From contig JARDVH010000128.1 in assembly GCA_030324005.1 (NCBI GenBank), positions 12,385,786-12,449,785 of the forward strand: a stretch of DNA of 64,000 bases. Direction: 5' to 3'. Shown here piece by piece: positions 1 to 64,000 of this stretch. Position 1 is the first letter of the stretch; the number at the start of each line of letters is the position of its first letter. The notes beneath the pieces are model-generated. The model saw only the letters and a program-made list of their open reading frames with translations. It had not been told where the DNA came from and searched no databases. The stretch is from Negaprion brevirostris. Taxonomy: Eukaryota. A program made the position numbers and the translations under genes.

Positions 1-287
1 ACTAAAGCACGTGGGTGAAGGGTGAATGGGGAAATGTTTAAAGGGAAAATGAGGGGGGGCTTCTTCACACAGAGAGTGGTGGGAGTGTGGAGTGAGCTGC
101 CAGATGAAGTGGTAAATGCGGGCTCACTTTTAACATTTAAGAGAAACTTGGACAGGTACATGGATGATAGGGGTGTGGAGGGATATGGTCCAGGTGCAGG
201 TCAGTGGGACTAGGCAGAAAAATGGTTCAGCACGCCAAGAGGGGCCAAGAGACCTGTTTCTGTGCCGTAGTGTTCTATGGTTCTGTG
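1..287 (+). mobile_element. CR1-clade LINE 3' end
   Basis: ORF 22..213 carries the CR1 ORF2 C-terminal motif FFTQRVVGVWSELP...FKRNLDRYM, followed by a ttctatgg/ttctgtg tail. Confidence 0.88.
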
Positions 288-289
288 AC

Positions 290-1216
290 TGTGGTAAGAC
301 ACACTCCTCTTTGAACCCAAGTGAATGTCTGTGAATTTATCCTCAAAATCCCCCAGATGATTGTTATATTGTGAGCCACTTTATATCACTGAACTCCGGC
401 TTCAAATTGGCTTTCAAAAATCACACTTTCAGATCTTTTAAATTATGTTTTCCCTCTGTTGCTTCCATCAAGATTTTGCTTTCAGCTTTTACAACTCTCC
501 CTTCAGGTTTCCTTAGTTTTAAAGGTTTATATACAAACACCAAGGTCCAACCACCAATTTCCAAAATTATTCAAAATAACGTCCCCCAAACTGTAGTAAT
601 TTCTCACAAATCTTAACACTTCAGCAAATATCTTTCTGGCCTCTCACAGTCCAGTGCTAGTTCAACTCTCTCTGACTCTACTGTACAGTAATCTGTTCTG
701 GTTCCCAGTTTCTTCTGTTCCATTAACTCCAGACTTCTTGGAAACTTCTTTTCATTTCTCTAGCTTTCTTAACTAGCTAGACTTTAGATTTCCAGCATTT
801 GTTTTCTCAACTATTACACCACAGTATGGCTTCTCTTTTTGCAAGTCTGAGAGAGATGTTCCCCCTTCTAGCAGAGCTGTGAGAGCTGCCTTGTCTCCCA
901 CTACTGGTCCCCAACTGCAACCAAATTAGCTAAACTAAAAACTTAAAAGGTTCTCCGTTTTACAAGGCCCCAGTTGCTAAGTAACTGCTGCTGGTTTATT
1001 TACTTTTCATGTGGTAGCCCTCTCTAAGCATAATAAAATCACAGTTGAAATTGAAACCAACCCCACACATACAAATACCTTTGTCCAGCATGGATCTCAC
1101 TAGGTTTTATTCTTCCAGACACACAAACATTAAATTAAACCCACTTAAAACAATTTCTTAAAGTTTACCAATATAAATACTATATAAATACTAATACTAC
1201 CTTTGTCTTCTTCACA
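290..1216. mobile_element. Possible solo LTR (Gypsy-like)
   Basis: Starts TGTGGTAAGAC and ends GTCTTCTTCACA (TG...CA, imperfect inverted ends), noncoding; no clear target-site duplication. Confidence 0.35.
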
Positions 1217-2829
1217 AACACATGCACAATTTGCCGACTGAAAAACTATGGACATTTATGTAAAAGCTTAAAAATCTGTCAGACTCTGAGGTTTGGATTT
1301 TCAAGATGATGCTTTTGGATATTTCACAAATCATTTGTGGATTTACATCCATTCATATGGAATTATTTGCCCGAGCTTAATACTCCTCAACCATGATAAT
1401 CTGGTAAATACACATTTTAGAATATTAATATGAAATATTTGAGAAAATGCTTTGTCCTCAATTTCTAATGAAGGCTCCAACATCTGACCCAGACCTAACA
1501 GAGCTTTACCAATACAATGTATAATTCTGTTTCAAAAACATTTAATAGACTAATGGATCACCTGAGACTCATAACAGGCCATGACCATCCAGGAGTGAGC
1601 TGCATGAAGGATAATGAATACCTGGGAGTAGTTAGAAGACAATAACATAACTGTGTGGTTCAGGTGATATCATAAACCATGAGACCCAGCCTTGAGCAGT
1701 TCATGACTATCACATGAACCATATCATATGATCACAGCATTGGAACTGTTCCAGGATTTGAAATATAGTCTCACTACTGTGCACGATGGAAACAATATAA
1801 ACTGCCACAGGATGCATTGTATTGTCTTATGCTAGCCTAGAGGGTCTCATCACCATCCTCTTCTACAGTTGATCTATTATGATCATCTTAAGGCCAGTAA
1901 TGACTATAATAACTGAGCAGAGTACTGTTAGCACAATGCTGCTACTATTTCACAACAAGGATTAATTTAATACTTGGAGCGTTGCTGGGGATAATGCCAA
2001 CTATCTGTCACTGGCAAGACAAAAGCAGTATGAAAGCAATAAAGAAGAGTGCCTGCTTGCATGATTCTCGTGGCATAGCTACTAGATTAGGTCAAAACTA
2101 AATAAGAAAATTGAAATGATTCATTGTGCTGTGACAGTGTTCGGTAATGTGTTGCGAGTGTCAGTGAGCTCAACAGTTTCCCACTGTGTAGAGGAATGTT
2201 CAACACTGAGGGTATTTGTAACTTCAGACTATTGTGTAAAGTGGGTGACATTGGACAAACCACCCATTATATACCCCTCTGCTGATTTTGGAAGTAAATA
2301 GACAGGAAGATTGGGAGAAGTCTATATCATTAGATATCACTTTGTGCCATCAGTAAAGTTACAGTAATACCCTTTTCCAGATAGTTTTCATTGACACAGG
2401 GGAAGGTGCGAACATGTGACTGAGAAAATCCGGTGGCTAGCATTGACACAATCAGACAGGTTGATAACCTCCAAAGGGACCTGTTGTTGAAACAGCCATG
2501 TTCACTTGTACATTTCCCTGGTTTTGACACGCCCACTAAAATTATTTAGGATATCTCATATATCCAAAAATTAAAGACCCAATTGAAGATGCATTGTATG
2601 TACGACCATAGAGAAGTCAAACAAATTTATAGCACAGAAACAAATCTCAAATTATAAATTGGTTGAGGTTTAGCTGCTCTGTTGAAGACTAAGACACCTG
2701 GAAGTGCTCACAGGTAACCAGCAAGGAATTGTCTAAAGGATACAAGTTATGCTTTCTCTTTCACTGTTCTTATTTAATGCCTCATCCATTCTACAGTAAT
2801 TGTGTTAATTTTTTCACTTCCTTATTTAG

Positions 2830-2982
2830 GCTGGAAAACGGAGTTTACCTGACTCTGAAAAGGCAATCGTTGACATCTTGGAGCATGATAGGCAGGAGGC
2901 TCTGGAAGATAGGCAAGATCTTGTCAACAAGATTTTCAACCTACAGGAGGAGAATAGGCAAGCAGAGGAGCTTAGGGATAAG
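2830..2982 (+). CDS. CARD11: CARD11 coding exon (approx. human exon 7), coiled coil: [51 protein letters not shown]
   Basis: ttatttag acceptor, AAG|gtaagg donor, 153 nt, phase 0-0; close match to the recalled vertebrate CARD11 peptide [31 protein letters not shown]. Confidence 0.96.
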
Positions 2983-3009
2983 GTAAGGCCTCCTGAAGAG
3001 ACTTGGACA

Positions 3010-3720
3010 GTAAAACTCGGTCACAATGGTCGGCTGTACCCCGATCCTTAGATGACATTTGCATAGGGTCACGAGTTGCTGTCATGGACCTTTTGTGTGA
3101 CTGAACAGGCCGACTCTGCACCCACAGATCTTTGAGCAGATGAGGCAGAACATCCCATATGATGATGGAGTCCAGAGTGCAGGATTGGTTTCCTTTCTTT
3201 CCGCCACTCTGCCTCATTGCTCAGATATTGTGATTCAAAAAGTGACGCAGCTCGATAGACAAGTTGTTGCCATTTTGAATGATTGGTAGAACCTCCTACC
3301 AGTTATTAGTAATGTTGCCTTGCTTCAAAGAGAGCCTCAGAGTGCCTTTGAAATATTTTCTTTGCCCTTCCTGGGTTAGCCATTTAAAAATTTGGAGAAA
3401 GAAGAGCTGGCAGGGGAGATGGTTTCCAGCCATTCGGACTCAATGTCCAGTCCATCGAAGTTGATTTTTGCAGGAATTTTCCCTGAATATTTGTGGAGCT
3501 GGCTTCAATAAGAACACTTACATTGGTTTGGCGGTTCTCCCATTGAATCTGGAGGATGATGGAATTGCTTCAGTGCTCTTATGTTTCGCAGATGCACAGT
3601 CCAGTTCTCACTGCAATGCAGGAGAACGGTGACGACAGCTGACACTGTATATTGACTGTAAAATGTTACTATAAGTCTGATTATGATCAGACTGACACAC
3701 GTGCCCCCTTGCATGTGCTG
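3010..3720 (-). mobile_element. RTE-clade LINE 3' fragment, decayed
   Basis: Minus-strand peptide SAVVTVLLHCSENWTVHLRNIRALKQFHH resembles RTE VVLPTLLYGCETWT.Y.RH.K.LEQFHQ; LRWTGH and GQRKYFKGTL further 3'. Confidence 0.75.
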
Positions 3721-3873
3721 ATCAGCTGCAAGTTAAATTTTTATTGGCACAGATAGTGCCTGCACTGTTTACACCTCAAGAAACCTTGCATTCAGCAACT
3801 AAACACTGCACGTCGCCACAATTACGAGAGCCATTCTGCTAATTCCAACCTAGCAATCCCATGACATAACTAT

Positions 3874-3998
3874 GTGGCATAGTGGTACAGTGGTTAGCAC
3901 TGCTGCCTCACAGTGCCAGGGTCCCGGGATCAATTCCAGCTTCGGGTGACTGTTTGTGTGGAGTTTGCATGCTCTCCCCGTGTCTGCGTGGGTTTCCT
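3874..3998 (+). mobile_element. HE1-like V-SINE, 5' part (runs into a gap)
   Basis: tRNA-like head cagtggttagcactgctgcctcacag plus V-domain tgtggagtttgcatgctctccccgtgtctgcgtgggtttcct. Confidence 0.88.
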
Positions 3999-4098
3999 NN
4001 NNNNNNNNNNNNNNNNNNNNNNNNNNNNNNNNNNNNNNNNNNNNNNNNNNNNNNNNNNNNNNNNNNNNNNNNNNNNNNNNNNNNNNNNNNNNNNNNNN

Positions 4099-4215
4099 CT
4101 CTGTATCTAACCCCGTGCTGTACCTGTCCTGGGAGTGTTTGATGGGGGACAGTGTAGAGGGAGCTTTACTCTGTACCTAACCCTGTGCTGTACCTGTCCT
4201 GGGAGTGTTTGGTGG
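4099..4215. repeat. 70-bp tandem satellite unit, about 1.6 copies visible next to a gap
   Basis: ctctgtatctaaccccgtgctgtacctgtcctgggagtgtttg recurs at 4099 and 4169. Confidence 0.85.
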
Positions 4216-4651
4216 AAATGCTTTGTGGAATGAATGATAACTAGTTGTGTTTCACAGCTCTAACCTTGATAATGAGAGTACTTATTCCTGTCAATGAAAC
4301 AATTGTACAGTGTGAGGATTCTCTGAAAGATTTGCCCTGGCATGCCTGCTCTGAGAGATTAATCTGAATACGCTGACGGAAACAATGGATTCCAATGCCG
4401 TTTGCCTCTTTATCCTTTTGTAGAGAATCTAAAAACTGTCAGAGATTAACCTGAGGGATCTTTGAAATAATAAAGCTGGTTTATGTAAATGGAACTGTGG
4501 GCAGATGAAGACAGGAAGTCTTATTTTTATTTATATAGTCACACAAATCCTTTTCCTTTCGCAGAGTCTGACCTACTGGAACTCCATTTAACACCCTATA
4601 ATTACAGACACAAATTCTAATGGCAGATTGATTGTGAGTCACCAGAATGTA

Positions 4652-4952
4652 ACGGTGGCACAGTGGTTAGCACTGCTGCCAGGGATCCAGGTTCGATCCC
4701 CAGCTTGGGTCACTGTCACTGTGGAGTTTGCATGCTCTCCCCGTGTCTGCGTGGGTTTCCTCCGGGTGCTCCGGTGCCTCCCACACTCCAAAGATGTGCT
4801 GGTTAGGTTGTTGACTTTGCCAGATTGCCCCTTGGTGTCAACAGGATTATCAAGGCAAATAAGTGGGGTTACGGGGGGTAGGGCCTGGGTGGGATTGTGG
4901 TAGGTGCAGACTTGATGGGCCAAAATGGCCTCCTGTGTTGTAGGGATTCTAG
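4652..4952 (+). mobile_element. HE1-like V-SINE, full length, CR1-type tail (tail A)
   Basis: A/B-box head (ggttcgatccc), V-domain, tail gatgggccaaaatggcctcc...tagggattct. Confidence 0.9.
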
Positions 4953-4970
4953 TTTCAGTCAAAACTTCTG

Positions 4971-5152
4971 GGGGCGGAGGATTCTTTGGCCTGTCCGCAG
5001 CGTGTTTCCCATGGTAGGAGGCGGAGTGCAGTTTACCAACGTCAGTGGGATTTTCTATTGATTCCACTCCCCGTGCCGGGAAACCCACAACAGGAGTGCG
5101 CCATCCGCGAGACTGCTAGATCCCACTGGCATGAACAACGAGAGAATTCCTC
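4971..5152. mobile_element. Short (~180 bp) MITE-like repeat; related copies near 21005-21176 and 34970-35165
   Basis: Shared blocks gggaaacccaca and gatcccactggcatgaaca across three copies; imperfect inverted ends. Confidence 0.65.
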
Positions 5153-5322
5153 AGTTATTGAAAGTTGCCCGATGATGTTAATTATCATTTCTGATAACAC
5201 TTAACAATTAACACACCATAACATCAAATAATCAGTGTTTACAAGTTATAAATCTGAAACCTGAAGTGTCTTTACTGCTTAAAGCTGAATTGTTACCAGT
5301 TGAGTCTTGTGAACTGTTTCAG

Positions 5323-5448
5323 TATCTGGAGGAGAAAGAGGATTTGGAGCTGAAATGTTCTACACTGGTTAAAGACTGTGAAATGTACAAGCACCGGATG
5401 AACACTATCATGTTTCAGTTGGAAGAAGTTGAAAAAGAGCGCGATCAG
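5323..5448 (+). CDS. CARD11: CARD11 coding exon (approx. exon 8): [42 protein letters not shown]
   Basis: tgtttcag acceptor, CAG|gtctgg donor, 126 nt, phase 0-0; inside ORF 5266..5487; near-identical to the CARD11 coiled coil. Confidence 0.96.
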
Positions 5449-5804
5449 GTCTGGATAAACACTTCATTTTCTTTTAATGGGACATGAAATGCACCGAGTA
5501 TGGACCAGACCTTTCCCTTCAATTTAAATTGCTTACCTTTCTTTGATTGCAATAATCCATTGGCTGTAAAGATATAACTGTGAACATCCCTTTTCAAGTT
5601 TTAATGTATGTGGAGATATCTACAGGAAAGCCTTTTTATTGTTTTGATATAGCGAGGAGAATAGTGAAGTTTTTATCATGTAATATACACTGCTTTAGAC
5701 ACAACGCCGTTCATTTATGTTTCCCATTGTGAAATAAAGTGACTGTTCGATCATAGCCTGGGCCTTGGTCCAACCTTTTTGGACTCAGATTTAGGAAAGA
5801 TATA

Positions 5805-7257
5805 GGGGGCGATTCTCCTATCCCACTGCGCTTATCTTTTTTTAGCACAGTGGGCGAGGAGATATCCACAGGGCCGGATTAGTGCAATCTGCGCTGAGTG
5901 TCCAGCCCCAAGCGCATCTCCCAGCACTGGACTTCGGGCGCTGTCAGCTCTGCACCGGAAATAGGCACAGAGCTGCCTAATATACTCAAGATTTAACTTT
6001 GATATAATTGGTGGGCCCTCTAGCCTCTCCCACCCCTGCCAGAGAGTTTCGCTCCAACTGAGTTTATAATAGGCAGCCTGACCCCGCTGGAGTGAAGCCC
6101 ACCCCCTCCAAGAGGGTTGAGCAGCAGGAGGTTGCCTCCTTGGTATTAGCACCTTTGCAGTGCCAGCTTGGGCCTCCTTCACTGCCCAAGGGGCAAAGTA
6201 TCAGTGCCCGAGGGCACCATGGCACTGCAGACTGGGCATGGGGCAGAGCCAAGGGGTTGGGGTCCNNNNNNNNNNNNNNNNNNNNNNNNNNNNNNNNNNN
6301 NNNNNNNNNNNNNNNNNNNNNNNNNNNNNNNNNNNNNNNNNNNNNNNNNNNNNNNNNNNNNNNNNNNNNNNNNNNNNNNNNNNNNNNNNNNNNNNNNNNN
6401 NNNNNNNNNNNNNNNNNNNNNNNNNNNNNNNNNNNNNNNNNNNNNNNNNNNNNNNNNNNNNNNNNNNNNNNNNNNNNNNNNNNNNNNNNNNNNNNNNNNN
6501 NNNNNNNNNNNNNNNNNNNNNNNNNNNNNNNNNNNNNNNNNNNNNNNNNNNNNNNNNNNNNNNNNNNNNNNNNNNNNNNNNNNNNNNNNNNNNNNNNNNN
6601 NNNNNNNNNNNNNNNNNNNNNNNNNNNNNNNNNNNNNNNNNNNNNNNNNNNNNNNNNNNNNNNNNNNNNNNNNNNNNNNNNNNNNNNNNNNNNNNNNNNN
6701 NNNNNNNNNNNNNNNNNNNNNNNNNNNNNNNNNNNNNNNNNNNNNNNNNNNNNNNNNNNNNNNNNNNNNNNNNNNNNNNNNNNNNNNNNNNNNNNNNNNN
6801 NNNNNNNNNNNNNNNNNNNNNNNNNNNNNNNNNNNNNNNNNNNNNNNNNNNNNNNNNNNNNNNNNNNNNNNNNNNNNNNNNNNNNNNNNNNNNNNNNNNN
6901 NNNNNNNNNNNNNNNNNNNNNNNNNNNNNNNNNNNNNNNNNNNNNNNNNNNNNNNNNNNNNNNNNNNNNNNNNNNNNNNNNNNNNNNNNNNNNNNNNNNN
7001 NNNNNNNNNNNNNNNNCGCTGATCTCGGCACTAGTAGATCAGTGCATGCACAGTGGCCTGCTCAGCACTATGCTGCTGGCCTCTTCTGCGGGGATAGGCC
7101 CCACCCCCTGATTTTTATCATGATTTACACTTGTGCACTCTCCAGTGCGCAGAGCATGGGAGATTCATTTTAAAACTCCTGCTGAAAGGTCCAGCAGGAT
7201 TTTCTCCAGTTTGCTCACAAATTTGACATTTAGAATTTTTTGGGGAGAATCACCCCC
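5805..7257. mobile_element. Non-autonomous TIR element (Harbinger-like MITE), centre hidden by a gap
   Basis: Ends GGGGGCGATTCTCC ... GGAGAATCACCCCC (14-bp TIR, 1 mismatch); GC-rich interior. Confidence 0.75.
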
Positions 7258-7349
7258 GAGGAGTGCAGCATCCCTCAAAGAACTCTATTGGAGCATACTA
7301 GAGTTGGAGAAAGATAGGGCACACATTTTTACAGCACAAGTTGTTTTGT

Positions 7350-7880
7350 GGTAAGTGTGAGTGAGTGAGTGAGTAGGTAGGTGGATGAGGTGGCTAAACG
7401 GATAGGTGGTAGGTGTGCAAGTGGACCAGGATATGTGGATGATGTGGAAAGGTGGGTAAATAGACATTGAAAGACNNNNNNNNNNTGTGCAGGGGAGGTG
7501 GGTGAAGTGGCTGATGGATTAATGAGTAAGGAATCAATTGGAAGGTGGGTCCGGGGTAGGTGGGTAAAGTTGGTAGTTGGGTGAAGTGGGTAAATGGATG
7601 GAGGTAAATGGATGAGATAGGTAGTCAAGTTGGGAGCATTGGGGAAGGTCAGAAGGGTAGTCATCGGTCAGGTTGGTAGTTGGATAGACTGGAGCTGTTC
7701 AGGAAGGTAGTTTGGTGTTCAGAAGGGAAGTCATAGGGGTCAGGGGAGTAGACAGGGCACCAGGAGGGTAGTTGGAGGATAGTGGGGGTAATCAAGGTGT
7801 CAGGATGGTATTTGGGTAGGCTGAGGGGAGTTCAGAAAGGGTAATCAGGGGAGCAGTCGGAGTAAGAGGGTTGACTGGAT
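7350..7880. repeat. G/T-rich low-complexity tract
   Basis: Degenerate gagt/ggtg/ggtag units, strong strand asymmetry. Confidence 0.7.
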
Positions 7881-7989
7881 GGTCAGTTCTGGAGTTGTCC
7901 AGGAATTGGACTAGGATATTTCTGTCCAACATTTCCTGAGTACCTATCCAGGTAATTATTTCAGGGCAGTCTGAATGATCTGATTCTGA

Positions 7990-8902
7990 GGGCCTGATTT
8001 TACCATCGCATTGCGCCCATTTTCAGGCATGAAAGCTTGGTAAAGTTGGACATGAGGTGAGTAGAATGATCCACACCCACCTCTGTGCTGGTTCCTCTTT
8101 TACCAAGGTCTGAAAATGGCCACGATTAGGACCATACCCAAAACAGGCATGACAACCATTTAAATGTATTTGCATGCATTTAAATTGGCTTAATGGGCTG
8201 CACGCCCAATTTTACTGGCACTTCCCCCCTTACCACCATGTTCACCCATCCAGAAGCATCATGAAACAGACATGCTCTACAAAAGTCCAATTTGGGCACT
8301 CCAGTTAGTGAGGAGATAAATGCCAAGCGTCCGACGCTCTCTGCTTTAGACTGATGGGTGGGGGGAATGGGAGGTCTGCTGCTACTCTGTCTGTGATTAG
8401 TGAGGGGGAAAGGGGAGGGGCCCACGATCAGGCTGAATGGTGGAGGGCCTGGGGGAGAAGGGGGTCCGTAATGTTGTAGGGGTGGGACAATGTCTTTGCG
8501 GCTAGGAGGTGGCATTATCCANNNNNNNNNNNNNNNNNNNNNNNNNNNNNNNNNNNNNNNNNNNNNNNNNNNNNNNNNNNNNNNNNNNNNNNNNNNNNNN
8601 NNNNNNNNNNNNNNNNNNNNNCTAGTGGAGAGGGGGGAATCAGCATGGGGGGGTATCAAATATGGGCCCAGGCAGGCTTGGGGGGAGGTGCAGGCGATAG
8701 GGCTGTAAGGGGTAACAGAACGAGCATTGCAGGGGTCGCAGGGCTGGCCAGCAATTGAGCTGGCCAGCAATCAACAACCTGGCAGACAGGGTCCACTGCA
8801 CATGCGCCAATCTCGGCGCTGACAGGTCAGCACGTGTGCAGTGATTAACTCCAGTTGTCACGCGAATTTGATACTTAGAATTTTTTTGGGAGAATCACCC
8901 CC
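7990..8902. mobile_element. Harbinger-like MITE, same end family
   Basis: Left end gggcctgattttacc; right end ttagaattttttttgggagaatcacccc, the same type as at 7230-7257. Confidence 0.7.
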
Positions 8903-9055
8903 ACAGTTTGGCACAGCATGAATTTTAATAAAATGTTGAGTTATGAAAAAATATACAATTTGCTAAAAATAAAAGGACTGTCAAAGCCATAAATTGATAT
9001 TTTAAAAAATGACTAGTTAATGAGGATGACAATTTGAGTATGAGGAGGTTAGACT

Positions 9056-9060
9056 GTGTG

Positions 9061-9094
<34 letters not shown>

Positions 9095-9311
9095 TGTGTC
9101 TGTGTCCAGCTTTGGGGTGTTCACTCACACACCCTCACCCACACCTATTGTGTGAGTGCGAATCTTGGGACTGGGAGTGAGCCAGACACATGCGCTCTCT
9201 CTCTCTCTCTCTCTCTCACACATACACTCGCACACAAGTGTTGTCTCATGCATACATACTTGTCTCTCTCATACAGAAAAACAAAGACATGCGCGCACTT
9301 ATGCCCTGTCT

Positions 9312-9345
<34 letters not shown>

Positions 9346-9570
9346 CACATGACTGTCTCTCGCACACTTTCACACACACACTCTCTCTCTCTTTCTGTAC
9401 NNNNNNNNNNNNNNNNNNNNNNNNNNNNNNNNNNNNNNNNNNNNNNNNNNNNNNNNNNNNNNNNNNNNNNNNNNNNNNNNNNNNNNNNNNNNNNNNNNNN
9501 NNNNNNNNNNNNNNNNNNNNNNNNNCACCCCCGCACCCACACCTACACACGCACATAGTCTTTCACACAC
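9056..9570. repeat. Compound (TG)n/(TC)n/(CA)n microsatellite region
   Basis: Directly visible dinucleotide runs. Confidence 0.95.
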
Positions 9571-9571
9571 A

Positions 9572-9835
9572 GTGGAGCCAGTAGTGTAGTTGTATTGTAC
9601 TGGATGAATAATCCAGGGACCCAGGGCACTGATCTGGGCACCCAGGTTCAAATTTGATCTGGATTCAATGAAATATCTGCAATTAATAGTCCAACAATGA
9701 GCATGAAACCCTTGCTGATTGTTGTAAAAGCCCATCTCGTTTATTTCCTTACCTAGTCTGGCCTACATTTGACTCCAGGCCCAAAGCAAAGTGAGTCTTT
9801 GCTCTTCAGGGACAGCTGAATAAATGCTGGCCACA
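9572..9835 (+). mobile_element. Second tRNA-derived SINE family, decayed; also at 27310-27657 (-) and about 59900-60055 (-)
   Basis: Shared blocks taatccag, ccttacctagtctggcctacat and tail aataaatgctggcc. Confidence 0.6.
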
Positions 9836-10827
9836 TACGCACTCGCGCACACACTCTCACTCTGTCTCTTGCACACTTTCCCCTAGCAGTAGTCAATATC
9901 TCTTTTCCCACCTCTCAGAAAACCTTCCTCCCTCTCTGGCAGACTCACCATTACTATCACACTGTCAGGTCTCAGGAAGAAGAAAGCAGCTCCTTCAATT
10001 GGAGACGCTTTCTTTCCCATATTTGCTGCTGATGGACTCACTAGTGAGCAACTGTCAGCAAACATCTCAAAGGAACAGCAGCCGATGGTCATCTGGGACT
10101 TTGACGACTTTTCCTTTATGGTGCTGTCTGTCTGAATTGCAGATTTTGTTTTTGTCTTCCTGGAAATTGGCAAGAAAAGACACACTCCAGTTCCTAAGGA
10201 ACCTATGGTGCGCTTATAGGAGTGACCAGTGATGCTGCATTTGAATAGAATATTAAGCATAAAAAAGCCCAAAAATGTGAAAAACTCCTTTCACTGCCTC
10301 AGGATGTCCCAAAGTGCTTTATAACCAATTGGACTATATTACCCAGTCATGGCTTTATACCTGTGCAAAAGATCTTACAGAAAAAGTCTGCAATTATAAT
10401 TTTACCAGCCTGGGGCACATCCTTCTCTCCCATTTTATGTATTGCTCATGCAGTTTACAGCATCTCAGTCAATGGCCTCTGTTCATGTTCTTTACTTTCC
10501 TTTAAAAGATACAAGAGAGAAGTCTCATTTCAGACTTTTTAAAATGGTGCAAGGAGTGGCTTGCTGAGTTATTCCACCTGTCTGCACTCTGTCTTGTTGA
10601 AAGTGGCTTTAAAGTTTGAAAGTAAAAATGTGAAAATGCATTAAGCGATGTAATTTATTGCATAGTTTCATGACCTTGTATATAGCTCAATTGATTTAAT
10701 TGATTTAATTCATTATTGTCACATGCATGAGCATAGTGAAAAGTATTGTTTTTGCACGCGAGACAGACAAAGCCTCTGATACATAGAGTACATAGGGGTG
10801 AAGGAAAGGAGAGGGTGCAACCAAAGG

Positions 10828-11295
10828 AACATAAGAGTCAGGAGCAGAAGTAGGCAAATTCAGCCCTTTGAGCCTGTTCCATCATTCTGTCAGATAACGG
10901 CTGATCTCTCCCTGGTCTCAAATTCAGCTCCCCATCAGTTCCCCATTTCCCTTATCCCATTTTTTAAAATTAGAAACATATCTATCTCCTTCTTGAAACC
11001 ATTCAACAATTAAGACTCCTCTGCGCTATGGGACAGCGAGTTCCACAAATTCACCACCCTCTGCAAGAAGTAGTTCCTCCTCATCTGAGTTTTAAAGTCA
11101 TCGCCTCTCAACCTATACCTGTGACCTCTTGTTCGAGACTGCCCCACAAAAGGAAACATTTGGTCTACATTTACTTTATCAATCCCTTTTAGTATTTTAT
11201 ATACTTTGATCAGATTCCCTCTCATTCTTCTAAACCCCAACAAGTATAAGCCCAAACTGTTTAAACTCTCCTCATGCATCAACCCATTCATCAGG
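10828..11295 (-). mobile_element. CR1-clade LINE 3' fragment
   Basis: ORF 11010..11408 contains LGLYLLGFRRMRGNLIKVYKILKG...RTRGH...YFLQRVVNLWNSL. Confidence 0.92.
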
Positions 11296-13123
11296 TATCC
11301 TATCTGGTAAAGTACTTTGGGGATCTTACTGAAATGTGATAAAAGCAGCATGGCAGAATTACAGAATGGAAAAGCAGGTGGCATATATAATGTGCGGGCC
11401 CAGTCCACTCAATTTCCCTTCCATCGCCAATGTTGAATTCCCACTACGTATCTCTCTCCCCTTCCCTGCACCTACAGAAACTCAAGACCTTGCCCTGTAG
11501 TTTTGTCCCCTAAATGTAATTGTCTGCTCTTTGTGCAGTGTTATGATAGTCAGTAACCTTTCTCAGCTGCATCAATCTTGGTTCCTGAGCTCATGTCTTC
11601 CTCTGCTGGCTTTCAATCATGTTCATTACTTGTCCTGGTTTTAAAATGTAAAAGCACTTGCATTTGCATGATACCTTTCATGACCACAGGCCTCCTTTCA
11701 CCACCACCACTGCCCCCCTGCCACCTCCCTCCCCCCCGCCGAGTGCTTCACAGCCAATGAGGTATAGCCGCTGTTGCCGTGTAGGAAATTTGTAGTGCAA
11801 CAGCAGGAGAGACCTGGATCAATGTGGTTTAATTAAATGAAGGTACTCAAGCAAATTCATCTGACAGCTAGAATTTGCTTTAATTGCACCAAGAGTAATT
11901 TCATCCCTAAAGGGATCTGTCGTTATGACTCTTCTCTTGCATGACAAAATGCTTCAATGACATAACCTATATCTGTAGCTTGAATGCATCCCTGCTTAGC
12001 TGCACTGATTTACTTAGAGTTGCTGCTTCAGACAAGTTTGGTTACCGACCCGAGGCCACCGAGCTAGCAGAAGTTAGTGCTGACTGAAGGCAAAATGCCA
12101 GAGAAGTTAATGGAGCAGGTTCCAGATAACCTTTAGGAGCAGCAGTGAATTTCAACACGAGCTAACATGTAATCAATATGAAGTGATCACCTAAAAGGTT
12201 GGAGGCATAATTTTTCTCAATGACAATTCAAATAATTGAGTACTTTCTACTGACAGAATTCACAAAACCTTTAAAGAGAATGGGAGAGCGCTAATAATAT
12301 ATAAGCAGACAAGTGCATGGCATAGCATAGGAAACTATCAGGAGTAGGCCATTCAGCCCCTCGAGCTTTTCTGCTGATCAGTTAACTTACACTGATATGC
12401 ACCTGGATTGCATTCACCTGACTCCATATTCCACACTCTGAACTAACAATCATCCATCAATCTCCGACTCAAAAGCTCTAATCGCCCTACGATGGTATTA
12501 ACTTGTATGATCCTTCGTTCAAAACAACTACTAGCTCTGCAGATTCAGCATAACGTAGGTGGGAGATATTGCCTTTTGAGCCAACATTCATAGGCAGGGT
12601 AGAAATTCAAGCCCATTTAGCTGAAGCAAGGACCAGGACAGACTGGGTACAGCTGTGAGGGCTGCGTTGGCTGAATTACCTGCTTCCAGACCCAACAAAG
12701 AATGGTTGCTTGGGAATGATGAAAGTTAGCTGACGGTATCTATTAATTGAAAAGAAGGATGAAAATGTCGAGGAGAGAAAAAGATGTAATAAAAAAAAAA
12801 GCCTTGCGAGACTGAAAAATCTATTAAATTTTATTACAGTCTAATGGCTATCTCTTTATAGCTGAGGTATTTTGGAATATTTTCTCTGCTCTTCATTGTA
12901 CTGTAACCTTCCTCATTCATACATGCACTGCAGGTTTGAAGATAATAATTTCTAACAGATTAAACCTACATTCCTTTTCACGTATCACAGCTCTTTCATA
13001 AAGAGCCTTTTATTACTTTGCCTGAAAGCTCTTATTAGCTTCAAAAGCCAGTAAATGCATTGTGGCATGCAGTGTGCGCGCGTGTATATATTTCACACAT
13101 TCTAATCATTGCACCCCTTCCAG

Positions 13124-13321
13124 GCATTCAGATCCCGAGATGAAGCCCAGACACAGTTCTCACAGTGCCTGATTGACAAAGACAAATATCGCAAACAAAT
13201 CCGGGAACTAGAGGAGAAGAATGATGAGCTCCAAATTCAGATTGTCAGGAAGGAAGGGAAAATCGTTGCCTTGGAATCAAAACTCCGGCGCATGTCCAAG
13301 GATACCCTGTCGGCTGACCAG
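13124..13321 (+). CDS. CARD11: CARD11 coding exon (approx. exon 9): [66 protein letters not shown]
   Basis: ccccttccag acceptor, CAG|gtgagt donor, 198 nt, phase 0-0; inside ORF 13109..13369; end of coiled coil. Confidence 0.96.
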
Positions 13322-13374
13322 GTGAGTCTTTTGACTGACATTTTCATTATGATTTTTTATCCCCATTAGTTATA

Positions 13375-14185
13375 TAGAAACTAGAAGAGGGAGTAGGCCA
13401 CTTGGCCTTCCAGCCTTAGCCGCCATTCATTTTGATCATGGCTGATCATCAAATTCAATATCCTGATTTCCCCCTTNNNNNNNNNNNNNNNNNNNNNNNN
13501 NNNNNNNTGATCCCTTTAACCCCAAAAGCTATATCTAATTTCTTCTTGAAACTAGACAATGTTTTGGCCTCAAATACATTCAGTGGTAGTGAATTCCACA
13601 CATTCACCACTCTCTGGGTGAAGAAATTTCTCCTCACCTTAATTCTAAAAGGTTTACTCATTATCCTCAAACTATGACCCCAAGTTCTGGATTCACCCAC
13701 CATTGAGAACATTCTTTCTGAATCAACCCTGTCTAATCCTGTTAGAATTTTATAAGTTTCTATGAAATCCCCTCTCATTCTGCTAAACTCCAATGAATAT
13801 AATCCTGAGCAACTTATTCTCTCACATGGCAGACCTGCCATCCCAGGAATCAGCCTGGTAAACCTTCTCTGCACTCCCTCTTTAGCAAGGACACCCTTCC
13901 TCAGATAAGGACACCAAATCTACACACAATACCCCAGGTATGGCCTCACCAATGCCCTGTACAATTGTAGTAAAACATCCCTATCCCTATTCTCAAATCC
14001 TCTCACACTGAAGGCCAACATCCCATTTGCCACCTTTACTGCCTGCTGTACCTGTGCATTTACTTTCAGCGACTGATGTACGAGGACACCAATGTCTCGC
14101 TGAGTATCCACCTCTCTTAGTTTACACCCATTCAAATAATAATCTGCCTTCCCATTATTGCTACCGAAGAGGGTAACCTCAAATC
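13375..14185 (-). mobile_element. CR1-clade LINE 3' fragment
   Basis: ORFs 13455..13874 and 13920..14252 give QRRFTRLIPGM, FFTQRVVNVWNSLP and LYRALVRPYLGYCV. Confidence 0.93.
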
Positions 14186-14244
14186 CATAATTCTTTCCCA
14201 ATCCACCTAATAACTTGATACAATAACTCAATGATCCAATTCTT

Positions 14245-15570
14245 GCATACATTGTTCACAAGGCAAGCATTTGTTGCTCATCCCAAGTTGTCATTGAGAA
14301 GGTGGTGGTTAGCTGCCTTCTTGAACTACTGTAATCTGTGTAGTGCAGGCACAGCCACACTGCTGTTAGGGAGAGGTTTTCAGGATTTCGACCCAACGAC
14401 AAAGAGGAAACAGTGATACATGTCCAAATCAGAGTGCTGGGTGACTTGGAGGGTAACCCAGAAGTGGTGGTGTTCCCGTGTTCTTGCGACCCTCCTCTTT
14501 CTGGTTGGTAGAGGTCGTGGGTCAAAGTGATGTGGTTGACGAAGTCTCAGCAATTTGCTGCACTTCATCATGTTGATGGTACACACCCACAACCATGATG
14601 TGTTGGTGAGGGAGTAAATGTTTTTAGAGGTGGATGTGATATTGATCAAGTGGCTTCTTCATCCTGAATGTTGATGAGCTTCTCAAGTGTTTGGCAGCTG
14701 TACTCATCTAGACAATTGGAGAGCACTCCGCACACTCCTGGAATGAGCCAAGTAAGTTCAAATCTTGATGCCTGTTCTGTGCAGCATCGGTTGATCTCTG
14801 CTGAGACAGCAGTAGGAGCAACTTAATGACCAGGAAGCGCTCCTGCATCATATCACTGTCCAACACATAATCCTTACTGGAAAGGCAATGTGTGTGGGTG
14901 TTCTCTTGGTACAGAGTCAGGCTCAGCTCTGATTCCAGCACAACCACATTCCACTCTGTTCATCCTCATTGCTCAGGTTTATGTATGAGAAATGGTTGCA
15001 TTCTACTCCCTTACAAGCTGCCAGCTGGGAGTGTGCCATTGACCAGAAACTGAACTGAAGCAATCACAAAAATGTGTTGGCAGCTGGATCAGGTCAGAGG
15101 CCGGATATTCAGCACTTAGTGATTCAACTCCTGATTCATCTTACCATTTACAAGTCTTGTAGGGAATACTCTCCATTTGCCTCGATGCAACAGTGGCAAC
15201 AACAACATAAGATTGACAACATCTAGGGCAGCCCAATTGCACCACCTTGAACAGACATTTCCTCCACCTCACCTGATGAAGGAACAGCGCTCCGAAAGCT
15301 CATGATTCCAAATAAACCTATTAGACTTTAAACTGGTGTTGTGAGACTTCTAATATCCCAGTCCAATGCCAGCATCTCCACCTTATTCAATTTAGGCATG
15401 AGTCACCTTTCCATCATTGTCACTGAACTCCCTACCTGACCTCACCATGACAGTACCTTCACCACTAACTGCAATGGTTCAAGGAGGCAGTTCACCTTTT
15501 TAAGGACAATGAGGAATGGGTAATAAATTCTGATGTTGCCAGCAAAGCCCACATCCCAAAAACAAACATT
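14245..15570. mobile_element. Fragments of a second CR1/L2-type LINE family in both orientations (- 14245-14760, + 14990-15570); more at 17795-18070, 30480-30920, 35340-36750, 59430-59890
   Basis: Mutually similar 3' blocks (cagcagttcaagaaggcagct...aattagggatggg); endonuclease motif LDLILTN...SDH in ORF 59586..59825. Confidence 0.7.
15268..15381 (+). mobile_element. Penelope-like terminal-repeat fragment with a hammerhead-ribozyme-like motif
   Basis: tcacCTGATGAaggaacagcgctccGAAAgcTCatga followed by aataaacct...ggtgttgtgagactt; same family as 41832-41955, 54462-54689 and 58388-58460. Confidence 0.65.
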
Positions 15571-15765
15571 AAAACAAACTTCAACAATGCTTCCAGCACC
15601 CAAAACATGAACAACCACTTTCAGATGAAAAGAGAAAAACAGTCCTCCCATCTTTATATCTATGTATTATTTTTAATTGGGTAGGTGCAATAACCCAAGT
15701 TTCACTGGGGTTCAATGGAAGACATGAACTGTATAATCACCCGAACAGTTAAATATGCATCACAT

Positions 15766-16031
15766 TGGTTAGCACTGCTGATTCTTGGCTTGGGTCACTG
15801 TCTGTACCGAATCTGCACGTTTTACTCCTGACTGCGTGGGTTTCCTCTGGGTGCTCCAGTTTCCTCCCATGGTCCAAGAGGCGTGCTGATTAGGTGCACT
15901 GGCCATGCTAAATTTTCCCTCAGTGTACCACAATAGGTGCTGGAGTGTGGCAACTGAGGGATTTTCACAATAACTTCATTGCAGTGTTAATATAAGCCTA
16001 GTTGTGAAAACAATAAATAAACTTTAAACTT
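15766..16031 (+). mobile_element. HE1-like V-SINE with alternative tail B
   Basis: Same head and V-domain, then ccctcagtgtacc...ggagtgtggcaact...cttcattgcagtgttaat...aataaataaacttt. Confidence 0.85.
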
Positions 16032-16554
16032 ATTGTGGCATTAGAGGCTGATCTCTACAACTGACCCTGACAAACCCAGATATGAGCCGGGAAGATCTGA
16101 ATGTCAGATTGGGCTTATTGTTGGATCTATGCTGTCAAGATGTCACTCAGCCCTGGTCCCACTATACCCCACTATACTGACCTTTTCTTTTCAGGCACTA
16201 ACCCACCAGATTGTCATATATATACTTCCTGGTCAACATCTGTTCGATGTACGGTTATTGACATAAGAATTTAAGAATGTTAGATGAAATTGAAATAACA
16301 CAGAAAAAAAGTTCCAGTCTCACACTTAAGGGTGATATCATTTTGGGGTCATTTCGCTTTATTATCCTTCCGGGGCCAGAATAATAAACAAAATATTTGG
16401 ATTTATGGAATGCCACATACGTTCTGCATATGGCAAAACTCTTCAGTACAGTCCTCCAATATTTAACTGGTGGAAAGCAGTTGAAAATGTATTACTGTTT
16501 AAGGAAAACTAATTAGTCCCATCCAATGAAGAGAATGGATGTTTTAATTACATG

Positions 16555-16935
16555 TTTGCCTTGGCTGAGTAGGTAGCACTCTTGCCTCTAGGTCAGAAGG
16601 TTGTGGCAACGAGCCCCACTCCAGGGACTTCAGTTAACTATATATACTATAGGGAAGTACAAAGCAATTTTTTGGAAGTGCTGTCTTTCAGATGAGACGT
16701 ACAACCCAGACCCATTTTTGCCCTCTCTGCTGGATGTAAAATATCCTATGTTATTTGAAGACAAGAAGGGGAGGATGTTTATCCTGAAACATATTATAAA
16801 AAATATTATTTTGTTATTTATCTCCATTGTTGTCTGTGGGACCCTGACATGTGTAAATTGGCTGGTGTGCCTCCTACAATGTGTATTGTAGGTGGAAAAT
16901 CTTGGCCAAAGTGCTTTGGGACATCATGGAATGCA
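16555..16935 (+). mobile_element. DeuSINE-like (SacSINE1-type) element; another copy at 56100-56455, tail fragments near 10270-10335, 11650-11790, 30965-31085 and 41983-42092
   Basis: tRNA-like head ggtagcactcttgcctct..gtcagaaggttgtgg, Deu-domain-like gtgctgtctttcagatgagacgt...gccctctc..tggatgtaaaa, tail aagtgctttgggacat. Confidence 0.7.
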
Positions 16936-18074
16936 CTTCATGTCTTCCAAGTTATTAAGTTAAATTTTAACAAGCATTCAAGCACAGGAAACATTTTGTA
17001 TCGCATCAACGGCTTGGGGATATCTTACTGAAAACCTAGAGGATTGACTTGAAGACTTGAAAAACTGAAAAGTGAAACTTGTCAGTGTTGTCTGATGTTT
17101 TGTTTTATTTCTGCTCCAATATTTCTTTTTTTGCTTAGTTTTTATGTTAAGTTGCATTCTTAAAAGTTTTTTGCAATTTTTTCATCCCTCATGTTTCTCC
17201 ACTTCCTCCCCCCCCCACCCCGCTGTACCCATTCCCATCATTGACCACAAGAGTGTCTGAAGGGTGCAGGCAGGTTCAGTTATCATTTTCCAAAGAGAAT
17301 TGTTTAATTTCTAAAGAGAAAGCAATTGCAGAGCTGTAGGGAAAAGGTGGGGAAATGGGACTCGATGAGTAGAGAGGGCCAGTATATACATGATGGACTG
17401 AATTGCCTCCTTCTGTGCTATATGATTTTATAACCATATTTGCTCCTTCAAAAGGTTCACTTTCTCTGTTTAAAGTTCAAGTAACCATTTCTGACAAGTG
17501 AAAACTTAATCTAGGTGAGTTCAAAAAAGGTCTTGCTCATCAAGCAGCAAGAAAGTTTTAAAGTATCTTTTCTAGCATAGACATATTGTCAGGTTAATGC
17601 AGGTCTTTCTGTTATATGTGGCTCATGCTGTACCTGACTTTGAAGTACTTAGGGCTATCATTGGGTGCAACGTGAACAAATAAATTGATGAGCAAGAGAA
17701 ATCTGTGAGCATTAGAAACATCCTTCTTAACTGTGTATTCTTTCTATTTGCATGTTTATTTTTAACACACCATTTTTATGACATTTGTCTTTCACCACCA
17801 AGAGCAATTAGGGATGGGCCATCTTACTGAACCACAGCAGTTCAGTGGTCAATATGCTGCCACAATGCTGTTAGGTAGCAAGTTCCAGGATCTTGACATA
17901 GTGATGGCAAAGGAATGGTGATGCATCTCAAAATTCAGGATGGCCTGTGACTTGGAAAAACCTAGTGGTAATAGTTTTCTCATGAACTACTGCTCTTGTT
18001 GGAGGTCATGGGTTTGGGAGGTGCTGGCGATAAATCCTTAACAAGTTGATGCAGGGCATTCTGTAGGTAAGAGC

Positions 18075-19950
18075 ATAAGAAATAAGAAAAAGGATCAGGA
18101 CCAGGCCATAGAGTTCATTGAGCTTGCTCCTCCATTAAGCCCAATACTGAATTCCACATGCTCATCCTATCCCCACATCCCTTGATTTGGTTAGTACTGC
18201 TGACTCACAGTGCCAGGGATCCTGGTTCATTTCTGGCCTGAGATCACTGTCTGTGCGGAGTCTGCACCTTCTCCTCTTGTCTGTGTGGGTTTTCTTTGAG
18301 TGCTCCGATTCCCTCCACAGTCCAGAGATGTGCGGTTAGGTTGACTGAGCGTGCCAATTGCCCCTTAGTGTCAGGGTAACTGGCAGGCCATGTGGTTCAG
18401 GGCTAGGGCCTGGATGGGATTGCTATTGATATAGGCTCAATGGGCCAAATGGCCTCCTTCTGCACTGTAGGGATTGTATGATTCCCTTGGAGCCCTAAAA
18501 TCTTATAAATCTTATCTTGAATATATTAATTGACCCAACAACCCGGAGTAGAGAATTCCAAAGATTCATCACCAAAGTGAAGGAGTTTCTCCTCGTCTCT
18601 ATCCTAAATGGCTAACCTTTTTCCTGATATTGTGATTTCCATGTTTTAGACTCTCTAGTCATGGGAAACAGCTTCTCCTTCTCAAGCCCTTTAAGAACTT
18701 CATACATTTCAATTNNNNNNNNNNNNNNNNNCTCGTTCTTCTAAACTCCAGAGGTTTAGACCCCTTCTACTTAATCATTGGATGGCCCACACTTTGCAGG
18801 AATCAGTTGGGTGTACACTCTTTTTTGTGTAAGGAGACCAAAATTCTCACCAAAGTTCAACATAATTACAGCAAGGCTATCTTACTGTTGCACACTGATG
18901 CCTTTCAATGAAGGTGAATATAGCATTTGCCTTTCCAATTGCTTGCTATACCTTCACGTTAACTTTCTACGATTCATTTTTAAGGAGTCCCAAATTCTTC
19001 TGCAACATTTACTTACTTCTCATTTTTTTAAAACACTTTATGCTTTTCTTTTCTTCCTACACAGGTGGACAGTGTTGCACTTCCCTACAATATATTCCAT
19101 CTCCCAATCTTCTTGCCCAATCACTTAACTGGTCTATTTGCCTTTATAATCTTTTTGCATGCTGCTGACAGCTCACTTTCCCGTCCAGTTTTGTATCATC
19201 AACAAACTTAGAGATAACGCACTTGGTCCCTGACCCAAGTCATTGATTATAGGTTGTAAATAGCTGAGGCTCAAGGAATGATATTGTGATATTCCACTAG
19301 TCACATCCTGACATCCCAAAAATAATTTCGACTCTGTTCATGGTCCATTAACATCCTCAATCCATGCTGATGTGGCCCCCAATCAATCCCATAAACCCTA
19401 ATCTGGATAACAAAGTCTTATATTGCACCTTATTGGAGGCCTCTGAAAATCCAAATATACTACTATTGATCACCCCTTATCTACCCTGCTAGTTACTGTA
19501 ACAGATTTGTCCCATATGATTTCCCCTTTGTAAGATAAAGAAGAAAATGTGTGTTTATGACAGGTGTCAGGTGGAGAATACATTTGAGAAACGAGGAATA
19601 CAGAAGGTTCAGAAGGGAGTGAGAAAACAGAATAGAGAAGTGAAGAGTGATTATGAGAAATGCTGACATCCAACATAAAGGAGAACCTCAAAGTCTACGA
19701 TAGGCCTATGAAAAGTTGAAGGAAGGTAAAAGAAGAGAAAGGACAATAAGGAACCTAAAAGGGTATTTACACAGGGAGGTTCAGGGCTTGATAACAATTT
19801 TGTGATTCTGTGATAAAATCCCATTGACTCTGCCTTATCATATTGTGATTTGCTAAGTTCCCTGTTATTTAGTCATTAATAACAGAATCTAGTACTTCTC
19901 TTCTGATGTCAGGCTAACAGGTCTATTTCCCAGTTTTTCTCTCTCCTTTT
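18075..19950 (-). mobile_element. Old CR1 LINE fragment interrupted by an HE1-like SINE (18187-18483, +)
   Basis: CR1 tail cataagaaataag..., agagaattccaaagattcatcacc and gttttgtatcatcaacaaactt (reverse of KFVDDTK); nested SINE with V-domain. Confidence 0.75.
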
Positions 19951-21639
19951 TTTTGAACAAGGATTTGCCTNNNNNNNNNNAGCCCTTTCTCTCCCTCACT
20001 TACCTGCCATTGCATTCAAGCTGTGTGTTTCTTTGGGGAAAATTTTCCCCAAAATTTTCCTAATTGGAAGAATGTTCCAATTAGGAACATTTGGCTCAAA
20101 GGGCCCAATGTTTCTAATTGGCCAGTGAGCCTGCCCTTTGGACATTAATTAGCCACTCTGGGGAATATCCCAGTGTGTGCCTGTTTTCTGTTCAGTGCAA
20201 AGTTCTAATCTACATTTCGCCCAGACAGAGAGAGTCAGGAGAATAAATCCAGCCCTAACTGAAATTGTGCTTGCCTGAGATCATGCTGATCTTTTCAGAC
20301 TCCTACCTTCAGCAAGCCTCTTGTTCTGTCTCCTCAATTTAACCGTGTATTATGCAATTCATTTGGGTTATTTTAAACTAAATTATGTAACTAAAAGGAG
20401 CATCACCTTTCACCTCTGCATTGTATTTTCACTCGCATCAAATTCTCACTCTTTGGAATGCACTCAGTTAACACTGAGTCTTTAGTAAACACTTTACACT
20501 TTTATAGCCCTTCAGAGCTGTGTGCAAGTTGTAACATCTCAGTCAGTTTCCAGGAATTATCCTCAATTAATCACTTACAGCTGTTTGACTACTAATTGCC
20601 TGGTTATTTTAATGTTCCGAGTTAAATTCTTAAGTTTTAAATCTAAATTTCAGTTTGACCAACCCACTCTTGCCAAATGTTCATCATTCCACTCTATTTA
20701 TGATACGTTAGCATTGTGCTCTGTCCCTTGGATAGTGCCCGAGTGGAGCCAAAGTGCAACATGGATAGAGAGGGTGGACATTTAAGGCATGGATGGAATG
20801 CCGATGAAGTGGATCTCATTGCCTTGGATAGTGTTGAGCTCTTTTAGTAGTTTGCGTACTTAAAAAAATAATTTTGACTGCAATGAAAACTTCATAGAGT
20901 TTGCCCATAACTAGTTTGGGGGTTGGGCGGGGTGGTTTTCAGGGGTTGGTGACAAGAGTTGTGCCACATAGTGAGCTGGCTTTCAGCTTGTCTTGCTGGG
21001 GGGGGACGGGGGGGATGTTTCCCATGCCCTTTGCTGGCAGCAGGATCTTCTGGTCCTGCCACTGTCAATCAGATATCCCACTGACTGCACCACATGCTTC
21101 CAGGGAACCCACAGCAGGGTCCGCCATCAGCAGACCAGATGATCCCACTGGTGTGAACAGCTGGATAAGCCCAGCCATGTATCTAAACTGGACAATTTAT
21201 AACACAGTACAATGAATAGAGCAATAGAGTCGAATTGTGCATTTTTCAGAATCCCTTATTCAAGAGTAAGTATTTTCAGTAAACTACCTACACATGTATT
21301 TGCATTCAGCTGCTGTCAAAGTTGGGGACGGCCAAGGGAATGTTAGCAACTCAGCCTTGACATGATGCTTCAATGAACAGCTCCATTGGTCTAAAGGTCT
21401 CTCTTGAACAAATTAACCTTGTGCTAGGTTGTAACAGTAGAGAGGCACCTTCCTTTACGGCTTGTTCCACTTTTTTAAACACCTGTCAGTATGTGAATAA
21501 GGAACTAGCCGGCTGAATACTTACTGGGTGCCAAGTTGTCATCTGGTCTCAATGGGTGGGCAATTCGTAGCACAGTTCACAAATGCTGTTGCTGCTGCTG
21601 CTGCTTGTAGCTACTCCCACCAGGAGATTGGCTGTCATG

Positions 21640-22100
21640 GTATGTCATGCTTTCCTGCCTAGTGTCATCCTCATGCATCTATTGTAGCTCGTCTGCAAAT
21701 GCTCTGTGATGTCTATCATCCAACTACGCCTGGGTCGACTCCTCTTTCTACTGCCCTCTACTGTGCCCTCCTGATGAGATCTCTGTAGCTTCTCGTCTCT
21801 GATCAAGTGGCCAAAATGCTGACATTTTCTTTTCTGGGTGTCACTATGTACAGTTCTGTTCGCTCTTTGAATTTCAAGCACCTCTTCATTTGTCCGCAAG
21901 TCTGAATTTGGAAGTTTTAGCATTTACCTTTCAAAGATCACATGCCATAGATCGTTACCAATCGTTCAGGTTTTTGAGCATGCAAGTGCGTGGATAGAAC
22001 GTAGCATCTTATGAGTTTTTTTTTCCTTGTTGCAAGCTAGAGTTTTCTTGTTGTTGAGACATCATTCATCTTCATGAAATTCTGGCTGTCCATGATCAAG
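21640..22100 (-). mobile_element. RTE-clade LINE 3' fragment
   Basis: ORF 21645..21923: RTNEEVL...KRKCQHFGHLIR...EGTVEGSRKRSRPRRSW, the typical RTE ORF C-terminus. Confidence 0.82.
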
Positions 22101-22187
22101 CTTTTTTGATCACCTGGTCAGAGAAACTAACAAAGTCCTAAAAATTGACAATTATGGCATGTTGAAACAGTGATGAGTTTTAGGCTG

Positions 22188-22400
22188 AAACAAAAAGAGA
22201 AAATGCTGGATAAACCCTGCGGATCTGGCAGTATCTTTGGAAAGAGAAACAGAGTTAATGGGCAGGATTTTCCAGTCCAAGACTGTAAATTCTCGCATCA
22301 AGTGATCTGACAAAAATTGTCCATCCTGCTCATGATGACTCCTGCAGTGGGCAGGACCCGAAAATTTAACTCAGCGTTTCAAGTCCACATGTCCCTTCTC
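22188..22400. mobile_element. Penelope-like terminal fragment interrupted by a ~115-bp MITE (22260-22374)
   Basis: gaaatgctggataaacc..ggatctggcagtatct..agagaaacagagttaa | MITE | cgtttcaagtcc..cccttct; related fragment at 41776-41832. Confidence 0.55.
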
Positions 22401-22816
22401 CTATTGCACCTTAACGGTTGATAGATTTTTAATTTTTAAAGAAGAGAAAGCAAGGTGGCATTTTTAAATTGTCATTGGGTATACCAGAGCAATGATTCTG
22501 CAAACAGTTACATGAACAATTGTTCTCCCATATTTTGATCCCTGCTAACTCCAGTTGAGAGAGACATGCCTAACTCTCGGTTCGCCGAGACACTGAACCC
22601 ATCCCACTCTGTCTCCTCCTAATTAAAGACTCTCTCCTCCTCTGATGGACCCAGTCTAAGCTGAATTCATCTCCCCTCTCAGTTCAAATTTGGTTCATAA
22701 CAAGTGGCTCTTTTATTCTGATTAGGTTAGAAGTCAGAAATTAAAACAACTCTGACTTATTCTGACTTCAGCACCCATCTACCATCTTCTGTTATCATTT
22801 TCCCGAACAAAATATA

Positions 22817-23373
22817 GGGGGCGATTCTCTCAAAAAAAATTCTAAGTGCCTAATTCTCGTGAAAACTGAAGTAACACCTGATGGTTTTTTTAAGTGTGAA
22901 TTTTCAGAATGAATCCCCCACACGGAGTGCCCTAATCTAAAAATCAACAGGCAGGCCTATTCCTGCTGGAGAGACCGGCAGCATAGCGCTGAGCGGGCCA
23001 CTGCGCATGCGCCGATCTGTCAGAGCGGAGATTGGCACATACGCAGTGGCACGACATTGCCGGCCTCCTGATCACTGGCCAGCCCTGTGACCCCACATCG
23101 CTGCCACTATGACCCGCTCGATCGCTGGCCCNNNNNNNNNNNNNNNNNNNNNNNNNNNNNNNNNNNNNNNNNNNNNNNNNNNNNNNNNNNNNNNNNNNNN
23201 NNNNNNNNNNNNNNNNNNNNNNNNNNNNNNNTTAGCGAACCCAGAGACTTCAGTCCTCTAATCAGCTGAAATTTAAATAATCAATTCCATGTCAATTTCT
23301 GGTGCGGAGCCAGTTCCTCCAAAAATCTTGGAGCTGGAACGAGAGCAGCGCAGCAGGCTGGGAGAATCACCCC
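22817..23373. mobile_element. Harbinger-like MITE
   Basis: GGGGGCGATTCTC ... GAGAATCACCCC with ATA on both flanks; interior similar to 8750-8900 (inverted) and to 39750-39950. Confidence 0.75.
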
Positions 23374-24299
23374 ATAATTTTGCAAAACTTTTTGTTTTTC
23401 ATTCAGCATCCACAAGACTAAGTTGTTGCCTACTCTTCAGCAGAGCTGAGAGGTAAACAGCCAAACCAGCCCAATTTGTACTGAACATTTGGTGGCTGTG
23501 CAATAACTGATATAGTGAGGGCAATTTTAATGAGATTGCTTACAATGGAAAGTAATATTGGATAGGATGCAAACCAGCCTTCTACCTGTTCCAGTGAGTT
23601 TCGCGCCCAGTGAATTAGGTTAAAATTACCGCTGTTGGGTAGCTAAAGGAGTCTGATATCTTTTTTGACAGTCTTCTGCTGAGCATATTTGGGTAAACTC
23701 AATAAATTCAAAAGCCACCTCTCCCACTGACTTCTGCAATCAAAAGGTGAAAAGATGGCAGCATGTTTTTTGTAAACGCTGTGTGAAAAATGCCTGTTTT
23801 ATAAGCTTGCTAACTGTGTTGCCTGCTGCCCAGCCTTAGATACGTTTGAGTCCTACAGAGAGCTTGCAGTGTCTGTAATGGAAAACCTACCATTGTCAGC
23901 GCCTTTTCCCAACTACCCTCCCCACCTCCACAAGTTGTCATGACAATCCTCTGGCTAGCTTCCTTTCATCTGCCATGTAAATAAAAAAAAATCCCACAAA
24001 TGCCAATGAGTGAGCAAAGGATGAATATTACTGTTGAGAATCCAGCTGATCTCATGATTTTGTCTCACTCAGAACTGCACAGAAATAGTCCATTCTGCCC
24101 AGTTGTTCATGCTGGTGTTTCATCTCCTCCCATCCCTACTTTATCTAACTTCATCAGCATATCCTTCTGTTTATACGCTTATCTACCTTCCCCTTATGTG
24201 AGTCTGTACTCACCACCTCAACCATTCCAGATGCAAAACCATTATTAGATGATGCGTTCAAACATTAAAAACTGCCCACTATTTACAGATGATCAAAGG

Positions 24300-25055
24300 T
24301 TCCCTTGCCTTAATCCTCAATTTGCATCATCCTCAAACTTCAGTCCTTTCTTCCTCCATGGCATTTTTGGGCTCATCTTGGGCATGAAACCCCCCCTCTT
24401 GCTCTCTTGAGCCTATTTCTACTGCTGAGCACCCACATTTCCTTTCTGGCTCCTGTTTTAATTGATATGATTCACAGTTCTTTCTCCTCAGGTCTAGACT
24501 GCTTTGCTGTCACCAACCCCTTCAAATATGCTATTATCATCCTTCTTTTGCCAAAAAAGAACCTTGGTGCCATCATACTTGCAAATTACCTCCCAATCAT
24601 GAACTTCCCTTTCCTTTAAAGATCCTTGAAAATGTTGCTGACTTCCAAACATATACCCATCTTTCTCATGTTCCAATCCTCCCAATGTGGCTTCAACTTC
24701 TGTTATCGTACCAGAACAACTCTCATGAAAGCCACAAAATACACACTGTGTAATCATCACAAAGATAAATTATTCCTCTTCCTTCTTCTCCACCTGCCTG
24801 CAACACATCAAACCTCAGAATTTGGCTCCAACACGTCTCTTCACTATCATCCAGCTGGCTAATTCTATTTCTACCTTTCTGCTCAGAGCCAGAGTATTAC
24901 TTGCAATAGCTTCTCTTTCTGCTCCCATACCATCACATCCAAAACCGGCAAGGATTGATCCTTGGCCCCTGCTACTACTCAGTGACATTGCTCAGCAACG
25001 TTATCCAAAAGCCCAGCATTAATTTCCACATATACACTGACAACACCCAACTCAA
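24300..25055 (+). mobile_element. L2-clade LINE RT fragment, decayed; further L2-like pieces at about 37060-37330 (+) and 38850-39310 (-)
   Basis: Peptide PFKYAIIILLLPKKNLGAIILANYLPIMNFPFL resembles L2 FK.AVI.PLLKKPSLDP..LANYRPISNLPFL. Confidence 0.75.
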
Positions 25056-25059
25056 CTGG

Positions 25060-25277
25060 CAGTGAAGTGACACAGTGGTTAGCACTGCTGCCTCATAGCA
25101 CCAGGGTCCTGGGTTCAATTCCGGCCTCAGGTCACTGTCTATGTGGAGTCTGCACTTTCTCACCATGTCTGTGTGTGTTTCCTCTGGGTGCTCCAGTTTT
25201 TCCTCCCACAGTCCAAATATGTGCAGGTTAGGTGGACTGACCATGCTAAATTGCCCCTTGGTGTCCCAAGATGTGTA
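25060..25277 (+). mobile_element. HE1-like V-SINE truncated at a CR1 insertion
   Basis: Head and V-domain up to gtgtcccaagatgtgt, abutting a CR1 tail. Confidence 0.88.
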
Positions 25278-26360
25278 CAAAGAACAAAGAACAGCCCAGC
25301 ACGGGAAACAGGCCCTTCGGCCCAACGAGCCCGCGCCGCCACATCCTCCTACNNNNNNNNNNNNNNNNNNNNNNNNNNNNNNNNNNNNNNNNNNNNNNNN
25401 NNNNNNNNNNNNNNNNNNNNNNNNNNNNNNNNNNNNNNNNNNNNNNNNNNNNNNNNNNNNNNNNNNNNNNNNNNNNNNNNNNNNNNNNNNNNNNNNNNNN
25501 NNNNNNNNNNNNNNNNNNNNNNNNNNNNNNNNNNNNNNNNNNNNNNNNNNNNNNNNNNNNNNNNNNNNNNNNNNNNNNNNNNNNNNNNNNNNNNNNNNNN
25601 NNNNNNNNNNNNNNNNNNNNNNNNNNNNNNNNNNNNNNNNNNNNNNNNNNNNNNNNNNNNNNNNNNNNNNNNNNNNNNNNNNNNNNNNNNNNNNNNNNNN
25701 NNNNNNNNNNNNNNNNNNNNNNNNNNNNNNNNNNNNNNNNNNNNNNNNNNNNNNNNNNNNNNNNNNNNNNNNNNNNNNNNNNNNNNNNNNNNNNNNNNNN
25801 NNNNNNNNNNNNNNNNNNNNNNNNNNNNNNNNNNNNNNNNNNNNNNNNNNNNNNNNNNNNNNNNNNNNNNNNNNNNNNNNNNNNNNNNNNNNNNNNNNNN
25901 NNNNNNNNNNNNNNNNNNNNNNNNNNNNNNNNNNNNNNNNNNNNNNNNNNNNNNNNNNNNNNNNNNNNNNNNNNNNNNNNNNNNNNNNNNNNNNNNNNNN
26001 NNNNNNNNNNNNNNNNNNNNNNNNNNNNNNNNNNNNNNNNNNNNNNNNNNNNNNNNNNNNNNNNNNNNNNNNNNNNNNNNNNNNNNNNNNNNNNNNNNNN
26101 NNNNNNNNNNNNNNNNNNNNNNNNNNNNNNNNNNNNNNNNNNNNNNNNNNNNNNNNNNNNNNNNNNNNNNNNNNNNNNNNNNNNNNNNNNNNNNNNNNNN
26201 NNNNNNNNNNNNNNNNNNNNNNNNNNNNNNNNNNNNNNNNNNNNNNNNNNNNNNNNNNNNNNNNNNNNNNNNNATTCTTTCTGCACCTATCCAAAATGCT
26301 CCTGCAAATACCTTCCTCCACTGACCTCGGGCTGTTGGGTGGCCTATAGAGTACCCCTAG
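25278..26360 (-). mobile_element. Young CR1 LINE, mostly inside an N gap
   Basis: 3' tail acaaagaacaaagaacag..caggcccttcggccc left of the gap; endonuclease peptide LGVLYRPPNSPRSVEEGICRSILDRC right of it. Confidence 0.8.
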
Positions 26361-27859
26361 CATTATCTAGTTCTCAGACTGGCTGATGAAGAGTAGTTCT
26401 GATGGATCTGCTGGCTTCTGGGGTAATAAAGATGCAGTCCCTGAAAACAGCTTAGACCACCTGACTTCTGGGTTTCAACCTCTTGAGGTCCAGCAGGGCA
26501 GCATGCCTTTGTGACCAAAAAACACTGTACCCGTCCCACTCTGTCTTCTCCTAGACACAGACTCTCGCCTCCTCTGATGTTCCCAGTCTGTGCTGGATCC
26601 TTTGTCCATCCCTTCTCCCAGTTTAAATTTGGCTAATTATAAGAGTGATTAAGAGTGACCCTTTTACTCTGATGGGGTGGAAGGAAAAGTGAGAAATGAA
26701 AACAACTACAAACTGGAACTCAGGTGTAGCAAAAGAACATTACATAATCATGTTGTCTTGCATATTGTTCGTATTTGATATATTAAACCAGGGGAATGTT
26801 AAAGATGAGTCACTCACTGAACAGTCTTTACTGCCCTGCAAAGGCGTTGTGTGTCCCTTATCTTTACAAAATAAAAGTAAACAAATACCTTCTGTTTATG
26901 ATATTTTTATTCACTTTCACTTGACACTTAAATGGCAAACTCCACTGCTCTTCTGTAGCTGCTGACAACAGTGACACTTGTGGTTACTGTGAGAACTGCA
27001 AGATGAGAATGCCCCAATTACAATAGCTTCGATAACAGTGTTAACAAATCAAACATTCTGCAAGCTAACCAGAACATAAAAATCCGTAAAACCAGCAAAG
27101 AGAGAGAATAGTTTACAAAATGTACTGATTATTTTGTATGTGCACATTCTATCTGGTCAGATTTATGTCCATCAGTCTTATCAAATTTAATTGACACAAA
27201 CCTGAGTCACAAATATAAAAAAGTCAGATGATTTTTGTTGTTGTTGTTACTCCTGTGCATTGTAGTGCATGCCAGTCTTTTAGAGGGACATTCTGTGAAT
27301 TTGTGTGTTTTCTTTATTCATTCATGGGACATGGGCATCACTGGCTGGCCAGCATTTATTGTCCATCCCTAGTTGCCCTAGGAAGGCAGTTGGGAGTCAA
27401 CCAATTGAGTTACATGTGGGCCAGACCAGGTAAGGACAGCAGATTTCCTTTCCTAAAGGAAGTTAGTGAACCAGATAGGTTTTTCTGACAATCAACAATG
27501 GTTTTATGGTCATCAGTAGATTCTGAATTGCAGATTTTTTTTTATTGAATTCAAATTTCCACAATCTGCTGCAGCAGGTTTCGGACCCCAGTCCCCAGAA
27601 CATTAGCTGAGTTTCTGGATTAATAATCTAGTGATAATACCACTGGGCCATCGCCTCCTCAGTGTGCAATATATTCTTCTTGAGCTCTCTTCCCAAGGGC
27701 AGATCCAATCCATACCATGGTTAGGACAAAGAGGCAGCTCCTGAATCACCCCAGCCAGAGTGGAGGTCGAACATCCTGCTTAGCACCAATCTGATCCAAC
27801 TGGCCACCAAGCCAAACAGCCCCCATGAAGCCTAAGTTGCTGTGGTTACATGCATGTAC

Positions 27860-28085
27860 AGATAGTGATGGTAGAGGCTCCAACAATCCTCCCATCACAT
27901 GGCTGACCAGCAATCTCTCCTACTCTTACCACCTGCCTTTGGCAAATGTTGGAAGGATTTACACATTGATATTCATCCTGTTGTCCTCGTGATGATCGTA
28001 CTTCCTTGACCATCGAGTCCTGAACTGGGAGTTGAACCGGGAGCTTCTGGTTTAGAGGCAGGGATGTTAACCACTGCACTACACA
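27860..28085 (-). mobile_element. Third tRNA-derived SINE; head fragment also at 38770-38830
   Basis: Reverse strand begins gtagtgcagtggttaacatccctgcctctaaaccagaagctcccggttcaactccc (A- and B-box-like). Confidence 0.65.
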
Positions 28086-28294
28086 TATTATTTCAGATGA
28101 AAACACAACCAGAAATGGACAGAATGTATCTGCTCTCTTACTGCCTGTAATTAGTAGGTTTTGTATGGAAAGAGCTGTGTGTTTTCTTACCCCTGAGTAT
28201 ATATTCCAATTAATTATGTCAGTAGCCCTCTGTGCATTTAAAATAAAGAAGGATATTCTCACACTTGCATTATGCAATATCATGCACGCAAGCA

Positions 28295-28420
28295 CACTCT
28301 CACTCACTCACCCTCATTCCTCACCTCCCCTCACTCGTCATCTCACTCACTCCTCACCTCACTCACTCCCTCCCTCCTCACTTACTCCTCACCTCACTCT
28401 CCCTCCTCATTCACTCTTTC
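28295..28420. repeat. C/T-rich (ctca/cctca) degenerate minisatellite
   Basis: Repeated ctcactcactcc/cctcacctc units. Confidence 0.8.
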
Positions 28421-29425
28421 CCTATCCCTTCTACAGTCAAACCTAATGGCCCTGTTTTGCTCACACACAAGTTGTGATATTGCACTTCCTGAACACTATT
28501 GGCCCAAAGCACACTCTCTTCCTACCTTACCTGACTTGTTCTCACCAAACATTCTACAATTTCTTCATGTATTTTACTGTCCCTTTGTGATCTAATTCAG
28601 ATGGGAGGTGACAGTGTCACGCGGGGCAATGGAGACAACCCCAAAAGATGCCCAGGGCCCCCAGATTTCTTAAACTGGCTGTGCTGAACACAGCTGAGAG
28701 TGATGCAGCCATTTGAGAAGGAGATGGAGGGGATTGCCGAAGTAATGAAATATGTTGTGATTGTTATTGCAATATAGCTCCCAATTAATCAATTATTAAC
28801 ATAAATGTGTTTGCTGGCATTTGCACATACTGAATTATACTCAACATCAATTATTCAAGGCTTGTTTTTTGTGTTGGCCAAGCTTTCTCGAGGGAGTTTT
28901 CACACTTAGTTCCCATCAGCACGTACACTGTATAAAGATGTAGACTGCAAATGGATTATGAAATAATTAACCTAAGGTTTTAAATAATAAAAGAGAGAGA
29001 GGTTCTACATTTTCTGATGCCGGCAGGAATGATTTGCATGTGATGCCATCTGAAAGGAACGATCATACTTGGCATTGATGCAGGGTTATCCAAGTGCTAT
29101 TCTCCCACTTCAATGCAACGCTTCACTACTCATCGCCTTGTCACATTAACAAACATTCATGTTAATGTTCATTTTCCTTGTGTCCTGCTGAACCTTTCTC
29201 CATATAAATATATAAAATTTACATCATTTTGAAAGTTGAGTGAATCATGTTTTTAGGTGTCCAGATCATCAACAACCTGTCCTGGTCCCCCCATGCCAAT
29301 GCTATAGTTAAAAAAGCCCATGAATNNNNNNNNNNNNNNNNNNNNNNNNNNNNNNNNNNNNNNNNNNNNNNNNNNNNNNNNNNNNNNNNNNNNNNNNNNN
29401 NNNNNNNNNNNNNNNNNNNNNNNNN

Positions 29426-29660
29426 ACTCACTCACTCCCTCCCTCCTCACCTCAATCACTCACTCCATCCTCACCTCAATCACTCACTCCATCCTCACCT
29501 CAATCACTCACTCTGTCCTCACCTCAATCACTCTCTGTCCTCACCTCAACTCCCTCACTCCCTCCTCACCTCACTCCCTCCTCACCTCACTCATTCACTC
29601 CTCATCTCATTCAATCACTTCCTCCTCACCTCATTCACACTCCTCACCTCACTCACACTT
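29426..29660. repeat. C/T-rich minisatellite with a 24-nt core unit (cctcacctcaatcactcactccat)
   Basis: Several near-exact copies; produces spurious HPHLNHSL repeat ORFs. Confidence 0.85.
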
Positions 29661-32600
29661 AAGTGAGAGTTTTATCAAACAAAGCAGGCTGCAAAGTTTC
29701 TGTAGTCCATTATCTAGAAGGTTGTTTCTCAAGTGAACTTTGAAATTGGAACAGGTTGAGTACTATGGCTGTTCAATGACTTGCAACTAGTTTCAGAGTC
29801 TGGTTCTCAGATTGGCTCATGATGGGCAGTTCTAGTGAATCTGCTGGGTCCTGAGGTAATAAAGATGCAATCGTTGAAAGCAGCTTCAACCACAGGATCA
29901 TCCCTGAGGCCCACCCCGTCTAATTGGGTTGGGGGTGGGCATCATGATACAATTGGAAGTTGATAGTGGCCATTGAGTTTTGATCTTCCCTTTCATCTAA
30001 CGTGAAACATGGACACAGGTAGTCTGGATTCTCTATAGTCTTTCAATGGTGGCCATTCCTTCAATGATGACTTGAAAATTTTTGACAAATGGCTGTGTGG
30101 TATCCTCACATATGTATTTGCCAGAGACTGGATACTGCTGTGGTCCAAATGCCATCGTAATAACTTACATGTGTCCATTTTTTAAGTATTGCCTGAAAGT
30201 TCATAATATGAAATGCCTGCTAGAACCCATTTTTAATGCTGGATTTTTTAAGACCCAAAGAGTTAAAATCCTTTTCAGTATTTCTGTCGAGTGTGTGTGT
30301 GTGTCTGTGTGTCTTTCCTCCCTTTCTCTCTATATTTCAGGTGTGTGTGTGTCACTCTGACTCAGCATTTCCTCATTGTTAGTACGGATGCTTTTTCTAA
30401 AGCTTTGTGAGACTATCAGGCTATTGCTTATTTCTGGGATTGGGGATCAACTCAAGATCAGACTGAGTGGAAATACTTAAGATTCCTATATAAGTAGAGC
30501 CAGGACAATGTCTCAATCCAGCCTGTTTGATTGGCACTTCATCCGCTACATTAATCATTCCCTCCCTCCACCAGTGCACAATGGCAGCTGTGTGTGCCAT
30601 TGATAAGATGTACTGCAGCAACTCACCAAGGCTCCTTCAACAGCACCTTTTAAACTCGCATCCTCTTACCCCTAAAAGGGCAAGCGCAGCAGATGAATTG
30701 GAACACCACCACCTACAAGTTCCCCTCCACGCTGCATACCATGTGTTCCCTGTTGCTGAGCCAAGTCCTGGATCTTCCTTCCTAACAGCACTATGGATGT
30801 ATCTACGCTATATGGATTGCAGCAGTTCAAGAAGGAAGCTCAATACTACCTTCTTCAGGACAATTATGAATAGGCAGCAAATGATGGTCCGGTCAATGAT
30901 ACCTACATCCCGAGAATTTTTTTTTTAAATTGGCAAGAATATTCTGGAAAGTAAAGAATGAAAAGATCTGCATTAATATCATGTCTGTCTTAACCTCAGA
31001 ACATCCCAAAGTGCATTACAGCCAATTTGAAGTTGCTGTTATAATGAGGCAGATCGTTTGCACAGAACAAGATCCCCTCAGCAGTAACATACAGAGCTTT
31101 ATCTTTGTACAAACTGCAGACTTTTTCACTCAAAAATACATGAAACCCATTCTGACACTAATAATTCTTTACATGGAGATTGAAGAACTGCACACTTGGA
31201 AAGTTCATGTTCAGAACTTACAAAGGTGGCATTAAATCCTTCAGTCACACGTTCACTCCTGTGAACGATCTTTAATTTTAATTTACAATCATCTATGGAA
31301 ACTTATATTCAGTTTCTGGACATTCCTGAATTATTCATAATCCATCCATCTCCAAGCACTCATCCTGTACTTTAACATTGTGTTCTAATTCTCTTCTGCC
31401 TTTTGATTGGAGAAGATGATTTTATATGTTCTGCTGCTTGAAGGAGAGCAGTATATATTTGGGGGGGCCAGAGACATGGTGTAAAGGTGATGTTCTTTGA
31501 TCTCTAAAAGAAAACAAATCCTTTCATGAAACACAGTTGGAGTTCCCCTCTCCAAGATACAGTGCCTGTGTTGTACTGATCCACATACTTAAATCTGGGC
31601 AAGACAGGGAAGGAAAAGAAATATCACAGCTTCTACTACTTGATCAGTATCCAAAAACTCTCACTGGAGAGAACATGTGAACATGCACGTGAGCATGCAT
31701 GCATGTGTGTGTGTGTGTGTGTGTGTATGCGAATATATGTGTCCATGTGGGTGTGTGATTGGGATCATGATCTTGTTGGCCCACTGTGCCGGTTGATTGA
31801 TGTGGCGAGCCAGAAAGAGACCAAAAAGCCAGTTCGCGCCAGGCATGAACTGTTTTGATGCCGAACACCATCTTCCGAGCTTTGATTTGCCAATAGATTG
31901 GCTTTGTGACGAGAAAGGGCATAAAGCTGATTTGAATATTAACTTGACATTACCGGGCACTGGCATGGCCGCTCCTGGCTTCCTGGACGCTTCCCCTCTC
32001 ATTGGCGAGCCATCTCCCCAACAGAATCACTCATGGTCCCCATGGGGCCATGGGCACCAGGGCCATACTGTGGGGATCAGATGCCATTGAAGCCCCAAGG
32101 GTGGCCGTGGACAGTGCAAAGGGTGGGGGGGGGAAAGAGCGGAGCTGTGGACAGGTTGGGCCGCAGTGGGACTCATGGCAGGGACTCACTGGGGGTGTCT
32201 GTTGCCCTGATTCTGGCGACCTGTGTTGCCACAGGGAGAGGGGAGGGGCGGGATATGGATGTTACACTACTGCCAATGATGGGATGAGGTGGGAAGCAAT
32301 GACTATGGGGAGAGGTGGGAAGGAATGGCAGGAGGTCTCCCAATGGTGCCTGAATGCTCTATCGCTGGCTTCCCTGGTGTGCATAGGCTCCACTTCCTTT
32401 TTCAGGCATGAATATCCCAACTGCCAAAAGAATTGACAGAATGTTGTAAGATTGCAGTGCCGAACTTGCACCTAAAATAGGAGTGAAACAGTCCCGTTTT
32501 CAAGCTTTTTTGACAGTTAGTGTGGGATTTTCCAGCCACGCTCGTCCTAAGACCAGAAAATCCTCCTGAGGCCAATGGACCTTTGCATGGTCCATGTCCC

Positions 32601-32662
32601 TCCATTCTCGTGGCAGGTGGGATGGGAAAATTCTGCCTGGATGGTGCGATCTTACAGAAAAA

Positions 32663-32776
32663 ACACAATCCCCAAGGATCACTCTAAATAGAAACACAAT
32701 CCACAAGGATCACTCTAAATACTGACACAATCCCCAAGGATCACACTAAATAGTGACACAAACCCCAAGGATCACT
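32663..32776. repeat. 31-nt minisatellite, about 3.7 copies
   Basis: acacaatccccaaggatcactctaaatag repeated with period 31. Confidence 0.92.
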
Positions 32777-32789
32777 TGATGTGTCGACG

Positions 32790-33560
32790 GAGCCAGAAAA
32801 TGGGAGTTTCAGACTCAAGCCTGAGCTTGCTGGGGAAACCGGCCACTGAGCCCCAGGAACGCAATTGAGGAGGCATTGTGATCTCGCAGTGTACTGGTAG
32901 ATCTCCTGCTGCCCCCTCCTCCCCAACCCCCAATAGACATCAGAACCCCTNNNNNNNNNNNNNNNNNNNNNNNNCATCAGAATGCCCACTGACATCCCCA
33001 TCCCCCTCCCTCCCACCCTGATCACCACCCTGCAGAGTTCCCTTCCCTTCTACCCCTATTTCAACCCACTCTGCAGAGTTTCATCCCCCCTGCTGTCAAT
33101 CACAACCCCAGCAGTGTTCTCACCTTCCCTTCCACCCTGGCAGACTTCCCATTCCCACCCCTCCGCCACCCACCCATCATAGCTCCACCCTAGTTATGGT
33201 GCCCAGTGGGTAGTGTCAAGGTGACTGGTGGGCAGTGCTGCTGGGGGAGACCATCTGTCATTCTTGCTGGGGAGAACCCTGACCAACAAAGTGGTGAAGG
33301 TAAGTGAGCCCGGACGATAGCATCCAGGACTCGTTAATGATATGTAAACCATGTCATTAATATTTAAATTCCCCTCTCTGGGCACAAAGCTAATTTCACC
33401 AACAAAACAGGGCTGGTGCGATCAGGGGAGGCGGAAAACCCCGCGTGTTGCTGGTTTTTCACCTCTCATCCCATCTTACCACTTTGCCTCACTGAAAATC
33501 AAGCAGAATGAAGTCATAAGATCGCACCCTTAGAATTTTTTTTGGTAAGATTGCGCCCCT
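32790..33560. mobile_element. GC-rich MITE-like element (Harbinger-like end family)
   Basis: Right end ttagaattttttttggtaagattgcgcccc resembles the other MITE ends; similar GC-rich elements at 31770-32420, 51294-51730 and 53797-54450. Confidence 0.6.
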
Positions 33561-33749
33561 TTCCTTGGATGAGATGTAAAGAACGGTCGAACGGGTAGAG
33601 TATGACATCTAGGCCTTCTGGAATCATTCCCCAGCACGTGAGGGGAGGGGACATGGGAGGAGGAAAGTTGGAGGGCAAGAGGTCCCAAAGGGAAAATGTC
33701 TTTGAGGATGAATAGATCAGCATAAATTTCACTCTTTCTATTTATACAG

Positions 33750-33929
33750 AGCCTGCCACGGAATATTCCAGCCACCGTTATCTCTCAGACTTTCTGCCAT
33801 TCCTGTCAGAAGAGGAATGGACAGGAGCAGGCGAGTTCATCCACATCAGAGGAATCTCCTGAAGATAATGAATTTTTTGTGCAGGAGCCACGACTGAGAC
33901 GGAGGCCAAACCTCAAAGTTTACGGAATC
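33750..33929 (+). CDS. CARD11: CARD11 coding exon (approx. exon 10), start of inhibitory linker: SLPRNIPATVISQTFCHSCQKRNGQEQASSSTSEESPEDNEFFVQEPRLRRRPNLKVYGI
   Basis: ttctatttatacag acceptor, ATC|gtatgt donor, 180 nt, phase 0-0; SLPRN, NGQE and SSTSEESPED motifs match CARD11; not reported in the ORF track. Confidence 0.92.
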
Positions 33930-35663
33930 GTATGTAGCTGTTAACTTATAAGATTAGCTTTCTTTGGTGAAAGGTTCAAATGAAATGCCAGTCCTAGTGA
34001 TGCAGACTGAAGATCTCCTGTATGTTGTAAGCATCCAGGGCTCGTTAATGATATGTAAACCATGTCATTAATATTTAAATTTCCTGTATGTATTTAAAGC
34101 TTTCGCTACCTTAAGATATGAAGCATTTTTTTGAAGGATGAGGGACAGTGATATAATGACTGACTCATGTCTTTGACTTACTGCTGATTGAAAGGAGTCC
34201 AAATAAATTCAATTAAATTCTTGCTGAATGTGGCGACACAGCACAATGCGAACCCTAATTTGCAGTGATTAGTATCTACCAAAAAAAACTTGGGACCAAG
34301 CCATAACCATGAAAAATTAAGAATGATTTATAAACGCGACTAGGCTACAGTATTGTGCAGCAGTGTGAGGTGATGTAATGGTGTGATATGAGTTACTTTT
34401 GACTATCCTTGGTGTCCATTATCTTCTCATCTGCCTGAGAATCTTCTTCATTATTTTTTACTCTTCTTGTGCCATGCGTTTAACTTGGTGAAAGATGTGG
34501 GATGGAGATCAGCTCCAGCCTGTTGTCAGTAAGCCAGTTTTGCCTTGTTCCTTGGAAAGAAATTTCTCGACCTCCACTTGACTCCCGCCCCAGGGCAGCA
34601 TGATAAAAGTAGGGAATTCACTGCCTCGGACTATCTATGATCACAAACACGCACATGTTCCATGCTGCAGTTTGTCAGAGCTGGAATGCATCCAGGCNNN
34701 NNNNNNNTTTTATGTTGCTGAAAATTAAAAAAGCTCACCAGTGTTTCATTCACTCCTTTTACACCTAGAGCGGTCATTTTGAGTTTGCATGATGGTGTAA
34801 CCTGAGCAATTTCCATCGAGTTCCAATAGATATGCAAATTGGGAGATTTATAATTGGTGTCCGCATTGATGTCACTGATTTCACTTGGTTACTCAAAGTC
34901 AAAATCATTCCCAGTCCACTTATTTCAATCATTGTATTTAGGTTTATAAAGCACATTTGATACAATGATGGGGGAGATTACCTGACCTCCCCGTGGCATG
35001 TTTCTCACAGCGGGAGGCAGCACCCCATTTGCGGGCAATGGGATCTTCCAGTCCCGCCGCTGTCCACGAGATTTCCCGTCGACTGAACCCCAATGCTACC
35101 GGGAAACCCACAGAAGATCAGAATTAGAAGATTCCACCAGTATGAACAGCTGGAAAATTCTTGTCAATATGTTTGATCATGATATCCTGCTAAAGAAGAA
35201 CCATCATGTNNNNNCAGTTATTTACACAATCTCTCCATCTCTTAACATATTTTAATTTCCTTTACTATGCATTAACCTATCTTAATATAATATCAGCCAT
35301 TTGACCATCTGACCTCATTATAGCATGGGATCAAACGTGCACAAAAATGTTAAATTCAGAGGTGAGGTGAGAGTGACTACCCTTGACATCAAAGCAACGT
35401 TTGACTGACTGTGGCACCAAGGACCCCTAGCAAAACTGGAGTCAATGGGAATCAAGGAGGCAATTCTCAGCTGGTTGGAGTCAGACCTAGCACAAAGAAA
35501 GGTGGTTGTTTAATGTCAATCAACTCAGTCCCAGCACATACATGCAGGAATTTCTTAGGACAGTGTCCTCAGCCCTATCACTTTCAGCTGGTTCACATGC
35601 TGAAGTTATCCATGTGCATTTGCAGCAAGANNNNNNNNNNTGGACAACATTCTGACTGCAGCT

Positions 35664-35972
35664 TGGTGGCACAGTGATTGGCACTGCTGCCTCACAGTGC
35701 TGGGGACCCAGGTTCAGTGCTGGCCTCGATTCATTGTCTGTGTGGAGTTTGTAGGTTCTCCCTGTGTCTGCGTGGATTTCATCTGGGTGCTCCAGTTTCC
35801 TCCCACAGTCCAAACTTATGCAGGTTAGGTTGATTGGCCATGCTAAATTACCCCTTAGTGTCGGGGGACTAAATAGATAGAGTGACAGGGATAGGGCCTG
35901 GGTGGGATTGTTCTCAGTGCAAACATGATGGGCCAAATGGCCTTTTTCTGCACTGTTGGGATTCTATGATTT
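35664..35972 (+). mobile_element. HE1-like V-SINE (tail A) nested in a LINE fragment
   Basis: Head, V-domain and tail gatgggccaaatggcct...gggattctatgatt. Confidence 0.88.
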
Positions 35973-37755
35973 TGTGATACGTTGCAAGTAACATTTGCAC
36001 CACACAAACCAAACGCCAACAACAGAAACTCTAACCATCTTCCCTTGACATTATATGCCATCAGCATTGCTTAATCCTCACTATCAGCATCCTGAAGGTT
36101 ACCACTGACCAGAAACTGGATCAGTCATATAAATACCGTGTCTGCAACAGCAGATCAGAAGCTCTGAATTCTGCGGTGAGTAATTTGCTTCCTGACTTCC
36201 CAAAGCCTGTCCAAAATCTACACAGCACAAGTTCGGAGTTTGATGGGAAGCTCTCGCTTTTCTGGGTGAATGCTGCTCCAACAACTCTCAAGATGATTGA
36301 CACCATCCAGGACAAGACTAACTGCTTAATTGACACTCCCTCCACCACCTTCAACTTTCACTCCCACCAACACTGATGTTTAATGGCTGAAATGTGAAAC
36401 GACCACAAGATACACTGCAGCAACGATCCAGAGCCCCTTCGACAGCACCTGAATTGCTTGTATCTTCCCCCATTTGGAAGGACAAGGGCAGCACTTGCAT
36501 GGGAACACTACCAAGTTCCCCTCCAAATCACTCACCATTCTGACTTGGAAGTACATTGCTGTTCCTTCACTGTCATTAAGTTAAAGATCCTGGAATTCCC
36601 TCCATAACAGCACTGTGGGTGTACCCACATCACAGGGATTACCACAATTCAAGAAGACGACTTACCACCAGCTTCTTGGGGACAATTAGGGATGGACAAT
36701 CAATTCTGGCCTAGCCAGCGATGCCCACAATCCATGACAGAATAAATTTTTAAAATCTCGCATTTTGTTATTAATCACTTTAAGAATATATCCCCTCTTA
36801 TGCTCTGTGTGTTCCCTTCCTTCTCTTTGACATCATGTTTTTCTAAAAATCATTCATCTGTCATTCCTATTCAGCTGTCATAGACTCTATACCTGAATTG
36901 CTAATAAGTGTGTTTTAGCAACAGCTGCTGACTGGGCTGCTGAATAATTCCAGCTTTTTCTATTTTTCTTTCAGATTTGCAGCAGCTTTGGTTCTTGTCT
37001 GCTTTTCCAACCTTCTGACCGGACCTTCCTCGCTCCCAACCCCGACCCTGTGAATTGCAAATCAGCTGTAATACAGTAGCCATTGCTCTTGTTTTCACTA
37101 AAGCCTAAATTTCCCATTACCTGTGTCTTAGCTGAGTTCCACAGGTGACATGAAGCTCAGTGGGTTGACTAAGAATTTCACCATCATCTCCAAAGCCCTT
37201 TTTCCTTGGCCCCCCACAGACTTTTCCTTCTGACAGTGTCTCCACTGCTGACCTGTTTCTAATTCCCCATTTTTTCCCTTCCGTTGATCTGACTCCTTGA
37301 GTGACTCTGCACTCATCTTTTTTGGAACTCCTCCTGAAAATTTTGTCCTTGCCACCTTTCTGACAGATTTCAACAACCAGCCAAACAACAGTTAGTTGCC
37401 TCTGTCAGTCCCTTCCTTCCATTTTTCTCCTGCTGCTCTGTGTCCATTCATTATTCTTCACCAGTTAACACACTCTGACTTCTGTGCATGGGAAGTTCCA
37501 AAGAAGCTTACTTTGCTTTGGTTGTAGATTAGCAGCCAATAATTGTACCATTTGTGACATTTACAAGCAAGTGAGCAAGTGTTTTCCATGACACACACAC
37601 TTTACAATCTGTTTTCCTTATTTTAAATGGGTTTGAATGTTAAATAATGTGGAGGAGTTTAATAAAAACAGATGTGCATATTGCACAAGATTTATTTTTA
37701 GTCCATTTACTAAAAACACTGTTTTAACTTTTTTATTGTCACTTCTAAAATTTAG

Positions 37756-37804
37756 GGAAGACCGAAGTCACCGTGCACCTTCCCCAGACAACAAGATTAT
37801 CAAG
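37756..37804 (+). CDS. CARD11: CARD11 coding exon (approx. exon 11): GRPKSPCTFPRQQDYQ
   Basis: aaaatttag acceptor after a T-rich tract, AAG|gtacgt donor, 49 nt, phase 0-1; resembles human RAKSPISLKRTSDFQ in motif and size. Confidence 0.82.
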
Positions 37805-40800
37805 GTACGTCGACACAGCTGTAAAAAAGTTTTGAATTTGAATCTATGGTTTGTCGGACTTCCAGCGAAAAAAAATCCACTTAGTCTGAACCTATTAGGC
37901 TCTTAGACTCAGCCAGTAAAATGAGATAGGATGAATCAACTGTGCAATATGACATTATTGTTAGAAGATGTACTTTATGATAAAGTTTAATACGTAAGCC
38001 CACGCACTTATGAAGCAGATAGAACCACATGATCTTGTGAACTGCTTTGCATTGTTTGAGGAAAGGAATTTTCCAGGGTATTTATTTTCCTTATTGGCCC
38101 TGGGTTATTTCTCTGTGCCTCTCCCTGGAGATTACATGGCGGTGGGAGGTGGGTGGGAATGTGTTTAATAATGATATTCTGCTTTGAGTGGGCTTGTTGA
38201 ACCTACTGCTCCTTGCCTGCCTAAAATTCAGATATTTGTAGAAAATGAAATGGTTAGTACCTTTATTTTACATCTGAATTTTTCTGCTTTGCTGCATCAT
38301 TAGACACTCAGAGGAAACAGCATCTTTAAAAAAGCAAGCTTGGATTTCCATACATGTCTGAGATATCTATTCCAGATGAATTTAGCTCTGAAGTTTGCAT
38401 CATCTAATGCAAGTGTGCAAATGCTTAATGTATGGAAGTTTTGGGTCACTAAGCTGGTAAATGAAGGCTGTGAATGCCAATACAGAGTGTGCTTTCACTT
38501 TGGGCACCTGGGAGGTATTATTGATATTAGATTGTCCTGTAAATGGCGCCACATCTGTTTCGCCTCTTGCTTAACACCAATTTTCAGAAAAGGGAATGTA
38601 ACTTCTTTCAGAGCCATTCTTCAAAACATAAGCTAAGCCAAGCCTAAAGAAAGGCGCAATCTTAACTTGTCACTCCTTTGTACAGGTGTTGCACCTGCCT
38701 GCTTGCTGCAAAAACCTACGATTTTGTTTACATAGGGTGGAATTTTATGACCCCATTGTGTCAAGAGCAGGTGGGACTTGAACCTGAAGCTTCAGGCTCA
38801 GAGGCAGGGAAACTACCCACTGCACCACAATACCTCTTCCTTGTATTTATACAGTACCTTTAAAGTATTAAAATGTCCCGAGGTGCTTGCAAGGAGCATT
38901 ACAAAGTAAAATTTGACACAGAGTTACATTATGAAACATTAGGGAAGAAGACCAAAAGCCTGGTGAAAGAGAGGTTTTATGGAGTGTCTTAAGAGAAGAA
39001 GCAGAAAGACAGAGAGGTTTAGAGAAGGATTTCAGGATTAAGATCTCGACAGGTGAAAACATGGTAAATGAAGGTGATTAAAATCGGACATGCTCAAGAA
39101 GCCGGAATTGCAGATGTGTAGATATGTTGGAAGGTTGTGAGACTTGAAGGGTTTTTAGAGGTAGGGAGTTACAAGGCTTTGATTGTGAAATGGAGTGATT
39201 GGAAAAGATGAGAATTTTAAGTGAGAACCAAAGTAAGCCAGTGAGCACAAGGATAATGGGATGGCGAATAGGATTTGGTATCACTAAGGACATGGACAGA
39301 GTTTTGGATGACTTCACACCCCGCGATCCCACATTGTTGCCCCTCTGACCCCCCCACCTCCCNNNNNNNNNNNNNNNNNNNNNNNNNNNNNNNNNNNNNN
39401 NNNNNNNNNNNNNNNNNNNNNNNNNNNNNNNNNNNNNNNNNNNNNNNNNNNNNNNNNNNNNNNNNNNNNNNNNNNNNNNNNNNNNNNNNNNNNNNNNNNN
39501 NNNNNNNNNNNNNNNNNNNNNNNNNNNNNNNNNNNNNNNNNNNNNNNNNNNNNNNNNNNNNNNNNNNNNNNNNNNNNNNNNNNNNNNNNNNNNNNNNNNN
39601 NNNNNNNNNNNNNNNNNNNNNNNNNNNNNNNNNNNNNNNNNNNNNNNNNNNNNNNNNNNNNNNNNNNNNNNNNNNNNNNNNCTATTTCTCATTAATGGGG
39701 AGCAGGAGTAAACCCCACTGGAGGGAACCATTCCTGGCGAGCAGGGGGGAGACACTAGCGGGCCCAGAGACTTCAGTCCTGAGCCTGTTAATGACATTGC
39801 AATTGCAATTTAATGATGACTCCTAAAAGCTTGGAGCTGGAGATGTACAGAGGCCATGGTGCCCAACAGGGAGCCCGCTAAACAGGCTGTGCTGATGTCT
39901 CCCAGCTGTTGCACTGTTCGACCAGTTGCAGCAGGTTGGGAGAATTGCCCCCAGTGGCTTTGGTCCTCATATTACATAATTAGAGAAAATGATGTTGCTT
40001 CCCCTCAGATACATTTATACAATTCATCTTGACCAGTTTGTGTGGTTGTGAGATCCACATTCTGGGGAAAGCAGTTATTCCCCAGGTATTTAATGTATTT
40101 TTTATATTGTAGATTCCCATTGTTTTGCACATTTTTTTTATTTATGCTCTCAGGAATTTTGAAGCAGCCTGCTTTAATCTAGCCACACTCGTAAACGAAA
40201 GCAAATTTATCTGTCACAATCTCCAGCACTGGAATCCGTTTCTTTTAGAAAGTTTTAGGTGTGACATTAAACGAATACTGGGGTAGTCTAGCTGAAAATC
40301 TGATTCCAAATGGTAGTCATGGCAATGTTAGCAAGAGATCAGAGCAGCAAAATAGATTACTCTTTTAAAAGGAACCACTGGAAGGAAAAAATAAATTAGC
40401 ACAGATTGTTCAGTCAAGGTCCATGCATCAAATAGCTAGTGTTTGTAATTTTAATTATAGAGTGAGCTGCTTTAAAAGGGCGCTGGCTTTGGGAAAAAAA
40501 TTGGCAAAACGCTCTCCATTTGTATGCAGACATATAGCACAAGGTTATAAATAATATTGAAACAGACATTTAAAAATCAATTTTGCTGAGTACATCTTTG
40601 TGAAGTCTGTGCCCCTTTAGCCTTCACTTCTTCAAAACATTGGCTTTCGGAATATAATCACCCTAAATTATTTCAGAGGTCCTGTGGGCATAATGACAAA
40701 ATGTTGAAAACAATATGTTGCGATGATATTTCAGCTACTGAGCCTCTGCTAATTAATTTAAAATTTGAGGAATGTCCATTTGAGGAATGGCCATTCAAGT

Positions 40801-41216
40801 ATGTATAATGACTGTTCGAACAAGCTATTTAGCTGTACATTGTAATCTACAGAGGATTGGAAGTTGACATGTTTTGCTTCATAGCGTGATGAAATCTGCC
40901 CAGTATTCTGAAAGTGTTTCTTGCCTCAGAAATAAAGATCGCCAGTATGTTTATCATCATGTGGCTGTTGTCCACACCAAATTTCTCTTCCACCCTGTAT
41001 CTGCTGCTCATGTTCTTTATTTAATGCCTTTATTATTTTGTAACTGACAAGATGAACAGAATGCTGACATAATGGGTTGAGCTGAAAGAACGGTGGCAGA
41101 TTTCACAATGCGCTCTCTCTCCTGACATATTGAGTTTTCTGATACATTAACTGATACATGATACCTATTGTCTAGCGTTACTGACTTTTGAACTTCCCAT
41201 CCTCCAATGTGTTTAG

Positions 41217-41296
41217 ATGAAGATTTGTCAGATGTCAGCAGCACCAAGATGGAAACTCCTAATTCCATTAATGGCTGTGATCCTCTGAGTACAATG
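41217..41296 (+). CDS. CARD11: CARD11 coding exon (approx. exon 12): (D)EDLSDVSSTKMETPNSINGCDPLSTM
   Basis: gtgtttag acceptor, ATG|gtaagt donor, 80 nt, phase 1-0, which exactly restores frame between its neighbours; divergent acidic/Ser-rich peptide ending in M like the human exon. Confidence 0.78.
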
Positions 41297-43689
41297 GTAA
41301 GTAACTTTGACAGCTACTTATAACCCTCTCTAGGCGTATTTTACTTGTCTTCCACGTTCAACACTTTGAGAATTATTCTGGCATCAAAAACAAAGATACA
41401 ATAATTTGAGAAATGTTCTGATTGAACTGTCAGAGAAAAAGTATCGACTGAAAAATGTTCGTCCGTGTCTCATCTTGACTGTTTAGTGTCAGTGGAGTCT
41501 GACTAGGCATTTCAAGTATAATACATAAAGCTCAATGAAACCTGTAAGCCATGGAGAGAATTCAATCACTGCAAATTCCCCTCTGAAATGCCAGAATCAC
41601 CCTGTAATTTTGGGCTTCCATAATCTTCCACCAAATATTATGCCAGCTAATCGGAAAATTAGTTGAGGAAACTGCTCAGAAACACAAGTAAGTGTAAAGT
41701 AGTGCAAACTTGGTGTTAAAACTGCTAATGGTGAGTTTGAGTAAGCAATTTGAGCAAACTCTACATTCAACATTAACAGAAAATGCTGGAAAATCTCAGC
41801 AGGTCTGACAGCATCTGTGGGGAGAGAATAGATGTGAGATGCCAGCATTGGACTGGGGTAAACACAGTAAGAAGTCTTACAACACCATATTTAAGTCCAA
41901 CCGATTTATTTGATAGTAAACTCGCAAGCTTTCAGGGTTTGCCCCTTCGTCAGGCAAACTCTCCATTCACCTGAAAATTGGTCCTACATTATCACTGTAA
42001 CAGCTCTTCAAAGGAGTACTTCATTAGCTGTGAAGTATTTTGGAATGTTCTGAGATTAAGAAAGGTGCTAATTAAATGCAAGTTCTTTCTTTAACAATAT
42101 TTAGTTCTCAAAATTTGCAAAAACTAACAGTTTCTCTGCAGATGAGACAAGGACAGGGCATACATATTTTTTCAATATGTTTTTCAGTACTTGAGGATAA
42201 CTAAAAAGGCTATTGACTACATTAAACTAATCTTGGTGTTAGGACACCAAGACTAATACAGTATACAGGAAGGCCGGGTTTTTTTACTACTTACTTGATA
42301 GTTTCTGTTCTAGTTTATGCGAATCACAAGAAAGCACCCTTAGGCAGTTTATGAAAATGGGCAACAGTCAAAGCTGACAAGCAATTAATAGTTGCTTTAC
42401 AATGACAGTTCATTTATATTCTCCACTATTTGCCTTACCATTTTCCTCCTCTGTTTTGACCTCGAGGTTCTCTTCCATCTGTATTATGTTTATTATGAAT
42501 AGAGAGGGCAAATGGAGAGATGAACCTCGCTGTAAAAACTGCATAATGCAAGCATTCCTGTTGTCATAGAGATCCAAAATAAACATTGCTGACTTCACCA
42601 AATGCTTTGGCAACCAATTTGATGAGCTTGGAGTGGAAGTGAGGCCACTTTGCAAATCAAATGGAACAATTTTATTTACTGTTAGGAATGTGTAGTGCAC
42701 AAATCTAAATGGGAGCTCTCAGTGATGTCCCCTCATCCAAGCAGTTTGAATGCTCATGTCTTACCTGGTGATTTTGCTTTGATTAAGCTTGTAGTAACAC
42801 CTGTAGCGCATTAAAAATTGAAAGTGAACAATTGAAAGTGGGAGGTAAATGGAATGGATGAAGTGATAATAACAGTGCATGTGCTCGTTTAATTTGAAAT
42901 GATTCTCTGAACCATGATATCTCAAGCTGAACTAGAAAGTTAAATTTTAGCCAGCTGCTTTGCCTGATGGTTGCTGCGCACTTGAGTATTACTCACGGTA
43001 GGTATCTCTCCGGAAAATTTGTTTCAGAATCCGTTTTGTCATTTTGATCTTGCCAATGTTCACTTTCATTCCAAAGTTCATGCTGCTGTTAGTAGTCCTC
43101 CTCCTGGTTATTGTAATCCTTCTTCTGTGCTTGCTACAAGTGCTTTGTCACTCCCTCCTTTGCTGAGCTTGGCCTCTGACAGGAGCTCCCATCTACTCTA
43201 TTGATGTTTATTGGTGCTGATGCCATCCTGAGTCATTTTCTTGGCTATTTTTAGTGGCGGTTCACCTTATTCAATATTCAGAAAAAGGAAAGAACTAGAC
43301 AGGTGCAAGAATTCAAGTATTGAGGAAGCATACTATCTGCAGATGGAAGGTGCAATAAAGAGATAAGGATAACAATGTGAGAATAATCCACTCCCTTTGG
43401 AATTCTAGGGAGTAGAGGACATGTGGAGTGAGGTAATTCTGGAGACTGATAGACAGGCGCACAATTGGAGCTAGCAAGGAAATGATGGTCAGGTATTTCC
43501 ATCACATGTGATTTAAACAATCAAATTGAGGTTGTCCCTGATAACCCTGGCACATCTCTGCATAGCCCTGGCATCCAACAGAGCTGCCATGAGATCCCTG
43601 TCATCTCCTCCTCATATTCCACTTCTTCATCATCCCCATCTGAAGAGATTAGTGGCTCTTCCATGTCCTAGATTGGCAATTCCTCACCC

Positions 43690-44400
43690 CTTTGCATGTT
43701 TAGCACGGCACAGCAGATGATGTCAATCTCCAGACCAGTCAAGGTATCAGAAATGCATTTGGAGCAATCCTGTGGTATGCTCTGTGACTGCCTTTGCTGA
43801 GCGGTCAACAGTGTTGCAGTGCTTTAGACGAATGCACTGGTGCCATGAGCCATGTTCTTTGGGGATCGCCTTTGTCACTCTGGATCCAGCCCTGCACTTG
43901 GGCATGGGTCTGAAATAACTGTGGTAGCTAGTAGTCCCTTGAGATGTATGGGTCATGAGAGATCCCTGGGAAATGAGCACACGCCAGTATATTCCTTTTT
44001 TGGTGTCAGAGACTACTTGACTGTTAAGGAAGTGAAACACTAAATAGCAGCTTGCAGTTCCCAGGGATCCCCAGTAGCCACCTCTATGGAGTTGATTCCA
44101 TCCAATACCTGTGGAAACCCCACAATGGCTGCTAAGTCATTTGCTGAAATGGCTATCAGCATTTGTTGAGAATCAGATGAATCTGGTGGCTCTTGAATAG
44201 GATATTTGATATCTCCTGCATTGCACATATATGTCACAGCTTGGGAACTATTACACATATCCCTCTTGAAGCTCTGAAATGAGCTGCTTGCAAAGAAGTT
44301 TGGAGCCACAGTTCCAAAGACACAGGGTTACAGATCTTGTTGCGGATGTACACATAGGTCAGTAAGCACTTCCCAGGAACGTCTTAGCCATCTCTGACAT
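43690..44400 (-). pseudogene. Decayed PIF/Harbinger (HARBI1-like) DDE transposase
   Basis: Ordered minus-strand motifs NFFASSSFQ, AAIVGFPQVLDGINSIEVA, FHFLNSQVVSD, AHFPGISHD, GWIQSDKGDP, TWLMAP, GLLQMHF*YLDWSG and CCAVLN match the HARBI1-family order (FFASGSFQ, GFP.V.G.IDCTHV, HSLNVQ.VCD, PGS.HD, GWLLGDKGYP, LK.RFRCLD, CC.LHN), with frameshifts and stops. Confidence 0.82.
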
Positions 44401-46324
44401 TGCCTGTCACACATCTGGAGATAGCTGGTGTGCGTTCTGAACACGTCCTGACATGCCAATGCTCTTCAGCCCTAGTTGGGCTCCTCCTGACGTCACTCCC
44501 CCTCGGCTTGTACCTAGTTTTCTGATGAATCATCTCATCCAACACCTGAGGTTGGAAAAAATGGTTTGGTTATGAGACCCAATGTAAATCCAGAAAATGG
44601 ACCATGTGAAGAAGGCTTTTTTGACATGGCCTTCGTTCCTAGAGCAGTTGCAGTTCACCAGTGGGAATGCATGGCCCTCCACAGGCTACACCCAGAACAA
44701 CTCCCATCCCACAGTAGCCTCCTCCCACAACAACCTGATTTTTGAGCTAAATTTCCTTGCAGGACTTGATATCCAGCAAGGTGGCAGTTTCTTTGTAGCC
44801 ATGTCAATGGACACTGACATTGTGACCCTGTAGCTGGAGCCCATCCACCTCCACCCTCCCTCTGTCACCCTTGAGCTTCCTCCCATCTACCTTCCCCTCA
44901 CCACAATATTACCTTGCTCTTTTCCCCAATCAGCGTGGAGCATCCAACCATCACCCCTGGTTCAGAACCATTAATCCACTCTCTTCCATCTTTCATCCTC
45001 ACTCCAGCACCCCCACCCTCCCACCATCATCTTGGAGCATTTGTCTATCACCCTTTTATTTTCCCTTGACCCTTCTTCAAAGGCTATTGGCCTGCCTCCT
45101 CTGAAGCTGGGCCTGCCCTGCTTTAAACTCAAGATCCATTCCTTGAACATTGACCTGCCATGTGTGGTGCAGCTGCCTCCCGTGATCTCTGCAACAATGG
45201 GCTGTGGGCTGGAGTTTGGCTCCCTTCTGACACCTTCTCCACAACGCCACCCCCCCCCCCCGCCAAATATGCCAGTGCTTTGCCGTGTTGCCACTTGAGG
45301 ACACGAGCATTAGCCCCATCCTCTTGCCAACCCAACCACTGTGCTATCTGAGGACCTGAGTGCCACGCTTTCCACTATCATTCATTCCACTATGGACTAT
45401 CCCCTGGTCCTGTCTCCTGAGTTAGACAAAGATAAAACCTCACTTCAGGTCCAAAGGTTGAACAACCTTGTCTGGTACATGCCATCTTTAAGCTATCATG
45501 AAACAGCATGCATTGGCCATGCTAAATTCTCATTCAGTGTACCCGAACAGGTGCTGGAGTGTGGTGATTGGGGGATTTTCGTAGAAACTTCATTGCAGTG
45601 TTAGTGAAAGCCTACTTGTGGCACTAATAAATAAACTTCAAAAAACTTTTTAAACAAAAGACACAAGTTTCCCATATGCCAATAACCTAATCCTGAAGAA
45701 AAACTTAATTTGGTGTGCTTCCCAATTAACGAGTATTCATGGTATGCAAATGAATGTCAAATAGAATCCCACCACCAGGCACTGCATTGGCAGTTCTGCT
45801 GCTGGCACACGACCCATTTTGTCTCATAAAGTCAACCCAATATTGAGGAGCCAAGATTTTGGCTTTCACCTAATTAAGTCCCAACCCCCCCTCCCCCACC
45901 TCCAGCCCCAGCCTGTCACATTTCCTGTACTTACAGGCCACACCAAATTCCACCCAGAGAGTCTGGGTATGGTGCATCTAAAGAGGAAATTGACTTGAAA
46001 GCTATTTCATGGAGAGAGGATTTCAAGGAAAAAGAAGAAAAGAACATCAATGTTGGATGGCTTGAAAATTGAAGGAAGTTGTTGGCAAGTAAATAAACTG
46101 GCCCAATTTAGAGAGCCTAGAAAGGCAACTGTGAATCAAGATAGATCATACATGATGATGATGATGAATTCAATTCAGCCAACAGCAAAGAGGTGGGAAT
46201 CCACCTCCATCAAGAGCTTAAAGTTATCTGAATTAGTCTATTTCAAATGAATTCACTCAATATCCATATTTGGGCTGGGATTCTTCAGATTGAGCCCTGC
46301 CAGTCCCAGTTAAAGAAAATATCA

Positions 46325-46591
46325 GCATATGTATTCACTGGCAACATACTACCTGTGTGCCTGTGATGACTTCAGCCAGGCTAATAAGATTGGCTTGCTA
46401 GAGTATGAACTACCTGATGAGTCCTAAATGATGGTTAAATCAGGAAGCCTCATGCTCCCTATTTAAAGCAGGTGTGTCAGATTCCCAGCCTGCATTCAGC
46501 AGGGAGCAACTGGAGAGCTGGCTGTGTACAGATGTACGGTGTAAATAAAGTATCTTGGTGACTGGACTTTCACCCCCATGGAGTTATTGCA
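46325..46591 (+). mobile_element. Possible short solo LTR
   Basis: TATA-like tatttaaa, then aataaa, ending ggagttattgca, an LTR-like order; 5' end and TSD unclear. Confidence 0.4.
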
Positions 46592-46935
46592 GTGTCCTTG
46601 TGGCACATTTTCATTTCATCATCGATACATCACTTAAATTTTCATTCTTCATGGTGTCTGCTTGGAATGTCAGCAGGATAGTTGGTTGCGAGGAGCCTGA
46701 CATTTGCACACAAATGCTTTTTAGCAGAGAGGTCTATGGTTAATTACCAGTGACAAGAGGTCTGGTGGATTACTTCAGTATCCCATCAACGTTTCCAACT
46801 GTAATGCTGCCACCTTAACCTATCTGAGATTAGTTCACATGCCAAAAATTAAACAACTGGACATCAAACCCCTTGAACTTCCTGGTTTATTGACTTAAAG
46901 TGTAAGTCATTATTGTCATATTTAATAATGAGCCA

Positions 46936-47205
46936 ATACTTGCCTGGCAGGAGAAAGTCAATGATCAGGCAGGTTGATTTCTGTGGCTAGGGTAGAGTCA
47001 ATGATCAGGGTAGCCAGTAAGCTTTAACTGAGGTATCACCTGCTGCAATTTTTCAAAGCCATCTCGGCCTTTTGGCTAAGATAAAGCATCAGGTCAAGCC
47101 TTAGAAGTGCAATACCTCATTTTGTTAGCTTGGATCTTGTTTGTTTCTCTCATGGCGACCATGAATTGGATTCAATTTAAATTTGCTTTTATGGATGGAA
47201 TAAAA
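46936..47205 (+). mobile_element. U1+U2 snRNA-derived chimeric retroelement (SINEU-like)
   Basis: 46936-46981 matches recalled U1 nt 1-46 at 36/46 ungapped; 47062-47082 is identical to U2 nt 7-27; then about 110 nt of unique body ending in aataaaa. Confidence 0.7.
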
Positions 47206-47371
47206 CAATTTTTTAAGTATTCTCATTAGTCAAGTGTTCTTTAACTAATAAAACAAAATGAATAGACATTTTATTAAAATGAAGGTCCTCACAGCCTTCC
47301 AAAAGCAATAATGCATTCATGATTGAACAGTGCAATTCAGAGAATTTCTTAGCCTGTTTTTTGTGTTATAG

Positions 47372-47484
47372 CAAACACTGAGACCCCGATTCCCCAGTGT
47401 CATGTCAACTACTCCTGAACCACCTTGCAATGATTCAATTCTACGGAGGACTAGGGAAGAAGAACGGGAGTTGCCACATAGAAG
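47372..47484 (+). CDS. CARD11: CARD11 coding exon (approx. exon 13): QTLRPRFPSVMSTTPEPPCNDSILRRTREEERELPHR
   Basis: ttgtgttatag acceptor, AAG|gtaaga donor, 113 nt, phase 0-2; matches human SIMSITAEPPGNDSIVRR...PHR. Confidence 0.92.
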
Positions 47485-49189
47485 GTAAGAGATGCCCCAT
47501 CACTGGATAGGCAGCAAGTGATATTGGAGAGTTTATGACTTTATACAAATTGTCCCTGCTAAATGCTATCAGTGTACCATATCGCCAGATTATAAATCAC
47601 TTTCAATTATTGTTACTACAAATTGTAAGGAGGACTATAAACCACAGGAAACACCAGCCCCTAACTATCCTCACTACACACAAATGGAGCTGGTACATCA
47701 TCTTGGGATTGTTTTGACACCTGCTAATCTTAAAGGGATGTCCCAGTTTCCCAAAAACCTTACAGGGCCCCATTTAGCTCTTTGCACTTTTCTCTATTTA
47801 TTTCATCTTTCTCATGCTCCCAACTGTTTTGGATATTATTTGATCCTTTTCCAACGCTTTTGATTTCTCAGATTGTTGTACATTAACTTTTTTTTCACAA
47901 AACCTTAGAACTCCTCACCTCCCCTGAAGCATTGCTTCAAACTGTGGAACTTCACAATTCCCATGGACATCACTTCACTCTACAAACAAATACAAGCTTC
48001 TTACCATCTGATTCCCAAATCTTTCTTACCTCCATGTTTCTCCTCAATTGGCAATCTTGGTGGTATCCTTCATGGTGGACTTAGACCTTCCTTCCAGATG
48101 TACTAAATAATTTTTTAAAATGATGTGACAGAATTAATGTATGTGCTAACATTAACCTGCTACAGTAGATTATTCTGCTAAGCTTTGAGCAGTCATTAAG
48201 TAGATTTAACAGCTAGTTACCCATCGTAAACACTTCAGAAGACCATACATATCCCTTAACTTTAAACTCAATATTGATACACTCATTAACAAATAGCAAC
48301 CTTTCCCTCGGATTTGGCATGAAAAAATATAATTTAATTGATCTGCCTTTTATTAATCCCTGTTAACTGTAGATGTTTGATCTCATTATGCTTCGAAGCT
48401 TTAGGACTGTTTATCGAGCTTAGCTGCAAGCTGAATTTCACTGTCAGGTTTGGATACATTCTTCTGCTGAAAATTCACGTAGATACATCTGGTTGTCTCT
48501 TCACCATTTCCTTGTGTTCACTTTAGTGCCCATCAATATTGCCGAGTGTACAACAATAAATAATAATTAGATTTTGTACTTCTGCTTATGTTTATTTCTG
48601 ACCATTCAATTTGTAATGAATTTTTTTTTATTTCATTGTCATTTTAATGAATATTGCAATTGTCAAGGNNNNNNNNNNNNNNNNNNNNNNNNNNNNNNNN
48701 NNNNNNNNNNNNNNNNNNNNNNNNNNNNNNNNNNNNNNNNNNNNNNNNNNNNNNNNNNNNNNNNNNNNTTTTTTTATTTCATTGTCATTTTATTGAATAT
48801 TGCAATGGTCAAGGTTGGGAAACGAAACCATGAATGAATCCACTTTTTTTGTCATTCAGTTTCAGGATCAAGTAGTCCTGAGGCTCATACAACATGGTTA
48901 GATGCAGATGAATGTTCTCATCAACAATGTGTCTTTCACGTAAGCTGAGATGAGCTGCCTACACAGCTCCAATGTGACACCCCTGTGCAATACAAAGCAT
49001 TGAATGCCAATTTAGAGATGCTTCGTACTGAACTACGGGTTAGTGTCTCACACAAATGAGCTGCAGCTGTCCATGTTCAGTTCAAGTAAAATCCTGACAG
49101 GCAGCAGAAGAGAGATGTGCATCCCATCTGAATTCAAACTTAATTTTCAGGTGCAGAAAGAAGGTATCCTAACCCACTCCACCACCTCT

Positions 49190-49478
49190 GGGTAACACAT
49201 TAGTTAGCACTGCTGCCTCACCACCAGGGATCTGGTTTCGATTCCTGGCTTGGGCCACTTTCTGTGCAGAGTCTGCACATTCTCCCTGAGTTGGCGTGGT
49301 TTTCATTCAGGTACTCCAGTTTCCTCCCACACTCCAAAAGACGTGTTGCTTAGGTGCATTGGCCATGTAAAATTCTCTCTGTGTACCTGAACAGGCACCA
49401 GAGTGTGGTGACTAGGGGATTTTCACAGTAATTTCATTGCAGTGTTAAGCCTACTTGTGGAAAAAATACAAAAAAACT
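49190..49478 (+). mobile_element. HE1-like V-SINE with tail B; tail-B fragment also at 45510-45642
   Basis: Head, V-domain, then gtgtacctgaacaggcaccagagtgtggtgactaggggattttcacagtaatttcattgcagtgtt and an A-rich end. Confidence 0.87.
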
Positions 49479-50051
49479 GATACCTGCTCATTAAAAAATG
49501 GATGGTCTTTCACTTTGAGTAATGACTATATTTTCATATTTTGCTCAATCATCTCGTCTTATGGTAACATTTTTCCTCCTTCCATAGTGCCCATTTGAAG
49601 AAATACAGGTAAATTTTCATGAAACTCACCTGGTTTGTAACCCAAATTGCCCACTGCAAATGTTTGTCTGTATCTCTCGTCTGTTGTGCCATGCTGTACT
49701 CATGAATGTCTCGTTCTTTTGGTGAAAGTTAAGACATTAGTTGCATCTTCATTTTGGTCTTTATGTCCTGTAGACCTGGTTGTGCAGCCTTTGCAGTGGC
49801 AGATTTATGGTTTGGTCTGCTTGTTGGTGAGGAATGGACGAGAGTGTGGTTTGAGTTGAAGGTGATACTTGACTGACTTGGCAGGGAAGAGACTGAACTA
49901 GGGACTGGGGGAGTGCCACCATACTCAGCCTGAAGCTGGGAATCGCACAGACTTGCAGATCATAACCTCATGGAGACCAAAGCCGGGTGACGGAGCTTGC
50001 TGGGACCTGAAAAATCACATTGGCTGACTTCAAAATCATTGCTGTAATTAT

Positions 50052-50250
50052 CATAGAATCCCTAGAGTGCAGAAGGAGGCCATTCAGTCCATCGAGTCTG
50101 TACCAACTCTCTGGCAGAGTATCTTCCCCAGGGCCTCTCTCCTGCCCTATCTCCATAGCCTCACACATTTACCGTAGCTTATTCTAACCTACATATCTTG
50201 GGGCACTAAGGGGTAGTTCACCATGGCCAATCTACCGTACCAGCACATGT
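50052..50250 (-). mobile_element. HE1-like SINE 3' half (tail A)
   Basis: catagaatccctagagtgcagaaggaggccattcagtccatcgagtctg is the reverse of tail A. Confidence 0.8.
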
Positions 50251-52362
50251 TGTGAGTTATTTGACATCTTATGATCCCACCTCTCCTGCACCACCTCTGC
50301 CTTTGAGCCTGTGTAGCTGTGCAAGAGATGATTTGTTTTTATGCCACTGGGTGTTAAAGTCAATGCATTTGTCTCTATGGTGCTTCTAACCTGTGTGAGA
50401 TGGGTTCAATATGTAGCAGGAAAGAGCTGTCATTTGTTCTGATCCTTGTGATTATGTAAAGCAACAAGAATCTTTCTTGCTAAAGAAAATATTGCTGTTT
50501 GTCTAGGCCTTTATTGCAGTTCAGTATCCCACAAGTACTACCTGTAATATTTATCAGTCTGAATATGTAGTGAAAAAATATTAAAAAACACATGTTTTTG
50601 TTATAGTTTCTGGTCACAATTTTTTCATCTTTTCCTTCTCCCCTAAAGAGGTTGACTCATTGTTGTTCAGTGGACAACAGGTATCTGTCCTATGGTGTCA
50701 TTTCCCAGTCCTTATTAGTCATGCGTTAACTTTGACAGCAAGTGGTGGCAAGATATTCCATCAGTGTTTCTGGTTTCCAAGTCATTAATGAACACAATCA
50801 TTGGAAATGCTACATCTTCTGACCGCAGGTAGCCTGACTGATCTTCTGCCTGTCATTCCATCAGGGCTTTTGGGATCAGAAAACAAATTTATAAATATGC
50901 ATCGTTCTCTTTCCAGCCACTCCAAAAGAAGCATTTGCCAAAATATTTTGATAACTTAATTAAGTGAGCTGTCAAACAATATCACTGGCGCTTGTACACT
51001 GCTTGACTTTGCTGCCTCAGGGCAAATCTAATGAGTTCTGTTGGAAATGTGGAGATTAATATATGATCCTGATGGCTGTGATCGGGTTGTAAAAGAGTGA
51101 GCCAATTGAAAGCTTTGGATGACCTCATTAACTGAGAGCAAAGTTCGAGTTGACTCTCAAAGCCCTAAGATTGTACTCACCCTCTAACAGTTTTTATTTT
51201 ATATTATTAGTGAATCCCGTTTTGCTTGAATGGTGGTCATGACTTTTTTTGATCTTATCAATTAGGTCTACCAGACTTTATAGAAAATCAGTGGGCCTAA
51301 TTTAATGTAGATGACAGGCTCTCGCCCGCTGGCTGGAGATCTGGCAATAACTCATGTCGTCTCATTTCGGGAAGGCCCATTGCATGAAATGCAATTCAGG
51401 CACGTAATTGGGCAGCAGCGGGCCTCCCCCTGGCTCTAGCATCTTGCCTGCTGAGAGGTGCCAACCAGTCAGAGGCTGGCACCTCTTCATTGCTCAGCAA
51501 TGCCACCAGGGAGGAGTTAGCTGCTGCCAGTAATGTTCCCCCACCTGAGGTCCAGGATTGCTGAGGGAGCCAACCACAAGTGAGTGAGTGGTGGCAAAAG
51601 GGGGATCGTGGGTAAAGTTCATGGATGACAAGGAGAGCGTCGGCAGCAAGGTCAGGGGGGTGGCTCTCAGTGGGCCCAGTTAAGTAATCCCATCTCCAAA
51701 CTCACCATGAGAGGGATATTAAATTCTGTCCAGTTTGTTTTACAAATTTGCTCTTTTGGTTGAATTACAAAAAGGATTCAGACTATGAGGATTTTCTTTC
51801 CTTCAATATGTTCTTTGTCACTCCAGTTCAGACAGGAAAGAAATGTTTGGTTTGAGCACCATAGGTATGAGTGTGAAATTGGCTGAGCACTCATCCAATG
51901 ATGCTATCAGGAGGCCCAAGCCACTTTCAGGCTCAGGCCTCATGAACACTTCGATGATGAGTTGTGAAGGACAAATAGGCAACCTATTATAGCTCACCTG
52001 TTCCGTAGGGAGAAACATCAACCAGTTACCCCATGAGACAGTCAACAGGTAAGTCTTGTCTCGGGATGGATGTGGGAGGCAGTTGGCATAAATACCAAGA
52101 GGGGACACCTCCTGGCTTTCTTCTTTGGCTTGCTAATTGAGTCTCACAGAGCCTGGAGAATTGGTGACTTTGACCCTCACAGTGATAACTGGACATGACT
52201 GACTTTGCAGTGATGTTGTGATGGTAATTGTGCTGTTCCATATGTTAATAACTATGATAGTGATTATGTAGATGAGTGCCAGGTACAAAGTGACGATAGC
52301 ACTTCTGGTTCTTTGTTTTGCCCTGTTTCTTCAGCCGTTACTTGTTATTTTGTTTTTGACAG

Positions 52363-52430
52363 TATTACAGAGGAGGACAATGATAGCATCTGCTGTTACA
52401 CCTTTGATGCCATGCAGCTGGAAACAGATG
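52363..52430 (+). CDS. CARD11: CARD11 coding exon (approx. exon 14): (S)ITEEDNDSICCYTFDAMQLETD
   Basis: tgtttttgacag acceptor, ATG|gtaaat donor, 68 nt, phase 2-1; EEDNDS...FDA motif of CARD11. Confidence 0.9.
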
Positions 52431-52599
52431 GTAAATTTGTATTTTGACTAATTTTCTGATTAGTGAAGCGCAGACTAATAGCACCAAGCATTGATAATAC
52501 ATTCATGTAATTCAATTTGGAGTCAGAGAGGGAGGGATACACGATCCGTTAGTTCAGGGTGACTCGGGGTGGGTAGAAGTTATATTGGATATGTGCAAA

Positions 52600-53235
52600 C
52601 AAACATACGAATTAATTGCAGGAGTAGACATTCAGCCCCTTGAGCCTTCTCTGCCATTTGATAAGATCACAACTGAGCTCATTTTCAATTATATAATGTT
52701 CTGAATAGACCTCATGTTGAATATTACATTCAGTTCTGGGCATACAGCTCAGAAGCAGCTTGGAGAAAGTGCAGCTCAGATTTACCACAGAGATACCTGG
52801 ATAAAACAGTTGAATTATGAGAACAAGTCATTTGGACAAGGCTTGCATTTCTTTGAAAAGGAGAATTATTCTTTTGATTGAAGAATAAAGCTGCTCTGAT
52901 TGAAGTATTTAAGATGATTAAAGCAATTGATAGAGAAGATTGAAAGTGTTCCTGTAGTGGAGGAGTTCAGAAACAGGGGCGGAACCTTAAAATTAGAGCT
53001 AGACTTTTCCAAAATGATGTCAGGATGCACTTATTGACACAAACATTCATGGAAATCGCCCCCAAAAAGCTTTGATGTTGGGCCCATGGACAAATTCACA
53101 ACTGAAATTGATAGATTTTCATGAGGCAAGATTATTGAAGGTTGTGGAACAAAGCCAGGTGGATACAGTTGACATTTCAATCACCCCATTTGAATGGCAC
53201 AACAGACTTTTAGGGCTGAATAGCCTCCAGTTCCA
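52600..53235. mobile_element. Old CR1 3' fragments (minus tail 52600-52680, plus body 52690-53235)
   Basis: ggagtagacattcagccccttgagcc tail; decayed RPH.EY..QFW...LEKVQ.RFT coding remnants. Confidence 0.6.
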
Positions 53236-53304
53236 ATGTTTCTTGTCTGCGCTCAGCTCAGTAATATTGACAAACTTCTAATTAGTCTTATTTTGTGAAT
53301 GCAG

Positions 53305-53437
53305 ATGAATATCAGGACAGAATCTCTCATGGACCACCTTCCATCCATTCATCATCATCATCACATCAATCTGAAGCTTTAGATTCATGTGAATTGGACC
53401 ATATGAACTCCATATTTAGAAAGTTTTCCTTGGAAAG
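53305..53437 (+). CDS. CARD11: CARD11 coding exon (approx. exon 15): (D)[43 protein letters not shown]
   Basis: gaatgcag acceptor, AAG|gtatgg donor, 133 nt, phase 1-2; diagnostic [12 protein letters not shown] and FRKFSLE motifs. Confidence 0.95.
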
Positions 53438-54461
53438 GTATGGGTGAATAAGTAAAGTTTTAATAATTATTCTGAGCACAGCTACTCAATGTGGCAATAC
53501 TTTGCTTTGAATATAGACATTTTTTGTTAAATTCACTGGGAATAATTTTGGCTTTGTGGGGTAGTGTGAAACTAAAGCAAACTGACAGACCATTTATCAT
53601 CATTCTTTGTTTTTATCTCCATTGAAGTTGAAATAAAAATGACGAGAAATGGAAGAAAGGCTGCTAACTTGCTCTCACCTGTTCTATGCTGTCACACAAA
53701 GTCAAGCTCTATTCCAGTGTAACTGAGACTGAAAATTGTGTGTGAGAAATACCACTGTAATGTAGCATTGATTTTCTTTCTGTTAGTTTGACTCGTGCCA
53801 GGATTTTATGGGGCCCAGTGAAGAGTGCTGCAACGTGGAGAGGGGAGTGAAAAATCACATCTGATGGCATGGGGTGGCTGGCATTTTATGAGCAGTAGGG
53901 AAGGAGGCAGACAGCCCCCCTACCCTGAGATCAAGTGAAGCCAGTTAAAGGCTACTAAAGATTCTCTTCCCTCTGCTGCTGATATTCTACATCCAGCCGG
54001 GGTGGGATAGACCTTTATTATGTAAGGAGATTGTCAGATAAACCCTGATGGTCCCCNNNNNNNNNNNNNNNNNNNNNNNNNNNNNNNNNNNNNNNNNNNN
54101 NNNNNNNNNNNNNNNNNNNNNNNNNNNNNNNNNNNNNNNNNNNNNNNNNNNNNNNNNNNNNNNNNNNNNNNNNNNNNNNNNNNNNNNNNNNNNNNNNNNN
54201 NNCTGGTCAATCCTCTATTCTTGCTGGTCTTACCACTTTGCTGTTCCAGTAGTGAATACCGCTCCCAGTGGCCAATATGGAGCTGCTGACTATCTGATCA
54301 GCTGACATCTCTTAGAGTGGAATCTCATTCCTTAAAGGGACGCATGGCCTGAGAGTAGGCAGGTATTGGTGGTCCCATAACCAACCACGGCAGAGTTGGC
54401 CCTGACTTTCTACCTGGTGGACAGGCCATTGCAACCCCATAAGATCTGGTGTGGGAATGTT

Positions 54462-54689
54462 GATGTGGAGATGCTGGTGTTGGACTGGGGTAAACACAGT
54501 AAGAAATCTCTCAACACCAAGTTAAAGTCTAACCAGTTTATTTGATCGTAAACCCACAAGCTTTCAGAAACGCTGTTCCTTCATCAGGTGTATGGAAGGT
54601 TCTCCTGACGAAGGAACAGCGTTTCCGAAAGCTTGTGGGTTTACTATCAAATAAATTGGTTGGACTTTAACGTGGTGTTGTGAGACTTC
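54462..54689. mobile_element. Palindromic Penelope-like short element with two hammerhead-like motifs and a 15-bp TSD
   Basis: Inverted arms of about 85 bp (54503-54588 / 54604-54689); gtgtgggaatgttga at 54449-54463 and 54693-54707. Confidence 0.78.
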
Positions 54690-55376
54690 ATAGTGTGGGA
54701 ATGTTGAACATTGGAGTAGCCACTGAATGAATAATGCATTGTTACATGTGCCACCCTTTGAATGAAGCAGTAAACTGTTAGTCAAGTGCTAAGGATCCCA
54801 AGAAATGTGCAGAGAGAAAATCAGAGGAGTTGTTAAATGAATCGTCATCACCTACCTATTACCCAATGTTCAAAGTTCAAAATTCATCCCCATGAATTTT
54901 AATGGGAGACAGTGATAGAGATTGCATCTTTGATAATAAACTCTTATCACAAACTCCTATTAGTTTACAGCATCACAGATAATGATCTGTGAGAACTACC
55001 CATCTTTTTGTCAGCATTTTGAATCATAGAATGATTATAGCATGAAATGAGGCCCCATGCATTCCCTGTACCCTGCAATTTTTTTCTATTCATGGGGTTG
55101 TCCAAATTCCTTTTGCCCCAACGACACTGTCAGGCAGTGTGTTCCATATACTGACCCCTCGCTCCCTAAACAGGATTTTCGTCCTGTTCTGTTGGTTTTT
55201 TTTGTCCAACACATTAAGTCAGTGTCCTCAGGTTTTCGATCCTTTTGCCAGCAGGAATGGTTTCTTTCTAGCTATCCTGTCTTCACTTGTCATAATTATG
55301 TCCACCTCTATCCACCCCTCTGATGAATACAAATGATTAGTGCCCTTGATTATTTTTCTTCTATGTATCCCTGTAG

Positions 55377-55578
55377 ACCCTTTCGTCCTTCTCTAAGCTC
55401 CGCCACCCAGATCAGTAATCCTTTGAAACATATGATGCATGCAACACTCAATGGTGACAACCTGGTGACCGAAATCTCCATTGTTGGTGGAAATGAGAGA
55501 GGCCTTTTCATTCGAACAGTACAGCTGGGTTCTGCTGCAGAGAAGGCAGGGCTGAAGGAAGGACACCAACTGATTTTG
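55377..55578 (+). CDS. CARD11: CARD11 coding exon (approx. exon 16), linker end and PDZ start: (R)PFRPSLSSATQISNPLKHMMHATLNGDNLVTEISIVGGNERGLFIRTVQLGSAAEKAGLKEGHQLIL
   Basis: atccctgtag acceptor, TTG|gtaaga donor, 202 nt, phase 2-0; inside ORF 55333..55644; PDZ signature GGN.RG.F...V..GS.AEKAGL.EGHQL. Confidence 0.96.
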
Positions 55579-56984
55579 GTAAGAATCATTGTGCAGTACC
55601 ACGAGGAAATGGCAAGGTTTGAGAAATGTTGTTGCACTGGCTGATGCAGGAAAAAAGGAAATTGATATAAATGCTAATTCACACCAGTGTTAGCATTGAG
55701 AACATTGATTGTGTCCATCTAAAATGGAAAATGAGAATGCATTTTGAAAACTACACAGATAATCAAGTGTCTGCCTGATTGAAAAGCCAAGAAGCAATCT
55801 GAGATCTCTGACAAAGTGTAAGTGGTTATTCTCATTGCTGTTGCATCCTTATTGATAGGTACATGATTGTGTGGGATTGATTGTAAACTGTCTGGTAACA
55901 GATACAAGTCACCAGCCATTTTACAAGCAAATGTAAATTGAAATAAATTATTTATATTACCACGAAGCAAACACCAAGACCTGTACGATGAAGGTCAAAA
56001 GTTTTTTAACCAGGCATGTTTCAAAAGTTGAAATGAGCTTAAATTATCAGGCACTGCTGCCTAAAACTCTATCTACATACTCTGTTTGGACACTCAAGTG
56101 CCAGCTTGGCTTGGTGGTTTGCACATGTGCCTTTGAGTCAGAATGTTGGTCATTCAAGAACTTGACTATTCTAGGCTCACAGCAACGCTAGGGGAATGCC
56201 ACATTACAAGAGGAGCCATCTTTTGTATGTGAGGCTGCATCAGTCTCTCGCTTATCTTAAAAGAACAAGGGGATCTCAGAGCTACCTGGTCAATATTTAT
56301 CCCTCAAACAACAGATTCTCAGCACTCCGTTTGTGCTGTACACAATAGATTATCACATTTGCCTGCCTAACAACAGTGACAATGTTGCAAAAGCGTTCGA
56401 AGTATTTGAGATGCCTTGGGACATTTTGAGGACATGAAAGATGCTAAGCAAATCTTCACAGAATGATAGTCCTGTATACTTGCAAGCCTCATCAAAAAGT
56501 ACATTGAATTTTGACATTAGTTTTGTTTTCTATGCTGGGCCTTGGACAATTATTATTTATTCATCATGGCAAAAGAAATGGGGAAATGAGGAGGATATCT
56601 TTTATGCAGCAATGTGTTATGATCTGGAACACATGGCTAGAATGGATGAAAGCAGATTCAACTTTAATTTTCAGAATGGAATTGAATATATTCTTGAAAA
56701 GGAGAAACTTGTCAGGCTATTGACAAAGATCAGGGGAATAGGGGCAAATAGATAGTTCTTTCAAAGAGCTAACTAAGACATAATCGGGTGAATGGCCTCC
56801 TGCTTTGTCCTCCAAATGCATTGAAAAATGGGACTGTGAAATGTCTTGGAGCAAGGTTTTCCAGCCTGCCCTGCCACAGGATCATCCAGTCCTACCTAAA
56901 GTCAATGGACTTTTAGCTGGGCAGCCAAATCGCACACAGCAGGTCCCACCACTAGAGGGCCAGAAGATCCTGCCCTGAGTTTTA

Positions 56985-57275
56985 GTTAAAGATTATTTAT
57001 TAGTGTCACAGGCTAACATTAACACTGCAATGAAGTAACTGTGAAAATCCCCTAGTTGCCACAGTCCGGCACCTGTTTGTATACACTGAGGGAGAATTTA
57101 GCATGGCTATTACACCTAACTAGCACATCTTTTGGACTATAGGAGGAAGCCTGAGCACCTGGAGGAAAGCCACACACACACANNNNNNNNNNNNNNNNNN
57201 NNNNNNNNNNNNNNNNNNNNNNNNNNNNNNNNNNNNNNNNNNNNNNNNNNNNAGGCAGCAGCACTAACCACTGTA
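56985..57275 (-). mobile_element. HE1-like V-SINE with tail B; another minus tail-B fragment at 61690-61815
   Basis: Reverse of tail B (cattaacactgcaatgaagtaactgtgaaaatcccctagttgccaca) and of the head (aggcagcagcactaaccactgt). Confidence 0.85.
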
Positions 57276-58560
57276 CTACTGTTGATGAAATAGCTAATCT
57301 AGTCTTTTTCAACAATTTATCTTTTGCTGTTTGTTGAATGGAAATATATAAGATGGGATGAACCAAGTGACTGCTCCAGTGGTTAGCACTGCTGCCTCAC
57401 AGTGCCAAACACCCAGGTTTGATTCTGGCCTTGGGTGATTGTCTGTGTGGAGCTTGCACATGACAGCTTCTCAATCACTCCATGTGGTGGCAAGTTCCAC
57501 ATTGTAACCACTGTCTGGAGAAAGAAATTTACCCTGAAGTTTTTACTAGAATTGTTAATGACTCTTTAATCTTTATCACTCCTAGTTATGGACTGCACAC
57601 CTCTATAAAGTAGATAAATTTAATCTGTTTATTCACTTTCCACCTCCTAAGGTTGAGGCTGTATCGTTGTAGAGTTTGTGATTAGGTCAAACATGCCAAT
57701 CGCGTGCAGTTCAACTGTGCCCTTAAAATTCTGAATATGCTAATTAGATTTCTAATTTCCTTCCTTCAGTGTAAACATTTGTATTTCAGAAAGGGTGTTA
57801 TACAATATAAATAACTATCTGCAGTTCACTATAGAATTATTAATTAGAAGAGAATTAACCTTTACAAAAGACCTTAAATCACTCAGGAATTTATAAAGCA
57901 GCCTTAATTAATCTTGAATGACAGGCTTTAAGATAGGGAAGTTGCTATATGTTTTTTTGTATTCTGGGGCTGAAATCTTATTTGTGGAATTAAAATTCCA
58001 TTCCCAGGCAGTCCTACCAGACAACTTGCTAGTCTTGGGAAAAGGCCCCTTGAGACATTAAGGCAATTGTACCTTAATATTTATTGCCATAGCAACAGTA
58101 GATCATATTGTCCTTGCAGATACCATGGGTTTTTTTACAGAAGATAAACTAATGTTGCCAGTTCTTCTTAAGGTTAGAGTTGAAAATTAGTTATGGCTCA
58201 TTTTTGAGTGTGATCATTTCACATCTGTTGCTTTTGAAGTAGACAACACACAAGTTTAATCTTCTCACAATATCACGATACTGTGAGTGAAGGTATTGCT
58301 CGCTGCCTGCATGCTCAGCACGGGGCCAAACAGCATGCACTGCTGGCACATCTTCTGGAAGGGCTGCTTCTGGCAGCCTGTACTGATGATGTGGAGATGC
58401 CAATGTTGGACTGCGGTAAGCACAGTAAGAAGTCTCATAATACCAGGTTAAAGTCCAGCANNNNNNNNNNNNNNNNNNNNNNNNNNNNNNNNNNNNNNNN
58501 NNNNNNNNNNNNNNNNNNNNNNNNNNNNNNNNNNNNNNNNNNNNNNNNNNNNNNNNNNNN

Positions 58561-59245
58561 GTTTGCACATTCTCCCCTTGTCTGCATGGGTTTCGTCCAG
58601 GTGCTCCAGTTTCCTCCCACAGTCTAAAGATGTATGGGTTAGGTTGATCGGCCATGCTAAATTGCCCCATAGTGTCAGGGGGATTAGCTGGGTAAATATG
58701 TGGGGTTATGAGGATAGGGCCTGGGTGGGATTGTGGTCAGTGCAGATTTGATGGGCCAAATGGCGTCCTACTGCACTGTAGGAATTCTTTGAGACATCTC
58801 CTGCCCACCATTCCACCAGCCTTGCGTGGTGCTCAATAACCCCATCACCCCAAGGAAATCTGTCTGTATCTGGTAGGGGAAATTTGGTATGTCTGCGATG
58901 ACTTTCACCAATTTTAGGGTGGCACAGTGGTTAGCAGTGCTGCCTCACAGCTCCAGAGACCTGGGTTCAATTCCCGGCCTCGGGTCACTGTGTGGAGTTT
59001 GCACATTCTCCCCATGTCTGCATAGGTTTCTTCCAGGCATTTCGGTTTCCTCCCACAGTCCAAAGCTGTGCAAATAAGGTGGACTGGCCATGCTAAATTG
59101 CTTCTTAGTGTCACAGGATGTGTATGTTAGAGAGATTAGCAAGGTAAATATGTGGGGTTTCGCGGATAGGGCCTGGGTAGGATTGTTATTGGTGCAGACT
59201 CGATGGGCCGAATGGCCTCCTTCTGCACTGTAGGGGTTCTATGAT
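58561..59245 (+). mobile_element. Two HE1-like V-SINEs with tail A (58561-58790 and 58917-59245)
   Basis: V-domain and tail A in both; the second is full length. Confidence 0.9.
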
Positions 59246-61019
59246 CACTAACCCAGCAGCAATTCCTGGCATTCAGGTTCACTCCTAACACCCACATACA
59301 CTTACTCACCTCTCGCATGTCCAAATAGCCTCATACCCAGTTCTCACAGACCTCCAAAGAACAAAGAACAACACAGCAGGGGAAACAGGCCCTTCGGCCC
59401 AACGAGCCTGCACCGCCATCTTAACAATGTATTTTTCCTACACCACCCTTGACCCGTGTCTATGCTTACGGGGATATGCCAGGCCATGAGGTTACAGATT
59501 GTGGTTGAGTACAATTCTGTTGCTGCTGATGAGGACCTCATGTGGACCTCAGCACTTCATGGATGCCCAGTTTTGCTGGATCCGTTCAAAATCTATCCCA
59601 TTTAGCATGGTGGTAGCGCCACACAATACAGTGGAGGATATGTTCAATGTGAAGACAGGAGTTTGTCTCCACAACGACTGTGCAGTGGTCACTCTTACTG
59701 ATACTAATGATATTCTTATGGACAGACGCATTTGCAGCAGGCAGGTTGGTGAGAATGAGGTCAAGCATATTTGTCCCTCTTCTTGGTTCCCTCACTACCT
59801 GCAACAGAGCCAACCTAACAACCACGTCCTTTAGGTTTCAGCTAACTCAATTTTGTGGTGGTTCTTCCGAGCCACTCTTGATGACGGACATTGATACGAG
59901 AACCGACAATGGTTTCATCATTGACTTTTAATTCCAGATAGTAATTGAATTCAAGTTCCACCCTCCACCATGGTGGAATTTGAACCACAGTCCCCAGAGC
60001 ATTTCCCTGGGGCAATTTTTACCTTTGGATTACAAGTGCAGTGACAGAACCATTAAGACTCTCCCGAGACCCTGTAATGGTTCTGTTTTATTGAACAGTC
60101 TCAACATTGCCAATCTGGCCTCATAACTGAAATTTCTCATGCCTGGAAGCACTGTTATAAACCTCTTCCGCACTCTCTCCAATGTGTTCACATTCATCCT
60201 ATAGTGTGACACCCAGCACTGTACACAATATACAGCTGAGTGGCTGAGATCTAATTATTGCTATAACTGCAATCTCCAAAACTACCAAAGGCCATCACAA
60301 CAGAATCAATGTAGGCCCTGTCCTGTGGACCTCTTTTAGTAAAGTCATGTAATGCAATTCTGGAGTTAACAATTGTTCTGTCAATGACATGGCTTCAGTG
60401 GAATCCCTTTCCCAACACCAGTGTGTACTGATTTTTATTCTGTAAATTTGCTTGAGCAGGTTATTTCTTATGTTAACATGTGGGGGTGGAGGTGGATTTG
60501 ATAAGACACGGGTCAGGTAGGAGGCTCTGGTTCGGAGGCAGACTGCATTAATCTAGCACCTACAACATCAGTAAGTGTACCAAGGCGCTTCACTGATAAA
60601 CACTGACAACAAGCTCACAGGAGGAGACAGAAAGGGCTAGAGTTTGGGCTCCAGCTAGGGCCAAAATGGAAGGTAGCTGGAAGCTAAGAACAGCTGTGTC
60701 AGCTGGAGTGGTTTGACAACTCCATCCTGCCTCCAGACCATGTTCGTGGAAGGGAGTTTGGCAGCCAGCAGGGCCACCTGACTGCAACAATTGGACACAT
60801 TAAAGACCACTGGACCAATTAAAGGAGGCTTTCCAGTCTGGTTTCTGCATGTGGTAGGGGCTGGTTTAGGTCCCTGAAGATGGCGTCCCAGCAGAATTAG
60901 GCCAGAGGGCCAGTGTTTCAATCAGCCCTAGAGGCACTCGCTGAGGTGCAGGAGCAGCCAGAGGTCACTCTCCTCCCTCTCACCCCGCAGAGTGGGGGTC
61001 TGGAGAGAGTAGAGATTGG

Positions 61020-64000
61020 AAAGTGCAGAAGGAGGTATTCAGCACATTGAGTCTACACCTACTCTCCAACAGAGCATCTTACCCTGGCAATTCCCCACTC
61101 CCATGTCCGTAACCCGCTTATATACATGGCCAATCCCCCCCTAACCTGCACATCCTTGCACACTAAGGGGTAACTTACCATGGCCAAACTACATAACCCG
61201 CACATCTTTGGACTGTGGGAGGAAATGCCCACAGACAGGGGGAGAATATGCAAACTCCACACTGACAGTCACCCAAGGCCAGAATTGAACCCAGTTCCCT
61301 GGCGCTGTGAGACTGCAGTGCTTCCATTGTACCATCATGCCACCCCTACTTCTGATTGGCTCTCAAAGCTGGAAGACCACTCTGTCTCCAGGCTAATCAA
61401 GGGGACACAATGAAAATCACAATGACACTGTTCCTGAAACTCCTCTCTCCTCAGCCCCCGCAGAGAATGGGGGCACCTTCAAAATCCAGAAGCAGTCGTA
61501 GCTTTTGTTCCTGCTCCATTCCCCTACCACCCTCCCTCCTCCTGGCCCCCGCAACCGTGAGGCAATGCAAGCCCACAAGAGGTATTGAGAAGTGTAACTA
61601 AAGAGGAGGAGTGTTTGAAGTTGGAGGGGAGAGAAGAAAATAAGGAGGGAATACTAGCTTAAGGTGCAGAAAGCACGACAATCATTTAAAAAAATTATTT
61701 ATGATTACCAGTAGGCTTACATTAACACTGCAACGAAGTCATTGTGAAAATCCCCTGGTCGCCACACTCCAGCGCTTGTTCAGGTACACTGAGGGAGAAT
61801 TTAGTATGGCCAGTGAGAGAATTTAGTATGGCCAGTGAAGCTGTGGTAGGCACATTAACCAAAAACACTGTCACAAAATCACTGATATTTTGCCCTCTCT
61901 CTTGTTGGAAAAGATCACGCACAATAGAAAAGAACATTGTAGGGCCATGGGAGACTGGGACCCCACACGTCCAGAGCCCTTTGGGCAAGGTGATCATCTG
62001 TACCCTGGGGCTGGTTGCAACAGAACCTGTGGCACGTGACTTTGCTGGGAACATTGAGGCTGATGGTATTTTCTTACCTTATACCCCTCCTCAACTCCCA
62101 ACTCCTTATCACCCTGCAGATGGGTAACTCAGTTACTGGAACTGTCCATATCTTAGACACTAGNNNNNNNNNNGCCAAGGGGAAAAGACAGTTCATGTGC
62201 TATCCTTCCAGAGGATAAGGGCACAGACAAATTCTAATGCAGAGGTCTCAGAGGAAGACTTTGTTGCAGTAGCAAACAGTGCAGTGAAGTGCTGATGAGA
62301 ATGCACACTGAGATGCTGGTGCATTGACTGACCTGTCACAGCCTCCCATCATAGTTAAGCAGCATGAAAGAGCCTGATTCCAACTTGGCAGAGGAGATGG
62401 CGCAGAGCTTGCCTTCTCCACTGTTTCTAGAATCATGAATCATGGAACCCCTACAATTCTGCAAGAGGCCATTCAGCCCATTGAGTCTGCACCGACCACA
62501 ATCCCACTCATGCCCTATTTCCATAACTCCACATGTTTATTCTGCTAATCCCNNNNNNNNNNNNNNNNNNNNNNNNNNNNNNNNNNNNNNNNNNNNNNNN
62601 NNNNNNNNNNNNNNNNNNNNNNNNNNNNNNNNNNNNNNNNNNNNNNNNNNNNAACCCGTGCATCTTTGGACTGTGGGAGGAAACCCATGCAGACATGGGG
62701 AGAATGTGCAAACTTCACACAGACAGTGACCCAAGCTGAGAATCGAAGCCGGGTCCCTGGCACGGTGAGGCAGCAGTGCTAACCCACTGTGCCACTGTGG
62801 TGCCTGTCAAAACTTATGATTCAGACAGGCTCCATAAAACACTTTGGAGTTTGTGACCTGAACCATTACAGTATTTCTCCTGGTGCCATTTACTGCTTTC
62901 ATATTTGCTCTGTAATCGTCGTCACATTAATAATAAGATAACGACACCGTCTTTATAGCTTTGCTGCAACTTACAGTTTAATTCAGCATTCATTGACATT
63001 TCAGCATTGTTTGACAGCAGGAGGATAGCTGGGTAGATATTCTGTCCTCTTTCTACCCAGGTGAATGATGTGTACCTATTCAAAAATGTTAAATCAGTGC
63101 AGGGTTCATCAAACTGCAAGTATTGGTGATTCTATTAATGTCACCCTCACAAAAACACATTGTTAATGAATGAAAAGGTAATGATTTGCAGGCTCCCATT
63201 CTGAGCTTCATTTCCACTTGGTCGACATTGTCACTGACACCATTGAGAATTCTCCCAGGAGAAGTAGCTGAAGGCAAGCTGTCTCGGACAGGCTGAGTGT
63301 GACACAGTCAACGCCTTCAGGGGAGGAGGGAGAAAATCTGAGGAAGAATTACCTCAAGGCAGAGGTAGAATGGTTTCTTTTATTTCTTTCCTCCACCAGT
63401 TTCCTCCCAACCCTCTCTGGGTTCCCTCTGACCAAGTGACCATCTTTTCCCTTCAACTTGGGCTATCAAGTACTTACAGCAAAGGGCCATTCAGCCCATC
63501 TGATGTGTGCACTCCACACATGCCTCACCTTTATCTAACCTCCCAAACTCTCCCTTACTGTCTCTTGTAATTATTTAGCTTCTCTTAAAATGTATCTATT
63601 CTATTCATCTCAACTACTTCCTGTGGTAGCGAGTTCCACATTCCAACTGCTCTCTGGATAAAGAGATTTCCTGGATCCTCTAATGGATTAATTCATAGAA
63701 TCCCGACCAGTGCAGAAGGAGACCATTCGGTCCATCGAGTCTGCACCAACCACAATCCTATCCAGGCCCTATTCCTGTAATCCCACATATTTATCCTGTT
63801 AATCCCCTGACACTAGGGTCAATTTAGCACGGCCCATCAACCTAACCTGCACATCTTTGGACTGTGGGAGGAAACCGGAGCACCCGGAGGAAACCCATGC
63901 AGACATGAGGAGAAGGTGCAAACTCCACACAGACGGTGACCTGAGGCTGGAATTGAACTTGGGTCCCTAGCGCTGTGAGGCAGCAGTGCTAACCACTGTG
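61020..64000 (-). mobile_element. Three minus-strand HE1-like V-SINEs with tail A (61020-61343, 62430-62803, 63693-64000)
   Basis: cacatctttggactgtgggaggaaa...tgcaaactccacac...gaggcagcagtgctaacc in each copy. Confidence 0.9.

Follow-up and report, generated by a model that had tools for sequence, protein, structure and literature searches.

Retroposons headed by spliceosomal snRNA sequence are known from crocodilians, where the SINEU elements carry U1/U2-derived heads and are mobilised by Tx1 (Tx1-Mar, with a preference for targets of the Mariner-N4 type; Kojima 2015, PMC4494074). According to the available part of that paper, U1/U2-headed Tx1 families (Tx1-2_Crp, Tx1-11_Crp) also exist in crocodilians, SINEU also inserts without target-site duplication, no SINEU family was detected in other organisms and the route of transcription was left open. 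Shared internal structure served there as the argument against independent chimeras. Keno (Tx1) and Utopia insert between nt 38 and 39 of U2 (PMC4640811, available text). The described SINEs of cartilaginous fishes, SacSINE1 and the CmiSINEs, are short, old and high-copy like the family reported here, but have tRNA-derived Pol III heads, L2/CR1-type tails and no snRNA parts in the available text of PMC5499810. Our literature search found no snRNA-derived SINE from a shark, and later papers, in the text available, still cite only Kojima 2015; subscription journals, Repbase and Dfam lay outside the search, and the chance that the shark family is already catalogued is about one in three.

The window analysed here is a stretch of 64,000 nucleotides of Negaprion brevirostris DNA. 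At 46936-47205 it holds an element which an earlier note, made from the sequence alone, had described as a U1-U2 chimeric head on an unrelated body. We read it, with a probability of about 0.8, as an old copy, in an intron, of a shark U1-U2 repeat that is dispersed and high in copy number, and that is likely a SINEU-like non-autonomous retroposon moved by a poly(A)-recognising, probably Tx1-group, LINE. The observations behind this reading are the multicopy occurrence, the boundaries, the shared junction and duplication, the poly(A) tails, the structural variants, the orthologous presence and the kept stem-loop I. No second copy of the element was found within the 64-kb window. Coordinates are given in the table.

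The + strand of the window encodes part of CARD11, ten exons of which were mapped by tblastn. The mapped exons are 88-93% identical to nine of ten shark CARD11 entries, 83% identical to the Stegostoma entry over a longer aligned span than in the other sharks, and 83-85% identical to rays and chimaera; one exon shows 100% identity with the Rhincodon protein and 95-98% with other cartilaginous fishes. The element lies in sense orientation in an intron of roughly 6 kb (about 41297-47371). The acceptor AG (47370-47371) is 166 nt downstream of it, in agreement with the distance of about 170 nt given before. The exon that follows, which presumably carries the PKC sites, received no name from the protein atlas.

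Other repeats are present in the window. A stretch with the look of a solo LTR ends about 345 nt 5' of the U1 head, and in run X1 the depth doubles in bin 46561-46592, at this putative LTR. Organism E has several indels at a small inverted repeat just 5' of the head. An abundant repeat of about 300 bp presumably resembles the shark SINE HE1. HE1 is a short, old, high-copy SINE with a tRNA-derived Pol III head and an L2/CR1-type tail, and is not known to have snRNA parts. Decayed LINE fragments on the minus strand are presumably CR1-like, and one of them (59589-59837) has a weak endonuclease Pfam match.

Table. Features of the element and of its surroundings, in positions of the 64-kb window
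Feature	Position	Strand	Basis or remark
U1-derived head, U1 nt 1-43/48: 5' end (A7G) and stem-loop I	46936..46983	+	Rfam U1, real U1 genes, kept pairs, starts of other copies
Second partial U1 copy (U1 nt 10-34), internal duplication	46984..47009	+	Self-comparison, shuffles, in-register presence in other copies
Linker between U1 and U2 parts	47010..47061	+	47036-47057 may be decayed U1 nt 83-104, and 47055-47061 may be decayed U2 nt 1-6
U2 nt 7-31 (stem-loop I)	47062..47086	+	24/25 identical
Insertion of about 20 nt relative to U2	47087..47104	+	Family consensus before 47107 reads as tandem repeat of U2 nt 23-31 (by eye)
Body, likely diverged U2 nt 29-123: branch-site region (branch-point recognition sequence mutated), stem IIa/IIb and Sm-site regions	47105..47202	+	Alignment to U2 genes L001/L002; highest family depth
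AATAAA and decayed tail	47199..47215	+	Other copies: 4-5 nt spacer and poly(A) behind 47205
Downstream CARD11 exon (linker region)	47372..47484	+	34/36 residues identical to Chiloscyllium CARD11 560-595
Putative solo LTR	46350..46592		By eye: TG...CA ends, TATA-like and AATAAA motifs
Small inverted repeat	46888..46912		
Abundant repeat of about 300 bp	3874..4951, 15780..16028, 18188..18483, 25066..25277, 35662..35972, 45509..45647, 49188..49474, 56978..59245, 61022..64000		70-86% alike
Decayed LINE fragments	11013..11408, 13458..14255, 59589..59837	-	

Real snRNA genes were used as references, L003 and L006 for U1 and L001 and L002 for U2; all were fetched with motifs of the element, and part of their identity to it is by construction. 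L003 and L006 are complete vertebrate-type U1 genes on two Cetobacterium MAG contigs (JBOFLW010000086.1, JBOFRT010000241.1), which are likely host DNA binned into bacterial genomes. L004 and L005 proved to be chance bacterial matches and were dropped.

When the window was scanned with Rfam, U1 (RF00003) at 46936-47085 was the only one of five matches below E 0.06, scoring 43.9 bits with E 9.3e-8 for the whole 64 kb. The match starts exactly at U1 nt 1, as had been claimed. The head is identical to L003 and L006 at 34/46 and 35/46 positions, where 36/46 had been given before; these genes were fetched with a pattern fixing about 21 of the 46 compared positions, and the Rfam score is the independent figure. 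U1 nt 1-43 correspond to 46936-46978, and the A7G change in the U1 5' end is present. The internal duplication was also borne out: 46949-46969 and 46989-47009 are 86% identical, and the duplicated piece corresponds to U1 nt 10-34, with 1-2 of 2000 shuffles as good. The head had further been thought to continue into later U1 and to be fused directly to U2 nt 7. Neither was upheld: the linker at 47036-47057 aligns to U1 nt 83-104, but 377-1160 of 2000 shuffles match it, and four bases, read by Rfam as decayed U2 nt 1-6, stand before U2 nt 7. U2 nt 7-27 are exact, as stated earlier; the two U2 genes compared were fetched with this very motif, and the Rfam U2 consensus aligns to the same stretch. 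Rfam matched U2 weakly at 47055-47256 (E 0.69 on the window, 0.043 on 4 kb). A functional U1 or U2 snRNA gene was rejected, both scores being below gathering (U1 43.9 against 69.5 bits, U2 24.7 against 46 bits). The upstream 100 nt were not promoter-like, since 407-559 of 575 controls scored as high against four real snRNA upstream regions.

The body had been taken for non-snRNA sequence. Instead, it proved collinear with U2 nt 29-123, with about 58% identity, and on sequence comparison is likely a diverged U2. Alignment of 47105-47202 to L001 and L002 gave 56/96 and 59/95 identical bases, equalled by 0 and 3 of 3000 shuffles and by 0 of 1928 genomic controls; the insertion after U2 nt 31 appears as a 20-nt gap. 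Without the 9-nt fetch motif, 31 and 84 of 3000 shuffles and 22 and 36 of 2104 controls did as well (P about 0.01-0.03), which was counted against the main reading. Taken on its own, the window copy thus gives moderate support for a U2 origin of the body. Independent support comes from other copies, because a long 3' variant continues into U2-like sequence: in all four runs analysed below, 52-69 contigs per run leave the window sequence at 47190, and past this point the consensus shows, by eye against L001, exact 7- and 9-base blocks of the region after the U2 Sm site with a 4-base repeat between them. The short variant and the window copy measure about 270-280 bp. The element shares with Keno and Utopia an association with U2 5' sequence (PMC4640811, available text), but the suggested involvement of Keno is not supported, as the U2 similarity crosses nt 38/39, the break is the roughly 20-nt insertion after nt 31, and there is no LINE sequence. 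At the 3' end the AATAAA noted earlier was found (47199-47204). The search for a target-site duplication at the window copy gave only AT-rich 6-7-mers. No LINE tail in the window matched the element, and no tRNA was found in the window.

Searching with the element returned 23 sequencing runs from 13 studies. Four of them (organisms A, D, G and E) were analysed at 80% likeness; the small-share runs (organisms F, H, I and one shark metagenome) were left out of the contig comparison. Contigs matching 46936-47205 numbered 2176 in X1, 2678 in X11, 2439 in X20 and 3213 in X15, while the flanks, single-copy at 80% likeness, gave about one contig each at a depth of 5-23. Depth rises at 46936, falls at 47205 and is back at flank level by 47233. 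The summed depth peaks in bin 47137-47168 (17,341, 35,000, 30,258 and 108,876), at about 1,800-6,000 times the flank; it is no copy number and is read only as an order of thousands. True U2 genes cannot explain this peak, because U2 is far under 80% alike there. The first head bin (U1) reached about 50-480 times flank depth at 80% likeness, only 3-8% of the peak, and the majority of copies are therefore truncated, U2-headed or provided with a more distant head. This low head coverage was counted against the retroposon reading.

Among the 32 pieces listed of 10,667, 18 come from other loci and run from the U1 head through U2 stem-loop I; 9 of these contigs are gap-free and X11 alone has 6. Some of the 18 are probably orthologous to each other across species. 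This evidence comes from the 32 pieces and from the listed part of the other tables, and that too was counted against the retroposon reading. Many copies carry the U1 duplication and the U1-U2 junction in register; together with the poly(A) tails given below, this makes the repeat a dispersed inherited family and not a one-off event. Two other copies among those listed (X11 record 10, X20 record 26) start exactly at 46936 and have unrelated sequence upstream. Behind 47205, a short spacer and poly(A) were seen in 54 contigs of X11 and 57 of X15, and were not among the matches listed for X1 and X20; beyond the poly(A) the flanking sequence is diverse (agreement 0.48). With thousands of contigs in four species sharing the junction and poly(A) tails, the SINEU-like multicopy family suggested in the earlier note is supported, and its alternative, a one-off template-switch chimera, is refuted for the family. 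The body motif found no match in metagenome or viral contigs, nor the U1 motif in viral contigs; these collections are poor in shark DNA and are no evidence either way. No RNA dataset was among the listed runs matching the element, which says nothing on expression.

The copies also differ in structure. In three of the four runs, a variant without the duplication carries U1 to about nt 52 and joins 46978 to 47044/47045, the window sequence from 47044 onward being common to it, and another junction variant joins onto intact U2 nt 3-6. In X15, joints from 47213 to 47062 and from 47185 to 47068 mark tandem copies, one of which starts at the U2 part right after the A-rich tail. Such variation bears on a rival reading, in which one or a few functional, shark-specific genes for a U1-U2 hybrid or U2-variant RNA gave rise to all copies by passive retrocopying and no copy ever acted as a master. 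The start at U1 nt 1, the compensatory changes in stem-loop I and the strengthened branch-site hairpin described below would suit a gene under selection, and the element has no internal promoter. However, the copies show at least two head junctions, the junction onto intact U2 nt 3-6, two different 3' ends and tandem arrangement, a pattern to be expected if one master followed another, and only 24-57 of 2176-3213 contigs are 99% or more alike, which makes passive retrocopying unlikely. We consider it highly unlikely that the repeat belongs to an autonomous Tx1-type LINE comparable to Tx1-2_Crp and Tx1-11_Crp, whether as its snRNA-derived 5' end or as a version of it with an internal deletion. 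Tx1 families with such heads exist and the 3' variant does extend past 47190, to an end beyond the sequence read, but the extension reads as the U2 stem-loop III region and not as LINE, the depth is at flank level within about 30 nt of 47205, and in two runs poly(A) follows directly.

At the CARD11 site, orthologous flank contigs enter the element in all four species, and no empty site was found in the four runs. X20 records 25 and 32 together cover the element; X11 records 9 and 16 and X15 record 24 enter it, and X15 record 17 does so by only 28 bases. Flanks differ between species by about 4-7%, whereas 51-62% of matching contigs are less than 90% alike to the window copy. Since the copies diverge more than the flanks, amplification largely predates the splits of these species. 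In organism G, among the matches listed, the 372 flank bases hold at least 25 of the 44 differences and the 220 element bases no more than 19, one of which is a further change at U1 nt 3. The proposal that the U1 5' end could pair in cis with splice donors is thus unsupported, the element being no better conserved there than its flank. A one-off chimera, or an exapted cis-acting splicing element at CARD11, would agree with the sense orientation close to the acceptor and with the occupied orthologous site in four species; against it stand the many copies with a shared junction, the conservation not above flank and the altered U1 5' end in organism G, and we regard it as extremely improbable. 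There is no sign of exaptation at this site, and the window copy is likely inert.

Ten of the 13-14 differences of the head from U1 fall in stem-loop I, where 10 of 11 pairs are kept, four of them by double-sided changes; random placements kept as many pairs in 455 of 100,000 trials. The comparison was made against the fish-gut MAG U1 genes and not shark U1, so that shark-specific U1 changes could explain part of this result, and it was counted against the retroposon reading. U2 stem-loop I is intact in the element. U2 nt 23-47 alone folds as a weak hairpin with pairs i+j=70, which is the branchpoint-interacting stem-loop; the latter involves G25, C28, A29, G31 and U32 and excludes extended stem I (PMC13019295, available text). 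Behind 47100 the X11 consensus runs gap-free in the register of this hairpin, with 19 of 29 bases identical to U2 nt 23-51. From pair 22-48 inward, all 12 positions are paired, where U2 pairs 10; at 22-48 and 28-42 both bases have changed, and three of six branch-point-reading bases are altered. Pair 24-46 is A-U, G-U and G-C in three runs and a mismatch in the fourth. These consensuses give the commonest base among mixed copies (agreement 0.62-0.78) and were read by eye. The window copy itself has lost three bases in the branch-site hairpin and folds in a shifted register. Folding of the whole element was no better than that of shuffles (z -0.57), and sub-regions gave z of -0.4 to -2.4. A promoter scan with Pol III box motifs found no A box, one B-box-like match with one mismatch and four runs of four or more T in the element.

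Class features of SINEU found in the shark family are the U1/U2-derived 5' region, dispersed copies with shared structure, poly(A) (decayed in the window copy), no convincing internal Pol III promoter and internal oligo(T). Similarity is closest to SINEU-2 of crocodiles and the gharial, which in the available text of PMC4494074 likewise has 5' U1 followed by 3' U2, a U1 end near nt 52, poly(A), recurrent U1 additions with partial duplications, no Pol III promoter and internal oligo(T). Unlike SINEU-2, which is described there as young, the shark family is old, most copies being less than 90% alike to the window copy; its U2 part is heavily remodelled after nt 31, and the window copy does not lie in a detectable target repeat. 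SINEU-3 keeps the first 32 nt and a middle part of U2 and inserts in tandem, and tandem copies occur in the shark family too. SINEU-1 became longer by gaining U1/U2 pieces at its 5' end, with a partial duplication in SINEU-1G, and the shark head is also duplicated. In contrast to both, as far as the same text describes them, the shark element keeps U2 after nt 31 in diverged form instead of deleting it, and is without the large unrelated 3' half of SINEU-1.

Homology with SINEU, by ancient inheritance or horizontal transfer, would account for the U1-then-U2 layout and for the U1 piece ending near nt 52 both in SINEU-2 and in the short-junction shark variant. Yet a comparison by eye of head nt 20-45 with the two versions of SINEU-2 in print gave 17/26 and 13/26 identical bases, against 16/26 for real U1. 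Neither version has the shark changes at nt 23/42 and 25/40, and no derived change is shared within the 26 printed head bases to which the comparison is limited; SINEU-2 is moreover missing even from alligator (PMC4494074, available text). Homology is thus very unlikely, and the shark U1-U2 family probably arose independently of crocodilian SINEU. The shark element is likely SINEU-like in its working; within those 26 bases, where the match is no better than to plain U1, nothing places it in a named crocodilian family. In the printed SINEU-2 head nt 20-45, U1 stem-loop I is likewise preserved, there by double changes at other pairs (21-43, 26-39; by eye, same source), and the kept stem-loop in both suggests parallel structural selection.

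For the origin of the retroposon family, we propose that a U2-derived core was retroposed first, that a U1 5' piece would then have been gained by template switch or by landing in a U1 gene, and that short tandem duplications would have given rise to subfamilies. The element would be copied by a LINE recognising poly(A), with Tx1 as the likely partner, since Tx1 mobilises SINEU and is reported from the whale shark, where full LINE1 is not (PMC8455134, available text). Since copies start at U1 nt 1, have no convincing Pol III boxes and contain the four T runs, the master RNA was likely made by Pol II from an external promoter, most simply that of a U1 gene at the source locus; read-through from host introns would be an alternative route. 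Selection on the master RNA likely kept the hairpins (U1 stem-loop I, U2 stem-loop I and the strengthened branch-site hairpin) and likely removed splice-site-reading sequences, so that the RNA could bind snRNP proteins without disturbing splicing. By analogy with established snRNP biology, the element RNA is predicted to bind U1-70K or Sm proteins. The lack of a target-site duplication, of an empty site and of a LINE tail match in the window was counted against the retroposon reading.

A more specific version, which we offer as tentative and rather doubtful, is an independently evolved shark retroposon whose RNA would be a splicing-disarmed snRNP mimic. Its transcription would be driven by a U1 promoter. 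Of the snRNA structures it would keep the hairpin that binds U1-70K, U2 stem-loop I and a locked branch-site hairpin, to which the long variant would add an Sm-like site, with the donor- and branch-point-reading bases mutated; the tandem duplication would make the branch-site hairpin compatible with stem-loop I. Such an RNA might ride the Sm/SMN assembly route to meet the LINE reverse transcriptase and re-enter the nucleus, as Alu does on SRP9/14.

The value of the finding falls if Repbase or Dfam already list the shark family. Through the exact start at U1 nt 1 the external-promoter model can be put to the test, and the old shared insertions are presence/absence markers for shark phylogeny. 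The compensatory changes point to the RNA structures that are important for mobilisation. With a second high-copy family of U1-U2 type, apparently independent of the first, snRNA-headed retroposons would prove a repeatable outcome.
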